DNA of 64,000 nucleotides, taken from contig JBEKTQ010000002.1 of NCBI GenBank assembly GCA_049515895.1, positions 1 through 64,000 on the forward strand, given 5' to 3'. Every line of letters begins with the position of its first letter. Positions within the stretch are counted from its first letter, which is position 1. This document shows positions 1 to 64,000 of this stretch, piece by piece. Source of the stretch: Candidatus Bathyarchaeia archaeon (GTDB taxonomy: Archaea > Thermoproteota > Bathyarchaeia > Bathyarchaeales > Bathycorpusculaceae). The notes under the pieces are model-generated. The model did no database searches and had not been told where the DNA came from. It was given only the letters and a program-made list of their open reading frames with translations. Position numbers and translations under genes: made by a program.

Positions 1-123
1 AGCATTATACATTTTTCCAAAAACAATCGGACTATTTTCCTTGACGTATCCATTATAGTTTTTAGCTAATTCTTCAAGATATGGCTTAACTATCTGAATA
101 GATTTCTCTTCGTTGAATACCAC
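1..123 (-). CDS. 5' part of a hypothetical protein running off the window edge
   Basis: Hand translation from GTG at 123 (VVFNEEKSIQIVKPYLEELAKNYNGY...) is open to position 1; purine-rich AAGAAGGG upstream. Confidence 0.45.
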   Translation of the reverse strand, partial: MVFNEEKSIQIVKPYLEELAKNYNGYVKENSPIVFGKMYNA

Positions 124-536
124 ATATCCCTTCTTAATAATTATAGTTCATTATGTTAGTCTCTTGCTTAAAAGATAAATTGTTGGGTGGGCTCTTAGAA
201 GGTTGATAGCGCGCGTGCGAAGATCACTCAGGAAACGGCTTGAACGGATTCGCTTAAATAATTAAGCGCATCCCACCGGACCTGCACCCTCAAAAATTCA
301 TAAAATGGGTATTTTACTGGTAAATTGGCGACAAAATCCCCCTCCCAGCACCAATGATAAAATCTCTTCGATTTTTCTGACGGTTAGTCATTAAGACCTT
401 GAACCCATTTGGGCCAGAGCGCAGCGGCTCTTAACAAACCAGTAACGCATCCACACTAACCTTGTGGACTTGAACCTGTTTGGGTATGCAACCCGGCGAC
501 CGCACCTTAACTTAATCGCCCACCCTTAAGTCCCGT

Positions 537-932
537 CTACAACCATTTCGTTTTGATGCCTAATGCTTTAAAATGAGGGTCATCCGTAATGACGTATTCC
601 CCTAATCCCATTTTTACGAATGAAGCGATTAATGCGTCGGCAATTGGCACATTTCTATGAGAAAGAAGAAGGCTGCCAGCAACTAGCGCCACCTCTTTAT
701 CTATCGGTACACTTTTCATTCCCCTATCTTCAAGCAACCTTATCCTTGTCTTGGCAGCTTCTTCACCGATCCTTGCACCTGCATGCTCAATAAACTCTGC
801 TAATACAATTGAGGGCGCAAGCATCCGCTTGGCCGTTTCTTTTTCAACCATATTTGTAATTTTTACTCCGTCTTGTTCACTTGCTGGAAATTCAAGTGCG
901 AGCAACAGTCGTGTGTCAGCTACGCTTGTCAA
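537..932 (-). CDS. vapC: PIN-domain (VapC-like) toxin
   Basis: 131 aa with PIN acidic motifs VADT, LAEF, IADALIA, ITDDPHF; 4-nt overlap with upstream antitoxin. Confidence 0.85.
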   Translation of the reverse strand: MTSVADTRLLLALEFPASEQDGVKITNMVEKETAKRMLAPSIVLAEFIEHAGARIGEEAAKTRIRLLEDRGMKSVPIDKEVALVAGSLLLSHRNVPIADALIASFVKMGLGEYVITDDPHFKALGIKTKWL

Positions 933-1159
933 CGCCAGTTTCTCCGACTCTCATCAAGTTCACGGATTATTTTCTTATATTCTTCTTCGCCAACCACTTT
1001 ACCTGCTTTTAGTCTAGGGGTAGGCTTCATCACAATCATGCCTTCCTCTTCTTTGATTTCTAAAATGGCGCCTTCCTCTATGCCGAGCTTTGACCTGAGA
1101 TCCAAGGGGATGGTGACTTGCCCCTTTCGTTTGACTCGGACTTGGGACGACTTCTGCAT
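929..1159 (-). CDS. AbrB/MazE/SpoVT-family antitoxin
   Basis: KRKGQVTIPLDLRSKLGIEEG is the AbrB-type signature; directly upstream of PIN gene. Confidence 0.9.
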   Translation of the reverse strand: MQKSSQVRVKRKGQVTIPLDLRSKLGIEEGAILEIKEEEGMIVMKPTPRLKAGKVVGEEEYKKIIRELDESRRNWR

Positions 1160-1337
1160 AGTCGTACAATTAGTAAGTCGTACTTAAAAGCATTTGTTAT
1201 GTGTAGTGGCTTCATATAGCTATGGATTAGGCCGATGATGAAAGCAAGAAAACAAGCTGCCTTTGAATCCGAGATGAAACCGAAGCGAAAGGGTGAAAAG
1301 GCACAGTTACAATAAACCACAATAAAGGTGACTTTGA

Positions 1338-1544
1338 ATGAGTGAACAACCACCAAATATGGCGACCATCCAGCTGAACGGGTGCAAGCAGCAGTTTATT
1401 ATGAATCAGAAAAACTTCAGCACAGGAAGCAAAGGCTTTCATGGTTACGGGAAGATGCAAGTCGGCGAAAAAAACTATCAGGTTAACATTCAACTGGTAG
1501 AGATCGGTTCGAAGCCTAAAGAGAAAGAAGAAAAGAAAAAGTAA
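1338..1544 (+). CDS. small basic hypothetical protein (FSTGSKGF motif)
   Basis: 68 aa; AGGTGA SD-like site upstream, T-tract downstream, Lys-rich tail. Confidence 0.7.
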   Translation: MSEQPPNMATIQLNGCKQQFIMNQKNFSTGSKGFHGYGKMQVGEKNYQVNIQLVEIGSKPKEKEEKKK

Positions 1545-1741
1545 CTCTTCCACAATTCTTTTTTTTTAAGACCCCAAACATTTTTTTGTTTTTACATAGG
1601 CAGGGTTCAGGCTTAGAACTCGCGTTTACGCGTCAGGGGATCTATTTGGCTAATCTACATACACATCAGGTTAACTTGTGCGGGCCCGGATAGATACCAA
1701 ATTTTATATTTTAAACTATAGAGATAACCAACCTGATCGTT

Positions 1742-2527
1742 ATGCCCTCTCATAAATTCACGCTTGAAACAACCCTTGACAAGCAGAAAGCGAAGGAAGC
1801 CATTTTGAAAGCCCTAAACAACAAGGGTTACAAAGTTGAAGAGGAATCCGAGGTCAAAATAGTTGCTAAACACTTGTTCTCAGGCGCATATTACCCTCAT
1901 GAAGTTGAAGTGCTCCTTGATTCGAAACCTGGAGAAACAGGCATCTCAGCATTTATCAACCACCGTGGAGGACAAACGTATCTTAAACGACTGTTTGAGG
2001 AGCTCGTTACGCAACTTCCGCCCTTACCAACAAGAGTATTTGACCCGATGCAAAAGCCAACAAATCAAGAAGAATTCACCTATCAAGCAAAAATGCTAAA
2101 CCGCGACTTCAATCCTGGAGAACAAGTCATCTGGAGCCACACAATCCAGAAAGGCATGCTCAACAAGGAAACAGCTGAAAAATGGCTTATAACAAACATG
2201 AGGGCTATCAAACAGTTTCCAGCAACGAAAGATAACCCACAGGAAAAATTCGCAGCCCTAGGATGGCTTGACCTAACCGATTCAGTGGTGATGAATCAGA
2301 TTCGTAAATCAAAAGGAAACAGAGTCGGCTCCTTCGCAGGAGTCTCTGGAGGCGGTGGATTCGCTGGAACAACTTCAGGCATCAACACCAGCAAAAGCAT
2401 GACTTTCGGTGACATATTATTCCTTTGCAGTGACAGGGAAGTATTCCGATTCCAAGGCACTAGCGACCCAAACGAAGTCAACTATTTGATCAAAACCCTC
2501 AAGAAAGAATCGGAGAAGGTACTGTAA
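1742..2527 (+). CDS. hypothetical protein, possible C-terminal PH-like domain
   Basis: 261-aa ORF; GEQVIWS..WLITNMR..FGDILF..F.GTSDPNEV pattern resembles bacterial PH-like domains. Confidence 0.6.
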   Translation: MPSHKFTLETTLDKQKAKEAILKALNNKGYKVEEESEVKIVAKHLFSGAYYPHEVEVLLDSKPGETGISAFINHRGGQTYLKRLFEELVTQLPPLPTRVFDPMQKPTNQEEFTYQAKMLNRDFNPGEQVIWSHTIQKGMLNKETAEKWLITNMRAIKQFPATKDNPQEKFAALGWLDLTDSVVMNQIRKSKGNRVGSFAGVSGGGGFAGTTSGINTSKSMTFGDILFLCSDREVFRFQGTSDPNEVNYLIKTLKKESEKVL

Positions 2528-2585
2528 AGAGAAGCCGGAAAGCCTTAAATCCTCTCAACGACTTTTTCCTTCAACGTCTCTCAAG

Positions 2586-3161
2586 GTGATTCGCTCGCAT
2601 AAACAATTCAAAATCCTAACTTTCGCGGGCAGCTTAAGAAAAGGATCATACAACAAAGCTTTGGTCCGTGCGGCAGTTGAAGTCGCTCCTGAAAACGTCA
2701 CTTTGGAAGTTTTCGATTTAGAAGGCATTCCACCCTTCAACCAAGACAATGAAAACAACCCGCCGCAAAAGGTCGTAGAGTTCAAAGAAAAAATTAGAAT
2801 CGCAGATGCACTCTTGATCGCCACCCCAGAATACAACTATTCGATCCCCGGCGTCTTGAAGAACGCGATTGATTGGGCTTCGAGACCTTATCGAGACAAC
2901 TCATTGGCAAATAAACCAGTCGCCATAATGAGCGCATCATCAGGAATGCTGGGTGCAGCCAGAGCACAATATCACCTGCGTCAATCATTCGTTTTTCTGA
3001 ACATGCACCCAATAAACAAGCCTGAAGTGATGTTGCCACTTGCTGCCCAGAATATCGATGCCAACGGGAAATTAACCAATGAACAAACAAGAACGCTTAT
3101 CAAGCAACTGATTGAAGCTCTGGTTGCATGGACTGATCAGCTAAACTGTAAGCCGCAATAG
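2586..3161 (+). CDS. NAD(P)H-dependent FMN reductase (ChrR/SsuE family)
   Basis: GSLRKGSYN and ATPEYNYSIPGVLKNAIDWASR signatures. Confidence 0.93.
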   Translation: MIRSHKQFKILTFAGSLRKGSYNKALVRAAVEVAPENVTLEVFDLEGIPPFNQDNENNPPQKVVEFKEKIRIADALLIATPEYNYSIPGVLKNAIDWASRPYRDNSLANKPVAIMSASSGMLGAARAQYHLRQSFVFLNMHPINKPEVMLPLAAQNIDANGKLTNEQTRTLIKQLIEALVAWTDQLNCKPQ

Positions 3162-3245
3162 GCTTCACTAATTCTTTGGTTTCAGCTTTGATTTAGCGAA
3201 GCCTTAAAATGTTTTAGAGACCACGTTAGGGATTGGGCGCCAACA

Positions 3246-4538
3246 TTGAGAGTCATAGCTGACTTGCATATTCATGGTCGATACAGCAGGGCAACAAGCG
3301 AACAAATGAGCATTCCAGAAATTGCACGTTACTCAAAAATCAAAGGCTTAAACCTTGTAGGCACAGGCGACTTCACCCATCCACTGTGGCTCAAAGAAAT
3401 CAACGAAACCTTAACGCCCGAACAGAACACAGGATTATTCAAGCTAGCGCGCAATGCTGACTCACCTGTTCGGTTCATGCTTACGACCGAAGTCTGCACG
3501 ATATTCGACTACAAAGGTGAATCCAAAAAGGTCCACCACGTCATTTTGACCCCGAGCCTGGAGACGGCAACCCAAATCAATGACCGCCTAAAACGGTTCG
3601 GCGACTTATCGTCCGATGGCAGGCCAATCCTTGATGTTTCGGCATCGCAGCTTGTTGAGGAAGTTATGGCTGTTTCAGGCGAAAACATGGTTTTTCCCGC
3701 ACATGCTTGGACGCCTTGGTTTAGCATTTTCGGCGCGTTCAGCGGCTTCGACACTGTTGAAGATTGCTATCAAGACATGACACGCCACATTCACGCTTTG
3801 GAAACGGGATTAAGCAGTGATCCACCGATGAATTGGCGATTAAGCAGCCTCGACAAGTACACTTTGGTTTCGAACAGTGACTGCCACAGTTTTTGGCCGT
3901 GGCGCATTGGAAGAGAAGCCAATGTCTTCGAAATTGAAAAATTCACCTACCAGCAAGTCACAGATGCCATAATCACAAATGACCCTTCACGATTCAAGTA
4001 CACAATAGAAGTTGACCCCGCCTACGGCAAGTACCATTGGACCGGCCACCGCAACTGCAAAGTATCGCTCTCACCATCTGAAGCCATGAAGTTCGGAAAC
4101 ATCTGCCCCGTATGCCGCCGAAAACTGACAAAGGGCGTGGAGCAACGAGTTGAAGAACTCGCAGACAGACCCGCCGACTTCAAGCGTACAGACGCTCCAA
4201 GCTTCAAGCGTTTGCTTCCACTCTCCGAAATAATCGCGGCAGTGATAGGAACTGATACTCCATCAACTCAAGCAGTTTGGAAAAACTATAACCTGCTGAC
4301 TCAAAAATTCGGCGATGAGTACACAACTTTAGTTGATGCACCGCTGGAATCTTTAGTCAAGCTGGTGGATGCACCTATCGCCCAAGCCATCGTTAAAGTC
4401 AGGAACGGCGAAGCGAAAGTTACCCCCGGGTATGACGGCGTTTACGGCCAACTTATTCTAGGAATTGAAGCCCCAAAAGTTAAACCTAAACCTTCAGTTG
4501 CGATAGTAAAACAGCTAAACATGAATGATTTCTGGTGA
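3246..4538 (+). CDS. endoQ: endonuclease Q family (PHP domain + Zn finger) DNA repair nuclease
   Basis: ADLHIHGRYSRATS, GTGDFTHP, PAHAWTPW, SNSDCHS, GKYHWTGHRNC..CPVC, PGYDGVYG. Confidence 0.9.
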   Translation: MRVIADLHIHGRYSRATSEQMSIPEIARYSKIKGLNLVGTGDFTHPLWLKEINETLTPEQNTGLFKLARNADSPVRFMLTTEVCTIFDYKGESKKVHHVILTPSLETATQINDRLKRFGDLSSDGRPILDVSASQLVEEVMAVSGENMVFPAHAWTPWFSIFGAFSGFDTVEDCYQDMTRHIHALETGLSSDPPMNWRLSSLDKYTLVSNSDCHSFWPWRIGREANVFEIEKFTYQQVTDAIITNDPSRFKYTIEVDPAYGKYHWTGHRNCKVSLSPSEAMKFGNICPVCRRKLTKGVEQRVEELADRPADFKRTDAPSFKRLLPLSEIIAAVIGTDTPSTQAVWKNYNLLTQKFGDEYTTLVDAPLESLVKLVDAPIAQAIVKVRNGEAKVTPGYDGVYGQLILGIEAPKVKPKPSVAIVKQLNMNDFW

Positions 4539-4638
4539 ACCCCAAGTCTCCTTAAACATAGGTAGTAAGCAACAAAACGGTTTAATTCCTGCAAAATAGT
4601 TTTAGTTAAATATTCAACTTTACAAAGGACAGATAACT

Positions 4639-6024
4639 TTGAAAGACCTTCTGACCAAAATCAACAATATCGCTACCCAAAAATTCGGAGCACAATACTC
4701 TGAGGCCCGAGCGCAAAAAATAGACAAAACAATGCTAACGATTAAAGAAGAGCGGGTTGAAGCAGCAAAGCAAGGTATTGAAAGCGGTGTAGCTTTGCGC
4801 GTGCTTGTGAATGGCGGGTGGGGTTTCGCATCCGTTGGCTCTCTTGACGCTGCGATTTTGGAGAGCGCAATTTCTGATGCTTGCAGGATGGCAAAAATGG
4901 CGAGTTCACACCTGAAAACTCCGATTAAGCTTGCCGAGGCAAAAGTTGTCACGGACTGCGTCAGGTCTAAGCCGAGGAAAAACCCAGCGGAAATCCAGAT
5001 GGAGGACAAAATCAAAACAGCCATGACCGTTAACAAGGCAGGCTTGGGCTATGATAAGCGAATAAAAAGTTTCACGATGGATTATATGGATTTGATGGGC
5101 ACCAGCTATTTTGTGAACAGCGACGGCTCAAGCATTGAGCAGGACAAGTTGTATGTTTGGTCGAGAATCTCCGGTTCAGCCCTTAATGAGGGCGTCTTCA
5201 CGTTTAGTCGAGAAGAGTTGGGGTCCACAGCGGGATACGAAGTGTTTGATGAGCAGACTCCTGAAGATTTGGGGGAAAAAGTTGCGAAGCGCGCGATTGA
5301 ACAGTTGGGAGCTAAATCTTTGAAGGGAGGAACCTTCCCCGTTGTTTTGGGTCCGAACGTTGTTGGAGTTTTTGTTCATGAAGCGTTTGGGCATTTGGCT
5401 GAGGCTGACTTGGCTCTTTCAGGCGGCGTTTTAGCAGGCAACTTAGGAAAGAAAATCGGTTCTGACTTGGTCACTTTCTACGATGACGGTACAATCGAAG
5501 GCTCTTTTGGCGCTTTCAAATATGACGATGAAGGGGTTCAAACCCAGAAAACACTGCTTATAAAAGACGGCGTCGTCGCAGGCTTGATGCATAACCGTGA
5601 GACCGCTCAGAAATTCAACGCAAAACCCACAGGTAATGCGAGAGCTGAAGATTTTCGGGTGGAACCGATCATACGCATGCGTTGCACGTACATGGAGCCA
5701 AGGGATTGTTCGTTTGAAGAATTAATGGAAAATGTCAAGCAAGGCTTCTACTTCAAGAGTTTCAGGGGTGGACAGGCAAATCTTGACGGCACATTCCAAG
5801 TCGGCATCCAAGAAGGCTATGAAATAGTAAACGGTGAAGTAGGCGCGCCAGTACGTGACGCGTCAATAAGTGGCAACACGCTTGAAACCTTGAATAAAGT
5901 TGATGGTGTAGGCAAAGATTTTCTTTTAGATCCGGGCAGGTGCGGTAAGGGTCAGATAGCTTTCGTTTGCGATGGCGGACCGCACATCAGCATAAAGGAG
6001 GTTGTTGTCGGTGGCAGTGCTTAA
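4639..6024 (+). CDS. tldD: TldD-family metalloprotease
   Basis: HEAFGH zinc motif, [20 protein letters not shown]. Confidence 0.93.
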
Positions 6025-7375
6025 AAAAGACGTAATGGTAAATTTGGCAGAAAAGGCAGTAAGTCAAGCTTTGAAAAAAGGAGCTTCAGAAGCAGAGGCC
6101 TACGTCTACGAGGGGCAAGCGACAAACATCGGTATCGAGCTAGGTCAAATCAGCAAGACAAACAGGATAATTGACCGAGGCTTAGGCATACGAGTAGTCA
6201 CCGAAAAAGCCATGGGTTTTGCTTACACAAACGTCATTGATGACCCAATTGCTGTTGACAGCGTAATTTCAAAGGCTTTGAGCGCGGCAAAAGCAAGCAA
6301 GCCTGACCCAGACTGGAAGGGACTGCCCGGAAGTAAACCCTACGCTTCACTGGAAAAAACCTTTGATTACAAGATCGCTGAATTAGAGTCAGAAGAACTT
6401 GTCAAAGTGGCTGCAATTATGCTGGACGCTGCGGGGCAAGTTGATAAAAGAGTGTTCCCAATCGAGGGCGGAATCGGATGCGCTTACATTTCTAACGCTG
6501 TCGCCAATTCAAATGGAATCTCTGGTTTTGACAAAGGCACTGTTGTCGAATGTAGCATAGCGGCCGTGGCCAAGGAAGGCAACTCGGTCACGCCCGTTTG
6601 CTTCGAATTCAATGCTTCAAGAAGCTACGAGGTTGACCCGGTTTGGGTTGGGAAAGAAGCGGCGAAACTGGCTGTGTCCGCATTAAAAACCAAGTCGGTT
6701 GAAACCAAGAGTACCACTCTAATTCTTACCCAGTTTGCTCTGCAGGACCTTTTTGCTTACACGTTGGTTAACGCGGTCAGAGCCGACAGCGTACAGAGAA
6801 ACCAGTCTGCGTTTAAGGGGAAAATCGGCGAGAAGGTGGCTTCTGAAAAACTAACAGTGTGCGATGACGGATTGTTTGCTGGTGGTCTTCGCACTTGGGC
6901 TTTCGACGGCGAAGGCGTGCCTCACCAGAAAACAACAGTCATAGAGAAAGGCGTTTTGCGCAGTTTCCTATACGACAATTATTCAGCAAAGATAGAAGGA
7001 AAAGAAAGCACCGGAAACGCAGGACGTGCAGGATACCTGTCAACTCCCAGCATAGACACAACAAACTTCCATATTTTGCCGGGAAACAAAACCGCAGATG
7101 AAATGCTAAGCGAAATTGATGACGGCTTGATAGTCTATTATCTGCAGGGCGCACACAGTAGTAACCCTGTCAGCGGCGAATTCTCAGTGGTTGCAACTCC
7201 AGCCTGGAAGATTAAGAAAGGCGAAATAACTCACTGCAGCAGAGGCGTTATGTTAGCAGGCAACATTTTTGAGGTACTCAAAAACGTGAGTTTAGTGGGA
7301 AGTAACGAACGGCAGATGGGGCAACTTATTTCTCCGTGGGTCCAAGTTGAAAATGTAAGAGTTATAGGCAAATAG
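6017..7375 (+). CDS. pmbA: PmbA/TldE-family protein
   Basis: [24 protein letters not shown]; lacks HExxH; overlaps tldD stop (start GTG 6017 chosen, 6002/6035 possible). Confidence 0.9.
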
Positions 7376-7460
7376 CGTCTTCAATGAAGGTTATGAAGAA
7401 ACAGCAGTTGAATCTATTTTTGTCTTTTTCTTTAGTTGTCACAATTGTTGACTTTTCGGG

Positions 7461-7570
7461 AGAAAAAGGGAGATTTGAGGAGATTTAAGGAGATTCGGGG
7501 AGATTTTTAGACGCAACCTGCAACCAATCCAAGCTCAAAACAAGAAAAGCAACCCAAAACGCAAAGAACA
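7461..7570. repeat. 10-nt-period tandem repeat (AGATTTRRGG-like, 4-5 units) followed by an A/C-rich core shared with 30148-30208
   Basis: agaaaaaggg agatttgagg agatttaagg agattcgggg agatttttag then gacgcaacctgcaacc...; manual alignment to the second copy. Confidence 0.65.
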
Positions 7571-7620
7571 AATTCGCCGAATTCGCCACCACGCAAAAGC
7601 AACTCGCTGGCACAAAGCTT

Positions 7621-8826
7621 TCATGCCCAGAAGCTGTTTGAGTATTCGCCTAAAACGCCCTCGTATATGCTTCTGGTTTGCTCCGCGATTTTTTCCCAAT
7701 CGTACATTTCCAAAACTTTCTTGTACGCCATCTCTCTGATGTGTTGCCGGTAACCATCATCAAGCAGGACTTTTTTTATTCCCCATGCTAAGGAATCAGG
7801 GTTGTTTGGGTAAACTTTGACTCCTGTCACGTCATGCTGGATGATTTCGGATAAGCCACCTGTGTCTGACGCAACTACGGGGCTTTTTGCCGCCATAGCT
7901 TCTAACGCCACGATTCCAAACGGTTCAAACAGTGAAGGTACAACGGATACGTCTGCGCACTGTTGGAGTTTAAGCAGGGTTTGTTCGTCCAGGAATCCCT
8001 CGAAAAGAACCTTATGTTCTAGTTTCATGCTGCGAACAATGTTGAGAAGTTGCTCTTTCATGTAACCGCTGCCGACGATTATGAATTTGGCATTAACTTT
8101 TTCCAAAACTTTTGGAACGGCATTGATCAATATGTGGATACCCTTTTCGTAAACGAGCCTGCCCACGAAAAGAACGATTTTTTCTTCGGGCAACGCGAAT
8201 TTGCTTCTGAAATCCTTCAAGTCATCAGAAGCCAGGTTGTAATCTAGGGTGTTTACGCCGTTCGGAACCATGACCAATTTGTCATTTGGAAGCCCGAAAG
8301 CCCACTTAACGTGTGAAATCATGTAGTCACTGCAACAGACCACTTTCCACGCTTCATAAGTCAGCCACGCTTCAGTCTCATGAATCATTTTTTCAGTGTC
8401 AGTGTGCAACCCGTCTCGTCTACCTATCTCAGTTGAATGCATAGTTACCAAGAGTGGTTTCCGAAAAACATGTTTGAGGCCTATTCCCGCATTAGCCACA
8501 AGCCAATCGTGACAATGCAACAAGTCGACTTTGTCCCCGATTTTTCTCGTCAGAGCAGCGGTTTCCTTTTGCATGTTAAGGTTCATGAGATAGACCCATG
8601 TGGCGAAGTCGGGTGCCGGGTTCTTATATGAGTCGATACGGTAAACTTCTACGCCGTCAATCACTTCATGCGCTGGCGCATCAGGAAAATCGCATGTAAC
8701 AACGTAAACTTTTACACCCTGCTTCGCGAGGCTTTTTGACAAGAAGTAAACATGAGGTGAAATTCCTCCTATGACCCTCGGGGGGAACTCCCAACTAAGC
8801 ATCATAACCGTTAAATCATCTTTCAT
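7621..8826 (-). CDS. glycosyltransferase family 4 (glycogen synthase-like)
   Basis: WEFPP..GG, HCHDW, FVGRLVYEKG, EPFGIVALEAMA. Confidence 0.92.
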   Translation of the reverse strand: MKDDLTVMMLSWEFPPRVIGGISPHVYFLSKSLAKQGVKVYVVTCDFPDAPAHEVIDGVEVYRIDSYKNPAPDFATWVYLMNLNMQKETAALTRKIGDKVDLLHCHDWLVANAGIGLKHVFRKPLLVTMHSTEIGRRDGLHTDTEKMIHETEAWLTYEAWKVVCCSDYMISHVKWAFGLPNDKLVMVPNGVNTLDYNLASDDLKDFRSKFALPEEKIVLFVGRLVYEKGIHILINAVPKVLEKVNAKFIIVGSGYMKEQLLNIVRSMKLEHKVLFEGFLDEQTLLKLQQCADVSVVPSLFEPFGIVALEAMAAKSPVVASDTGGLSEIIQHDVTGVKVYPNNPDSLAWGIKKVLLDDGYRQHIREMAYKKVLEMYDWEKIAEQTRSIYEGVLGEYSNSFWA

Positions 8827-9449
8827 TTGACCTTTAAGCCTCCAGAAACGTTGCTGTAGAGCTTAAGAATTTCTTCTATCCAAGAGTTTGAGTCGGTCGG
8901 AACCACAAATATTTTTTCTTGTGGAACCTTGTAAATTCTGATGACCTCGTCACGCATCCATTCTGTTTTCACACTGACCTTTTGCGCCTCATAAAAACCC
9001 AGCCACTCGATGCTTTTAATCGCCATATTATAAGGCGTGCCTAAACCTTGGGACCGATGATCCTCTAGACTCTCAACGGAATAAACAAACGGTATGCCTA
9101 ACCCGTTTTTCAAGGTGACGGCTGCGGGAATAAAATGCCAGTCGTAGACGTCTATTAGGTCAATTTGTTTTTTAGATTGATAGTAAAGGTTGGCGGCTGC
9201 CCTTTCAACTTCCTGGTTAAGTGTTAGAACCCATGTTAAAACTCCGATGTGCGTTCGAACGGGATTTGACACTCGGACTGTTTGCACGCCCGTTGGTTCC
9301 TTAACGGATCCTGTCGTAGTATCGTCATAAGTAACGACGTTTACTTCGATGTTATTGCTTGAAAGAAGATTTGACAATGCCTTCACGTACTCTGAGAGCT
9401 TTCCAATGACTCTTGGCGGATACTCCCAAGAAAAAATGATAACGCGCAT
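8823..9449 (-). CDS. GT4 N-terminal-domain-only protein
   Basis: WEYPPRVIG and DVYDW align with the GT4 N-lobe; ends at 208 aa without the EPFG nucleotide-sugar domain. Confidence 0.8.
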   Translation of the reverse strand: MRVIIFSWEYPPRVIGKLSEYVKALSNLLSSNNIEVNVVTYDDTTTGSVKEPTGVQTVRVSNPVRTHIGVLTWVLTLNQEVERAAANLYYQSKKQIDLIDVYDWHFIPAAVTLKNGLGIPFVYSVESLEDHRSQGLGTPYNMAIKSIEWLGFYEAQKVSVKTEWMRDEVIRIYKVPQEKIFVVPTDSNSWIEEILKLYSNVSGGLKVK

Positions 9450-9456
9450 GCTCCCA

Positions 9457-9708
9457 CTACGTGAAAAGCGAGCAGACCTTAATTATTCCTCTTCCAGTGA
9501 GATAATACCGTTTCTTTCCTTCATTATCATAGAAACTTTCAGCAAAACCTTCAGACTTGTACCGATCCAAAATGCCTTCGATTTCGCTTGGGTCTTTCTG
9601 AAGGAGCCTTGCTACTTCTTCGCCTCTTCTCGCCAAATCAGCCGCTGTGGCGCATAAGTTATGCAGAGTTTGCAAGACTTTGTCTGGGAAGGGAAGCTCG
9701 TCTCTCAT
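9457..9708 (-). CDS. small winged-helix protein
   Basis: 83 aa; KKRYYLTGRG wing motif; GGTG SD upstream; co-oriented with glucan genes. Confidence 0.7.
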   Translation of the reverse strand: MRDELPFPDKVLQTLHNLCATAADLARRGEEVARLLQKDPSEIEGILDRYKSEGFAESFYDNEGKKRYYLTGRGIIKVCSLFT

Positions 9709-9766
9709 TGATAATGCACCATACCGAGTTAATTATTAGTGGACTTTGCTTATAAACGCGTTAGTT

Positions 9767-11314
<1,548 letters not shown>

Positions 11315-11657
11315 AACATTTCGTCCGAAGTACAATTATCAGGAGAACACTTATTTCTAATTTGTTATTTTTAAGGCTTAAAAGGTTCCTCGTTTTTCTG
11401 AATTTCAAATCTTGGAACGTTCGACTATAAACGCTAGAATCGCTTTGCTTAGAAGTTAAGCCGAAATTGATCTAAAAAGCTAAAACAGTTGGGAAATAGA
11501 TATATTTTACCTGAACTACAGGTAGATAAACGACAGCGTAAACAAGATACCCAAAAAAACGGTTTTGTGTCCTTACTGTTTAGAGCAATAAGCCACGCTG
11601 AACTTCAAATTTTTGGTTCATGTAAGACCTGCCTTAAAGTAAATTGGAGATGAATAT

Positions 11658-11786
11658 ATGATAAATAATGATGTTTGCCCAAATTGCAAGTCAACGGCAG
11701 AGACCGAACTGCTCATAAAGAATGAGCAAGAGATTTATACAATTTGTAGCGCCTGCAAAAGTATCCGTTCTAAATCATGGCTCTAA
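11658..11786 (+). CDS. 42-aa zinc-ribbon microprotein (below ORF-track cutoff)
   Basis: Hand translation MINNDVCPNCKSTAETELLIKNEQEIYTICSACKSIRSKSWL; CPxC + CxxC; GGAGATG upstream. Confidence 0.65.
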   Translation: MINNDVCPNCKSTAETELLIKNEQEIYTICSACKSIRSKSWL

Positions 11787-11998
11787 AACTATCTCAAATG
11801 CTTTGGAGAAACTTTGGCTCCAAAATTTAGCGCTAAAAGTCTTGGGCTTTATTTGGACAGGCATGACTCTTTTAAAAAGTCACGTTTGAAGATTCGGAAA
11901 AATCGTCTGCAGCCTCGGTGGCTGAAATGTATTTTTTTTCTTTCAAAATTTATTTTCTCAGCAATACTGTTTTTAAATGTCAGCGGGTATGAGAGTTT

Positions 11999-12397
11999 AT
12001 GCATGAATGGGCGCTTGCTGAAGCAGTTTTGGCCTCGGCAAAAGAGATCGCTGAGAAGGAAAAGCTGAAGGAAGTTACAGAGGTCACCATTAGGATCGGC
12101 GAGCTCCAGCAGGTTGAACGACCCATTCTGCGTTTTGCCATTTCACAGATGAAGACGGCACTTTTCAAGAACACAAAATTCCGTATCCTGAAAGCCAAAA
12201 CGTCGCTTCGATGCAGAGTTTGCGGCGCAACATGGCAGTTTGACACCAAGAAAATGGACAAGGAGACTGCAGAAGCCATTCATTTTGTTCCCGAAGTCGC
12301 CCACAGCTATATTAAGTGCCCGAAATGCGGCAGTCCTGACTTTGAAATCGCCAGCGGACGTGGGATTTGGCTTGAGAACGTAAAAGGAGCCAGATAA
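11999..12397 (+). CDS. hypA: hydrogenase nickel incorporation protein HypA
   Basis: MHE start, IGELQQV, CRVC and CPKCGS, Thermococcales-like IHFVPE insertion. Confidence 0.93.
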   Translation: MHEWALAEAVLASAKEIAEKEKLKEVTEVTIRIGELQQVERPILRFAISQMKTALFKNTKFRILKAKTSLRCRVCGATWQFDTKKMDKETAEAIHFVPEVAHSYIKCPKCGSPDFEIASGRGIWLENVKGAR

Positions 12398-12399
12398 TA

Positions 12400-13146
12400 G
12401 TGGCTGACCCGCGAACAAGCGTGATTGATGAGCGTTTAAGCCGAACAAGGCGAATCATCGCTGTTTCAAGTGGTAAGGGCGGAGTTGGAAAAAGCATGGT
12501 TGCAACTGCGCTTGCGTTAACTCTAGTGCGCAGTGGCTGCAGAGTCGGTTTATTCGACCTCGACTTCACGGGCCCCTCAACCCACATAATCCTCGGCGCA
12601 CAAAAAGTCCAGTTAGAAGAAGAAAAAGGCATAGTTCCCCCGACAGTCCACGGCTTACAGTACATGTCTCTTATCTACTTTGTAGGTGACAAACCCGCAC
12701 CTCTCCGCGGAGCCGACGTTTCAAACGCCCTAATCGAGTTGCTCTCCGTTACTCAGTGGGGTACGCTTGACTACTTAGTTATTGACATGCCGCCAGGAAT
12801 CAGCGACGCAGTCCTTGATTTGGTGCGGCTCATAAAACGCATAGAATTCCTCATAGTGACCACGCCTTCCATGCTGGCTTTTGAAACCGTAAAGAAGCAA
12901 GCTAACCTCCTACGCGAGTTAAAGATGCCCATTATTGGTGTGGTGGAAAACATGATGATGGACAAGGCAGATTGCGTTCAGATTGAAACGGAAAAGCTTG
13001 GTCTTAGATACCTCGGCACGATCCCCTTTGACCCGCAAGTAGAAAACGCAATCGGTCACGAAACGAAACTACTTGGAACCTCAGTTGGAAAAGTAATTGG
13101 AGAAGTTACAAGAAACGCCATTTTGGCGGAGAAAAGAGAGCAGTAA
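12400..13146 (+). CDS. Mrp/MinD-family ATPase, likely ATPase-type HypB
   Basis: SGKGGVGKS, DLDF.GPS, IDMPPG, VVENM with no CxxC Fe-S motif; 2 nt after hypA. Confidence 0.8.
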   Translation: MADPRTSVIDERLSRTRRIIAVSSGKGGVGKSMVATALALTLVRSGCRVGLFDLDFTGPSTHIILGAQKVQLEEEKGIVPPTVHGLQYMSLIYFVGDKPAPLRGADVSNALIELLSVTQWGTLDYLVIDMPPGISDAVLDLVRLIKRIEFLIVTTPSMLAFETVKKQANLLRELKMPIIGVVENMMMDKADCVQIETEKLGLRYLGTIPFDPQVENAIGHETKLLGTSVGKVIGEVTRNAILAEKREQ

Positions 13147-13148
13147 AG

Positions 13149-13883
13149 ATGGCTGGCATTAAAACTGTTATATTCGATTACGTCGGGACGCTCGTTAACT
13201 GCAAAGGATACAGCATGGAAGCATCGAGGCAAAAACTTTACAGGGCGTTGGTGAATGAGGGCTTCAACGCTGAAGAAGATAGGTTTGTGCAAGCTTACAC
13301 ATTGGCGCATGAGAAATACCGCAAGGTACGCTATGAACGGCTAAGAGAAGTAACTAACGCGGTCTGGGTAGCCGAAGCTCTCAGCAACCTCGGGTTTCAA
13401 GTGACCCGTGATGACGACCGAGTTAAAGCTGCCCTCAACATTTTCTTCCAAGACTTCATAGATTCACTCGAGTTAAGGAAAGACGCAAAAAAACTAATTA
13501 AAAAAGCACAAGCCAAATGCAAAGTCGGCTTAATAACAAACTTCACCTACGCTCCAGTTATCTACAAAAGCCTGCGGCACCTGGGAATAAACCTGTTCTT
13601 CAACGCCATAGTGGTTTCGGATGAGAACGGCTGGCGCAAACCCAGCAGCCACATTTTCCAAGAATCTCTCAAAAAGCTCAAAGCCCAAGCCAACGAAGCA
13701 ATTTACATCGGCGACACTCCAATCGAAGACATCAAAGGCGCCAAAGAAGCAGGACTAAAAACAGTTTTTGTTCCATCACAATTTAACACGTTGAAAGACC
13801 TTTCAGATAGCCAGCAGAAACCTGACTACATAACAAAAGACCTCAGCTCAGTTTTAGAACTACTAAATGAAATTACCAACTAA
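13149..13883 (+). CDS. HAD-superfamily hydrolase
   Basis: FDYVGTL, ITN, RKP, IGDTPIEDIKGA. Confidence 0.88.
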   Translation: MAGIKTVIFDYVGTLVNCKGYSMEASRQKLYRALVNEGFNAEEDRFVQAYTLAHEKYRKVRYERLREVTNAVWVAEALSNLGFQVTRDDDRVKAALNIFFQDFIDSLELRKDAKKLIKKAQAKCKVGLITNFTYAPVIYKSLRHLGINLFFNAIVVSDENGWRKPSSHIFQESLKKLKAQANEAIYIGDTPIEDIKGAKEAGLKTVFVPSQFNTLKDLSDSQQKPDYITKDLSSVLELLNEITN

Positions 13884-13921
13884 CAAATGACATAAGTCGG
13901 TTTTAAAAGAAAAAAAAGAAA

Positions 13922-15163
13922 TTAGATTTTTCTGGTTTTTGTGGCTGTTTCTAACGCGACTACGCCTGGGAGTTTTTTGCCCATGAGGAACTCGATGAGT
14001 GCTCCGCCTGCGGTGCTTATGTAGCCGATTTTTTTGGTTAATCCATATTCTTGTATCGCTGAGATAGTGTTTCCGCCGCCTGCTAAGCTGAAGCCTTTGC
14101 TGTTTGCGATGGCTTCGAAGACGCCTTTGGTGCCGTAGTTGAATTCTTTGTTCTCGTAGACGCCCATCGGTCCTGAGACAACGATGGATTTGGCTTTGCT
14201 GATGAGTTCAGCGAATCTCTCAACGGTTTTCTTTCCGATGTCGAATATGCTGTTTTCAGTTGGAAGTTTGCTGACGGGGATTTCTTTGCGTTTGCCAGCT
14301 ACATCCAAGGCAACATCTTCGGGCAAGATGATTTTATCAGGGTACTTAGCGAGAAGTTCTTTTATGCCAGGCACAAATTGCGTCAGTTCTTTCTTTGCGA
14401 GAAAATCCATGGTTTTCTTGCCTAAGTTGACGCCTTTGGCTGCGAGGAACAACTGCGAAGTAACGCCTCCAACGAGTACATAGTCTGCAATACCGTTGTC
14501 CAAGACGTATTTGGAGATTTCAAGTGCGTCGTCTGCTTTGGCTCCACCCATAACGTAGACGCATGGGTGCTCGGGTTTCTCAAGCGACCTGTTCAGAGAC
14601 TTAAGTTCGCGCTCCATGATCCTGCCTGCTGCTGAAGGCAAAACGGCGGTGAAGCCAACCATCGAAACATGTCCCCGGTGTGCTGCGGCGAAAGCGTCGT
14701 TTACGAACAAGTCCGCAAGGGGGGCAAGATTCTGGACGAGCTCAGTTTTGCTTTGTTGCTCTGGCGTCCCGTTTTTAGTTTCTCCGTCCCATGAGCGGAC
14801 GTTTTCGAGAACCAGGATTTCGCCAGACTGCAGATTTTTGATGGCGGTTTTTGCTTTTTCGCCAAAGAGGTCGTCGACGTATTTTATTGGGCACTTGAGG
14901 ATTTTCTGAAGTATTGCTGCGTGTTCTTTGAGTGGTGTGTAGTCTGGGTCGCCTTTTCGTCCCTGATGGGCTAGAACTACGGTTTTGGCGCCTTTCTCTG
15001 CCAACTCTTTAAGCGTTGATTCTGCATGAGCTCTTATACGCACGTCGCTTGTAACTTTCTTGGTTGCAAGATCTATTTCTGAATTAAAGTCTACTCTGAC
15101 AAGAACAACCTTGTTTTTTACGTCAAAGTCATCAAGGGTTTTGTATTTTGCCATTTTCTTCAC
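13922..15163 (-). CDS. pgk: phosphoglycerate kinase (archaeal type)
   Basis: VRVDFN, AHQGR, LENVR, VNDAFAAAHR, GGAK, STAGGA. Confidence 0.96.
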   Translation of the reverse strand: MKKMAKYKTLDDFDVKNKVVLVRVDFNSEIDLATKKVTSDVRIRAHAESTLKELAEKGAKTVVLAHQGRKGDPDYTPLKEHAAILQKILKCPIKYVDDLFGEKAKTAIKNLQSGEILVLENVRSWDGETKNGTPEQQSKTELVQNLAPLADLFVNDAFAAAHRGHVSMVGFTAVLPSAAGRIMERELKSLNRSLEKPEHPCVYVMGGAKADDALEISKYVLDNGIADYVLVGGVTSQLFLAAKGVNLGKKTMDFLAKKELTQFVPGIKELLAKYPDKIILPEDVALDVAGKRKEIPVSKLPTENSIFDIGKKTVERFAELISKAKSIVVSGPMGVYENKEFNYGTKGVFEAIANSKGFSLAGGGNTISAIQEYGLTKKIGYISTAGGALIEFLMGKKLPGVVALETATKTRKI

Positions 15164-15239
15164 TTCTTTTGGTTACTTTTACATAATTTTTTTTGGCCCA
15201 AAAAGAAAGGGGTGGGAGGATTTTGGTTTGTTTGGGTGC

Positions 15240-16259
15240 TTAGAGTTTTGCTTTTTTGCCGATCATTTCGATGAATTCAACCATACGGTTGCTAAAGCCC
15301 CATTCGTTATCGTACCATGCAAAGACTTTAACGAAGTTGCTCTTTTCACCTAGAACCATAGTTAATTGTGCATCGAAGACTGCTGAGTAAGTGCTGTGAA
15401 GTACGTCGGTTGAAACTATTGGGTCTTCAGTATATTGCATGATGCCTTTAAGTGAACCTTCTGCGGCTTTCCTCATGGCTGCGTTGATTTCGTCTTTAGT
15501 GACTTCTTTGCTTAGTATGGCGGTCAAGTCAACAATAGATACGTCTGGCGTAGGCACACGCAAAGAATAGCCATTCATTTTTCCAGCGCAACTTGGCAAA
15601 ACTAATCCGATTGCTTTTGCTGCACCGGTGCTTGTTGGGATAATGTTGATTGCGGCTGCTCTTGCCCTTCTGGGGTCTTTGTGGACAAGGTCTTGGACTT
15701 TTTGGTCGTTTGTATAGCTGTGGCATGTAGTCATAAAGCCTTTTTCTAAGCCAAAGCTGTCGGCTAAAACCTTGCTGACTGGGGCTAGACAGTTTGTTGT
15801 GCATGAGGCATTGCTTAAGATATTGTGTTTTTCCGGGTCGTATGACTTGTCATTTACGCCTAACACAAATGTGGCATCTGGGTTTTCTGCTGGTGCGCTA
15901 ATCAGAACCTTTTTTGCACCTGCCTGAAAATGTTTGCTTGCGCCTTCACGGTTAGTGAACAAGCCGGTGGATTCCACTGCTAAGTAAACTCCAAGGTCTT
16001 TCCATGGCAGCGCTACTGGGTCTTTTACGCTGAGGCATTTTAGGGTTTTTCCGTTAACGACCATGTCATTGCCGCTGACTTCGATTGTGCCGGGAAAATG
16101 TCCGTGGATTGAGTCGTATTTGAGAAGGTGAGCATTCGTTTTGGCGTCTGCCAAGTCGTTGATTGCTACGAAATCAATTTTTGCGTTTCGCTCGAGTGCT
16201 GCGCGGTACAATAGTCTACCAATTCTTCCGAATCCGTTGATTCCTACTTTTATTGTCAT
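15240..16259 (-). CDS. gap: class I (bacterial-type) glyceraldehyde-3-phosphate dehydrogenase
   Basis: [45 protein letters not shown]; ATG 16259 after GGTGAT. Confidence 0.96.
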
Positions 16260-16459
16260 AATATCACCATTTCTTCCGTTTTTGTACAACCAACTTGACC
16301 CTTATTAGTTTTCCGACATAAAATTAAACGAACCTTTTAGGGGCAACAAGCTTGATGCCTAAAAAATAAATGCATGCTTAATTGCTGAATTGCCAAACAA
16401 AAACGTAATTCACGCGTGAAAGGCTTGGCTTTCTTTAGCGTTTAAAAAGAAATCTAAAA

Positions 16460-16855
16460 CTAGAAAAGGTCGCCTTCTTTAAAGTAATGGTTCTCCTCTT
16501 TCTTTGGGCCAAAGCTTCGCACCCCGTCACGTTTGAGCTTGCAACGCAGTTCCTCGGCATACTCATTGGTTATTTCGCCTTTTTTCTGCAAGTAAGAAAT
16601 TATTTCTTCTGCTTGTTTTTCGGTGTCACATCTGCGAATAAAATCTACAGCGCCAGGGTTGAAATGGCGAAGTTTATCGGGCGTGACAGTGTCGGCTTCG
16701 GATTCAACTTCTTCTTCTGCGCATTCAGCTATGTCAGCTTCAGCTTCCTCGGGGTTCTTTCGAAGAGCGTCTATCGAGATTTTGGCGTCTCCCGCTTCGA
16801 TCTCATTGTAGAGGTTTGGAAACATCTTCTTTAGATATTCTTTATCGATGGCCAT
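16460..16855 (-). CDS. DUF2095-family protein
   Basis: KKMFPNL..E, P..VDFIRRCDT..QA.EII.YL...GEI, GVRSFG.KK..HY. Confidence 0.8.
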   Translation of the reverse strand: MAIDKEYLKKMFPNLYNEIEAGDAKISIDALRKNPEEAEADIAECAEEEVESEADTVTPDKLRHFNPGAVDFIRRCDTEKQAEEIISYLQKKGEITNEYAEELRCKLKRDGVRSFGPKKEENHYFKEGDLF

Positions 16856-16939
16856 TGAGCATCATTTTGAATTTTGAAATATACATGCAATTTGGTTCTT
16901 TAAGTTCTTTGTTGATGTAAAATCAGAATTTAACAGGAA

Positions 16940-17548
16940 TCAAGATGGGATAAATCTTTGAGTCGGGTTGTCTCTTAGCAATCTTTCAAGGTTTTTGGTT
17001 TTTAAGCCCTTGATTTCGTCGCCGAAAATTTCGCATTTTCTTTTTTCCCCTTTTTCCTCTGTGGCGCGTATGACAATTTCAAGTCCATACTTCGCAGGAG
17101 TTTCAGCTTGCACATTAAGCGACGCCAAGGTTCGACCATGCTTGTTCACGGTTGTCCAAGCGGTTTTCAGAAGCCTTATTCCTTGGGCTTTAATGATGGT
17201 GACTATTTCCTGCGGGTCGTCCGAGTAAGCGGCAATATCTATGTCGCTTCCCCTGTGTATGGTACCTCGCCAAACACTGCCGATTAAAATGGGACAATAG
17301 GCATCAAGAAGCTTCATCACATTCAAGGCTTCCTTCCGCATCTCCACCAGGCGTTCCTTCCTATTTTCACCCTCGTTTTCCTCAGCAATTTTGTCCAGCT
17401 CAAGCGCCACTTCCAAGTTGGACGGCAAAAAATGTGTGCCCAACGTGTGTGCTGCTCTTGTCTTGGCTTGCTTATACTCTCTTTCAGCGCCAAAGTAAAG
17501 CTGAGTAGCTGCTTCCCTTGCAACTTTAGACTTTAATTCAGTGACCAA
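16940..17548 (-). CDS. nucleotidyltransferase-domain protein
   Basis: IGSVWRG...SDIDI Pol-beta motif; N-terminal helical REAA..Y..AK extension. Confidence 0.8.
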   Translation of the reverse strand: MVTELKSKVAREAATQLYFGAEREYKQAKTRAAHTLGTHFLPSNLEVALELDKIAEENEGENRKERLVEMRKEALNVMKLLDAYCPILIGSVWRGTIHRGSDIDIAAYSDDPQEIVTIIKAQGIRLLKTAWTTVNKHGRTLASLNVQAETPAKYGLEIVIRATEEKGEKRKCEIFGDEIKGLKTKNLERLLRDNPTQRFIPS

Positions 17549-17569
17549 TTAACTCGCCAAGCGCCGCTG

Positions 17570-18820
17570 TCAGCGTTTCGCAATTGTTTCGTATAGGTCG
17601 ATGGTTTTTTCAGCTATTTTGCTCCAAGTGAACTCTGCTAACACGCGTTTCCTGCCGTTTTTGCCAAGCATCTTTAGACGCTCAGGATTCTCAAGCGCGC
17701 TGATTACTCCCCACGCAATGTCTGAAGGGTTGTTTGGGTCCACGTGGAATCCGCATTGTTCTTCGCCGCAGCAGATGACGATTTCGCGCATTCCGCTGAC
17801 GCCTGCAGCGCCGACTACAACTGCCTTCTCCATGCTCATCGCCTCAAGAGCGACAATGCCGAAGGGTTCGTAGAAGCTGGGAAAGACGGCTATGTCGCAT
17901 GATGCGTAATGGACGATTCTTTCTTCTTCGGGGATGAAGTCGAAGCAGAACTTGACGTACTGGTCAAGCCGCATGGTTCTTGTCAGGTTCATCAGGTACT
18001 CTTGGAGGTCGCCTACGCCTACAATTACAAGTCTTGCGTTAGGAATCTTGGTCAGGATATGGGGTAAAGCCATGATGAGTTTGTCAACGCCTTTAACGCC
18101 GACGAGTCTGCCGAGGAAAAGAATCATCTGCTGGTCATCGCCGATGCCGTATTTGCTTCTGACCCGTTTAATGTCTGCTGCAGACACATTGGCAGGGCTG
18201 TATTTTTGGGGGTCCACACCGTTATAGCTCACCTGGATCTTGTCCCGTGGAAAACCAAGCTGTATAAGCTCATCCTTCATTGCGTAAGAAACCGTCACAA
18301 CCATATCAGCCATTTTGCCTGCACGCAACTCGATGTTGCTTACCACGCTTGAACCGTTACCTAAAGTGCGGCCTTTCTCGGTTGAATGAACATGGAAAGC
18401 CAGCGGCAAGCCTGTTTCTCTCTTAACCGTGATTCCACCCATGGCTGAAAGCCAGTCGTGAGCCACAACAATGTCATACTTCATGTTTTCTTTCTTGATT
18501 AACTCGTTGATGAGTTTAGCAGCTGACAAGTAATTGTAAACCATGAGTTTGCCAAAGAAATGCAAGCCTCTGCCCCACTTCTTGATGTCTTCAGCAATCA
18601 CGTCAGGCAGCGAATCAGAAATGTCAATGTGTAATGGGCGATGGATTTCTATTCCTCGCCAAATCTCTCTAGTAGGCAGGGAGCCAGCGTCATCATTCAT
18701 CGTGAAAACTGTTACATCATGATCGTCCAAAACAAACTTTCTTGTTATCTCAGCAGCGTAAGTTCCTAATCCGCCCACGATTTTAGGTGGGTACTCGTAA
18801 ACGAAGACTGCAATTTTCAT
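17570..18820 (-). CDS. glycosyltransferase family 4
   Basis: YEYPP..VGGLG, HDW, FLGRL..VKG, YEPFGIVALEAMS. Confidence 0.92.
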   Translation of the reverse strand: MKIAVFVYEYPPKIVGGLGTYAAEITRKFVLDDHDVTVFTMNDDAGSLPTREIWRGIEIHRPLHIDISDSLPDVIAEDIKKWGRGLHFFGKLMVYNYLSAAKLINELIKKENMKYDIVVAHDWLSAMGGITVKRETGLPLAFHVHSTEKGRTLGNGSSVVSNIELRAGKMADMVVTVSYAMKDELIQLGFPRDKIQVSYNGVDPQKYSPANVSAADIKRVRSKYGIGDDQQMILFLGRLVGVKGVDKLIMALPHILTKIPNARLVIVGVGDLQEYLMNLTRTMRLDQYVKFCFDFIPEEERIVHYASCDIAVFPSFYEPFGIVALEAMSMEKAVVVGAAGVSGMREIVICCGEEQCGFHVDPNNPSDIAWGVISALENPERLKMLGKNGRKRVLAEFTWSKIAEKTIDLYETIAKR

Positions 18821-18990
18821 CCTAACTTCACCATTTCACCAATAGGATGGGAATCTCGGTACTAAAGCTTTGCTTAGTCTCCGCAGGGAAAAGAGGGAAA
18901 CACCCAAAATGGATGCTTTGAAGAAGCTGCAGGGAAAACTTTGATTAGGACAGGTGCACATAGCACTAACTAAGTTAAAGGTGCTTTCAA

Positions 18991-19554
18991 ATGAGTTTGT
19001 CCCCTGTTAAAAAAGAAATACTGGAAACCCTGTCGCGTAACGGCAAAGCAGTGAAAGCAATGGACGTGGCGAAGGAAAGCGGTAAAAAGTTCCGGCCTGT
19101 GATGATGCATATTTTGGGGCTCGAACGCATGGGTTATGTAACCTCGCCTGAAAAGGGGCTGTATGCTATAACTCAGAAGGGAAAAGAAGCTCTCCAGATG
19201 CCTGAAATCAGCAAGGAAAAAGCTGAGGCGATTTTGGCTTATGCGCAGCATGACAAGGCGTTCCACTTCTACGCTGGCTTTGGGAAACCGCTCAACCTCC
19301 ATGCTCATAACCTTCGGGATTTCGCAAACAAAGTTCAAAAAGCCGACTTGGAGTCAGTACAGTTTCACATTACTCGCGGTGACTTCGAAGCCTGGATTAA
19401 CGGGCTTGGCGACGCGGACCTAGCGAAGAAAGTAGCTTCTTTAAAAGAGAAAAACATGGTTGGAGACGACCTTCGCAGCCAACTGCACCAGATCGTTGAG
19501 CAACGGTACATAGAGCTAGCTAAGTTGGCAGGTCAACCAGTCTATCCCGAGTAA
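18991..19554 (+). CDS. winged-helix + DUF5752-like domain protein, putative regulator
   Basis: N-terminal wHTH (HILGLERMGYV..GLYAITQKG); C-terminal AFHFY..NLRDF..FH..RGDFEAWI. Confidence 0.75.
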   Translation: MSLSPVKKEILETLSRNGKAVKAMDVAKESGKKFRPVMMHILGLERMGYVTSPEKGLYAITQKGKEALQMPEISKEKAEAILAYAQHDKAFHFYAGFGKPLNLHAHNLRDFANKVQKADLESVQFHITRGDFEAWINGLGDADLAKKVASLKEKNMVGDDLRSQLHQIVEQRYIELAKLAGQPVYPE

Positions 19555-19566
19555 ACCTTAGCTTCC

Positions 19567-19677
19567 TTAGGTTATCTCTATCGGCGCAAAGCGTTTCTCC
19601 AGTTTCTGCAGTACCTGCTGAATTGTAGTGTACTCCATATCTTTAGCGGATAGTCTCGCAGGTTCAAACTCGCCCAT
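19567..19677 (-). CDS. possible 36-aa small protein
   Basis: MGEFEPARLSAKDMEYTTIQQVLQKLEKRFAPIEIT after GAGGCGG; fills an intergenic gap; no recognised motif. Confidence 0.25.
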   Translation of the reverse strand: MGEFEPARLSAKDMEYTTIQQVLQKLEKRFAPIEIT

Positions 19678-19792
19678 CCGCCTCAGGATAATGCCGTTGT
19701 GGACCGGACATGGCCGAAATGGAAATTGAGGAAGCCAATGGAAAAAATGAAATATGCAAATGTCAATATGACTGCGGTGAGGGAGCGCTGCG

Positions 19793-20293
19793 TTGAGTGA
19801 AGTAAGGACAATTTCGGTGAAAATCCCTGAACAAGTCTACCAAGAAATGGCATTGCGCATTCCAGAAGGAGACAGAAGCATCTTTATCAGGGAAGCTATA
19901 AGTGAAAAACTTGAGAAAACCCCAAAGGCAGACAAGGTTTTAGCTTTAGAGGAGAAGATGGGCAAAATCGAGGAGGAATTGGGCCAAATCAAAAAGTACC
20001 TTGCAGACTTGGAGCTGCTGACGTTTCAGCACGGGAAAACCAACCCGCATTCCTTCTGCCTCGATGAAGTCGACCACAAAATCATGGAGTATCTTACGCA
20101 CTACAAGAGCGCAACCACGCCGGAGCTGGCGGAGTACTTGAAAACCAACAGGTGGCTCGTGCTGAACCGGCTGAGGCGAATCCAGAAAACATCAAGGAAA
20201 CAGGCGGGAAAATCTGTTATCGAGTACTACGCTGGGGAGCGGTCGGGCAAGAAGAAGGCGTGGTGGATAGATGAAGAATTGATTCAGGAATAA
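19793..20293 (+). CDS. ribbon-helix-helix / coiled-coil / winged-helix DNA-binding protein
   Basis: RTISVKIP..RSIFIREAI (RHH), heptad region, TTPELAEYL..NRWLVLNRL (HTH). Confidence 0.7.
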   Translation: MSEVRTISVKIPEQVYQEMALRIPEGDRSIFIREAISEKLEKTPKADKVLALEEKMGKIEEELGQIKKYLADLELLTFQHGKTNPHSFCLDEVDHKIMEYLTHYKSATTPELAEYLKTNRWLVLNRLRRIQKTSRKQAGKSVIEYYAGERSGKKKAWWIDEELIQE

Positions 20294-20338
20294 GTGGCTA
20301 AATTTAAATTAGCTGGATTGTTTCGTTTGTTGAAGTGT

Positions 20339-20417
20339 GGGCTCGTAGTCTAGCACGGATTAAGGCATCGGCCTCCGGAGCCGAGAATCCTGGGTTCAAA
20401 TCCCAGCGGGCCCGCCA
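20339..20417 (+). tRNA. tRNA-Arg(CCG), intronless, CCA encoded
   Basis: Acceptor GGGCTCG/CGGGCCC-G-CCA; anticodon arm TCGGC-CTCCGGA-GCCGA; T-arm CTGGG-TTCAAAT-CCCAG; TTTAAA box upstream. Confidence 0.96.
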
Positions 20418-20757
20418 GTTATTGCTCTTTTTTTCGCCCTTTCAAGAAAGTAACGAATGCAGAACTGACGAAGGCGACGATTAAAATTGAACGTGAGTTC
20501 GAAGAATCAACTTGATTTGTTTGGTTATCAAGAAAAAGCGATGGAGAATTAGCGACCTCAGAGAAAGGTTTGCTGAGGCTCTGGAAATTAAGGAAGAGAT
20601 TTCTTTTTAGGAGAAAAAAGAAAAATCGCATCACTGCAGCTATTCTGCCATTTCGTGACGTTAACCAGAGCCTTCTCAGCCATTTCTCTTTTTCATCTCA
20701 TCTCATGTTTTTAGGGGACTAAAAAAGGGGAGAGGATTGGGGTTTTGACTTTTTAGC

Positions 20758-23463
20758 TTATGGCCGTTTTCTTGTGACGAGTAATGCGAGTACAGCGCCG
20801 ATGATGATTATCACGATGATGATAGCGATGCCTATGTATTCGAGTGTGGTTTGCGTGGCGACGCCGCTAAGCGGGGTAGCCGTTGGTGCTGGTGTTGCAG
20901 CTGCTTGCATCACAGTAAAGCTTGTTGAGTCTGTTGACGGCCAGTAACCGTTGGTGCCAGCGAAGGCGGCGTAAACCGTGTAGTTACCTGGTATGTCTGG
21001 TGTCCACGTCAGCGTGTACATTCCGTTTGCGTTGGTTGTGGCCGTGCCTATTTGTCTGTAGTTGTTGTTGTTGTCTAAGACGTAGATGTTAACTGGAACG
21101 CCCGTGAAGTTGGCCGGTGCCGGCTGCTGCTGGTAGACGTAGCCCATCCATTCACGCATGCTTGCGTCGGAACAGACTGGAACTCCGTTTGGAAAGTCAG
21201 CTGCCTGCTCGTTTTGCTTCGTGCCTGCTGAAACGTCGGTAACTGTGCCACGTATTACTACTGGTTGTCCTGAGGCTAAACCTGCTTCTGGTGCATTAAC
21301 TGTGGTTTGGCTTGGTCCTCTGCCGACAACGTAGATTTGCGCGTCGTACCCGTTGAACCACGTGTTGTAGCCGTCTGCAGCGGCGTAGCTGAACGTCTGG
21401 AATTCGCCTGTGTACTCTGAGATGCTCCAGATTTCCTTTCCAGTTGTAGCGTTGATAGCTCGTGCTAATCCACCCTTGAAGAGTGGCGATTCAGGCGTAT
21501 GTTCCGTGGTGACAAGGTATACTGCTCCGCTGCCTATGGCGTTAACGAAGGTTGGATAGTTGGCGAAAGGAGTTTCAAGACCTGAATTTGTGCTGTTGCC
21601 TTCGCCGCCGTTGCCGTATGTCCATAATAGATTGCCTGTCTTTGTGTCATAGCAGTAGACAATTCCTGCGTATGCGCTGCTGTACATTTTTCCGTAACCA
21701 AATGCATTTGCTAAGCTGCCTGATGCTGGGCTGCCGTAGTAATCAAGGAATGCTTGAGGCACAGTTGGGCCCCAGACCTTCTGGCCGGTATCCAAGCTAT
21801 AGCCTACATATTGCGAAGTTTCTCTCCAGTTTTCAACGAAAACGCGATTTACCGGATCAATTCCTGCCTCGAGAACAGTGATGTTGTTTGCTGGCGGGTT
21901 ATAGGTCTGTTTCCAAAGTATCGAACCCAACGTTTTATGACTCTCGCTAATGCTGACAGCGAAGTACGTGTATGGTGTACTACTTTGTGGACCCATGAAT
22001 ATAGCGCCTGTTGAAGGTAGGTTGCCGCTGTAGCATAGTAATCTGTCGTCGAGGATTGCTCCGACTTGAGTGACTGGACCGCTTGGAACTCCCGTAACGG
22101 AGACGTTGAAGTCATACATAGTTGGGTTTGCTCCGTTAGTAATCGGTGGAATAACAGTTGGCGAAGTTGACAAACCTGAGTATAGATTGTCCCACAGCCT
22201 AGACGAGTTCCATTCCTGCAGATAGTAGTTTGGGTTCGATGTGGTGCCAAGGTTTACCAAATTAATTACCAGTTGTTCTCCTTCTGAACCAAGGATAGTT
22301 GTGCCGACAGGAACGTTAGTTACGTTGAACATTGGGTCTCCTGTGAATGCATCAAAAGCCATCCAAGTAAGAGGAAATACACCGAAAAGCGATGCGCCTC
22401 CAGAAGTGGCAAATACTATTGGTGGGTAAACTCCGTGTTGGTTAGGGTCTTGAACATCATAAACGTAGGCGAATGATAGTGCAGGTACATTAGAGCGAGA
22501 CCAAATAAGCTGTCCAGTTTGCAAGTTGACACAGTCGGTTGGTCCGTAAGCGCTGCCGCTTAATCCGCCTGGAACGCCTGCGAAGGATATAGGTTCAGTG
22601 TAGTAGAGCATTCCGTCAACTATTATCGGGTTCGTGTATCTTTGATTGTATGCTGAGCCTTCGAAATAGGTGTCGCCTGCAATTAAAGTTTGGTTTCCTC
22701 CGACGACTCCGCCACTGTCTAGTGGCTTAGTCCACATTACGTGGCTGGTCAATGAACCGACGACGTCTCCTGCTCCGGCTAATTGCTCGCCGTTGCCTCC
22801 CGCATTGTATGTCCCGAGGAAGCCTGTGTATCCTGGTGCGAGGTCACCTAGCCAGTTTGATGAAACAGTGTACCAGTTGGTGTTATAACCGTATATTGGG
22901 CGTGTCCAGTAAGCTGACGGCAGCGGTGTGGTTGGATAATAAGAAATTGGTGCCTGCTGAACAGTAAGAGTAGTTGAGGCGGCGCTGGGTGCATAATAAT
23001 CGCCTTCGTATGGAGCGTTAGATCCAAACATAGTGAAGGTTATGGGGAAATTGTATGTTTGACCAGGGAAGGAAAAGTTCAGAGTATAGGTGCCGACCTG
23101 AGTTGGAGTGAATGAAAAGTCTTGCGCTGACGTTGGGTCCGAAATAGTTTGGAAGGTCTGTTTTTGCACATCGCCGTTTGGCGCGGTGATGGTGAGCACA
23201 TAGTTTGCAAATCGAATATTATTTCCAAACGCTGCATTGAAGATTACTTGGTTAAGCCAAATGATAATTTCTACCGATTGGCCCGTTCCGACTGGGTTAG
23301 TTGAAACGCTAATGTACGCGAATGTTGGAATTGTTTCTCCCGGCGTTTGTGCTTTAGCAATTGGTACGAGCATCAATGATGCTGACATAGAAAGTATGAA
23401 GAATATAGCGATTGCAATTGCTCCTGTTTTGCTTTTGAAAGATTTCATTAATTTACTTGACAT
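20758..23463 (-). CDS. large secreted PQQ-like beta-propeller surface protein with C-terminal membrane anchor
   Basis: Signal peptide, Ig-like N-domain, repeated D..TG..LW motifs, Thr/Pro linker, TM helix + TRKRP tail. Confidence 0.85.
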   Translation of the reverse strand: MSSKLMKSFKSKTGAIAIAIFFILSMSASLMLVPIAKAQTPGETIPTFAYISVSTNPVGTGQSVEIIIWLNQVIFNAAFGNNIRFANYVLTITAPNGDVQKQTFQTISDPTSAQDFSFTPTQVGTYTLNFSFPGQTYNFPITFTMFGSNAPYEGDYYAPSAASTTLTVQQAPISYYPTTPLPSAYWTRPIYGYNTNWYTVSSNWLGDLAPGYTGFLGTYNAGGNGEQLAGAGDVVGSLTSHVMWTKPLDSGGVVGGNQTLIAGDTYFEGSAYNQRYTNPIIVDGMLYYTEPISFAGVPGGLSGSAYGPTDCVNLQTGQLIWSRSNVPALSFAYVYDVQDPNQHGVYPPIVFATSGGASLFGVFPLTWMAFDAFTGDPMFNVTNVPVGTTILGSEGEQLVINLVNLGTTSNPNYYLQEWNSSRLWDNLYSGLSTSPTVIPPITNGANPTMYDFNVSVTGVPSGPVTQVGAILDDRLLCYSGNLPSTGAIFMGPQSSTPYTYFAVSISESHKTLGSILWKQTYNPPANNITVLEAGIDPVNRVFVENWRETSQYVGYSLDTGQKVWGPTVPQAFLDYYGSPASGSLANAFGYGKMYSSAYAGIVYCYDTKTGNLLWTYGNGGEGNSTNSGLETPFANYPTFVNAIGSGAVYLVTTEHTPESPLFKGGLARAINATTGKEIWSISEYTGEFQTFSYAAADGYNTWFNGYDAQIYVVGRGPSQTTVNAPEAGLASGQPVVIRGTVTDVSAGTKQNEQAADFPNGVPVCSDASMREWMGYVYQQQPAPANFTGVPVNIYVLDNNNNYRQIGTATTNANGMYTLTWTPDIPGNYTVYAAFAGTNGYWPSTDSTSFTVMQAAATPAPTATPLSGVATQTTLEYIGIAIIIVIIIIGAVLALLVTRKRP

Positions 23464-23506
23464 TTATTTTTCTCCTTTTTCTATGAACAAAAGTGTCAAA
23501 ATTTTT

Positions 23507-23585
23507 ATATTTAAAACTTTACCAGATTGTCAGAAATCTCAAATGAAATTGCCATTTCTACAACAAAGAGGCTATAACATAAGTT
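23507..23585. promoter_or_regulatory. upstream region homologous to 26669-26749 (TATA plus conserved block)
   Basis: tatatttaa...tcaaa...aat...att...tac.a.aaa.aggc.ataa.ataag shared by both surface-protein upstream regions. Confidence 0.5.
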
Positions 23586-23745
23586 TTCGAAATCACAAAA
23601 ACAAGTTTTATTCTTGGTCAACAGGGGTGCTGTCAAAAGATCATGCGTTTAGCGATTGTTGTAGAAGAAAAATATCATGGCCTCTAAGTGGTCATCGTTT
23701 ATAAAAACTAAAAAAAGGGAGTGAAGTTTGTTTATTATTTTTTTC

Positions 23746-26631
23746 TTATGGCCGTTTTCTTGTGACGAGAATAGCAAGCACTGCGCCGATGATGACTATC
23801 ACTATGATAATCGATACGAGTCCGTACATGAGTGTGTTGTTTGAGGCTAAGCCTGCGACCGGTGTTGCCGTTGGTGCGATTGTAGGCGATGGGTTGCCAG
23901 TGTAGAAGTGCGTTTCAGCTGATGATGGCCAGTATCCGTTGGTTCCTGCGAAGTTTGCGTAGACAGTGTAGTTTCCTGAGATGTCTGGAGTCCATGTTAG
24001 GCTGTAACTGCCGCTTGTGTCTGTTGTGGTTGTTCCTATGGTTCTGTAGTTGCCGTTGCTGTCTAAGACGGATATCGTTACTGGTACGCCTGTGAAGTTG
24101 GTTGGCATAGGTTGCTGCTGGTAGACGTATCCCATCCAAGTTTGCATGCTTGCGTCAGAGGATACTGGAACTCCCCTTGCGAAGTCAGCTGCCTGTTGTG
24201 TCTGCTGTGTTCCCGCTGAAACATCCATTACTGTGCCGCTGATGACTGCTGCTTGTCCGAATGATAGCCCTGCGTTTGGTGCTGTGACTGTTGTGACGCT
24301 GGGTCCGCGGCCTACGCAATAGAGTTGGTTGTCATAGCCATTCGGGAACACTGAGAAGCCGTCTGCCATGGCGTAGCTGATTGTTGTGAACTCGCCTGTA
24401 TAGTCGGATAGCGTCCAGATTTGTTGGCCTGTGGTTTCGTTGATTGCGTGTGCTAACGCACCTTTGTATATTGGGTCAGTGATGGTGTGTTCTGTCGAGA
24501 CGAGGTAGACTACTCCGCCGCCGACTGCGTTGATGAATGTCGGGTAGTCACCGTAGAAGACGTTTAAGCCTGCTTTGGTGCTGTTGTCGCTGCCGAAGGG
24601 TCCGTTTCCGAAGGTCCACTCGAGCTTGCCTGTTGTGTCGCTGTAGCAAAAGAGAACTCCTCCGAAACCGCTGTAGAAGAAGTGACCGTCTGCCTCTTGG
24701 GCGTAGATTTGGGATGGAGCTGGTTGACCGTAGTAGTCCCATGAAGTCAATGATGGTGTGGGTGAAGTCCAGAGCTGTTTACCTGTGTTGAGGTCGTATC
24801 CAACATAGCTCAGGGTTTCTTGGTGTGCTTCCAAGAAGACGTTTGTTGTCGGGTCGACGCCTGCGTAGAAGACAGTGACGTTACCTGGCGGTGCTTGTTC
24901 CACTTGTGTCCACAGGAGTTTGCCGATGCTACCGGGGGCAAGGCTGATTCCGTAGTACGTGTATGGTGCCCAGCTTGGAGTAGTGAATGCTCCGGGGCTG
25001 GCTGGGAATGTTCCTCTTTCAAGTAGCATTATTTTGCCCGGAATCGCAGCTTCGATGGTTGGGGTTGTGCCTTGATCGTCTATGCCTGAGACTGTTACGT
25101 TCCAGTCATACATGTACAGTGGGCTGCTCGGGTTCACTACGTTCCCGTAGACAGTATAGTTGTTGGTGGGATAGTTATCTAGACCATTGGTGATTCCTGC
25201 TGGTTCATTTAGATCATATCCTGCTGGTACACTGACTGTTCGTTGAGGCCCACCGGTTACGTATTGGGCTTGTGCAGTGGTTATGGCTGCGCCGGTTGCT
25301 GTTGACATGTTGTAGAGGGTTGGGGTGCTGTCGATGGCACCTGTCCATGGGTCGAAGGTGTTGTCCCATAGTCTTGATGAGTTCCATTCACCCAGGTAGA
25401 AGTTTGGCGCTGAGGAATTTCCAACATTGGTGAAGATATATCTTAAGTGTTCACCCATTAAACCCAACGCTTCGTAACCTGAAGGTGCACCTGAGACGCT
25501 GAACAATGGTAAACCGGTGTATGCGTCGTATGCTTTTGCGAAGTTGCTTGTAAAGAGGATTGCTGGGTAGACTCCGTGTTGGTCAGTTTGCCATACGTTG
25601 TAGATGTAGGCGAATGAAAGCGTACCTATCTGGGTTGATGTCCAAAGAGTCTTGCCTGTCGCCAAATCTACTGCTGTGCAGGGTCCCGAGGTTGATCCTG
25701 TGAATGAAACTGGCGGGTTGTAATACAGTATGCCGTTGCAGATTATTGGGTTGGTAATTCTTTGGCAGTATGCTGAACCCTCAAAGTAGCCTGCGCCCTG
25801 TCCTGTTTGGAACAAGTTGCCGCCCACTACTCCGCCTTCCTGAATCGGCTTTGTCCACATGACATGCCCAGTTAATGGACCTACCGCATCGCCTGGGTAC
25901 CGTTCCACATCTGAACCCCAACCACCTGAACCGGTGGAGAAGGCAGTTAGGTCTCCGGAACCTGTGACTGGACTGACGGGTGCGCCAGTTCCTAGCCAGT
26001 TAGACGAAATCGTGTACCATGCTGTGTTTTCACCGTAGATTGGGCGTGTCCAATAGGAAGTTGGTAATGGTGAGCTGCCTATGGCCGCTGGAATCGGGTT
26101 TTGTTGTACTGTTACGGTTGTTGATACTTGGCTTGGCTCGTAGTAGTCGCCGGCGACCACTGATCCGGGTTTACCGTCTCCGTTAGCGCCGTATACTTGT
26201 CCTGGGAAAGTGAAGATGAATGTATAGGTGCCGACTGCGGCGGGTGTATAGGTTGTGAATTGGTTTGCTGTTGGGTCTGTGACTGTTGGGAAAATGGTTG
26301 TGGATACTTTTCCGGAGGGGTCAATTACGGTAAGGTTGTAGTTTTGCCATCTGTAGCTGTTGTATAGAGCTGAATATGAGACTGCGGAAGCGGCCCCAGA
26401 ATCATAGCCCACACCGTAGATCATGTTGAGCCACATGTAGATAGTTAAGGTTTGACCGACACCGATTGGAGTGGGTTCCGCTGAAATGTAAGCATAAGTT
26501 GGAATCTGGTAGGGCGGTGTGTGAGCGTTAGCGTTCGGAATGAATGCAATTGAAGATGCCATCAAGAATGCCAAGAAGATTGCAAAGATCGCTGCTATTG
26601 TTTTTTTGTTAATTTTTTGCAAATTTCTCAT
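23746..26631 (-). CDS. large secreted PQQ-like beta-propeller surface protein, paralog of 20758-23463
   Basis: Same architecture; shared YWTRPIYG, HVMWTKP, YFEGSAY, GRGPS, FAGTNGYWPS, LVTRKRP. Confidence 0.85.
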   Translation of the reverse strand: MRNLQKINKKTIAAIFAIFLAFLMASSIAFIPNANAHTPPYQIPTYAYISAEPTPIGVGQTLTIYMWLNMIYGVGYDSGAASAVSYSALYNSYRWQNYNLTVIDPSGKVSTTIFPTVTDPTANQFTTYTPAAVGTYTFIFTFPGQVYGANGDGKPGSVVAGDYYEPSQVSTTVTVQQNPIPAAIGSSPLPTSYWTRPIYGENTAWYTISSNWLGTGAPVSPVTGSGDLTAFSTGSGGWGSDVERYPGDAVGPLTGHVMWTKPIQEGGVVGGNLFQTGQGAGYFEGSAYCQRITNPIICNGILYYNPPVSFTGSTSGPCTAVDLATGKTLWTSTQIGTLSFAYIYNVWQTDQHGVYPAILFTSNFAKAYDAYTGLPLFSVSGAPSGYEALGLMGEHLRYIFTNVGNSSAPNFYLGEWNSSRLWDNTFDPWTGAIDSTPTLYNMSTATGAAITTAQAQYVTGGPQRTVSVPAGYDLNEPAGITNGLDNYPTNNYTVYGNVVNPSSPLYMYDWNVTVSGIDDQGTTPTIEAAIPGKIMLLERGTFPASPGAFTTPSWAPYTYYGISLAPGSIGKLLWTQVEQAPPGNVTVFYAGVDPTTNVFLEAHQETLSYVGYDLNTGKQLWTSPTPSLTSWDYYGQPAPSQIYAQEADGHFFYSGFGGVLFCYSDTTGKLEWTFGNGPFGSDNSTKAGLNVFYGDYPTFINAVGGGVVYLVSTEHTITDPIYKGALAHAINETTGQQIWTLSDYTGEFTTISYAMADGFSVFPNGYDNQLYCVGRGPSVTTVTAPNAGLSFGQAAVISGTVMDVSAGTQQTQQAADFARGVPVSSDASMQTWMGYVYQQQPMPTNFTGVPVTISVLDSNGNYRTIGTTTTDTSGSYSLTWTPDISGNYTVYANFAGTNGYWPSSAETHFYTGNPSPTIAPTATPVAGLASNNTLMYGLVSIIIVIVIIGAVLAILVTRKRP

Positions 26632-26781
26632 TTTCTCCTTTTTTAGGTGGACAAGGTCTTACTTGCTGTATATTTAAGGTTTTGTAAATCAAGACGCAAA
26701 AATCAAACAGAATCACTATTTTTTACGAAAAAAGGCAATAATATAAGCTGCATTAGTCTGCAAAAAAAAACACTTATAAGG

Positions 26782-26803
26782 CGGAAACAAAACGGAAACA
26801 AAA
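26782..26803 (+). promoter_or_regulatory. 11-bp direct repeat CGGAAACAAAA x2 between TATA-like box and Lrp gene start
   Basis: cttataag g cggaaacaaaa cggaaacaaaa. Confidence 0.45.
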
Positions 26804-26810
26804 ATGTGCG

Positions 26811-27851
26811 ATGAATTTAAATAGAATGAAAAAATACCTTGAACGTCAACGAGGGGTATTAGCCTTAACCGAACAAATTAGTATAATCCAAGCAAAAATC
26901 CTAAAAGAGTTGCTGGCCGACGGGCGCCAGACTGACAATGAAATTGCCAAAAAAATAGGCGAAACAAAAGACAGCGTTAAGAAAAACCTTCGCAAAATGG
27001 AAGAAACTGGAATAATTGGCGGTGCAACAATACACATTAATTACAAGAGTTTCGGTTATAAGGCAGTAGCGCACATTCTAATCAACCTTGACTCGCAGCA
27101 AGAAGATCAACTTGTCAATTATCTGCAGAAAATGCCTGAAGTTTACTCATTCTACAATAGGGGAGTCAAAGGAAACTGGGATGTTATTACAATCATTAAA
27201 ACACTTGAACAGTTGAACGTCATCAAGGACCAATTCAAAAGACACTTTTCAATTTTGGAAATGAGAACTGCAATCTGGACAGATGTAAAAGAAATGAATT
27301 ACAACCTGACGATAACAAACGAGAATACGAAAACGCGAGATGCAGCAGACAATTATCAAGTAAAGGTTCAGAGAGGTAGTCCTAAATCAATGACTCTCGA
27401 TCAGGTTGACCTAAAAATATCTGATAAGCTCTCTGAGAACGGACGGGTGCCCATGGAAACACTCGGAAGAGAAATAGGAATCTCATCCTACACCGTCAAA
27501 AGAAGATACGAAAAACTTAAGAAAAACGGAGTATTAAAAGTAACAATTCAAGTTAACCCAAATAAGATTGGGTACCAAGCAATGTGCGTTTTTTTCACAG
27601 TAACCTCGCATGAAAACTCCTTCGCAATTATTGAAAAAATCAGCATGATACCAAATATCATAAGCATTATGAAAACGACTGGAGACTACGACTTGCAAAT
27701 TTGGGCAATGATAAAGGATTTAGGTCAATTTTTTTCGGTTCAGGAACAGCTGGGAAAAATTCAAGGCATAACGAAAATGGATACAGAAATGTGGTCATTA
27801 GAAAAATGGGAAAAATGGCCAAGCCCTCGCCAGTATATATCTACCTTTTAA
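26811..27851 (+). CDS. double-length Lrp/AsnC regulator (two wHTH-RAM units)
   Basis: ILKELLADGR..EIAKKIG and DLKI..LSENGR..LGREIG HTHs, each followed by a RAM-like domain (TTGDYDL). Confidence 0.88.
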   Translation: MNLNRMKKYLERQRGVLALTEQISIIQAKILKELLADGRQTDNEIAKKIGETKDSVKKNLRKMEETGIIGGATIHINYKSFGYKAVAHILINLDSQQEDQLVNYLQKMPEVYSFYNRGVKGNWDVITIIKTLEQLNVIKDQFKRHFSILEMRTAIWTDVKEMNYNLTITNENTKTRDAADNYQVKVQRGSPKSMTLDQVDLKISDKLSENGRVPMETLGREIGISSYTVKRRYEKLKKNGVLKVTIQVNPNKIGYQAMCVFFTVTSHENSFAIIEKISMIPNIISIMKTTGDYDLQIWAMIKDLGQFFSVQEQLGKIQGITKMDTEMWSLEKWEKWPSPRQYISTF

Positions 27852-27981
27852 GAGTCTCTCTGCCGCTTGGCAAATTCACCAAAATTTAATAAATTGGGCA
27901 ATTTCAACCGATATATTTTCAAGTAAGTGGGAAATATTAGTTCATAAAAATCCGCCCAACTTAAACAAAAGGAAGAAACTG

Positions 27982-28965
27982 TTGCCTAAAATCAAAGAGC
28001 TCGATTCGCAAATTCTAAAAAGCATGCTAAAAGATGGTCGAACTGGTTACCATGAAATAGCAGAGCAGTACGATGTGTCAACAAACAAGATTTGGAAGCG
28101 CTGCAAGGCGATGCAGAAAAAAGGGATAATGAAGGGCGCAACAGTACAGATGAATTTTGGCCTTTTCGGATATGAGGCACTCGCGACTTTGCTCATCAGC
28201 GTCGAGGCTCAGCAGCTCGAACACACAATGGAGCTCATTAAAGACATACCTGAGGTGCGCGCTTACAGGCAGTATAACAGCGTCTACAATATTAGAGCAG
28301 TCGCAAGTCTGAGGAACCTTAACGAACTGGATTATGTGAAACAGATCATCAGGCGGAAATTGCCTATAATGGGTTTAAAAACTTACATCTGGACAGGAGT
28401 CAGAAACATTCCTGAAAACTTGAACTTCACTGGTGCTCAGAAGAATACCGACATAACAAACACGACGAATCTATGTCCTTCGGTGGTTTTGCCGAGTGAA
28501 AGAATCACAATTGATGAGGTGGACAAGGAAATAGTGGCAAAGCTCACTGTAGACGGGCGAGCTTCATTCACTAAACTTGCACGTGAAATGGGATTGTCCA
28601 CTGACACAGTTGTAAGAAGATACCACAGGCTCAAGGAAAACTGCGCAATAAAGATTTCACTCCAAATAAACCCCAATAAAATTGGGTACACATCGTTATT
28701 AGATTTCAACATAGCTTTCACAGCACCCAGCGGCGTGTCAAAAGCGGTAGTTGAGTCACTTGCCAAAATTCCCGATGTTATTATAATTGTAGAAACAAGC
28801 GGTGATTATGATTTGCAATTGACGGCAATGGTAAGAGACGCCGCGCAATCATTCGACATCCAAGATCAAATCTCAAGAATCAGCGGCATAACAAAAATTG
28901 AAGTCAGCGCAAGAAGAATTCCCGAGATGTGGCCAACGTCGCAGCAGTACATGTCAACATTCTGA
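27982..28965 (+). CDS. double-length Lrp/AsnC regulator, paralog
   Basis: DSQILKSMLKDGR and DKEIVAKLTVDGRASFTKLA, TSGDYDL; shared WP..QY.STF C-terminus. Confidence 0.88.
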   Translation: MPKIKELDSQILKSMLKDGRTGYHEIAEQYDVSTNKIWKRCKAMQKKGIMKGATVQMNFGLFGYEALATLLISVEAQQLEHTMELIKDIPEVRAYRQYNSVYNIRAVASLRNLNELDYVKQIIRRKLPIMGLKTYIWTGVRNIPENLNFTGAQKNTDITNTTNLCPSVVLPSERITIDEVDKEIVAKLTVDGRASFTKLAREMGLSTDTVVRRYHRLKENCAIKISLQINPNKIGYTSLLDFNIAFTAPSGVSKAVVESLAKIPDVIIIVETSGDYDLQLTAMVRDAAQSFDIQDQISRISGITKIEVSARRIPEMWPTSQQYMSTF

Positions 28966-29175
28966 AAGATCTTTGACTTGATTACTAAACAAAAACTGAA
29001 GCTGGGCTTCCCTTGGAAGCTCCGGCCCTATAGGAGAAGTGGCCGACCAATTATCCTCTACAGTGCGATCAATCCACATTACATTTCCGTGTTCATAAAG
29101 AACCTCTCACGGACATGTCTAAATATGGTTTCATAGACGCGAAGCCTTAATTCATCGCTTTAATTCTCTTATGTT

Positions 29176-29847
29176 ATGCGAAGATTGCACATTTTTCTCA
29201 TTATTCTTATAGTGGCCATAGGCATCCTCCTCAGCCTTGTCGCAATTAGCCTGTATCTATCGGCAACCGCTTCTACCTATTATCAGTCAAGTTGGATGGG
29301 GGCGATGTGGCGGAGCATGGGGCTGGGTGGATCAACTGGCAGTGGAAACAATGGTGGAATGGGAGGAATGATGGGCGGAAACGGCACCAGAACCACGGCA
29401 ACACCTAATCTCTGGATAATCCCGACAACTCTTATGGCAGCAGCTATAATCGGCATAATAGGTTTTGGCTTTTACATCGTTCTCCCAGAAATCAGAAATA
29501 CCAATAGAACCTGCACACCAACCCGAAACGAAACGGTTTCGTTAATTCCGATGAAAACTTCGGATATAAGTGCCCCTGTTCCAAAAGCCTCATCTAACTC
29601 TTGCGAAGTAATCTTGAAGACCATGACACCTGAAGAACAAAAAGTCCTCAGCACATTGATTGCTCATCAGGGCAAATACCTTCAAAAGTACGTGGGCAAA
29701 GAAGCCGGACTCAGTCGGCTCAAAACCCACCGGATCGTAGCTCGTTTCGCGGAACGCGGTATAGTTACGGTAAAACCGCTGGGAAACACAAACGAAGTCA
29801 CAATCTCAGACTGGGTTAAGGGCGCAGAGACACAAAGCTCAACCTAA
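29176..29847 (+). CDS. two-TM membrane protein with Gly/Met-rich loop and C-terminal winged helix
   Basis: TM1, GGMGGMMGG loop, TM2, then MTPEEQKVL..Q..GLSRLKTHRIVARFAERGIV..GNTNEV. Confidence 0.75.
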   Translation: MRRLHIFLIILIVAIGILLSLVAISLYLSATASTYYQSSWMGAMWRSMGLGGSTGSGNNGGMGGMMGGNGTRTTATPNLWIIPTTLMAAAIIGIIGFGFYIVLPEIRNTNRTCTPTRNETVSLIPMKTSDISAPVPKASSNSCEVILKTMTPEEQKVLSTLIAHQGKYLQKYVGKEAGLSRLKTHRIVARFAERGIVTVKPLGNTNEVTISDWVKGAETQSST

Positions 29848-29880
29848 ACCGTTTCCGAAAAACTGTTTCAGGACGGTTTC
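29848..29880 (+). promoter_or_regulatory. three ACNGTTTC motifs upstream of a TATA-like box
   Basis: ACCGTTTC 29848, ACTGTTTC 29862, ACGGTTTC 29873. Confidence 0.4.
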
Positions 29881-29933
29881 GGCCAACTTCTATACCAAAC
29901 GCCGCGATATATATGATTTACAGGTAAATTGAA

Positions 29934-29999
29934 ATGAAAACTTTGGAAATAGTTGCCATTTTAGCCTTTGCGGCCGTGGAAGTTGAACCTGGACTTTGA
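29934..29999 (+). pseudogene. truncated secreted-protein gene (signal peptide only)
   Basis: MKTLEIVAILAFAAVEVEPGL*; TATATA and AGGT upstream; hydrophobic signal breaks off abruptly. Confidence 0.4.
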
Positions 30000-30060
30000 T
30001 TCATTTTCAAGTGGGTTTTTGAAGATGATTCGTTGATCTAGCGGCACAGGAACCGGCGCA

Positions 30061-30208
30061 ATCCTTTGACTTTTGTTCACTCGTTTTAATTTTTTTAGAC
30101 TTTTTTTAACTTTTCTTGACTTATTTTGACTTTTCTTAACTTTTTTTGACTCAACCTACAAACAAATCAAGCCCCAAACCAAAAAACCAACCCAAAACAC
30201 AAACAAAA
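30061..30208. repeat. nine in-register 10-nt units (TTTTTTTRAC-like) followed by A/C-rich core shared with 7510-7570
   Basis: atcctttgac ttttgttcac tcgttttaat ttttttagac tttttttaac ttttcttgac ttattttgac ttttcttaac tttttttgac. Confidence 0.75.
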
Positions 30209-30409
30209 GAATTCACACGAAGAAATCCCGGAGAAACACACTTTCAAACTACCACAAGTTCACTTGATATATTAGGAATAACCTAGCTGACCCGCCAAAT
30301 GAATTCTAAGTTAGTCAATGGAGACTTTGTCTATTTTGAGGTGTAGGATCTGCTTGGTTTAATCAGAACATCAGACAAGAAAGCTTAAGTGTTAAACGAT
30401 TCATAAAAA

Positions 30410-31591
30410 GTGCCGACGCTCATGAAGTTGAAAGGCTCGCCCCTCGATCTGAACATTTATGAAGCCTCTGAAACGCTGACAAATAAGCATTTTAAACAAT
30501 TCAGAAGCCCCGAATTTGAAAGATTTTATCTTCCCCATAGTATGAGGCCTTTTACGGATCTCAATCCTTTAGGCACGAAAGAGTTTATCGCGGACGATAA
30601 CAGAGGAGCAGTTTCACCATTACCCATTTTGGAAATGGATGGCAAAGACTTTTACCTTTCAGTTAAAGGCATAGGTTCCACAACAAACCCATTTTCAACA
30701 CAACTTCTCGGGAAAGCCGAAATGTGCAGCCTATTGAAGGATTCCATGCTGAAAAACAAAATCGTGAATTCCGAAGGAATCGCTCCACGATATATTACAG
30801 GGGAATTATGGTTAAGAGGCTCTCCATATGGAGGGCAAGGCCTCGAGCACGCAACCACTTCTATGAGAGTGTCAGAAATGGCTGACCTTACGACCATTCA
30901 TGGATTTCGAGTTGCGCCTGTTGTGAAAATTGTTTTCCTTCCGAAAGACCTTGAGAATGAAATCAAAAAAATATATTGGTATCGCAGATTCAGGGGCAGA
31001 ATGGTTCAGGAATTAAGGTTGGTTCCTTCTAATGTGCGGATTTATTTTCACTCTGGGAGCACTGTCGGCGGAAATATACGCTCAGTTTTTGACCTATTTG
31101 AAATAGACAGCATTGATAAATCTGTAGATTTTCTAAAGAATTTCGTTAAAAGCGGCCTTGCATACCTAACTCTGTTTTCCAGGACGCTAAAAAGCAACGA
31201 AGACGGAACTTTCTGCGGATTGGATTTCTACGATGTCTGGCTAGACAAGGATGCAGTCCTCGCTCAGGACGGCACTATCTACTTTGTAGATCTTGAAGGC
31301 TTGGAATGGATTACTGTTGAGGAAAAGAAAATCTCGGAAAAGATAGACGACCAGATATACAGATCCTTATACGAATTCATGTATGCATATGAACAGATAG
31401 AACGGGAACGATTCGCAAGGTTCGGAGGGCTGGCGGACAGGAAAGTGCAGTTCGAATATCTCCTCAAAGAGGCCCTAAAAGATGACGAAATTATTGACCT
31501 CGCAAGCGAGGGACAAAGCCTTAAACTGGTCGTGGGTAACATCCTTGGGGAGCAACGTTTAACTAAGAAATTCCCAATCATGGATCGGTAA
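30410..31591 (+). CDS. hypothetical protein, probable SelO-like kinase-fold enzyme
   Basis: DDNRGA, LSVKGIGST, LRLVPSNVRI, DKDAV..DG..FVDLE in the same order as SelO motifs; ORF certain, family tentative. Confidence 0.55.
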   Translation: MPTLMKLKGSPLDLNIYEASETLTNKHFKQFRSPEFERFYLPHSMRPFTDLNPLGTKEFIADDNRGAVSPLPILEMDGKDFYLSVKGIGSTTNPFSTQLLGKAEMCSLLKDSMLKNKIVNSEGIAPRYITGELWLRGSPYGGQGLEHATTSMRVSEMADLTTIHGFRVAPVVKIVFLPKDLENEIKKIYWYRRFRGRMVQELRLVPSNVRIYFHSGSTVGGNIRSVFDLFEIDSIDKSVDFLKNFVKSGLAYLTLFSRTLKSNEDGTFCGLDFYDVWLDKDAVLAQDGTIYFVDLEGLEWITVEEKKISEKIDDQIYRSLYEFMYAYEQIERERFARFGGLADRKVQFEYLLKEALKDDEIIDLASEGQSLKLVVGNILGEQRLTKKFPIMDR

Positions 31592-31596
31592 TAAAA

Positions 31597-33153
31597 ATGC
31601 ACTGCAACGACGCAAGAACATTTTTTTCCCAGATAGCCGAAAAATCAATTTCAATACAAATCCAACAAACCGATATGGATTATCTCAGAAATGGCGGCTA
31701 CCTCTCAGTGATGCAAAAAGAGGATTACGATCGGGCTTCAGCCGAAGTTTCAAACTTGACGCAAATGAACATTGACTTGGTGAATGCAGAGAACGCAGAC
31801 AGAAGCGCAAAAGCGACTCTGCAAGAAGAGGACAAGAAAACTCATTCAATCAAGTTCTATTTCGAAGGAAAGGAAACCAAAGAAGCTGAACGCGAAAAAG
31901 AGGAAAGCGAAAAGAGCGTTGTCTCAAAAATGGACGCTGACATCGCCGAAAGAGACACAAAGATAAATGAGCTTATTCAGAAGAAATCCATCATTGACCG
32001 GATGGTGCCATATGGCGGCCAATATCTGTCACTTACTGGTCTGGGAGTAATTACGCTTAACGATCTCAACGTCAGGAACTACAGGGTGGCTGACAGCGAA
32101 TTTTCGGACTTCGTTGAAGAAACCCGAGCGACATATAGCGAATTGCGGTCGATAGCAGACAGAGGTAGCTTTCACGTTTCTAACCTAAGAATTAAGTTTC
32201 CAGAAATGGATCTCTCGCAACTCTGGAGCGTGTCAATTGGTTTGGCCAAACTTCAAGGCGACCCCAACCAAATCGGTCAAAGATTTCTTTTTGCCCTTGA
32301 TCTTATCAAGCATTTCGATAGCACCCTTCAAAATAAGATGATGGCAGCGGAAATCATGGCCTCCTCCAGGGCAGATCCCGCTCAATCGCCAAATAATTCT
32401 GATCTCCAGAACCTGTCAGAACTTTTGGTTAAACTTGACCGCCAACTTAGGCATGACGCCCATGTTCCTAAACCACTTTCAGTAGGCGTTGCCGCCACTG
32501 TCTTGTTTGGTCGGCGATTTGACGGCACTTTTTCAACTGACAGATTTGTGGAATTTTCCAAAATGACCTCTTCGTTTGAGTCAGCCGCGATACTTTCCAT
32601 AACAAATGAGCCTTCAGACCAACTAGCCGGTAAATTCCAATCATTCAGATCACTATTTAATTCCTGGGGATTTCAGGTATCAGAGGATACCGAACTTGCT
32701 TCTGCATATTTGTCGATTTCTGATTTGGCACCAGATGAGGTCAAGTTGAAAATGTCAATAATTGAAAATGGACTTAGGAATTATCTGGAGTATCCACTTG
32801 TAGCTTCGGCAGTGCTTGCTTCAATACCGACCCTTGAAGCTAATGAAACTCTTGACCTGATGGAAAAGGCATATTCTTTGCTCGGGTCATACGCTGCAGA
32901 TCTAGAACGTTCTGAAATGATAAGCCTTGCAGTAAGGATGATTCATGGAATCAAAAATGAACTTGTAAAGCAGCTTGATCCAACCGCGACTATTGTGAAA
33001 ACTCCAGTGCAGTTTACCTATGTCCCAACAAACATTTTCTTCCTATACTATGCACCGCTAATCATTGCACATTCATCATACTATTCGACATTCAGCGGCA
33101 TTGGAGGCTTCCATCCGGCCCATGTACATGGTGTAGGGGGCTTCATGGGTTGA
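31597..33153 (+). CDS. hypothetical protein: coiled coil, helical repeats (DUF4003-like), Gly/His tail
   Basis: 518 aa; charged heptad segment near aa 45-130, Ala/Leu helices, ends GIGGFHPAHVHGVGGFMG. Confidence 0.55.
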   Translation: MHCNDARTFFSQIAEKSISIQIQQTDMDYLRNGGYLSVMQKEDYDRASAEVSNLTQMNIDLVNAENADRSAKATLQEEDKKTHSIKFYFEGKETKEAEREKEESEKSVVSKMDADIAERDTKINELIQKKSIIDRMVPYGGQYLSLTGLGVITLNDLNVRNYRVADSEFSDFVEETRATYSELRSIADRGSFHVSNLRIKFPEMDLSQLWSVSIGLAKLQGDPNQIGQRFLFALDLIKHFDSTLQNKMMAAEIMASSRADPAQSPNNSDLQNLSELLVKLDRQLRHDAHVPKPLSVGVAATVLFGRRFDGTFSTDRFVEFSKMTSSFESAAILSITNEPSDQLAGKFQSFRSLFNSWGFQVSEDTELASAYLSISDLAPDEVKLKMSIIENGLRNYLEYPLVASAVLASIPTLEANETLDLMEKAYSLLGSYAADLERSEMISLAVRMIHGIKNELVKQLDPTATIVKTPVQFTYVPTNIFFLYYAPLIIAHSSYYSTFSGIGGFHPAHVHGVGGFMG

Positions 33154-34178
33154 ACTCAAAATCCCTTGTGATCACAGTCTTACTTTTCCTGGCTCTCTTT
33201 GCGGCTCCCGTTGCAGCAACTTACAGTCCCCATGTTGGAGATCATTTCAGCTACTACGAGGTTCAAGACCTTGGAAGCGGCACAGGTGATTACGCTGGAT
33301 ACAGCGAACACACAATCACTAACGGAGTGGAAACAGTAAACGGCGTCAATGCAGATGGAACCGTAGCCGCAAGCTATAGTTACTCATGGACTTGGAACAA
33401 CAGCACAGGCGCAACAGAAAATGGAAACTCATCTGGAGATTTCACCTTTTCACCCGTCACTTTCCTTTACATCAACGGAACTGACAACCAGACTGGGTAT
33501 GTTAACCCAACTGTCTGGTTCTGCATGGATAACTCGATCCCGAATGGTGGTACCTTTTCCCTTCTAAACACCGAGATGACGGTCATTTCCAGAAATTATA
33601 GCTATTATCTTCAATCCCAGAACAGAAATGTAAACACGATTTTTGCTCAAGGAACCTCAAGCTACCAAAGAAACGATGTATACGGACAATTCAGCGCCGA
33701 CTACACATGGAAAGCTTACTTTGACCCGTCTACAGGATACATCATAGGATACAGCTATAATGAACAGGATACCAGCCCATCGGGAACCGGGTTCACCTAC
33801 ACCGAAAACCTATATGTGAATTCAACTAGCTATCCGTTAACAGCCGCAACTGGTAGCAATCCAGGCGGGGCAAATTCAACCCCAACACAATACATCAGTT
33901 ACATCATTGTAATAATCGTAGTCCTTGTGGTAATTGCAATTCTAATTTACGCGCTTTCAAGACGAAGAGCACTTCCCAAACATTCTTACCAGCAATCGTA
34001 CCAACAACAATCTCCTCCGCCAGGTCCGCCCCCAGAAAAAATTGATTTGACTCCAAAACAACCGCCGGTACAGCAGATCGTTGTTAAAGAAGTTGTGAAG
34101 GTAAAATGCCAATACTGTGGAGCACTAATCGACTCCACAGCTCAGACCTGCCCTATATGCGGAGCCCCCAGAACATAG
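33150..34178 (+). CDS. single-pass membrane protein with extracellular beta domain and cytoplasmic Pro/Gln linker + zinc ribbon
   Basis: Signal peptide, Tyr/Thr/Asn-rich domain, TM + RRR, QQQSPPPGPPP, CQYCG..CPICG; 4-nt overlap with previous gene. Confidence 0.75.
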   Translation: MNSKSLVITVLLFLALFAAPVAATYSPHVGDHFSYYEVQDLGSGTGDYAGYSEHTITNGVETVNGVNADGTVAASYSYSWTWNNSTGATENGNSSGDFTFSPVTFLYINGTDNQTGYVNPTVWFCMDNSIPNGGTFSLLNTEMTVISRNYSYYLQSQNRNVNTIFAQGTSSYQRNDVYGQFSADYTWKAYFDPSTGYIIGYSYNEQDTSPSGTGFTYTENLYVNSTSYPLTAATGSNPGGANSTPTQYISYIIVIIVVLVVIAILIYALSRRRALPKHSYQQSYQQQSPPPGPPPEKIDLTPKQPPVQQIVVKEVVKVKCQYCGALIDSTAQTCPICGAPRT

Positions 34179-34187
34179 ATGGGTACA

Positions 34188-34958
34188 CTAAATTTTAATT
34201 TCCTTCTTTCTATCCCAATCCTTCCTTAGATACTGAAAAACCTGTCCAGACAGCTGCATATGCGCTTTCATGACGTTTCCTGAAGAAGCAAGATTGTAAC
34301 GGGAAATCTCGCAGAATGCCAAGCGGGCACGTTTTGACTTAAGCCATAGAAGCCGCGCATTCAAAATATCTTTCCCCATCCCTGTTCTCCTAAATTGAGG
34401 TTTCACATAAAGAGAATGCAGTCTTCCAACACCATTCACAAGTGAAACCCAGCCTAACCCTGCAATTTCGCTGTTTAGCTCAACAATGAAGCATCTATCC
34501 CCGTTCTTAAGCGCAATACTTACCCACCTCTTGTTTATCCCCGGATGCGTCAAAGCCATGAATCTTTCAATCTCGTTTAGGTGCCCCTTTTCGGCCACTG
34601 AAATTTCGTGGCTGAACCTGTGAGCAAGGGCAAGATTTTCCAGTTCTACGGTGTAAATATCGTAGATTTCACTTTCATGCTCGGTTTTCATCTCAGAGAA
34701 GAGCCAATTGAACGGTTTCAATTCGTAAAAGTAGTCAAATATCTCCCTTGATCTTGTAAAAATTGTTCCGCTCTTCTCCGAGCCGTCATAAATGAATAAG
34801 CCTGAGGTGTCCTCGTCGGAAGTTCTGGTTACGTAAGCTTCACCGCCTATATCCAGAATTTCTCTGGTGTAATATTGCAGATAAGGCTCAAAAAACGAGA
34901 AGCCAACTGGAAAAACCAAGTTAACATCAGATGCACTCAATAGTTGGGAAACTTCCAT
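34188..34958 (-). CDS. GNAT-family N-acetyltransferase
   Basis: LHSLYVKPQFRRTGMG acetyl-CoA motif A, N.AS. Confidence 0.82.
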   Translation of the reverse strand: MEVSQLLSASDVNLVFPVGFSFFEPYLQYYTREILDIGGEAYVTRTSDEDTSGLFIYDGSEKSGTIFTRSREIFDYFYELKPFNWLFSEMKTEHESEIYDIYTVELENLALAHRFSHEISVAEKGHLNEIERFMALTHPGINKRWVSIALKNGDRCFIVELNSEIAGLGWVSLVNGVGRLHSLYVKPQFRRTGMGKDILNARLLWLKSKRARLAFCEISRYNLASSGNVMKAHMQLSGQVFQYLRKDWDRKKEIKI

Positions 34959-35170
34959 TGCTCCCGATCAGCCCGTTGCTACAAATATAAATTTCAGACT
35001 GATAAACTTGAGTTCTCACTTATTCAAACGTTGCCTAATGGAAAACAGGGCACTCAACGAATTGAAAAGTGAAGCCGTTTCAAGCATCTGGGTTGAGAAT
35101 CCGGTGTTCGTCAATGATCCGCTGAATGAGTTAAATCAAGAAAGTTTGAGTAAACTCTAGTCTCAAAACG

Positions 35171-35637
35171 TTATTTTGGCTTCCTCACCAAAAGCAGAGA
35201 GATACCCATTGCTAACATATGATGCCGATAACTGTCACAAATACGTAAGGCTCGTACCAAGGGAAAGCAGGTTCATAAAACTGGCGAAAAAAGTTGCCTC
35301 CAGAAAGCGCTACCACAACAGCTCCACCGGCCATTGACCCCCCTGCTATGCGAGTGATGAGACTGTCATTTCTTTTATATGCAAAGCGTGTCCTTTGGCT
35401 AAACTGGCTCAGTAAACCTAGCGCTATCCACCAGGGGCCAAAAACAAATCCGGAAGGACAAAGCGACAGCAGCTCAATAATGTCTGCCAGCTTGAGCTGC
35501 ATTCCTATGGTTGGTACGCCGTTGTTTGCTAGAAAACTGCTGATGCTCACGTATGACGCGTTCAGCGCATAAGCTCCGATTAGGCTGGCTATGAGAACGG
35601 TGGCGCCTGCGCCAATGATGATGCCGTTGGTCAACAC
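35171..35637 (-). pseudogene. multi-TM membrane protein, apparently frameshifted near its 3' end
   Basis: ORF stops mid-helix (VTVIGIIC*) while another frame continues MLAMGISLLLVRKPK* to 35171. Confidence 0.5.
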
Positions 35638-36073
35638 CGTTGTTGGTTTTGGAGCTAAATCGGTGCTGTCCGTGGGGTCCTGACTCCCGCTCTCAATCTA
35701 TCGAAACTCCTGACTTATATGTTTAAAGAAACAAGTGGCAACGAGCCACCCGCACCGTCAATCAAGAAATTGATCTGAAAAGCACAGGAACACCCCAAAA
35801 CAAAGCAGACAAGGAAGTCAGGGAATCATCAAAGGGGAATTACAAAAACACAAGCATTTTCAGCAATTAACCCTGAATTTCAGTTCAATCGCAATCCAAT
35901 TTCATGGAAGAATAGTTCATAACTTCACGACACTACAAGCCTTCTCCATTAAGCTTTAGGAATTCTAAGCCTTCGCCGAGGGTATTCAAGGTTTAAAATA
36001 GGAACATTTTGAACAGTTTGGTTCAATTTGGCCCCGTCAAAACAAACAAATTTACACAAGGCAAAAGAATCCG

Positions 36074-38455
36074 TTATTTGCGGCCAAGCAAAAGCCGTAT
36101 CCTGCTAGCTAGCTGGTATAGTAGGCTGCTTATAGCGACGGCGAAAGCTGGAAACACCGGCATTATATACCAGTAGATCTTTGTCTGCGCAAACGAGAAC
36201 ACAAACAACACGATTGCCATCCACAGGAAAATCAGCGTATCCTGTTTCCTACTTTTAGTGAAGGCTCCGAATGCGCAAAGTCCAGCGGCGAAAGGCAGAA
36301 GAGCTAGCCAGAGCCAGTTTTCGTGGTAAGCCAAGTAGTTTAGGTAAAAGAGGTAGCCTGCAGCGTGACCCTCAATGGTGCTGGCTGACCGCGTAACGTC
36401 AGCGTAGATGAAGTACCAGTGCCAAAATTGATTTCCAAATCGGGCAGCCATGTAGATCAGCCAGGGCGAAAACAGCAGGAGCCCAACGCTCCAGAAAAGA
36501 GTAAAAGTCTTCGTGAAAATAAAACGCAAGCTCTTTCTTGTTGCAATCAAGTACACAAAGATGATGAGTGGAATCAACAGTGCAGCAATCTGCTTTGTCA
36601 TTAAAGCCAACCCAAAAAAAATGCCGCTTAAGATCGCGCCTCGAAATGAATTTTGTCTATCTTCGGTTAGAACAAAAAAGTATATGCTTGCCAAAGCGAA
36701 GCAGGTTAACGGGACATCGGTCATGGCGTATCTCGCGAAAACGTCGTAGGTTATGAAGGTGCCTAAAACAAGTGCCGACATGAATCCAACAGGGCGGTTG
36801 TAGAGTTTTTTTCCCAAGTAGAAGACAAGGACAAGAGAAAGGGCGCCGAATCCAGCCGTCCAAATCCTTGAGGCAAAATTCGTAACTCCGAAGACCTGGT
36901 AGCTAATAGACATAAGCCACATCAACAGTGGCGGCTTCCCTATCACGAAGGAAATGGCTCCGTCAGCCCAAGGGGTTAGGTAATCTCCCGTTTTAACCAT
37001 GTGATAAGCCCATTGAGAATATGTTTGCTCGTCGGCAATCTGAAGAACCCCGCTTCCCAAGTTAACGAAGAATATTGCTGAAAACGCCAGAATTGCCAAA
37101 ATGAAAATGGCGTCAGCGTGCAACTGGATCCAAGACGGGTTTTGCCCTTTAATGCCGATTGATACATTTTTTCGGTTCCGCCGTCGAGTAACGTACGCGT
37201 AACGAGTTACTGCAAAAATGGCAACTGCGCCTGTGGCAGATGCAATAGAGTCAAACACTACTGTTGTCCGAGGAAGGGGATTGGCGGGTTGCGAAAGATG
37301 CGGTTGACCTGTAGAGTTTGTTAAAGCCAAAGCGTAAACTCCGGAGTCATCTGAACCGATGTACAAAATGTCGTTTGCAATAGCAGGTGATGATTCAATT
37401 ATGTTTCCTGTCTGGTAACTCCACTCCTTGGCTCCGGTTGCTGCGTTAAAGCAGTAAATGTTGTTGTCTTGAGAGCCCACATACACGTTGCCGCCTGCCA
37501 CTGCCGGAGAAGACGTAACCCAGTACCCAGTTGGACTCTGCCAAATCCTGCTGCCCGTTGAAGCGTTGAGGCAATAAACATAATTGTCTTCGGAGCCAAC
37601 GTATACGCAGCCATAAGCGACAGCTGGAGAAGATTCCACCTCATCGGCTGTTTGGTACCTCCAAATTTGTTCGCTTGTGGAAGCGTTCAGGGCGTAAATG
37701 TAGCCATCGTAAGAGCCGACGTACACATAACCGTTGTAGGCGGAGGGAGAAGAAGAGTCAGACGTTCGAAGGGGATGACTCCAAATCTTGATGCCCGTGG
37801 ACGCGTTAAAAGCATAAACGTAGCCTTTGCCGCTGGTAATATATACTGTACCGCTTGAAACTGCTGGCGAGGAATTCATCGGGTCAAGGTTTTGCAAATT
37901 CCAAATCGTGTCGCCGTTTGTAGCGTTCAAGGCGCAGAGATTATTTTGGGAACCCACGTAAACAATGCCGTTTACAACTGCAGGGGAGGACCGCACTGGA
38001 CTGCCGATGAGAGTTCGCCAAAGAGGTACTCCAGTCATTATGTTTAGGCAGTATAGGTATCCGTCGTCAGCACCGATGTAGACACTGTAGTTATAGATAG
38101 CTGGAGACGACCACACTTCATTCCTGATTGGAAACTTCCAAATTACTCTTCCGTCGGAAGCGTTGAAGGCGTAAACTTGGCTGTTCCTTGAGCCGACAAA
38201 AACGCAACCGTATGCAAAAGCGGGGGAAGACTGTACCATTCTTCCGGTTGAATAATTCCAAAGCAGTTTAGTGGAATCCGATAAGGAGATATTCGCCGCG
38301 TAGCCACTGTGGCTTGAATCCTGTCGGAACATTGTCCAGGCGCCATTGCTGGAACCTGCGCTCGCTGAGCTGCCGAAAACCATCGACATGCTGGTGACTT
38401 GAATTAGGACAAAAGACAACATCAGCGCGATTAGTAGCCAGATGTGTTTTTGCAT
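36074..38455 (-). CDS. fusion of PQQ-like (BamB-type) beta-propeller and GT39/ArnT-PMT glycosyltransferase
   Basis: W.MFR.D..HSG, about 8 SSPA..G.VYVGS repeats, TM, then DE..Y, KPPL..WL, F.SR, R.AMTD, LMTK; start MQKHIW at 38455. Confidence 0.88.
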   Translation of the reverse strand: MQKHIWLLIALMLSFVLIQVTSMSMVFGSSASAGSSNGAWTMFRQDSSHSGYAANISLSDSTKLLWNYSTGRMVQSSPAFAYGCVFVGSRNSQVYAFNASDGRVIWKFPIRNEVWSSPAIYNYSVYIGADDGYLYCLNIMTGVPLWRTLIGSPVRSSPAVVNGIVYVGSQNNLCALNATNGDTIWNLQNLDPMNSSPAVSSGTVYITSGKGYVYAFNASTGIKIWSHPLRTSDSSSPSAYNGYVYVGSYDGYIYALNASTSEQIWRYQTADEVESSPAVAYGCVYVGSEDNYVYCLNASTGSRIWQSPTGYWVTSSPAVAGGNVYVGSQDNNIYCFNAATGAKEWSYQTGNIIESSPAIANDILYIGSDDSGVYALALTNSTGQPHLSQPANPLPRTTVVFDSIASATGAVAIFAVTRYAYVTRRRNRKNVSIGIKGQNPSWIQLHADAIFILAILAFSAIFFVNLGSGVLQIADEQTYSQWAYHMVKTGDYLTPWADGAISFVIGKPPLLMWLMSISYQVFGVTNFASRIWTAGFGALSLVLVFYLGKKLYNRPVGFMSALVLGTFITYDVFARYAMTDVPLTCFALASIYFFVLTEDRQNSFRGAILSGIFFGLALMTKQIAALLIPLIIFVYLIATRKSLRFIFTKTFTLFWSVGLLLFSPWLIYMAARFGNQFWHWYFIYADVTRSASTIEGHAAGYLFYLNYLAYHENWLWLALLPFAAGLCAFGAFTKSRKQDTLIFLWMAIVLFVFSFAQTKIYWYIMPVFPAFAVAISSLLYQLASRIRLLLGRK

Positions 38456-38753
38456 TGCTATCGTTAAAAGACACCGCCCCAAGTACATATTAAAGTAATT
38501 GAATTTCAACCGTAATGGTTTCAGGTTCCTGTTTTTTCAATCTTTAAGTTTTGCGCGGATTGTTGAGACAACAAGTATTGATAAGTCACCGCAGAGAAGT
38601 ATTAGCTCTCTCGAAAGTGCACCTGCGTGGTTAGCTGCCAAACTGCGGTAAGAACCTTACCAAGCCTGAAAAATTGAGAACGACTTCTATAGTATTGCGC
38701 TTTACTCATGCGATAACTGCGGCTCCAGGTTTAAAGTAGCCTACTAAGCTATT

Positions 38754-38888
38754 TTAGCGAACATCTTTTGGCCTGTAGATAATCACTTTTCCATTCAGCT
38801 GATTAAACGCTAAACCGCCTTTCTTGGCGATGGCGCGAATTTGTTTTTCAGTTTCCTCATCAGGAACTGCCTTGATGAATTTGGTAAT
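38754..38888 (-). pseudogene. orphan protein-like 3' fragment without a start codon
   Basis: ITKFIKAVPDEETEKQIRAIAKKGGLAFNQLNGKVIIYRPKDVR* preceded by an in-frame TAG in a 600-nt gap. Confidence 0.25.
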
Positions 38889-39114
38889 CTATCGAAAGGG
38901 GATCGTCTTGTTTCGATTTATATAATGAAACAGAATCGGGTGCCATGTTGGTACAAACCGCTGTGATTTCTTTTAGGCAAGTGACTACTTCATCTCGATT
39001 CACTCTGCGTTACCAAGAGTATTTAGTCTCGAGTATCAACATAATTTTGGCGTTGTCACCGACCTGTTCTACAAGTGTACAGAATGGGAAAAAAAGCCTC
39101 AAAACCATGAAATT

Positions 39115-40596
39115 TTAGGCGAAGAGATTTCTGATGTATTTCAGAATAAGCTGTGGCTGCTCAAAGGCCGTTTTCAATGCCCTTCGAGGATTTCTTATTT
39201 GATTTCTCAAAGATAATTTCTTGTATTCCTCAAGCGCCTTAGCGGCAATTTCCTTTACTTCTTCAGGAGCGAAATCCGGGGTGGAAATCAGCGGCATCCC
39301 TTTGGGTTGGCGAGCCGAGGCAAAAGCGTCCCAGCCCAAGTTTTCCTGAATGTACCCTTTAGACTTGCATTCTTCGTACAGTCTTGTGCCGTAGGATGGG
39401 GTAGCCATGAAAAGGTGCATGCCCACGTCATAATCTCGTTTGAGCTTTAGGGCGAAATCAACCGTTTTCTGCATGTTCTCTTTCTTTTCCCCCGGAAATC
39501 CGATGATGTAGAAGGCACCTGTTTTCAAGTCGATGTCCCTGCAGATTTTCGCGACTTCAACTACACGGTTCAGGTCTAAGCTTTTGCAAATTACGTTATC
39601 CAGTATCTGCTGGTCGCCTGACTCTACCCCGAAAAAGACACTGTTGCAACCTGATTTCTTCATTTTCTTCAACAGATTCATGTTTAAGCAGTCTGCTCTT
39701 ACCCCGTTTGGGGTTTCCCAACCAATCTTAATTTTCTTCGCAATTAATCCATCACAGATAGCTTCAAACCTTGCTAAGTCAAGGGTTAAGTTGTCGTCTT
39801 CAAAGAAAATGTTCTTGACATCAAATTTCTCGACGACGTACTCAATGTGCTGCAAAACGTAGTTTGCAGAGTTCGCTCTAAACACCTTGCCCATATGCAA
39901 GTGAACGGAACAGAAACAACAGTTAAACGGGCAGCCCCTGCTGGTAATCATCGATATGGCTCTATTCCTGAAACTGCGGTAACCAATTTTTTTGGGACTC
40001 AGGTACCGCTCCATATCCACCAATTCGTAGGCTGGGTAAGGAAGATCATCCAAATTCTCGATAAAATCTCTAGGAGAGTTCACTTTGACTTTTCCGTCTT
40101 GGCGGAAGGCAATTCCTAAAATTTCATTTAAAGGTTTTTTTCCTTCAAGAAAACCGGCTATTTCAGGCATTATGTATTCGCCTTCGCCAGCTACAGCAAT
40201 ATCAACGCTATTTGCCTCTTCAAGAAACCTTTTTGGCACAGTGGTGACGTGTGGTCCTCCTACAACCGTTAAAATGTCCGGGTTAACCTGTTTTGCTAAA
40301 TCGCTCACTCTAACCGAGTTTTCTATTTGACAAGTGAATGGCCCAGCAATACCCAGAATATCTGGTTTTCGACTGTCTATTTCCATTTTTATCTGGTCAA
40401 ATGGCAAACCTACGTTCAAAGTTTCGCCGTTCTTCTGTATTGAGCCGTCAGTCATGAAAGCATCCAATATTTCAGTTTGGTAACCTGACTTGATGAGCGT
40501 CGCAGCGATATACATTAAGCCGAGAGGTAGGTTGCCTGCTGGCGGTTCCGAACCCCGGTAAAACGTCTGCGGCGGATTGATCAGAAGTATTTTCAT
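39115..40596 (-). CDS. cobalamin-binding radical SAM enzyme (class B type)
   Basis: MKILLINPP, PLGLMYIAA, VGGPH, GEGE, TSRGCPFNCCFC, FEDDN, GVESG, IIGFPGE. Confidence 0.92.
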   Translation of the reverse strand: MKILLINPPQTFYRGSEPPAGNLPLGLMYIAATLIKSGYQTEILDAFMTDGSIQKNGETLNVGLPFDQIKMEIDSRKPDILGIAGPFTCQIENSVRVSDLAKQVNPDILTVVGGPHVTTVPKRFLEEANSVDIAVAGEGEYIMPEIAGFLEGKKPLNEILGIAFRQDGKVKVNSPRDFIENLDDLPYPAYELVDMERYLSPKKIGYRSFRNRAISMITSRGCPFNCCFCSVHLHMGKVFRANSANYVLQHIEYVVEKFDVKNIFFEDDNLTLDLARFEAICDGLIAKKIKIGWETPNGVRADCLNMNLLKKMKKSGCNSVFFGVESGDQQILDNVICKSLDLNRVVEVAKICRDIDLKTGAFYIIGFPGEKKENMQKTVDFALKLKRDYDVGMHLFMATPSYGTRLYEECKSKGYIQENLGWDAFASARQPKGMPLISTPDFAPEEVKEIAAKALEEYKKLSLRNQIRNPRRALKTAFEQPQLILKYIRNLFA

Positions 40597-40837
40597 TAAG
40601 GGCCACCCAACGATTATAAAATTGACCGCTTTGGGATATTTAAATTGACTTCTTAGTTTAAATTGTCATAAAGCGTTTCTGAAGTTAATCTGTTTTCCTA
40701 TTTGTTTCTCAATTCATTATAAAAAATGCAAAGGCTTAGTTGGCTGTTATTGTAATACCACAACCACATAGGTTTATGAGCTGTTCTTCTGCTTTGGATA
40801 TTGTCAACTTTCGGTCAGTTCGGTGGAGGTGACGTTT

Positions 40838-41152
40838 TTGAGTATGCGTCAGGAAAGAAAAGGCAAGATGACTGTCGCTGAGGCAGGTAGAAAAGGTGGA
40901 GAAAAGACAGCTTCAACACATGGCCGCGAGTTTTATGAGCAAATCGGTCGAAAAGGCGGTGAGAAGGTTTCCGCGGAGCGAGGCCCGGAGTTTTACAGCG
41001 AAATAGGCAGCAAAGGCGGGTCTGAAAGAGCCAAGCAGCATGAAGGCACAAGTGAAGCTATGGGGAAGACCAGCCTTGAAGAAGCAGGCCACAGAGGAGG
41101 CCAAAGGGTTCGAAGGCTAATCCAAGCCGGAAAAGAACACGAAGAAGAGTAA
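40838..41152 (+). CDS. KGG-repeat (GsiB/Em-like) stress hydrophilin, copy 1
   Basis: EAGRKGGEKT..HGREFYEQIGRKGG repeats; GGAGGTGA + 5 nt + TTG. Confidence 0.88.
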   Translation: MSMRQERKGKMTVAEAGRKGGEKTASTHGREFYEQIGRKGGEKVSAERGPEFYSEIGSKGGSERAKQHEGTSEAMGKTSLEEAGHRGGQRVRRLIQAGKEHEEE

Positions 41153-41233
41153 GAAACCCTTATTTTTAGGATTATTTTTTGTTAATTCCGTTCAAGATCT
41201 AGTTTTTCAAGCGTTTTTTAGGAGGTGAACTGG

Positions 41234-41422
41234 TTGTCCAGAGAAAAGGGTAAAATGACCGTTGAAGAGGCAGGCCGCAAGGGCGGGCTGCGAACATCTG
41301 AGACTCACGGTGAAGAATTCTACAGCGAAATAGGCCGTAAAGGCGGGAGGATAGGTGGCCCGAAAGGCGGGCAAAGAGTCCGCAAACTTATAGCAGCAGG
41401 AAAAAAGCATGAGCTTGAATAG
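41234..41422 (+). CDS. KGG-repeat stress hydrophilin, copy 2
   Basis: GKMTVEEAGRKGG..HGEEFYSEIGRKGG..KGGQRVR; GGAGGTGA + 5 nt + TTG. Confidence 0.88.
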   Translation: MSREKGKMTVEEAGRKGGLRTSETHGEEFYSEIGRKGGRIGGPKGGQRVRKLIAAGKKHELE

Positions 41423-41638
41423 ATACGCTTTTCTGCTTTTCATTTTGATTATTATCGCAAAATTTTGATTGTGGCTTTTATTTGACTTTTAGCGCAGGCG
41501 TTTTTCTTTTAAAAAAAAATCCCATGTTACTGCGCTATGACAGCCACATATCTTTAAAAGTTTTGTTAAGTGCTAGAAAAATCAGAAAGCGACTAAATCG
41601 CAAGAAAACGACTAGGAAAGCTCTTGGAGGTGACATTT

Positions 41639-41824
41639 TTGGCGAAAGAGAAAAGAAAGGGCAAGATGACGGTGGAGGAAGCTGGACGTAGAGGCGGAGA
41701 GAAAACTTCAGAGACACATGGGCGCGAATTCTACAGTGAAATAGGCCGTAAGGGCGGACAAAGGGTTCGCAGGCTAATTCAGGAAGGAAAAGCGAGTGAA
41801 CAAGAGTTAGCGGCAAACTGTTAG
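41639..41824 (+). CDS. KGG-repeat stress hydrophilin, copy 3
   Basis: GKMTVEEAGRRGGEKTSETHGREFYSEIGRKGGQRVR; GGAGGTGA + 5 nt + TTG. Confidence 0.88.
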   Translation: MAKEKRKGKMTVEEAGRRGGEKTSETHGREFYSEIGRKGGQRVRRLIQEGKASEQELAANC

Positions 41825-41834
41825 CACTTTTTTC

Positions 41835-42155
41835 ATGGATAACTCGTTTAAGGATATGGAGGTGAAAACGACGAGTAGACAAAATGCTCTGACAGGTAGA
41901 CATAACGGGATAGATCACAGTAGAGGAACAAAACGCCAATATACAAGCAGACCCGGAAAAACCGGTCGCGTCAGTCCAGTGCTTGTTGAAAAATATCTTG
42001 CAGGCATACACTTCCCAGCTGAAAAGAAGAACCTATTAGACAAAGCAACGGACAAATGTGCACCAGACGACGCTATAGACATGCTGAACAAGCTGCCAGG
42101 TAAAACTTACAAGCCGCCGATAGATATAACCAAAGAAATAGGAAAAATTGAGTAG
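41835..42155 (+). CDS. DUF2795-family protein (start uncertain)
   Basis: SPV.VEKYLAGIHFPAEK..L...A....A......L..LP...Y..P.DI. Confidence 0.8.
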   Translation: MDNSFKDMEVKTTSRQNALTGRHNGIDHSRGTKRQYTSRPGKTGRVSPVLVEKYLAGIHFPAEKKNLLDKATDKCAPDDAIDMLNKLPGKTYKPPIDITKEIGKIE

Positions 42156-42288
42156 TATCAACCGAAAAACCAGTTTTCTTTAACTTAGTTTTTTGGCCTC
42201 CCCTGTCTTGAGGCGACATCTTGTAATCAAATCAAAGTACGGATGCTATGCATTCCTTTTGACGAGTAAAAATGCGGGTTGATGCAAT

Positions 42289-42461
42289 TTGGCAGTTGAA
42301 AGCTTGCAGAAAAGGAAAATAACTAATAGAGAAGCTGGACGAAAAGGCGACGAAAAAGATTGTTAAAAGCATGGTCCCGAATTCTCAGGGAAATAGGACG
42401 GGAGCAGAACAAGGAAGTAGAAAGCACCGAACAGAGGTATGGTTTCTGCAATGAAAGCTAA
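42289..42461 (+). pseudogene. degenerate fourth KGG-repeat gene
   Basis: TTG-AVESLQKRKITNREAGRKGDEKDC*KHGPEF, then frameshift to REIGR; in-frame stop at 42364. Confidence 0.65.
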
Positions 42462-42562
42462 ACGGCTAGCAGAGCAACCAAAATATTTTTCCACCTCAAA
42501 CTCGATTTTTTCTACAACCGTCGGACAAAATGTTGAAATAGTATCCAGCCGCATTCTGTTTT

Positions 42563-43006
42563 ATGAAGCGAATTCTTGTTTTGTATTATAGCAGGACCGG
42601 CAACACGGAAAGGATGGCTAAAGCCGTAGCTGAAGGAGCAAAAATTAATGATGACATCAAAGTTGAATTGAGCTTTCACGTTGAACCGGAAGATCTGAGC
42701 GCCTTTGACGCCGTTCTTGTCGGGACCCCAACTTATCACCACGAGATGGCAATTGAATTTAAAAACCTCTTTGAGGAAGCAGCCGCAAAAGGCATTAGCT
42801 TAAAGGGCAAAGTTGGGGCGGCGTTCGGTTCCTACGGGTGGACAGGCGAAGCGCCCAAGCTTGTTGTGGAAATCATGAAGTTCAAGTTTGAGATGCAAGT
42901 GACTGAACTACCTTTGCTCGCAAGGTATCTGCCGGACCAAAAAATGCTCAGCGACTGCAAAGATTTGGGAAAAAGAGTTTCCGAAAACTTGATGAGCAAG
43001 GCTTAA
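42563..43006 (+). CDS. flavodoxin-domain protein
   Basis: YYSRTGNTERMA, GTPTY, AFGSYGW. Confidence 0.9.
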   Translation: MKRILVLYYSRTGNTERMAKAVAEGAKINDDIKVELSFHVEPEDLSAFDAVLVGTPTYHHEMAIEFKNLFEEAAAKGISLKGKVGAAFGSYGWTGEAPKLVVEIMKFKFEMQVTELPLLARYLPDQKMLSDCKDLGKRVSENLMSKA

Positions 43007-43028
43007 CATTAGCGGATGGGAGAATTTT

Positions 43029-43514
43029 ATGGAAAAACCAAAGGATAATCTTCTTGAATTCCTGAAAAATCAAATTAAGGTTGAAAAAGAAATAGTGGCT
43101 TCCCTTCAGAAACCTCTGTTGATCATGAAGAATCCAGCGGTCAAGGGAGTCCTGAAAGGGGTCTCGCTTGATTCTATAAAGCACGCTGAACTCTACATGT
43201 CAGCCATTACTCTTCTCACAGGGGCTTCCACCGCGTTAACGCAGGATAACCTGGATGAGCAGAGGAAACTTGTCGAAAAACACATAGAGATCGAGTCTGA
43301 ACTAATTAAGAAGCTGGAAAAAATGATTCCAACTATCGACAATAGTAAAGTTGTTTTTCTCTTGAACTCCATACTAGCTGACGAACGCAGACATCACGAG
43401 ATGCTGAAGATGGTTTTAGAAATAATTGTTCATGGAGAAACCATCACAGAGGATGACTGGTGGAAACTACTCTGGGAAAACGCACCGTTCCACGGAGCGC
43501 CTGGCGGAGGATAA
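43029..43514 (+). CDS. ferritin-like four-helix di-iron protein
   Basis: E..DSIKH, E..DERRH paired motifs. Confidence 0.78.
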   Translation: MEKPKDNLLEFLKNQIKVEKEIVASLQKPLLIMKNPAVKGVLKGVSLDSIKHAELYMSAITLLTGASTALTQDNLDEQRKLVEKHIEIESELIKKLEKMIPTIDNSKVVFLLNSILADERRHHEMLKMVLEIIVHGETITEDDWWKLLWENAPFHGAPGGG

Positions 43515-43540
43515 GCGGAAAAAGAACTTCAGGCTATTTG

Positions 43541-44515
43541 CTAAGAGTTAGTATTTTCCTGCATTACTTGCCCGGAAGAAGTCCATGTATCTTCGACTAT
43601 CTGTTGAAGCTCCTGAAGTACTGACGCCAACATTTCGCCTTTGCAGGTTAAACCGTAGGCTTTGGGGGTTCTTCTTATGAAGATGAGTTTTTTGCCTTTC
43701 AACCCTCTCAGATACTTGTAGGTTCTTCTCATGGAAAGCTCTGTTTCCTTCGCAAGTTTTCCGGCTGAAATTCCTTCATCTGGAATTGCATCGTACACGT
43801 TCCGTTCGGTAGTTGAGAAGGCTTCCAGGCTGGGATCTCGCTTAGATCTGAAGAAAAAGATGTAGTCTCTTTCCTCGGGGGTTTCTATTAAGCCGACGGA
43901 ACGCAGCCGTTTAAGGATTCGTGATGCAATCTTGGGCGAAATCAAGGCTTCAATGTCTTCAAACGTTTTGGGCCCTGATAGTAAGGATTGCAGGAGTATT
44001 TCTTCGTAGCATTCTGAGTGCGCTGGAAGCATTTCAGCGAATTCAGGGAAAGCTTCGAGTAGTTCGGTTAGTCGGCCGCCGAAAGTGGTTGCGTAGTATT
44101 CGTCTCGCAATTCCGTGGCGAGACCCACTGCCATTAGCGGTCGCAGGTACTCTTCGTTAATGGTGTCTTGACTGTGGCTATGTCCCGTTCTTTTGAGTTC
44201 CTGTTGCAGTTGGCTAACTGAGTATCTGCCGTTTACAATTGCTTGAAGAATGTGTAGTCTTGTCTCGCTTTTAAGAACGTTGAAGAGTTCTTTTATGTAG
44301 TTGGGATTATCCATTGTTTCGCGAAGTTTTCTTAGCTCATTCTTGAGTTTGTATACTTGGCATCGGTTTATGCATTCTAAGGGAGATATTGGGGCGCAGC
44401 TTCTGCATTCCGCGCCAAGCGTCTTAAGCATCCCTGCCAAATCTCGGGTGCTCTCCGCCTTTCGGGTTGAAGTTAGGACATTACCCACTTGTTTTATTCT
44501 CCTATTCGAATACAC
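43541..44515 (-). CDS. multi-winged-helix regulator with N-terminal 4-Cys cluster
   Basis: CRSCAPISPLECINRC then three HTH-like segments (ETRLHIL.., KTFEDI..ILKRL, ISAGKLA..YGLTCKG); true start may be downstream. Confidence 0.7.
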   Translation of the reverse strand: MYSNRRIKQVGNVLTSTRKAESTRDLAGMLKTLGAECRSCAPISPLECINRCQVYKLKNELRKLRETMDNPNYIKELFNVLKSETRLHILQAIVNGRYSVSQLQQELKRTGHSHSQDTINEEYLRPLMAVGLATELRDEYYATTFGGRLTELLEAFPEFAEMLPAHSECYEEILLQSLLSGPKTFEDIEALISPKIASRILKRLRSVGLIETPEERDYIFFFRSKRDPSLEAFSTTERNVYDAIPDEGISAGKLAKETELSMRRTYKYLRGLKGKKLIFIRRTPKAYGLTCKGEMLASVLQELQQIVEDTWTSSGQVMQENTNS

Positions 44516-44587
44516 TGCTTATGCCATGAAGAGGCAAGAAGTGAAAGTTTGTTTTGCGAGACTGGCTTTTGCGATTTGATAGCTCAT

Positions 44588-44622
44588 CATGACACGCGTC
44601 ATATTATGTGACAAGCGTCATG
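44588..44622. promoter_or_regulatory. tandem palindromic operator TGAC-N4-GTCAT x2 in a divergent promoter
   Basis: ATGAC-acgc-GTCAT and GTGAC-aagc-GTCAT directly upstream of TTTAAATA. Confidence 0.7.
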
Positions 44623-44654
44623 TTTAAATAAGTTTTCCCCAGAAATAACCCTAA

Positions 44655-45044
44655 TTGGTGCCTAACTTGATACTTCCGTGCGAGGTAGGAGTAAAAACCG
44701 TTTTGCCTTCAGTAAAGGCTATTATGGCAAGAGAAATCGTCACAAACCGCGGGTTCAACGAACAGCAAACAGCTGAACTTTTGGGACTATCACAATCTGC
44801 AGTCAGCAGATACTTAAACAAAGAAAGAGGAAACACATTAATTACATTGGAAAACTCGACTGAAATTTTGGCGCTCATAAATCAAATGGTCGCTGTGCTA
44901 ATAAAAGAGCCGAACAACAAATCAGGAGTCCTCAAGCTCTTTTGTCAGACATGCCAAGCTGTCAGAAAAAGTGGTTTAATGTGTCCATTATGCCAAAAGG
45001 AAATGCCGCAGGGTTGGGCAGAAAACTGCTTATTTTGCCACTAA
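44655..45044 (+). CDS. HTH transcriptional regulator with Cys-rich C-terminus
   Basis: PCE..LP, AELLGLSQSAVSRYL..RG, C..C...C..C...C..C. Confidence 0.82.
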   Translation: MVPNLILPCEVGVKTVLPSVKAIMAREIVTNRGFNEQQTAELLGLSQSAVSRYLNKERGNTLITLENSTEILALINQMVAVLIKEPNNKSGVLKLFCQTCQAVRKSGLMCPLCQKEMPQGWAENCLFCH

Positions 45045-45099
45045 TCAGCCTAATTAATATTTATTAAAAACGAAGTCGCCTTGATTTTGAGGGACAGAA

Positions 45100-46038
45100 A
45101 TGTCCTACGACGAAAACGCCATTCTCGATATTATCGCAAAGGTAAGCAAAACCGCTGTTAACATAAGCACTGTAAAGCTTGTGCACAACATTTTCTACCA
45201 GGCAGTGCCAGTTGCCGGAACAGGGTCAGGTACCTTAATAGATTCGACGGGGCTAATTTTAACTAACAATCACGTGGTAGGTGGCGCCCAAAAAATCAAT
45301 GTTACATTGGGTACCAACGAGGTGCTTGAAGGTACAATCGTAGGATCATGCGCCATCCATGACATAGCCGTAGTCAAGGTCGACGGGGAAGGAAGAAATC
45401 TTCAGGCGGCAGAACTCGGCGACTCAGATAAGATAAGAGTTGGGCAAAGAGTCTACGCCATCGGCAATCCTTTCGGGCTGGCTGGCGGTCCAAGCGTAAC
45501 TTCAGGGGTTATAAGCGCAATCAACAGGACGATAGAGTCGGAAAGAGGCTTGATAGAGAACCTTGTTCAAACCGATGCCTCTATTAACCCTGGAAACAGT
45601 GGCGGTCCACTTGTCGACGTCGGGGGTAAAGTAATCGCAATAAACACGGCGATTATTCCATTTGCTCAAGGCATTGGTTTCGCCATCCCAGTGAACCAGG
45701 CAAAGGAATGCACCGACGAAATTGCAGTGGGAGGCACCGCCAAAAAGCCATATCTCGGAATAGTCGGTTTAAGTCTAACCATGGAAATCGCACGCTACTA
45801 CGCGTTGCCAGTTGATCATGGAGTTTTAGTAACAAGGGTTGCCGAGGGTAGCCCTGCAGAGTCTGCTGGGATGTCTGAAGGAGATATCATCTTGGAAATA
45901 AGTAATGCCGAGACACATAGAATTGAAGATTTGGTGAATGAGATTCATGGGAAGAAAGTTGGCGAAGTCGTCAGAATTCTTGCGGTGCATAATGGCAGGG
46001 AGCACCTTTTTGAGATAAAACTAAGTGAAGCGCCTTAG
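45100..46038 (+). CDS. HtrA/DegP-like serine protease with one PDZ domain
   Basis: TNNHVV, DIAVV, QTDASINPGNSGGPL, PYLGI, GSPA..AG. Confidence 0.93.
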   Translation: MSYDENAILDIIAKVSKTAVNISTVKLVHNIFYQAVPVAGTGSGTLIDSTGLILTNNHVVGGAQKINVTLGTNEVLEGTIVGSCAIHDIAVVKVDGEGRNLQAAELGDSDKIRVGQRVYAIGNPFGLAGGPSVTSGVISAINRTIESERGLIENLVQTDASINPGNSGGPLVDVGGKVIAINTAIIPFAQGIGFAIPVNQAKECTDEIAVGGTAKKPYLGIVGLSLTMEIARYYALPVDHGVLVTRVAEGSPAESAGMSEGDIILEISNAETHRIEDLVNEIHGKKVGEVVRILAVHNGREHLFEIKLSEAP

Positions 46039-46070
46039 CTCAGCTTTGTTTGAAAATGGGGATGCATGGG

Positions 46071-46502
46071 TTGAGTCAAAACGTAATTAAGGAAATCTTG
46101 GAAAAATACAGGGTTATCGCAGTTGTTGGGTTATCGAAAGAGCCTGGAAAAGACAGCCACAGAGTTAGTGCTTATCTAAAACAGTGTGGCTACCGAATAA
46201 TACCAGTAAACCCTTTTGCAAACGAGGTCCTCGGCGAAAAAAGTTACCCGAGCCTACTTGAAATCCCGCCTGAAATCCAGAAAACCATTGAAATCGTTGA
46301 TGTTTTCAGACCCGCGGAAGATGTGCCTCCGATAATGGAGCAAGCCATCAAGCTCAAGCAGAAGAACGGAAAACCCTTCGTTTTCTGGATGCAACTTGGA
46401 ATTGTAAACAAAGAAGCCGCTGAAGCTGGCAGGCATGCAGGTTTAACGGTTATTATGGATAAATGTCTGATGATTGAACACAACCATTTAGCGCCTACAT
46501 GA
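46071..46502 (+). CDS. CoA-binding protein (YccU-like)
   Basis: IAVVGLS, IIPVNP, VDVFRP, WMQLGI, MDKC. Confidence 0.9.
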
Positions 46503-46974
46503 TTTCCTCCAGGGCCTTCTGAATCTCCATATAGTTCGGCTCAACTGAGGGATTTTCTGAAACCCAAACGTACCTAACTACGCCGTTCATGTCCAAGATG
46601 AATATTGAGCGTTTCGCGACTGTGTACCCATTGAGCCCAGCGAAGTTAGGCAGCTCTAACCCGTAGGCTTTGATGGTTTCACGCTTGTAGTCGCTAAGCA
46701 CTGGAAAGGGCAGCCTGTTTTTCTCCAGGAAAGCTTTATTGCTGAATGGGTCGTTGACGCTTATTCCTACGACTTGCGCTTTTAGATCGGTAAGCCGAGA
46801 CATAGAATCGCGAAACTCACACATCTCTTTCGTGCATGTCGAAGTGAAAGCTCCGACGAAAAAAGCCAAAACGATTTTTTGGCCCATAAACTCCTTGAGG
46901 CTTCTCTGTTTCATGTCAGTATCAGGAAGGGTAAAATCAGGTGCTTTATCCCCAACTTTGATTTTGGTATCCAT
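46495..46974 (-). CDS. peroxiredoxin (BCP/PrxQ type)
   Basis: [29 protein letters not shown]. Confidence 0.9.
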
Positions 46975-47031
46975 AGAATTTCAGGTCCAATATTCTAGGA
47001 AAAGAGTAGGCGTATAAATGGATGACGTTTT

Positions 47032-47691
47032 CTATTCGAAAGCAAAAGCGCATGGGCAAATCTTGTTCAGAACGCATATGTCACATTTGGGTTTTCTTGC
47101 AATGCAGACTTGCCTTCCATGGAAAATCAGCAGGTCAGTGAGTTTCATCCATTTCTCTTTCGGCGTGATTTGCATTAAGTCAAGTTCAATTTTTGCAGCG
47201 TCATCGTTTTCAGTTAAGCCAAGCCGCTGTGAAAGCCTGTGGACATGAGTGTCAACTGCTACTCCCGCAACTACGCCGTAGGAGTTGTTTAACACGATGT
47301 TGGCTGTTTTTCTTGCTACTCCTGGAAGCTCCAGCAGCTCCTCCATAGTCTTAGGGACCTGCGAACGGAATTTTTCCACTAGGAGCCGGCAACATCTCTG
47401 CAAGTTTCTGGCTTTGTTATGGTAAAAGCCTGTTGAACGTATGTCCTGCTCAAGCTCTTTTATGTCAGCGTTCGCGTAATCTTCCGGTGTGCGGTACTTC
47501 TTGAATAAGTTTCGGGTCACAGTGTTGACTTGCACATCGGTTGTCTGGGCAGAAAGCATAGTGGCAACAAGCATTTCCAAGGGGTTTGAGTAGTTGAGCG
47601 CGGTTTTTGCGTCGGGATACTGTTTTTCAAGTAATTCGATTATCTTTGTGACGCGTGCTTTGGGTTCAAGGTAGATCTCTGGTTTTTTCAT
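47032..47691 (-). CDS. nth: endonuclease III
   Basis: LSAQTTD, LPGVARKTAN (HhH), VDTHV, C.ARKPKC..C.L...C. Confidence 0.96.
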   Translation of the reverse strand: MKKPEIYLEPKARVTKIIELLEKQYPDAKTALNYSNPLEMLVATMLSAQTTDVQVNTVTRNLFKKYRTPEDYANADIKELEQDIRSTGFYHNKARNLQRCCRLLVEKFRSQVPKTMEELLELPGVARKTANIVLNNSYGVVAGVAVDTHVHRLSQRLGLTENDDAAKIELDLMQITPKEKWMKLTDLLIFHGRQVCIARKPKCDICVLNKICPCAFAFE

Positions 47692-47907
47692 CCTTCATGC
47701 CTCTCAGAAGAAATGTGAGTAGATATAATAAAATTAAACGTGGCGGAGATAAAAGATTTTTGTAGCTCGATGGTTTTAACTGTTTAACATTTGTTTAGTA
47801 ATTCTTGTATATTCTTTAAATTTGGTAAGTAATAATCGGCCATACTAGCGCAATGTTTATATGATTTATAATAATCTGAAAATATGAACTTATCTGAAGT
47901 GGCAACC

Positions 47908-48465
47908 ATGGTCAACCCAACCAGAGTAACAGTCGCCTTCGACAAAACCACAGCTGATCTATTGGAAAAAATAAGCAAAGAAGCAGAAGTCTCCCAGAGC
48001 GAAGTTATGCGTCGCGCCCTAAAATTCTACAACGAAAACATGGCACTTGAAGACCCCGCAATTAAGAAAAAAATCCACGGCTACATGGACATGCTGCTTG
48101 GCGGCGAACACATAATCCTCGACGTTGACCATTGGCTCATGTTCCTAAGTCTAATTGCTACATCGCCTCAAAAAGAAAAGTTTTGGAATGAACACAAAGA
48201 AGTAGCCCGAGCCCACTGGGAACAGCTAAAAACGAAGGTCCGTTCTCCCGAAGAAATGCTCACTCGCCTTGAGGTCTGCAACTTCTTCCGCCTTACAAAA
48301 AACGCCCCAAACGACTACACACTTGTCTTGGTTTCAGAGATGTCGAAAGACTTCATCAGAGTATTCCTTGAAGAGTATTTCTCAGCCATGGGCGTCAAAG
48401 CGGAGATAAAAGAAAACTTAACCAAACTTAGAGTAACCATTAAGCCATCCAGTCCGAGAATCTAG
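47908..48465 (+). CDS. CopG/RHH regulator with C-terminal ligand-binding-like domain
   Basis: RVTVAFD..SQSEVMRRAL; GEHIILDVDHW. Confidence 0.75.
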   Translation: MVNPTRVTVAFDKTTADLLEKISKEAEVSQSEVMRRALKFYNENMALEDPAIKKKIHGYMDMLLGGEHIILDVDHWLMFLSLIATSPQKEKFWNEHKEVARAHWEQLKTKVRSPEEMLTRLEVCNFFRLTKNAPNDYTLVLVSEMSKDFIRVFLEEYFSAMGVKAEIKENLTKLRVTIKPSSPRI

Positions 48466-48531
48466 GCGTTGTCTTCCCCCAGAAACCTTTTACCCTCAAA
48501 TTTACTAACCAATACAACAGGTGAATTTGAG

Positions 48532-48681
48532 TTGAGTCTAAAACTGAAAGTTGACGGAAAGGAAATACCCCTTAATGAGTTTGTGGAAAAAATTTTAGCT
48601 GGAACAATAACTGGGGCGGTAACTGCCTTGCGGGGAATAAAGGATGACTGGGAAAAAATTGAAATAGAAATCCAAAAATAA
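48532..48681 (+). CDS. 49-aa protein resembling the archaeal MobB C-terminal domain
   Basis: LKVDGKEIPLNEFV..I...I.G.V..LRG..IEIEI; GGTGA SD before TTG 48532. Confidence 0.6.
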   Translation: MSLKLKVDGKEIPLNEFVEKILAGTITGAVTALRGIKDDWEKIEIEIQK

Positions 48682-48683
48682 GC

Positions 48684-49253
48684 TTAGCCGTTAAATTCGA
48701 CTGAACTCTCTATTTCCGCGAACAGCTCCTTTTTGGCTTTGCATATGGGACAGATGTACGGCGGGTCCTCCCTGAAAACCACGTAACCACATTGCTTGCA
48801 GTACCATAACTTCTTTTTGACCGTCGGCTGAGCTTTCCCTGCGACTGGAATTGCTGTCGCCGGTTTCTCTTGAGTTCCCCCTGCTGCCGCCTGTTTGGTC
48901 GGGACTGCCTGTGCGCCGTACGCTCTTTCCTGCTTTTCCAGCGGTCTTCGCTCGGGAACTTCAGGCAAGTTTTGACTTTCATAAACTTGCTTATTAACGT
49001 AAAGCCGACAGTAGCAGGCACCATACTGTGCGACGTCTGGATCGCGGTAGTCACAGGGGCAAATGATGTCCCGGTCGAACTCGAAGCTGCCTGATGTAAG
49101 CCTGCATGGGCACAGCGGGTAGCCATATCTATCTTCATTTGTCTTTAATCCTTCAAGGAAACCTTGTAGCAAATCGGGTTGAGGGGTAAGATAATACCCA
49201 TAGGTTTTAGCGTCTGCTTCGGCTCTCTTCCGGACTTCTTCTGTGGTGGTCAA
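48684..49253 (-). CDS. ferredoxin:thioredoxin/disulfide reductase catalytic subunit with C-terminal rubredoxin-like domain
   Basis: YG..CPCR, CPC, CYC.LY, then WYCKQCGY..CPIC. Confidence 0.9.
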   Translation of the reverse strand: MTTTEEVRKRAEADAKTYGYYLTPQPDLLQGFLEGLKTNEDRYGYPLCPCRLTSGSFEFDRDIICPCDYRDPDVAQYGACYCRLYVNKQVYESQNLPEVPERRPLEKQERAYGAQAVPTKQAAAGGTQEKPATAIPVAGKAQPTVKKKLWYCKQCGYVVFREDPPYICPICKAKKELFAEIESSVEFNG

Positions 49254-49534
49254 ATTTCAAGAGCCTCCTTAAGTTTGTCCTTGCGGAAACCCGTGATCAC
49301 AACCTTGTCATCAACAATCGTTGTGGGATAGCTGAGCATGCCTCCTTTGCTTTGGATTGTCTCGCGGATTTTCTGCTTCTCTTCCTCTTCGGCTAAGTCA
49401 ACGTCGACGTATTCGTATTCGATGTTGTTTTCGTTTAGGTATTGTTTTGTTAGTTTGCACCAAACGCATGTGCTTAACGCGTAGAGGAAAACCTTGTGCT
49501 TATTGTTCTTGCCAGCAATCTTAGAAATGTTCAT
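49250..49534 (-). CDS. glutaredoxin/NrdH-like protein
   Basis: LSTCVWC, YP, GF; 4-nt overlap with the reductase gene. Confidence 0.9.
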   Translation of the reverse strand: MNISKIAGKNNKHKVFLYALSTCVWCKLTKQYLNENNIEYEYVDVDLAEEEEKQKIRETIQSKGGMLSYPTTIVDDKVVITGFRKDKLKEALEI

Positions 49535-49608
49535 ATCAAAACAACTCTGCTAGAAACAGTTGCTTGCAGGATAATATAACTTTTTAGATTTGAAAATTGG
49601 GGAGGGAT

Positions 49609-50982
49609 CTATGCTGGTTTTAGGTTGCCAAACGCGTTTTGAACAACCTCGGTCATGGCGGGATGGATGTGCATGCCTTGGGCGATTGGCGCGTAGCTTC
49701 CAGTTTCAGAAACCATTGCGTTAACGATTTCTTGAATCAGAATTGAAGCTTCAGGACCAATGATGTGCCCGCCGAGGATTTTACCCGTTTCAGCGTCAAC
49801 AATCACTTTCACGAAGCCTTCAGGAAAACCCATTGCAGCACCCATTGCTGTATCCCGATAAAGCGCGTTGCCAATAACAACTTTATGGGACTGCTGTTTG
49901 GCTTCTTCCTCTTTTAAGCCGACAGAGGCAACCTGAGGATGGGTAAAAACTGCGCGGGGGGCTGCCGAGAAATCCATTGGAATCTTGTGGTCATGCATGG
50001 AGTTGTGCCAAACTATCCCTGCTTCGTAGTTGGCTACGTGTTTGAACATTTGCATGCCTATAGCGTCGCCGAAAGCCCAAACATTCTTTTTGCTGGTTTC
50101 AAGGTATTCGTTAACTTTGATGAAATTGTGCCTGTCAAGCGTAACACCTGTCTTTTCAGGCTTCAAAACATCAGCGTTAGATACCCTGCCCGTGGCGACC
50201 AGCACCTCTTCAGCGCTGAATTCACTTTGGCGTCCATCCAGGCGGCTTCTTGCAACAAGCGTTTTGGTTTCACCCTTCTGCATCGCTTCCAAAACCTCAA
50301 AGCCCGTATATATTTCCATCCGCGTTTGCATCTCTTTCTTAAGTAACTCGCTGATTTCGGGTTCCTCATCAGGCAACACACGGTTTGGTCTTTGCAGTAT
50401 AGTTGTTTTTGTGCCGATCCCTGAGAAGAAGTGCCCGTACTCCATGCCTACGTATCCTCCGCCCACGATCAGTATACTTGTTGGCGGCTTTTGCATTTCC
50501 AGAACCGTATCGCTTGTCAAGTAACCTATTTTGTCAATGTCTTTGATCAAAGGTAACCCATGACGTGCTCCTGAAGCGATAAAAATTTTGGGGGCTGTAA
50601 TCGTACGCTGACCAACCTGGATGGTGTAATCGGAGATAAACTCGCCTGTTTCTTTGAACCAAACAAGATCAGGGGAGGCTTCCACCGCTAAAGCCTGATG
50701 TCCAGAGTCCTCCTCTACCAGCGAATGCATTCTGCCCATGATATTGTTAAAATCCACAGAATCCACGGTTGCATTAACTCCAAGTTTTCCCGCCGCCTTG
50801 ATATTGGCGATGACATCTGTTGGGTAAATCAGCATCTTAGAGGGAACGCAACCCACGTTTATGCAGGTGCCTCCCATTTTTCCATGTTCAACCAGCGCTA
50901 CTCTTAAGCCTTGGTCGACCGCGGCCGAGGCAACAAGCATTCCAGAACCTGAACCGATAACGATCACGTCAAAATGTTCCAT
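49609..50982 (-). CDS. class I pyridine nucleotide-disulfide oxidoreductase (dihydrolipoamide dehydrogenase/mycothione reductase-like)
   Basis: GSGSG, GGTCINVGCVPSK, GGGYVG.E, ATGR, GD, HIHPAMTE. Confidence 0.9.
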   Translation of the reverse strand: MEHFDVIVIGSGSGMLVASAAVDQGLRVALVEHGKMGGTCINVGCVPSKMLIYPTDVIANIKAAGKLGVNATVDSVDFNNIMGRMHSLVEEDSGHQALAVEASPDLVWFKETGEFISDYTIQVGQRTITAPKIFIASGARHGLPLIKDIDKIGYLTSDTVLEMQKPPTSILIVGGGYVGMEYGHFFSGIGTKTTILQRPNRVLPDEEPEISELLKKEMQTRMEIYTGFEVLEAMQKGETKTLVARSRLDGRQSEFSAEEVLVATGRVSNADVLKPEKTGVTLDRHNFIKVNEYLETSKKNVWAFGDAIGMQMFKHVANYEAGIVWHNSMHDHKIPMDFSAAPRAVFTHPQVASVGLKEEEAKQQSHKVVIGNALYRDTAMGAAMGFPEGFVKVIVDAETGKILGGHIIGPEASILIQEIVNAMVSETGSYAPIAQGMHIHPAMTEVVQNAFGNLKPA

Positions 50983-51096
50983 AATAAACCCTCATTCTTT
51001 GGAAAGAGGAGAGTTAAAGCAAATAAACTTTTCAACGGTTATCTGCGGTTGGAAAATCTTTTATGCGAGTTATAGGTAACATGATTGTGGATTTTC

Positions 51097-51195
51097 ATGG
51101 CAAAACCAGCTAAAATGACAAAAGCGGAAGAAGAAAAGAAAAAGAAAGCCTACTACAGCAAGAAAGAGAAAAAAGCTAAAGAAGTTAAAAAGTAG
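51097..51195 (+). CDS. 32-aa Lys-rich microprotein (below ORF-track cutoff)
   Basis: MAKPAKMTKAEEEKKKKAYYSKKEKKAKEVKK*; TTTTAT box upstream, T-tract right after stop. Confidence 0.5.
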   Translation: MAKPAKMTKAEEEKKKKAYYSKKEKKAKEVKK

Positions 51196-51949
51196 CTTTT
51201 TTGCTTAAGAAATTAGGTAGAGCTCTCTGGTCGTGCATAGGGTTGAAGCTCTTCAGCTCGTCTTTTGTTAGTGGTAACACTATTCTGGACACCAATCCGT
51301 TTAGGCTGTAAGGTAGCCGTATGAGACGCATTTCTCCAGAAGTAACCCACTCGTCAATGTGTAAGCCTTCTTTCTTCACCTGATGCGCAATCTGTAACCT
51401 TTCTTGAGTTTTTAGCCCGTAAGCTTGCGGGTCCAAAACATGAAGATGAAAGCCTCTGCCTGAATAAACAGCCTTAACCTCAGAAAAGCGTGTTGAAAGA
51501 AACTCATGTAGTCGTATCGCTTCCGCCTTAGCCATATCCAATTCTAATTCGCAGAAACTCAGCCCTTGCTGCCGACTCATCTTGTCCGCTAAGGTGCCAT
51601 GGATTGGGCAGGTGATGTTTTCTGGATCAAGGTCAAAAGCTAGCTCTTGCCCCTTTTTGCCTCCGCGTTCATCATAGACATTCCGGTCGTAGTATACCGC
51701 TTCTGGTAAAAACTCAAGTATTTGCCCCCGCACATCTTCCAAATTTGTGTACTCATCAACTATTATTGTCGTAGAAGCGTCTTCCCCGTATTTTTCAGGA
51801 TAGATTTTGGTGTGTCTGCCAATGATTACTGCAAACCTAACCCTGCCCTGTTTAGTGCCAAACCATTGCGCCACCGCTTGCAGGTTGAACTCTGAGGTGT
51901 AAAACTGTTTTCTTTCATCTAATGCAGCGTATCTCATTCCAAATGGCAT
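51185..51949 (-). CDS. archaeo-eukaryotic primase small-subunit-like protein
   Basis: ELAFDLD (motif I), YSGRGFHLHV (II), IDEWVT..RLIRLPYSLNG (III); start MPFGMR chosen. Confidence 0.85.
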   Translation of the reverse strand: MPFGMRYAALDERKQFYTSEFNLQAVAQWFGTKQGRVRFAVIIGRHTKIYPEKYGEDASTTIIVDEYTNLEDVRGQILEFLPEAVYYDRNVYDERGGKKGQELAFDLDPENITCPIHGTLADKMSRQQGLSFCELELDMAKAEAIRLHEFLSTRFSEVKAVYSGRGFHLHVLDPQAYGLKTQERLQIAHQVKKEGLHIDEWVTSGEMRLIRLPYSLNGLVSRIVLPLTKDELKSFNPMHDQRALPNFLSKKATF

Positions 51950-52070
51950 GTAGTATTGACTCATAACAACCACTAAACAAGTAGTCATTCGTCCAAAAAA
52001 GGCTTTATCCAAAACTGAGGCGCAGAAAACCTAATATTTGACACTTGGCTGAGTTTAATTGGTGAAATTT

Positions 52071-52385
52071 TTGCCTATTGACCCTGATTTTCAAACAAAA
52101 CGCCAAGTTGTTGGCGAACATAATGGACACAAAGTTTGGGGACCAGTTGTAGCCCCGCAGAAACTGGGAATTCATGGAACAACAAGCGCTGTGGACTGGG
52201 ATTCATGCGTTGGAGACGGCGTATGCATCGACGTTTGCCCAGTTTCGTTGTATGATTGGGCTGAATCCCCTGGGCACCCGCTTAGTGAACGCAAGTCTGA
52301 CCCAGCGAGAGAAAATGACTGCATACAATGCCTCGCCTGCGAAATGCAGTGCCCGGCTCAAGCGATAAAGATTACTCCCCACTGA
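52071..52385 (+). CDS. zfx: zinc-containing dicluster ferredoxin (Sulfolobus/Thermoplasma Zfx type)
   Basis: PIDPDF..VVGEHNGHKVWGP..LGIHG extension, CVGDGVCIDVCP, CIQCLACEMQCP. Confidence 0.88.
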   Translation: MPIDPDFQTKRQVVGEHNGHKVWGPVVAPQKLGIHGTTSAVDWDSCVGDGVCIDVCPVSLYDWAESPGHPLSERKSDPARENDCIQCLACEMQCPAQAIKITPH

Positions 52386-52440
52386 GCACCGCAGGATTGT
52401 TCTAAAGTGGCAAGTATTATATTAGCAGACACTCCAAATA

Positions 52441-53130
52441 ATGCTTAGTGCACCGTCTATGAGCAGCGAATCAAACGGCAAAGTTATAACTGTCCTGCCG
52501 AGTGATGCTTCATCAAAAACCACTGATGTTGTGGAAAGCATAATCTCAGCAATTTTGGAAGCAGGCGAAGTTGATGTCGTTGGAATAAACGACGGGATTT
52601 TTCTTGCTTGTTCAGCTGTCAACATGGCGTCGGAAATCGCTAAAGTCTACGTTGAAGACTTATGCATTGGAGTTCTTGAAGCGCCATCGATCGGTAAAGC
52701 GTCCGCTATTTCTGCGCATCTAGGGCAGAAGCAAACGTGGGATTACGCAAAGATAGCTGAACAAGAAGAGAAAGGATTTGAAGACGTCGAAGAGCAAACA
52801 GTCAGCGTAAGCAGGTCAGCGACGTTTGAACGGCTTCTGACAATAAGTCTTTTGCGTCTTGCAAAATCCGATAAAATCAAGATAGTGGCTGCGGGCGGCT
52901 CAATCAACGACGCCGTTTCACTCGCGTTAAAGTTAACCACGGGTCAGATTTCCAAAGATCAAGTGGGGATCAAACTTGTACATCTTTATTCCATAATTAT
53001 GAGAAACGACCCCACAAAAAGCATAGCCGCGGTCTCTATCTACCTTCAAAAAGAGATACGCACAGAATACAGTAAAAGACAAAGAGATCTGTTTAAGAAA
53101 CTGGAAATCAAAAATTTCAACTCAGGTTAA
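52441..53130 (+). CDS. protein with two Alba-like domains
   Basis: VDVVGINDGIFLACSAVNMA..SAISAHL and IKIVAAGGSINDAVSLA..AAVSIYL resemble the Alba KARG.AI.KAVD.A..S.IEI.L pattern. Confidence 0.55.
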   Translation: MLSAPSMSSESNGKVITVLPSDASSKTTDVVESIISAILEAGEVDVVGINDGIFLACSAVNMASEIAKVYVEDLCIGVLEAPSIGKASAISAHLGQKQTWDYAKIAEQEEKGFEDVEEQTVSVSRSATFERLLTISLLRLAKSDKIKIVAAGGSINDAVSLALKLTTGQISKDQVGIKLVHLYSIIMRNDPTKSIAAVSIYLQKEIRTEYSKRQRDLFKKLEIKNFNSG

Positions 53131-53195
53131 AAACAGCAAAGGCTTAGAAAATCTACCAAAAAACTGAATAAAAAAAGATTTGTGATTTTAAGTGC

Positions 53196-53810
53196 TTACT
53201 TTTGAAGGCTTAGAGTTTTGTTTACTTTGTCCCAGTTGACGACGTTCCAGAAGGCATCAATGAACTTGGGTCGCTCATTCTTGTAGTCTACATAATACGC
53301 GTGTTCCCAGACATCTAGAACCATCAAGATTTTGAAGGTAGCGTAAACGTTAACGTTGTGCTTCTCTATTTGCATTATCAGTGGCCTCTCTATGCACGGG
53401 TGAACCGCTAGGGCAGCCCATCCTGAACCTTCAGTGGTTGCCGCCGCTTTCGTGAATTCTTTCTTGAATTGCTCAAAGCTTCCGAATTCCTTGTTGATCG
53501 CCTCGGCCAATGGGCCTGCAGGTTGTCCTCCGCCGCGTTTGCCAGCGGGCGCCATGTTTTCCCAGAAGATCGAGTGCAAGATGTGGCCGCCAACATTGAA
53601 GGATAAGTCTTTAAGCAACGCTTTCATGTCGGCTTCAACATTTTCTTTTCGCGCCTTGTCCAGTTTTTCGAAATCCGCGTTCGCGCCGTTCACGTAGGCT
53701 TGGTGGTGCTTGTCGTGGTGAAGCTTAAGCTGCGTCTCTGAAATGTAGGGTTCAAGGGCGTTGTAATCGTAGGGCAATTTTGGCAGACTAAAAGATTTTA
53801 CTTTCTCCAT
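53196..53810 (-). CDS. sod: Fe/Mn superoxide dismutase
   Basis: [34 protein letters not shown]. Confidence 0.96.
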
Positions 53811-53937
53811 AAAATTCACCAAAAATCAAACCAAACCAAAGGAGAAAACAACTAATATACTTTACCGTAAACGAAATTCAAGCAAAATCAGATCAGCTTA
53901 TAACCTTCTTTTTGATCTACTATTTACAGTGATTTTT

Positions 53938-54441
53938 ATGACTAAAACTGATGAAAACCTCAAGGACGCATTCGCAGGCGAATCCCAAGCGAATCGTATG
54001 TACTTGGCTTTCGCTAAGAAAGCGGATGAAGAAGGGTTCCCTCAAATTGCTAAACTGTTTAGGGCAGCGGCAGAAGCGGAAACAGTTCATGCGCACAACC
54101 ACTTGAAAGTGATGGGGCACGTGAAATCAACCAGCGAAAACCTTGGCACGGCCATTTCAGGCGAAACATACGAGTTCAAAAAAATGTACCCTGAGTTCAT
54201 CGCCGAAGCCAAGAAGGAAGGAAACAAAAAAGCTGAAACAAGTTTCAATTATGCAAACCAGGTTGAACAGATCCACGCCGCCATGTACCAGAAAGCACTT
54301 GACGCGTTGAAAACCAAGACTCAGCCAGCCAAAGCGGATTACTGGGTGTGTCCAGTCTGCGGAAATACGTTTGAAGGCTCCGCGCCTGATAATTGCCCAA
54401 TCTGTGCTACGCCGAAAGAAAAATTCATGCTGATAAAGTAG
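53938..54441 (+). CDS. rbr: rubrerythrin
   Basis: AFAGESQA, AETVHA, GE.YE..MYP, E.IH, CPVCG..CPIC. Confidence 0.95.
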   Translation: MTKTDENLKDAFAGESQANRMYLAFAKKADEEGFPQIAKLFRAAAEAETVHAHNHLKVMGHVKSTSENLGTAISGETYEFKKMYPEFIAEAKKEGNKKAETSFNYANQVEQIHAAMYQKALDALKTKTQPAKADYWVCPVCGNTFEGSAPDNCPICATPKEKFMLIK

Positions 54442-54575
54442 GAATAACAACCGCATTTTGTTTTTTACTTTTTTCTCTTTGCGTTTTGTTTGGGGCGCTA
54501 TTTTGAGCTGAGCGCTCTTTTTGCAAAGGTAAAGTTAAAAGAAAAGAAATTAGGGTGCAAAAACGATGCAATCTG

Positions 54576-55763
54576 TTAGGCTTTAATTTTTCGTGCGATT
54601 TGCCGCCCAAAATCAAAGCAGTTTTTTAAGTCGTCCACGTCTGGAACATATTTCACTTCGATTGCCGGCTCGTAAACATCGAAACCTGCTTTCTTTGCCA
54701 TTTCAACCATGCCTCGGACTGCGCCGCCGCCCCAGCCGTAGGAGCCGAAGAAGGCCCAGAGTTTTCCCTTAGGCTTCAACCCAGTTATGTAAGTGAGGAA
54801 GGAGCCCAGGGTAGGAAACATTTGGCTGTTCAGCGTCGGCGAACCCACAATGACTGCTTTCGCATCTAGTATTTCGGTCACGATATCGGTGTTGTCAGTC
54901 GCGCGTAGCTTGAGAACTTTAACATCAACGCCTTCGTAGGCTGCCCCTTCTTCAATGGCCCTCGCCATCTTGTCAGTGCTTCCCCACATAGTATCAAAAA
55001 CAATAATGACCTTTTGCGCCGACACGAATGAACTCCACTGAAGGTAAGCGTTAATGATTTTGGATGGATCTTTCCGCCAAATTACACCGTGGTCAGGAGC
55101 GATAATTTCTATTGGAATCCCCATCTGCACGACTTCCTGGACCTTTCGGATGATCAACGACGCAAAGGGCGTCAAAATGTTCGCGTAGTAAGTTTTAGCT
55201 TCCTCCATAAGCACCTGCTGGTCAACCTCATCGTCGAAGCGTCCGCTGCTTGCGTAGTGCTCCCCAAAAGCGTCGTTTGACATCAAGATTTTGTCTTCAA
55301 CAATGTAAGTGAACATGCTGTCTGGCCAATGCAGCATAGGCGTTTCAAGAAACCGCAGCGTGCGCTTACCAAGCTTAAGCTCGTCGCCTGTCTTGACGAC
55401 TTCAACCTTGCTGAACTCCGCGCCGTAATGCTCGATAAGAGCGTCTTTGCCTCTTTGGCACGCGATTATCTTGGCGTTCTTCGCTAGCTTGGCGATTTCG
55501 GGTAGACTGCCTGAATGGTCCATCTCCACGTGGTTAACAATGATGTAATCGATTTTTTCAAAGTTAACTAGCTCTTCGACGTTACGTGCGAGTTCTTCAG
55601 CGAAGTTGCATTTCACCGTGTCGATAAGTGCGGTCTTTTCATCCCTGATGAGATATGCGTTGTAGCTTGTGCCTCGGCTGGTAACGTACCCGTGGAAGTC
55701 CCTTATGTTCCAGTCGACGACTCCAACCCAGTTTATTCCTTCCTTCAAAACAACATTTGGCAT
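54576..55763 (-). CDS. fprA: flavodiiron protein (FprA, type A flavoprotein)
   Basis: GTSYNAY, NHVEMDHSG, LHWPD, DAFG.H, PDHG, TMWGST, FGSYGW. Confidence 0.95.
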   Translation of the reverse strand: MPNVVLKEGINWVGVVDWNIRDFHGYVTSRGTSYNAYLIRDEKTALIDTVKCNFAEELARNVEELVNFEKIDYIIVNHVEMDHSGSLPEIAKLAKNAKIIACQRGKDALIEHYGAEFSKVEVVKTGDELKLGKRTLRFLETPMLHWPDSMFTYIVEDKILMSNDAFGEHYASSGRFDDEVDQQVLMEEAKTYYANILTPFASLIIRKVQEVVQMGIPIEIIAPDHGVIWRKDPSKIINAYLQWSSFVSAQKVIIVFDTMWGSTDKMARAIEEGAAYEGVDVKVLKLRATDNTDIVTEILDAKAVIVGSPTLNSQMFPTLGSFLTYITGLKPKGKLWAFFGSYGWGGGAVRGMVEMAKKAGFDVYEPAIEVKYVPDVDDLKNCFDFGRQIARKIKA

Positions 55764-55768
55764 GTTTT

Positions 55769-56212
55769 TTACTCCTTTGTCACGTTTAGCTTGTAGGCTA
55801 TTTTGACGCCTGCCTTCTCGAAAAGTATCCCGACTGGGCACGTTTCAAGCGTTAACTTATGCAGTCGCTCAACCCTATTCTGCGTCGCATCCATCTTGAT
55901 GCTTATGTCAAAGGTTTCTTCGCTTACGGTTCCAGTTTCATCCGATTTCACGGCTTCAACCTTGACTTTGGCGCCTTTGAGCACCAAATGCATCTTCTTT
56001 GCCACTAAAGCAAGAATTGTAACGTAGCAGCCTGCGTGACTCATGAGGCAGAGTTCGAGAGAACTAGGGCCCAACCCTGTTCCGAGGTCAGGCGCGAGAT
56101 CCACAACCGTGCTGTGGGCTTCACCATCGTCAAGCATAATTTGGAAGCCGTCAATCAATTTGGCGTTTGCATAGATTTTCGTAGTCAAACCTTTCATCTC
56201 CAAATAAGACAA
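55769..56212 (-). CDS. OsmC-family protein
   Basis: G.G.GPS.LEL....AGC and later CPV. Confidence 0.85.
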   Translation of the reverse strand: MSYLEMKGLTTKIYANAKLIDGFQIMLDDGEAHSTVVDLAPDLGTGLGPSSLELCLMSHAGCYVTILALVAKKMHLVLKGAKVKVEAVKSDETGTVSEETFDISIKMDATQNRVERLHKLTLETCPVGILFEKAGVKIAYKLNVTKE

Positions 56213-56465
56213 GGAAAAATCAAGGTTTGATGGTTACAATTGTTTATATGGATTGCGTTTACGATTTTTCCGAAGCGGTTAATGCAAGTAAACCTGTTTC
56301 CAATTTCATAGGCGGAGGACAAATTGGTGACTGCTAACGCTCGTCCTAAGCCAGCCTTTGCATGAAACCCTTAGGAAAATCAAAAATCAATATATGCTTG
56401 AGCAATCTGTTTAATAGTGGAATTGCCCAAAAAGAAAGTGGCTGGAGATTTTGGAGGTCTAGCTC

Positions 56466-57110
56466 TTGAGTTTAATCCCAGACGATAAAAAAGAGTTACT
56501 TAAAGCCGACTTTAGTCAGAAACTGGTTGACCCAGTCAAAATCGTCATGTTTACCCAAGAGATTGAATGTCAATATTGTTCCCAAACAAGATCATTAGTG
56601 CAAGAATTGCCCCCTCTAAGCGATAAAATAACATTAGAGGTTCTTGATTTTGTAGCTGACGCAGCCAGAGCCAAAGAATTAGGAATCGACAAGATACCTG
56701 CATTAGCAATTATCGGCAAGAAAGACTACGGCGTGAGAATTTACGGGATACCTTACGGTTACGAACTTCAAACATTGATTGAGGCGATAATCACCGTTTC
56801 AAAAGGAGTAACTGACCTTTCAGAAAATACCAAATCGATTCTCAAAGAGGTCAAGTCGCCAGTTCACATACAAGTCTTCGTAAGCTTAACTTGTCCGCAC
56901 TGCCCAGCAGCCGCCGCGGTTGCCCATAAATTGGCGGTCGAAAGCGAGTTGGTTAAGGCAGACGTCATTGACAGCGGCGAGTTTCCTGATTTAGCCATGA
57001 AGTACAACGTGATTGGCGTGCCCAAAATAATAATTAACGAGAAAATAGAGTTTGTCGGAGCATTCAACGAAGACTTGTTCGCCGAACATGTCCTATTGGG
57101 AGCCTTCTAG
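56466..57110 (+). CDS. protein disulfide oxidoreductase (two thioredoxin folds, PDO)
   Basis: CQYC and CPHC, G.P.GYE, V.GVP. Confidence 0.92.
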   Translation: MSLIPDDKKELLKADFSQKLVDPVKIVMFTQEIECQYCSQTRSLVQELPPLSDKITLEVLDFVADAARAKELGIDKIPALAIIGKKDYGVRIYGIPYGYELQTLIEAIITVSKGVTDLSENTKSILKEVKSPVHIQVFVSLTCPHCPAAAAVAHKLAVESELVKADVIDSGEFPDLAMKYNVIGVPKIIINEKIEFVGAFNEDLFAEHVLLGAF

Positions 57111-57127
57111 ACGAGGCAGGTTAGCGA

Positions 57128-57964
57128 GTGAGCCAACAAACAAAAAGCGAACCTTTGGCTCTGGTGTTTGTTTACAGCAAAGACTTCATGGAACGGGTAA
57201 TCCGCAACTTAATCAACGATCCATGTTTCTGCCAATCATGCGGACTCTATTGCGAATCATGCAAATACAACGTTTACAGTTTCGTTAAGAACGTTCGCGC
57301 GGCCATCCAGCTTCCCAGCCCTGCAGATCTGCCAGCCTTCATAGACAACCCTGAAGAGTTTATGCCTAAGAAACTACCTGAAACTGACGTCTGCTTGGCT
57401 TCAGGTTTGCATAAGGATCTACTTTTGGAGCTGCCTAATCAGCTTAAGAAGGCGGGTATAAAAGCGTTGATTGCCCCCATAGAAGACTGGATTGAAGTGC
57501 CCGTCGGCGTCAGGAAACAGGTTGAGACACGCTGCAAGGAACTGGGGGTTGAATGTGCCTTTCCGAAACCTTTTTGCACGCTTGAGCCGGAGGCGGATAA
57601 GCCTATGATTGCACGCTTCATCGAAGAGACAAAAGTTGGACGCCCCAATCTTGAGATTACTTTGAGAATGGTTGACAAAAAAGAGGTCATTGAATGCGCC
57701 GTGGTTCGGCGAAGCGCTCCATGCGGTTCCACGTGGTACGTAGCTCGAAAATTAGCCGGCGTGGCCACGAAGCGAGAGGAACTCTACGATGCTATCTCGA
57801 AAGCGCATCACAGCTACCCATGCACCGCAGCCATGACGACCGACCCTGAAACCAAAGAACCTGTTCTGCACATCGGCGGCTTCACGATTCGGGAAGAAGT
57901 CGAGAAAGCGATAGAAAAAGAGCGCGCAAGAATTAAAAAAGAAAACGAAAAAATAAATGTCTAA
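57128..57964 (+). CDS. DUF166-family protein
   Basis: FIDNPEE, LH.DL, PKPFC.L, G.P, RSAPCGSTW.VA, YPC.A. Confidence 0.8.
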   Translation: MSQQTKSEPLALVFVYSKDFMERVIRNLINDPCFCQSCGLYCESCKYNVYSFVKNVRAAIQLPSPADLPAFIDNPEEFMPKKLPETDVCLASGLHKDLLLELPNQLKKAGIKALIAPIEDWIEVPVGVRKQVETRCKELGVECAFPKPFCTLEPEADKPMIARFIEETKVGRPNLEITLRMVDKKEVIECAVVRRSAPCGSTWYVARKLAGVATKREELYDAISKAHHSYPCTAAMTTDPETKEPVLHIGGFTIREEVEKAIEKERARIKKENEKINV

Positions 57965-57994
57965 ACACGGAAAGTCTTTGCGGTTTTCCTGTTC

Positions 57995-58141
57995 TTAGGC
58001 GCCTGCGTATTTTGTTGGGTTTTTGTCAAATGTTGTTTTGCAGGTGGGTGCGCAGAAGTAGTACGTTTTGCCTTTGTAGTCGGATTTGAATTTAGCTTTT
58101 TTCTCGTCAACCACCATGCCGCAAACTGGATCTTTAGCCAT
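57995..58141 (-). CDS. YHS/TRASH-domain metal chaperone
   Basis: DPVCGM.V..Y.GKTYYFC...CK..F...P.KY; GGAGGTGA upstream. Confidence 0.9.
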   Translation of the reverse strand: MAKDPVCGMVVDEKKAKFKSDYKGKTYYFCAPTCKTTFDKNPTKYAGA

Positions 58142-58169
58142 AAACATTTTCACCTCCAAAACGTCTAAG

Positions 58170-60293
58170 CTAGTCATTAACTCTCTTTGATTTAAATTTA
58201 GCCAACTTCAACAACGCCGAATTGCTGACTACCGTTAAGCTGCTTATTGCCATTGCTCCAGCCGCATACATTGGGTTAAGCAAGCCAGCGGCGGCAACTG
58301 GAATCATGATTGAGTTGTAGGCAAAAGCCCAGAATAGGTTAGTGTCGATTTTGCGCATGGTTTTCTTGCTGAGTTCAATTCCTAAGGCTACATCCCGCAA
58401 GTCATCCCTTACGAGTACTATGCCACCTGTCTCCTTCGCGATATCTGTTCCGCTGCCAATAGCGATTCCAATGTCAGCTGATGCCAGTGCTGGCGCGTCA
58501 TTTATTCCGTCGCCGACCATAGCCACCACTTTCCCCTCAGCTTGCAACCTTTTTATGACAACGGCTTTTTGCCACGGCAGAACGTTGGCAAAAACCTGTG
58601 TGATCCCCAACTGCTGAGCTACGGCCCGGGCCGTTCGCTCGTTATCTCCAGTTAGAATTGCGACCTCCAAATTCAGAGCTTTCAGCTGGTCCACTGCTTC
58701 GGCAGCACTCTCCTTCGGGGTATCCATAGCAGCAACTAATCCGACACTCTTTCCGTCAACCGCCAGTATCATAACAGTTTTTCCCTGTGTCTCCAACGAT
58801 GTCAAATCAGCTTCTGCTTCGCTGATTGGAACGCCCTTTTCCTGCATTAACTTGCGATTTCCAAGCAGGACCTTCCTGTTTCCGACACTGCACTGAACCC
58901 CCATGCCAGCTAATGCTTCGAAACTATCTGGCTGATTGATGGGCACGTTGTCGGACTCAGCTTTCTTAAGGATGGCTTCCGCCAAAGGATGCTCAGAACC
59001 TTTCTCAGCTGTTGCTGCATACTCAAGCACTGATCTCTCGCTGAATCCCTTGAAGGCTTTAATGTCGGTCACGGTTGGTTCACCCTTAGTCAAGGTGCCA
59101 GTCTTGTCGAAAACTACAGTCGTTAATTTTCTTGCTTTCTCAACATATTCTCCACTGCGGAGAAGAACGCCGTATTCGGCGCCTTTTCCGACACCTGCGA
59201 GAATGGCTGTCGGGGTCGCTATTCCTAGAGCACAGGGGCAAGAGATGAGAATCACAGCCAACAGAACTAGGAATGCTGTTGCAAAGTTGCCGCTTGTGAC
59301 AAACCAGTAGGTAAAAGAAAGGGTTGCTGCTGTCAAGATGATGGGAACAAACCATTTGACAATACGGTCAGCAAATCTTTGAACTGGTGCGCTTGAAGCC
59401 TGGGCTTCTTCAACAAGATGCACAATTTGTGAGAGGGCTGTCTGGTCGCCGACCCGTGTCGCTTTAATTGTCAGAAGCCCAGTTTTGTTGATAGTGGCGC
59501 CGACGACTTCGCTTCCGACGGTTTTTTCTACTGGAATGCTTTCGCCTGTGAGCAGTTTCTCATCAACTGCCGAGTACCCAGAAGTTACAAATCCGTCGAT
59601 CGGTATTTTTTCGCCTGGCTTAACAATTATTATATCGCCTACCTGCACCTGGTCAATTGACATGTCGGTTTCTTTGCCGTCCCTGACGACCCGTGCCATA
59701 GTTGGTTGAAGTTCGAGCAGTTTTCGTATTGAGGCGGCACTGCGTCTTCGAATTAATTCTTCGATGTATCTACCTAACAACACGAAGGCCAGGATGCCGA
59801 TTGCTACTTCCATGTAACCTGAGCCTGGCTGTGCGGCAGTGGGAAGGAAGAAGACATTTATTACTCCGTAAATCCAACCTGCGAGAACTCCGACAGTGAC
59901 CAATACATCCATGTTTATGTTGCGGTTTCGAAGCGACTGATACGCACCTTTGTAGATTCTGTAGCCAGCAATCCAAACAATAGGTGTTGACACAATGAAA
60001 ACAGCTATGTCGTAGACTCTTAATTCCCCGACTACGTCAAAATACATTATCGCTGTTATGAGACCGAACAGTGTAATCACTTTCAAGGCAAGGGCTGCCA
60101 CTGCGCCAGTTAATGTAAATGTAACTCGACGTTGCATTGCTTTTAGCTCGCGCTCTGGTGAAGTGTAGACGTCGAGACACTGTTGGCTACAGAAATAGTA
60201 GGTTCGGTCACCTATTTTGGCACTGAGAGCTGTTTCTGTGTCAACATCCATCCCGCAAACGGGATCTCGTACAGTTACCATAGATTTTCTCAC
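58170..60293 (-). CDS. copA: Cu(I)-type P1B ATPase with N-terminal YHS/TRASH domain
   Basis: [33 protein letters not shown]. Confidence 0.92.
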
Positions 60294-60465
60294 TTAAGCT
60301 TAAGAATATTGGAAATTATGTCCATATAAATGTGTCTGAAAAAGATATATCTTTTAACCGTCAAAGCACGGGAAAAAGCAACAGCGATATTGCTTATTTT
60401 TGAAAATTAATCCTCTTTTCTTACCGCAGATGGTCTAAACAGCACGCTACCCGTTTGGCGAGTGC

Positions 60466-60768
60466 CTATTCAACCCGCTTAATTATGTGGTACCCGAACT
60501 GAGTCTTAACAGGTTCAGAAGTCTGCCCTTTCTCAAGAGCGAAAGCAGCCTTTTCAAACTCTTTAACCATCTTGCCCTTTGTGAAAGTGCCTAGGTCTCC
60601 GCCATTCTTTGCAGATGGGCATTGAGAGACATTTTTGGCTAACGCGCCGAATTTTTCGCCCTTATCGAGACGAGCTTTTATGTTTTTTGCTTCTGTCTCT
60701 GTCTTGACGAGTATGTGTGCACAGTGAATTTTGTCTACCATAACCGCATTACTCATTAGTTTTGACAT
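60466..60768 (-). CDS. ppiC: parvulin-type peptidyl-prolyl isomerase
   Basis: HILVK, F..LA...S.CPS...[22 protein letters not shown]; real start probably 60741 or 60756. Confidence 0.93.
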
Positions 60769-60961
60769 ATAACTGTTACCCGCGCAAACTAACTAATTTG
60801 CCCTTAAGGACGTCGAAATTTTGGAGGTTAAATGCCAAAAGTAGACTTGGGAAATATGCATGAAGATGTTAAAACGCTCCGCGTCTTTTTCTATAGCACT
60901 TCGAAGTTCGAAGTTTGCGCCAACATAATTGTTATAACAAAAGCAACTAATATCAAGGGTC

Positions 60962-61072
60962 ATGGCAACCTCAATTCCCCTCAAAAACATAGAAGAAGAA
61001 CAAAAGACTGACGGCGCGATAGTGGAGCAGATTTCAAAAATCATTAGATTTCTATGGAACATTGAAGATTGA
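60962..61072 (+). CDS. possible 36-aa small protein
   Basis: MATSIPLKNIEEEQKTDGAIVEQISKIIRFLWNIED*; TTATAA about 25 nt upstream. Confidence 0.3.
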   Translation: MATSIPLKNIEEEQKTDGAIVEQISKIIRFLWNIED

Positions 61073-61214
61073 GCTTGCATAATAAATGAAAAGCAAATAT
61101 CAAAGTATATATGATTTTTACAAAGAAAAAATCAAGAATTAACTAAAAGAAGGGAATAATCTCTCATTTTCCGTTGCTGAGAGATATGCGCGTTATTAAT
61201 CTTAAGCCTCAGGT

Positions 61215-61394
61215 TTACTCGATTACTTGAATTGCGCCTTCAGGACACTGGGCTTCGCATGCTCTGCAAACCAAGCACTCGCTGACTTTTGTTGGTGTAG
61301 ATTTGCCGTCTTTGATTTCGTAGACGCCCACAGGGCAAGTGTTTACGCATGTTTCGCATCCGGTGCATTTGGGGTCAACAACTATTTTTACCAT
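61215..61394 (-). CDS. 59-aa 2[4Fe-4S] ferredoxin (missed by ORF track)
   Basis: MVKIVVDPKCTGCETCVNTCP...ECLVCRACEAQCPEGAIQVIE; GAGGT SD upstream. Confidence 0.95.
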   Translation of the reverse strand: MVKIVVDPKCTGCETCVNTCPVGVYEIKDGKSTPTKVSECLVCRACEAQCPEGAIQVIE

Positions 61395-61454
61395 TTTTGT
61401 TTACCTCTGATTTTCTTGAAAAGCTAGTGAGTAAAATAAAAGGTTTTAGGTGTT

Positions 61455-63287
61455 TTAACGTGCTTTTTCACGTAACCTGAGCAGGATTCCGTTCAAAGTT
61501 GATTCAGCCTTGTCTCTGTGTTTCTGGTAGTCCCCGATATCTTTCTTGTAAGCTTCTATTGAGATTTCGCCCTTGCTCTGCTGGTCTTCCAAGGTCTTGA
61601 TGTCTTCTTCAGCTTCAGATAGGTCTTCTTCGGCAGAGTCAAGTTGCTTGATTAGGTCTGAATAAACGCCGCCTGAGTTTCTAAGGATTTCCTTTGTTCT
61701 GGCAGTATTTCGCGAAATTGTTTCTAGACGAGTCTCTATGGCGCCTCGTTGAACCTTGTATTGGCGTCTGGGAATCTTTCCTTTCTGCGCCTTTGTGTCC
61801 AAGGACCTGATTTCAGCGTGTAACCGTTTCCTATCTTCATAAGACTCAGTGAACTCTCTCACCATCGCTCCAGTAAGACGTTGACCAGAAGCAGCGGTCA
61901 CAGTTCTCGGTTCTGCGCTTGTCGTTTGTGGAGCGGTCGATGCGTCAGCAGTGGGTCTTGGAGTTGATGCCTTCACTTTTCTGAAGGCGGCTGATTGTTT
62001 CTCGCTTGGTTTACGTTTCTGGTATACAACGGCTCCGATGCATCCAATAACGGCAACAAATGAAAGCCAGAAAGTTGGCATGAAAGAGACCCAAATCGGA
62101 TTGTAAGTATAGGAGAATTGAATTGTGTTACTTCGCGGCAGAATGTAGTTGAGGTAGCTTATTCCGTTTCCAGTTAATGTAAGAGTGTCTTGGAATGCAG
62201 TTCTTGTCAAAGTGCTGGACACGTCAATTGTCGATAACTGCGGAGTTATGATTTTTGCGCCTTCAGGCGGGTTAAGCGTGAAGCTTGCCTGAGCAACATA
62301 ATAGTTGAGGTACGGGAAAAGCTCGAAGTTACTTAGGGTGTACTGGGACCCTTTGATGGTTGCGCTCGGCAAATTGTAGCTGGCCGTCAACGTGGAAGAC
62401 TGCCCATTTGCAACGAGCGTTATCAAGGTGGCATTCTCCTGTAAAGCTTTGTTAACTACTGTACTACTTGCAATCGAAAGCGCAGCTCCGGATTGATCTC
62501 GTATCGCGACGTTTTGGGCCATAACTGGTACATCCAATAGAAAAGATTGCATTGAAAGGGTCGAATTGTCTACGATCCTGTATGTATCTGAAGCAGAAAC
62601 TTTGCCCGTTGGGTCAACGGTTATTTGGCGGTTCAGGTTGCTTATGTCTGTTTTCTGTATGGTTTCGTTGGCTACTTGAATAGACGCCGAACCAGTGGAA
62701 AAAGTGTAAGCTGGCAGATTTTGTGTGACGTAGTTTTCTGTATTTACAGTTCCATCAGTTTTGGAGATAGCGATAAATTTAGGAGTGCTGGGGAGAATAA
62801 GAGTTACATTGCAGGTGCCGACGTTTTCTGTAAGACCTGGATAAGCTGGATAATTAAGCGTGTACGTGCCTGTGTCATGTTGAGCAAGAACGCTGCTTGA
62901 CAGAACAAATGCTACAGTGAAGACGCTGGGTGTTTGTCCGTTAAAGTTTACTTCTGCACCGTAAAATCCGCTCTGGTCACCTAACTGGACGCCCAAGTTT
63001 ACTTGATAAACATTGTTTGAATCCCATGCTACAGCGTTTAGGATGTCGGCACTATATTGAGCTGGTAAACCTATCGTGAAGCCGCTTGTTATTTGTCCCG
63101 AAACAGAAATAGTGTCTTGAATGACTACTTGCCCACTGTACAAGACTTGAATTTGATGGTTAACCTGCGTGATGGTGTAGCCTGAAGTTTGGGCAAAAAC
63201 CGTTCCAGACAAAGCGACCGGCAGGAAAACTAGTAATAAGGAAACCATAATCATCAATACTGCATTCATTCGTTTCAATGAATTCAC
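61455..63287 (-). CDS. ribophorin I (OST1/RPN1)-like membrane protein
   Basis: Signal peptide, internally repeated beta-rich luminal halves (NHQIQV..G.V.I.DT / NRQITV..G.V...DT), PEGA, F.YTYNP, one TM, coiled-coil cytoplasmic tail. Confidence 0.55.
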   Translation of the reverse strand: MNSLKRMNAVLMIMVSLLLVFLPVALSGTVFAQTSGYTITQVNHQIQVLYSGQVVIQDTISVSGQITSGFTIGLPAQYSADILNAVAWDSNNVYQVNLGVQLGDQSGFYGAEVNFNGQTPSVFTVAFVLSSSVLAQHDTGTYTLNYPAYPGLTENVGTCNVTLILPSTPKFIAISKTDGTVNTENYVTQNLPAYTFSTGSASIQVANETIQKTDISNLNRQITVDPTGKVSASDTYRIVDNSTLSMQSFLLDVPVMAQNVAIRDQSGAALSIASSTVVNKALQENATLITLVANGQSSTLTASYNLPSATIKGSQYTLSNFELFPYLNYYVAQASFTLNPPEGAKIITPQLSTIDVSSTLTRTAFQDTLTLTGNGISYLNYILPRSNTIQFSYTYNPIWVSFMPTFWLSFVAVIGCIGAVVYQKRKPSEKQSAAFRKVKASTPRPTADASTAPQTTSAEPRTVTAASGQRLTGAMVREFTESYEDRKRLHAEIRSLDTKAQKGKIPRRQYKVQRGAIETRLETISRNTARTKEILRNSGGVYSDLIKQLDSAEEDLSEAEEDIKTLEDQQSKGEISIEAYKKDIGDYQKHRDKAESTLNGILLRLREKAR

Positions 63288-63411
63288 CCAAGTGGAAGTT
63301 TGTTTAATGTTGTTCCCGCCTATTTATTTACTTTACAGTAAAGCAGGTTATATTTAGAACTTGACCTAAAAAAACAGAAAAGCAATCCTTTGAATCGGCA
63401 ATAGCTTCCGC

Positions 63412-63657
63412 CTAAATCTTTTTGACCGCTTGAAGCGCTTTTTCAGCTGTGGTGGCACAGAAAAGCAAGTCGTCGACGGTTGCAGTGAATGTGGCGAGTT
63501 TGCTTGCACATTGAATCACCGTCACTACACTATTCTGTTCCAACGTAGTTTTCACTGTTAGTTTAGGCGGCGTTTTAAAATTGTCTGGCGAAATTGCGTT
63601 GGCAACCGCTTTTGCAAGCTTCTTGTCAGCGTACTCAAGTGTTATTGTTGCTTCCAA
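63412..63657 (-). CDS. pcc1: KEOPS complex subunit Pcc1
   Basis: 81 aa, A.AVA.AISPDN..ATVDDLL; typical position after a DHH gene. Confidence 0.8.
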   Translation of the reverse strand: MEATITLEYADKKLAKAVANAISPDNFKTPPKLTVKTTLEQNSVVTVIQCASKLATFTATVDDLLFCATTAEKALQAVKKI

Positions 63658-64000
63658 TCTTTTCTCCCTTCAACTGTTTGCCAACCAGTTCATCAATGGC
63701 GTTAACGAATCCGTCAATCTCAATCAGCGGCACTTGGGCTCCAGCAGCGATGTTGTGTCCTCCGCCTTTGCCTCCGTGTGCTTCTGAAGCTAGCCGCATG
63801 ACTTCCCCGAGGTTTACGCCTTTTCGAATCGCCGCCTCGGTTGTTCTGCCTGAAAACTTAGCTGCTTGCTCTTCTTTAACGTTTGCGAATGCTATGAGGG
63901 GCTTTTCGTTATTGGCGAGTCCCGAAACAATAATTGATGAAACGGTTCCTATGATTTTTTCGTTTATGAAGTTTTCGCCATAAATTACATAGATGTTCTG
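63635..64000 (-). CDS. C-terminal DHHA1 part of a DHH-family (RecJ-like) phosphoesterase
   Basis: Hand translation ...KIIGTVSSI...KFSGR...GGKGGGHNIAAGAQVP... to TGA at 63635. Confidence 0.88.
   Translation of the reverse strand, partial: QNIYVIYGENFINEKIIGTVSSIIVSGLANNEKPLIAFANVKEEQAAKFSGRTTEAAIRKGVNLGEVMRLASEAHGGKGGGHNIAAGAQVPLIEIDGFVNAIDELVGKQLKGEKIGSNNNT

Follow-up and report, generated by a model that had tools for sequence, protein, structure and literature searches.

The locus raises the question of whether four neighbouring genes of a Candidatus Bathyarchaeia archaeon, led by one whose product falls outside the described sequence families, work as one system, and what reaction such a system could carry out. 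The window, that is, the whole stretch of DNA analysed, comprises 64,000 nucleotides, and the locus contains the following features:

30410..31591, + strand: gene 1, an open reading frame of 393 amino acids with a GTG start as listed; candidate catalytic residues by family conservation are R65, K86, R203, R210, D281, D294 and E296

31597..33153, + strand: gene 2, an open reading frame of 518 amino acids; the predicted structure has a charged coiled-coil N-terminus (about 1-125), a conserved segment (126-172) and a helical-repeat or toroid body (about 165-460)

33019..33150, + strand: C-terminal tail of gene 2 (residues 475-518), which opens with a weakly hydrophobic stretch, continues with HPxHxH and ends in Gly

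33150..34178, + strand: gene 3, an open reading frame of 342 amino acids with a TTG start; a predicted type I membrane protein composed of a signal or anchor (6-24), a Tyr/Gly-rich ectodomain, a transmembrane segment (252-270), a Pro/Gln linker and a zinc ribbon

34098..34169, + strand: predicted cytoplasmic zinc ribbon of gene 3 (residues 317-340, CxxC...CxxC; PF13248, E 7.1e-6; PF13240, E 1.2e-5)

34188..34958, - strand: gene 4, an open reading frame of 256 amino acids encoding a GNAT; about 120 conserved N-terminal residues without a known family precede the GNAT domain (about 125-250)

The initial annotation had described three tightly coupled genes and a convergent GNAT inside an accessory region. 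The list of open reading frames confirmed the coordinates and the spacing: genes 1 and 2 are separated by 5 nt, genes 2 and 3 overlap by 4 nt, and the convergent stops of genes 3 and 4 lie 9 nt apart. The true start of gene 1 is probably the ATG at 30422, because most of the 120 homologues listed are 389 amino acids long and begin at residue 5 of the gene 1 product. The accessory nature of the region is supported by the rarity of the gene 1 family in the genus (4 of 40 other genomes) and by an interruption of the DNA match in same-genus genomes. The segment from about 29.2 to 35.6 kb of the window gave only scattered short matches (less than about 200 bases) in all five same-genus genomes lacking gene 1 that were compared, and its right flank matched such genomes at 68-80%.

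That homologues of the four genes would co-occur in other archaea had also been anticipated, and they do. Of 50 genome loci, 43 contain all four, and six of the remaining seven are truncated by contig ends; the four also occur together in 26 of the 32 group I metagenome loci. The association persists through two changes of gene order and one fusion. The first order is that of the window, genes 1, 2 and 3 with a convergent GNAT gene. The second is gene 2, gene 3, gene 1, GNAT, where gene 1 and the GNAT gene are adjacent and co-directional. The third begins with a fusion of gene 3 to the GNAT gene, followed by genes 1 and 2; the fused protein, encoded in 27 of 80 metagenome loci, consists of the gene 3 ectodomain and transmembrane segment followed by the whole GNAT protein. 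On a quick tree of gene 1, the second order makes up a single clade, and so does the third. The module is patchy, being present in 23 of 401 genomes of the class Bathyarchaeia, and the genes that flank it are not conserved between loci. The same cassette occurs in metagenome-assembled genomes labelled Bathyarchaeota, Thermoplasmatota and Nitrososphaerota. Three related loci carry genes for an Eco57I-like methylase and an ADP-ribosylglycohydrolase directly downstream.

Such a distribution could be that of an anti-virus or conflict system, in which a membrane sensor and modifying enzymes would act on infection, whatever their chemistry. The patchy, cassette-like occurrence, the unrelated flanks, the spread across the three archaeal labels and the methylase and glycohydrolase genes just mentioned agree with this idea. 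We nevertheless consider it improbable. In PADLOC-DB 2.0, genes 1, 3 and 4 matched no family and gene 2 had a single chance-level match (E 0.024, 11.8 bits), and the module encodes no recognisable effector such as a nuclease, a protease or a pore. Around it, the window carries surface and glycosylation genes and regulators rather than defence genes, the module was not found on viral contigs, and conservation between species is high, with identities of 77-88% for many gene 1 homologues.

The gene 1 product belongs to a family of more than 1000 "hypothetical proteins" from peat and soil archaea. It had no match in Pfam (0 families at E 0.1), in NCBIfam or, by HMMER, among PDB sequences. A Pfam search of 44 family members assigned no family to any of them, NIS synthetase families included, and the SelO profile PF02696 matched 0 of the 44 even at E 10. 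The AF2 model is of high confidence (pLDDT 93.8, pTM 0.92), and it is on this model that gene 1 is assigned a protein-kinase-like fold with SelO/YdiU as the nearest solved structures. When the model was compared with 48,161 representative chains, SelO (6eac_A) came first (Z 14.2, 261 residues aligned, rmsd 4.1), followed by the NIS synthetases SbnC (Z 12.2) and AcsD (Z 11.9) and by ordinary kinases at Z 9.3 or less. A second structure comparison placed eight SelO/YdiU entries (Z 12.7-15.3) above all other families, with NIS synthetases at Z 9.6-12.8 and the best ordinary kinase at 9.6. The best SelO/YdiU matches had Z 14.2-15.3 over about 260 residues with an rmsd of 4.0-4.1. The initial annotation had proposed a SelO-like kinase fold for gene 1, a proposal that the structure search could have overturned; SelO/YdiU ranked first and the other kinase-fold enzymes lower. 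A language-model search listed, at 0.93 and rank 20, an Atlas cluster named MchC, in which 35% of the members carry the SelO Pfam family. Taken on the predicted structure, gene 1 founds a clade of its own, so far unclassified, within the protein-kinase-like superfamily, with SelO/YdiU nearest to it.

The SelO/YdiU AMPylases carry the motifs GDGRA, LKGAG.T, MRVAPSHLRF and NTDN..G..IDYG. The strings likened to them at the outset are indeed present in gene 1, and in the same order: DDNRGA (62-67), LSVKGIGST (83-91), LRLVPSNVRI (202-211) and, in the C-lobe, DKDAV (279-283), DG (287-288) and VDLE (293-296). These strings are far beyond chance. In the alignment of the 44 family members, R65, G87, Q200, P206, R210 and D294 are invariant; K86, R203 and S207 are each kept in 43 of 44 and E296 in 41; and D281 is Asp in 42 members and Asn in two. 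R65, K86, R203 and R210 are accordingly kept in 43-44 of the 44, and they are the residues that the best hhalign path, non-significant at Prob 3.6%, places on R87, K107, R170 and R177 of E. coli SelO, with R203 and R210 lying within a common R-[LV]-[VA]-P-S-[NH]-[VL]-R string. In P. syringae SelO, K113, R176 and R183 are reported to hold the gamma-phosphate of a flipped ATP (PMC8097203), and it is by this Prob 3.6% path only that K86, R203 and R210 align with their equivalents. Comparisons of gene 1 with SelO by hhalign gave Prob 1.2% and 3.6%, and 0.1% for the C-lobe alone, a region where the sequence alignment is unreliable. In the AF2 model, D281 directly precedes a strand and D294 lies two residues past the next one. 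Going by secondary-structure position only, they would occupy the places of the metal-binding Asn and the DFG Asp of kinases (N253 and D262 of SelO). The motif-to-motif equivalence with SelO is therefore a putative one, drawn from a non-significant profile alignment and, in the C-lobe, from secondary-structure position only.

The same residues bear on whether gene 1 could be an ordinary phosphotransferase, a protein or small-molecule kinase that would pass a gamma-phosphate to a module partner or a metabolite. Hundreds of kinases matched the model at Z 8-9.6, a conserved Lys sits in a beta-strand, and two Asp stand where kinases have the metal ligand of the catalytic loop and the Asp of DFG. 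Kinases, however, ranked under both AMP-transferring groups, and gene 1 is without a GxGxxG loop; in its place is a hairpin whose invariant Arg stands in a SelO-like D-[GD]-N-R. There is no conserved Asp at the HRD position, as judged from the strand positions and the columns of V276 and W277. To our knowledge, ordinary kinases have no counterpart of the two invariant Arg of RLVPSNVR, which match SelO along the Prob 3.6% hhalign path. We regard a kinase of the usual kind as improbable.

Nucleotidyl transfer is the chemistry that we favour for gene 1, because both of its nearest fold groups, SelO/YdiU and the NIS synthetases, transfer AMP. SelO is reported to AMPylate with a flipped ATP, the attack falling on the alpha-phosphate (PMC8097203), and attack on the alpha-phosphate, through acyl-adenylates, is also reported for NIS synthetases (PMC9356276). 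The donor need not be ATP if gene 1 follows its relatives, because SelO has been reported to hydrolyse NAD+ (PMC13391479) and YdiU crystal structures among the matches bind NAD. As to acceptors, YdiU is reported to modify Tyr and His (10.1101/692707).

Gene 1 also differs from SelO in several respects. Homology between the two was undetectable by any of the sequence methods. The salt-bridge Glu of SelO (E136) has no conserved counterpart in the helix that follows the PYGGQG motif in the 44 members, E146 and E156 being Glu in only 14-15 of 44 each. The catalytic loop differs as well, because by position a Lys (39 of 44 members) precedes D281 where SelO has Asp, so that gene 1 has K-D and SelO D-N. 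SelO comprises about 480 amino acids with a C-terminal regulatory region, which the 393-residue gene 1 product lacks, and gene 1 has three dedicated partner genes. Canonical SelO (PF02696) was absent from the window's own genome in a family search of the whole genome and from all 151 sampled genomes of Thermoproteota. A precedent for a SelO-like fold that serves a single built-in substrate is the nidovirus NiRAN domain, a SelO-like kinase-fold domain reported to transfer NMP to its dedicated partner nsp9 (PMC8017715); unlike gene 1, it belongs to viruses and lies within a polymerase polyprotein. For gene 1, a viral fold library gave no sign of NiRAN beyond a torovirus replicase fragment (E 0.017), which is not meaningful.

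The initial view of the partners, in which gene 2 encodes a coiled-coil and helical-repeat protein and gene 3 a single-pass membrane protein with a cytoplasmic zinc ribbon, holds in the AF2 model of the former (pLDDT 62) and in the hydrophobic segments and PF13240 match of the latter. The gene 2 product had no Pfam match and no informative match among solved structures. An Atlas model of it aligned with a DUF4003 cluster over 304 residues, with TM 0.78 by the cluster model length and 0.52 by the query length, and the body thus appears DUF4003-like as far as predicted structure goes. At the sequence level the window protein did not match DUF4003 (PF13170), and three of 15 gene 2-like proteins did so weakly (E 0.056-0.2, 11.5-13.4 bits), all below the cut-off of 28.1. 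DUF4003 is a Bacillota family, and gene 2 differs from it in its added coiled-coil N-terminus and His-rich tail; a full-text search of the literature on DUF4003 gave one paper, a genome report. The tail has a hydropathy peak of 1.33 at residues 473-491. Among 26 aligned sequences of groups I and II, H506 and P507 are kept in 24 each, H509 in all and H511 in 23, and every one of the 26 ends in Gly, preceded by variable residues. The tail is a candidate membrane anchor and a candidate modification target.

Gene 3 contains seven N-x-S/T sequons between its hydrophobic segments 6-24 and 252-270. Its zinc ribbon has two CxxC pairs and matches PF13240 at 25.3 bits (cut-off 25) and PF13248 just under threshold (25.7 vs 27), and none of the 13 group I rows of the alignment lacks any of the four Cys. 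Gene 4 is a GNAT by PF00583 (34.4 bits vs a cut-off of 20.7, E 2.9e-8) and by its acetyl-CoA loop R-R-T-G-M-G; among 20 sequences, R190 never varies and G193 is present in 90% or more. By profile against the PDB, its C-terminal half is nearest to RimI (9mto_A, E 8.3e-9) and N-terminal acetyltransferases, and the matches comprise a phosphinothricin acetyltransferase (1.4e-8) and archaeal Nat enzymes. It differs from RimI and the archaeal N-terminal acetyltransferases in a score far below the NCBIfam RimI cut-off (21.9 vs 86.4 bits), in the additional conserved N-terminal domain of about 120 residues and in being tethered to the membrane, by the fusion, in one lineage.

The terminal Gly shared by all 26 gene 2 sequences would also suit another reading, in which gene 1 works as an MchC/MceJ- or NIS-type ligase that adenylates carboxylates, with the GNAT as its transferase partner. 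Gene 1 would then adenylate, for example, the C-terminal Gly of gene 2, and the GNAT-fold protein would help to couple it to an amine or hydroxyl. NIS synthetases, reported to act through acyl-adenylates, are the second fold group (Z up to 12.8). These enzymes (AcsD, SbnC, IucA/IucC, DesD) share the ATP alpha-phosphate chemistry and cover the full length of gene 1 in the alignment, over 279-300 residues with the C-terminus included, vs about 260 for SelO; a carboxylate acceptor is thus possible. MchC is reported to form a distant subfamily of SelO and to have the acyltransferase MchD/MceI as its partner (PMC3281104), and in microcin E492 MceJ, a SelO relative, and the acyltransferase MceI are reported to act with MceC in attaching the siderophore salmochelin to the C-terminus (PMC6071977). 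The parallel lies in a divergent SelO relative that is paired with an acyltransferase-type protein and acts on a protein C-terminus (PMC3281104); the MchC-named cluster is among the language-model matches of gene 1, and gene 1 and the GNAT gene are adjacent and co-directional in the second gene order.

Other observations make this ligase unlikely, in our judgement, though less so than the kinase or the conflict system. SelO/YdiU outscored the NIS synthetases in both structural searches. The latter have about 580 amino acids and an extra N-terminal "thumb" domain, and their rmsd is higher (5.0-5.6); gene 1 covers only their residues from about 130 to 560 and shows neither a Pfam match nor the thumb-finger-palm architecture of IucA/IucC. 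The MchC/MceJ pathway, compared here by description and cluster name, is enterobacterial and serves a secreted toxin; its partner is of the HlyC type, whereas the GNAT is not HlyC-like but nearest to RimI-type acetyl-CoA-dependent N-acetyltransferases, with the acetyl-CoA loop kept. No siderophore genes were found in the neighbourhood of the module, and gene 2 encodes a protein of 518 amino acids rather than a short precursor peptide. Membrane proteins often have Gly-rich tails behind a hydrophobic segment, so that the terminal Gly of gene 2 may be chemically irrelevant.

We therefore return to nucleotidyl transfer and propose that the four genes form one membrane-associated modification module in which the gene 1 product would be an AMP or UMP nucleotidyltransferase, a reading to which we give a probability of about 0.5. 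The module would move as one cassette between archaea of soil and peat. Gene 3 would span the membrane, with a glycosylated ectodomain outside, possibly as a sensor, and the zinc ribbon inside, and the GNAT would acetylate protein at its cytoplasmic face, being one polypeptide with it in one lineage. Gene 2, as scaffold or substrate, may be held at, or presented to, the complex through its hydrophobic, His-rich tail. Gene 1 would bind the nucleotide in the SelO orientation, with Lys86, Arg203 and Arg210 on the distal phosphates and Asp281 and Asp294 holding the metal, and would transfer NMP rather than phosphate to the acceptor, releasing pyrophosphate. The modified residue would most likely be a His, Tyr, Ser or Thr in one of the module partners, with the invariant tail of gene 2 as the foremost candidate. 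More tentatively, the complete arrangement may be a transmembrane modification system, where the new SelO-like clade NMPylates the gene 2 tail at a complex of a glycosylated receptor-like protein and a tethered acetyltransferase, turning an outside signal into nucleotidylation and acetylation marks inside; we hold this version to be possible but doubtful.

SelO is conserved from bacteria to humans, and its substrates and regulation are still debated. The gene 1 clade combines the predicted SelO fold, in a form that sequence does not reveal, with three fixed partners and so offers a defined set of candidate substrates, which housekeeping SelO lacks. More than 1000 hypothetical proteins of peat and soil archaea receive a predicted fold and a proposed chemistry, and the DUF4003-like fold of gene 2 gains its first genomic partners. 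The clade would be a fourth branch of AMP-transferring kinase-fold enzymes, beside SelO, MchC and the NIS synthetases. If the proposal is true, SelO-type enzymes would gain their first member with built-in partners, and Thermoproteota and soil archaea their first pathway of protein NMPylation. The module suggests that these organisms have, at the cell membrane, a system of protein modification that is as yet undescribed.

The cassette consists of three genes read on the plus strand and a fourth gene that converges on them.

Open reading frames of the cassette (positions in the window)
30410-31591, plus strand: gene 1, predicted SelO-like kinase-fold enzyme, 393 aa ORF
31597-33153, plus strand: gene 2, helical protein, 518 aa ORF
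33150-34178, plus strand: gene 3, membrane protein, 342 aa ORF
34188-34958, minus strand: gene 4, GNAT acetyltransferase, 256 aa ORF

The initial annotation had described a gap of 5 nt, then an overlap of 4 nt, and convergent stops 9 nt apart for these reading frames, and the ORF calls reproduced both positions and spacing; every peptide string that it had quoted was found in the gene 1 translation. Most gene 1 homologs among the matches listed are 389 aa long and begin at residue 5 of gene 1, so the ATG at 30422, rather than the GTG at 30410, is the likelier start. By the source names of close homologs, the organism belongs to the Bathyarchaeia.

Gene 1 matched no family in Pfam or NCBIfam and no relative in the PDB by sequence (phmmer) or profile (hmmsearch), and genes 1 and 2 showed no link to known families in Pfam, NCBIfam, PADLOC or PHROGs. 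When 44 diverse members of the gene 1 family were compared with kinase and SelO models, none matched, even at an E value of 10. The family is small: it comprises 1338 proteins, all unnamed, at an E value of 0.001 or better in a collection of 5.8 billion proteins, and 123 representatives in an exhaustive search of 1.84 billion, where the most distant relatives are at 20-28% identity. Profile-profile comparison of the family with a shallow enterobacterial SelO alignment was not significant (Prob 1.2%); the E. coli SelO homologs among the matches listed were all at least 79% identical. A SelO profile built from 14 diverse sequences drawn from plasmid records gave, in local mode, a Prob of 3.6%, also not significant, and the gene 1 C-lobe alone reached 0.1% against SelO, with no alignment of this lobe by sequence. 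Judged on its sequence, gene 1 is outside PF02696.

The structural comparisons place gene 1 close to SelO. An AlphaFold2 model built with a 44-sequence alignment was confident (pLDDT 93.8, pTM 0.92), and Foldseek matched it to NIS synthetases, YdiU/SelO and protein kinases at E values from 2e-4 to 5e-3. The initial annotation had suggested a kinase or SelO fold, and this was borne out by a search independent of Foldseek, in which Pseudomonas syringae SelO was the first of 48,161 chains (Z 14.2, 261 aligned residues, rmsd 4.1), followed by SbnC (Z 12.2) and AcsD (Z 11.9), with ordinary kinases at 9.3 or lower. A follow-up structural comparison gave the same ranking: Z was 12.7-15.3 for eight SelO/YdiU entries and 9.6-12.8 for NIS synthetases, while no kinase scored above 9.6. 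No match at an E value of 0.001 or better was found in a viral structure library. By the Foldseek matches and the order of the Z scores, the modeled gene 1 product is a protein-kinase-like enzyme. That it would be an ordinary kinase, the group that ranks last in these comparisons, is improbable.

Eight residues of gene 1 are invariant in the 44-member alignment (R65, G87, G141, P170, Q200, P206, R210 and D294), and K86, R203, S207, D281 and E296 are kept in 41-43 of the 44. In the model, D281 lies directly before a strand and D294 two residues past the next strand, positions that in the kinase topology belong to the metal-binding Asn and to the Asp of the DFG motif. Residue 281 is Asn in 2 of the 44 members, and the residue preceding it is Lys in gene 1, whereas SelO has Asp there. 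According to a review of the SelO structure (PMC8097203), the nucleotide is flipped and its gamma-phosphate is held by K113, R176 and R183; K113 is in turn supported by E136, and the metal ligands are N253 and D262. The E. coli equivalents in the list of invariant residues, at a constant offset of 6, are K107, R170, R177, E130, N247 and D256. The best local profile path, not significant alone (Prob 3.6%), pairs R65, K86, R203 and R210 of gene 1 with R87, K107, R170 and R177 of E. coli SelO, the last two pairs being inside the common string R-[LV]-[VA]-P-S-[NH]-[VL]-R; we give this pairing weight solely on account of the independent support from the fold match. A conserved salt-bridge Glu, the counterpart of SelO E136, was not seen in the 44-member alignment. 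Taking model and alignment together, gene 1 may well work like SelO.

The partners were described in the initial annotation as a coiled-coil and helical protein, a single-pass membrane protein with a zinc ribbon and a GNAT, and these descriptions agree with what was found. Residues 1 to about 125 of gene 2 are charged and coiled-coil-like, and its body is helical in a model of pLDDT 62. No family match was obtained; Foldseek against the PDB returned nothing at an E value of 0.001 or better and only designed helical toroids, and the best match of a VIA-wide search (Z 7.9 over 89 residues) was set aside as noise level for a helical protein. The Atlas model of gene 2 resembles DUF4003 (TM 0.52/0.78 over 304 residues), and sub-threshold DUF4003 matches were present in 3 of 15 gene 2 relatives. 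The tail of gene 2 runs from a hydrophobic stretch through HPxHxH to a terminal Gly, which every one of 26 aligned sequences from the two family groups has; no other short element of the gene 1 partners is as well conserved. Another short segment, residues 126-172 ahead of the helical body (window 31972-32112), has T147, G150, R160 and R163 in 25-26 of the 26 sequences, again in both groups; its pLDDT in the model is below 50, and it may fold only against a partner. Gene 3 starts with a signal or anchor and a Tyr/Gly-rich ectodomain with seven sequons; after its one transmembrane segment, a Pro/Gln linker leads to a zinc ribbon, which is conserved. In gene 4, the catalytic half of the GNAT has its closest matches in RimI and archaeal N-terminal acetyltransferases, and the N-terminal domain is conserved and of no recognised kind.

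Co-occurrence of the four genes, which the initial annotation had made a test of its proposal, was found in related genomes. Fifty loci with a gene 1 relative were collected from species-representative genomes labeled Bathyarchaeota or Bathyarchaeia, Thermoplasmatota, Methanomassiliicoccales and Nitrososphaerales, with one bacterial label. The set is complete in 43 of them and cut by a contig end in 6 of the remaining 7; the other, L010, has no GNAT match despite 1.7 kb of contig left. The bacterial label belongs to an 8.5-kb contig of a Candidatus Acidoferrum MAG in which gene 1, at 81% identity to the archaeal gene, is followed by gene 2; the most likely cause is misbinning of the contig and not a transfer. 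In four loci (L003, L014, L040 and L046) the genes are present yet split into fragments of 150-250 aa, which may be sequencing or assembly frameshifts or decaying copies.

The 50 loci show two gene orders, that of the window and, in nine of them, a single-strand order, gene 2-gene 3-gene 1-GNAT; contig ends truncate two of these nine. A third was found in a metagenome scan whose query was a more distant gene 1 subgroup (30-40% identity to gene 1). Among the 80 loci returned, 32 are of the window's type (26 complete), 27 carry a fusion and 21 are on contigs too short to class. The fusion ORF joins the gene 3 ectodomain and transmembrane segment to the whole GNAT protein. Gene 1 comes directly after it, and then a gene 2-like ORF. 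The length of the fusion ORF is about 470-900 aa (most 550-650) by a simple ORF finder, some being probably over-extended at the 5' end. Gene 1 is downstream of the fusion in 23 of the 27 loci, the other four being cut, and a gene 2 relative was recognized by HMM in 12, with an ORF of the same size and tail in three more. In a quick maximum-likelihood tree of gene 1, the single-strand and fusion orders each form one clade (SH-aLRT 100). That the components stayed together across two rearrangements and a fusion is strong evidence that the four share one function, and the fusion puts the acetyltransferase on the cytoplasmic side of the membrane protein. Three related fusion-type loci also have an ADP-ribosylglycohydrolase gene (PF03747, E about 1e-72) two genes past the cassette, followed in L089 and L096 by an Eco57I-like methylase; the hydrolase could be an eraser enzyme or a mere coincidence.

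ADP-ribosylglycohydrolase genes (PF03747) near fusion-type cassettes
L072, 11464-12486
L089, 7163-8308
L096, 10359-11318

When 401 genomes of the class were sampled, the gene 1 family was found in 23. For the genus the count is 4 of 40 other genomes and for the family 5 of 103, and one other family has 17. In a phylum-wide sample of 301 genomes, a search with a single protein found the family in the window's genome alone. Canonical SelO was not found in that genome, which is 100% complete, or among 151 sampled genomes of the phylum. Five genomes of the same genus without the cassette match the right flank at 68-80% DNA identity, and the region at about 29.2-35.6 kb has only scattered short matches in them, under about 200 bases. 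No empty insertion site could be defined in these five, the left and right flanks not being adjacent; in one same-genus genome the match to a pair of Lrp/AsnC genes is 220 kb from the right-flank match. Pattern scans found no gene 1 relatives on viral contigs, and PADLOC had no match for the module; a role in defence is rather improbable.

Neighboring features (positions in the window)
20758-23463, minus strand: giant ORF with PQQ and Ig-like domains
23746-26631, minus strand: giant ORF with PQQ and Ig-like domains
26811-27851: double Lrp/AsnC regulator
27982-28965: double Lrp/AsnC regulator, adjacent to the preceding gene
29176-29847: 223-aa protein with a DUF7343 winged helix
30065-30151: tandem repeat
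36074-38509, minus strand: PQQ-PMT_2 ORF

The genes that flank the cassette in the window are not conserved with it: of the 50 loci, 1 has Lrp and 6 have the PQQ-PMT protein, and neither the DUF7343 protein nor the 141-aa protein occurs in any. The DUF7343 protein, without a homolog adjoining the cassette in any of these loci, has two hydrophobic segments, a Gly/Met-rich loop and the winged helix at its C-terminus, and is a putative membrane-tethered transcription factor. The neighborhood is marked as one of surface and glycosylation genes by the two giant ORFs (900-960 aa) together with the single ORF in which a PMT_2 dolichyl-phosphate-mannose glycosyltransferase is fused to a PQQ beta-propeller. 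Each double Lrp/AsnC protein has two HTH_AsnC domains and a ligand-binding domain. Just downstream of this pair, about 270-350 nt upstream of gene 1 and followed by an A/C-rich stretch, are 8.7 copies of the 10-nt unit TTTGACTTTT, one unit per helical turn, which could be a regulator-binding or bending array. It was rejected as part of the module and is specific to the window's genome, since none of 26 related loci showed a similar array ahead of gene 1.

SelO and the NIS synthetases, the two nearest structural neighbors of gene 1, both attack the alpha-phosphate of ATP (PMC8097203, PMC9356276). We give a probability of about 0.5 to the reading of the cassette as a modification module anchored in the membrane, with gene 1 as the enzyme that transfers a nucleoside monophosphate. 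The best lead for a candidate acceptor would be the gene 2 tail, because it is the most conserved short partner element and is rich in Tyr and His; YdiU modifies Tyr and His, according to 10.1101/692707. In the main alternative, which we consider unlikely, gene 1 would keep AMP chemistry and use a carboxylate as the acceptor, by analogy with the NIS synthetases and with MchC/MceJ; MchC/MceJ is a distant SelO relative paired with an acyltransferase on a protein C-terminus (PMC3281104, PMC6071977). A carboxylate acceptor fits the invariant Gly at the end of gene 2 and the adjacency of gene 1 and the GNAT, but it does not fit the RimI-like character of that GNAT. Acyltransferases of the HlyC type have a GNAT fold. 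Hydrolysis of NAD+ has also been reported for SelO (PMC13391479).

In the full-text literature, subscription journals and preprint supplements aside, there was no description of the gene 1 family or of the module. Full-text queries for SelO-like or YdiU-like proteins gave nothing on archaea, those for SelO, AMPylation or pseudokinase nothing on Bathyarchaeia or Bathyarchaeota among the papers listed, and those combining kinase-like, archaea, GNAT and zinc ribbon nothing at all; DUF4003 appeared in a genome note only. The fold of gene 1 and its likely chemistry are already known, and what is new is the gene 1 clade, its failure in the SelO sequence test, its fixed partners and the fusion form.
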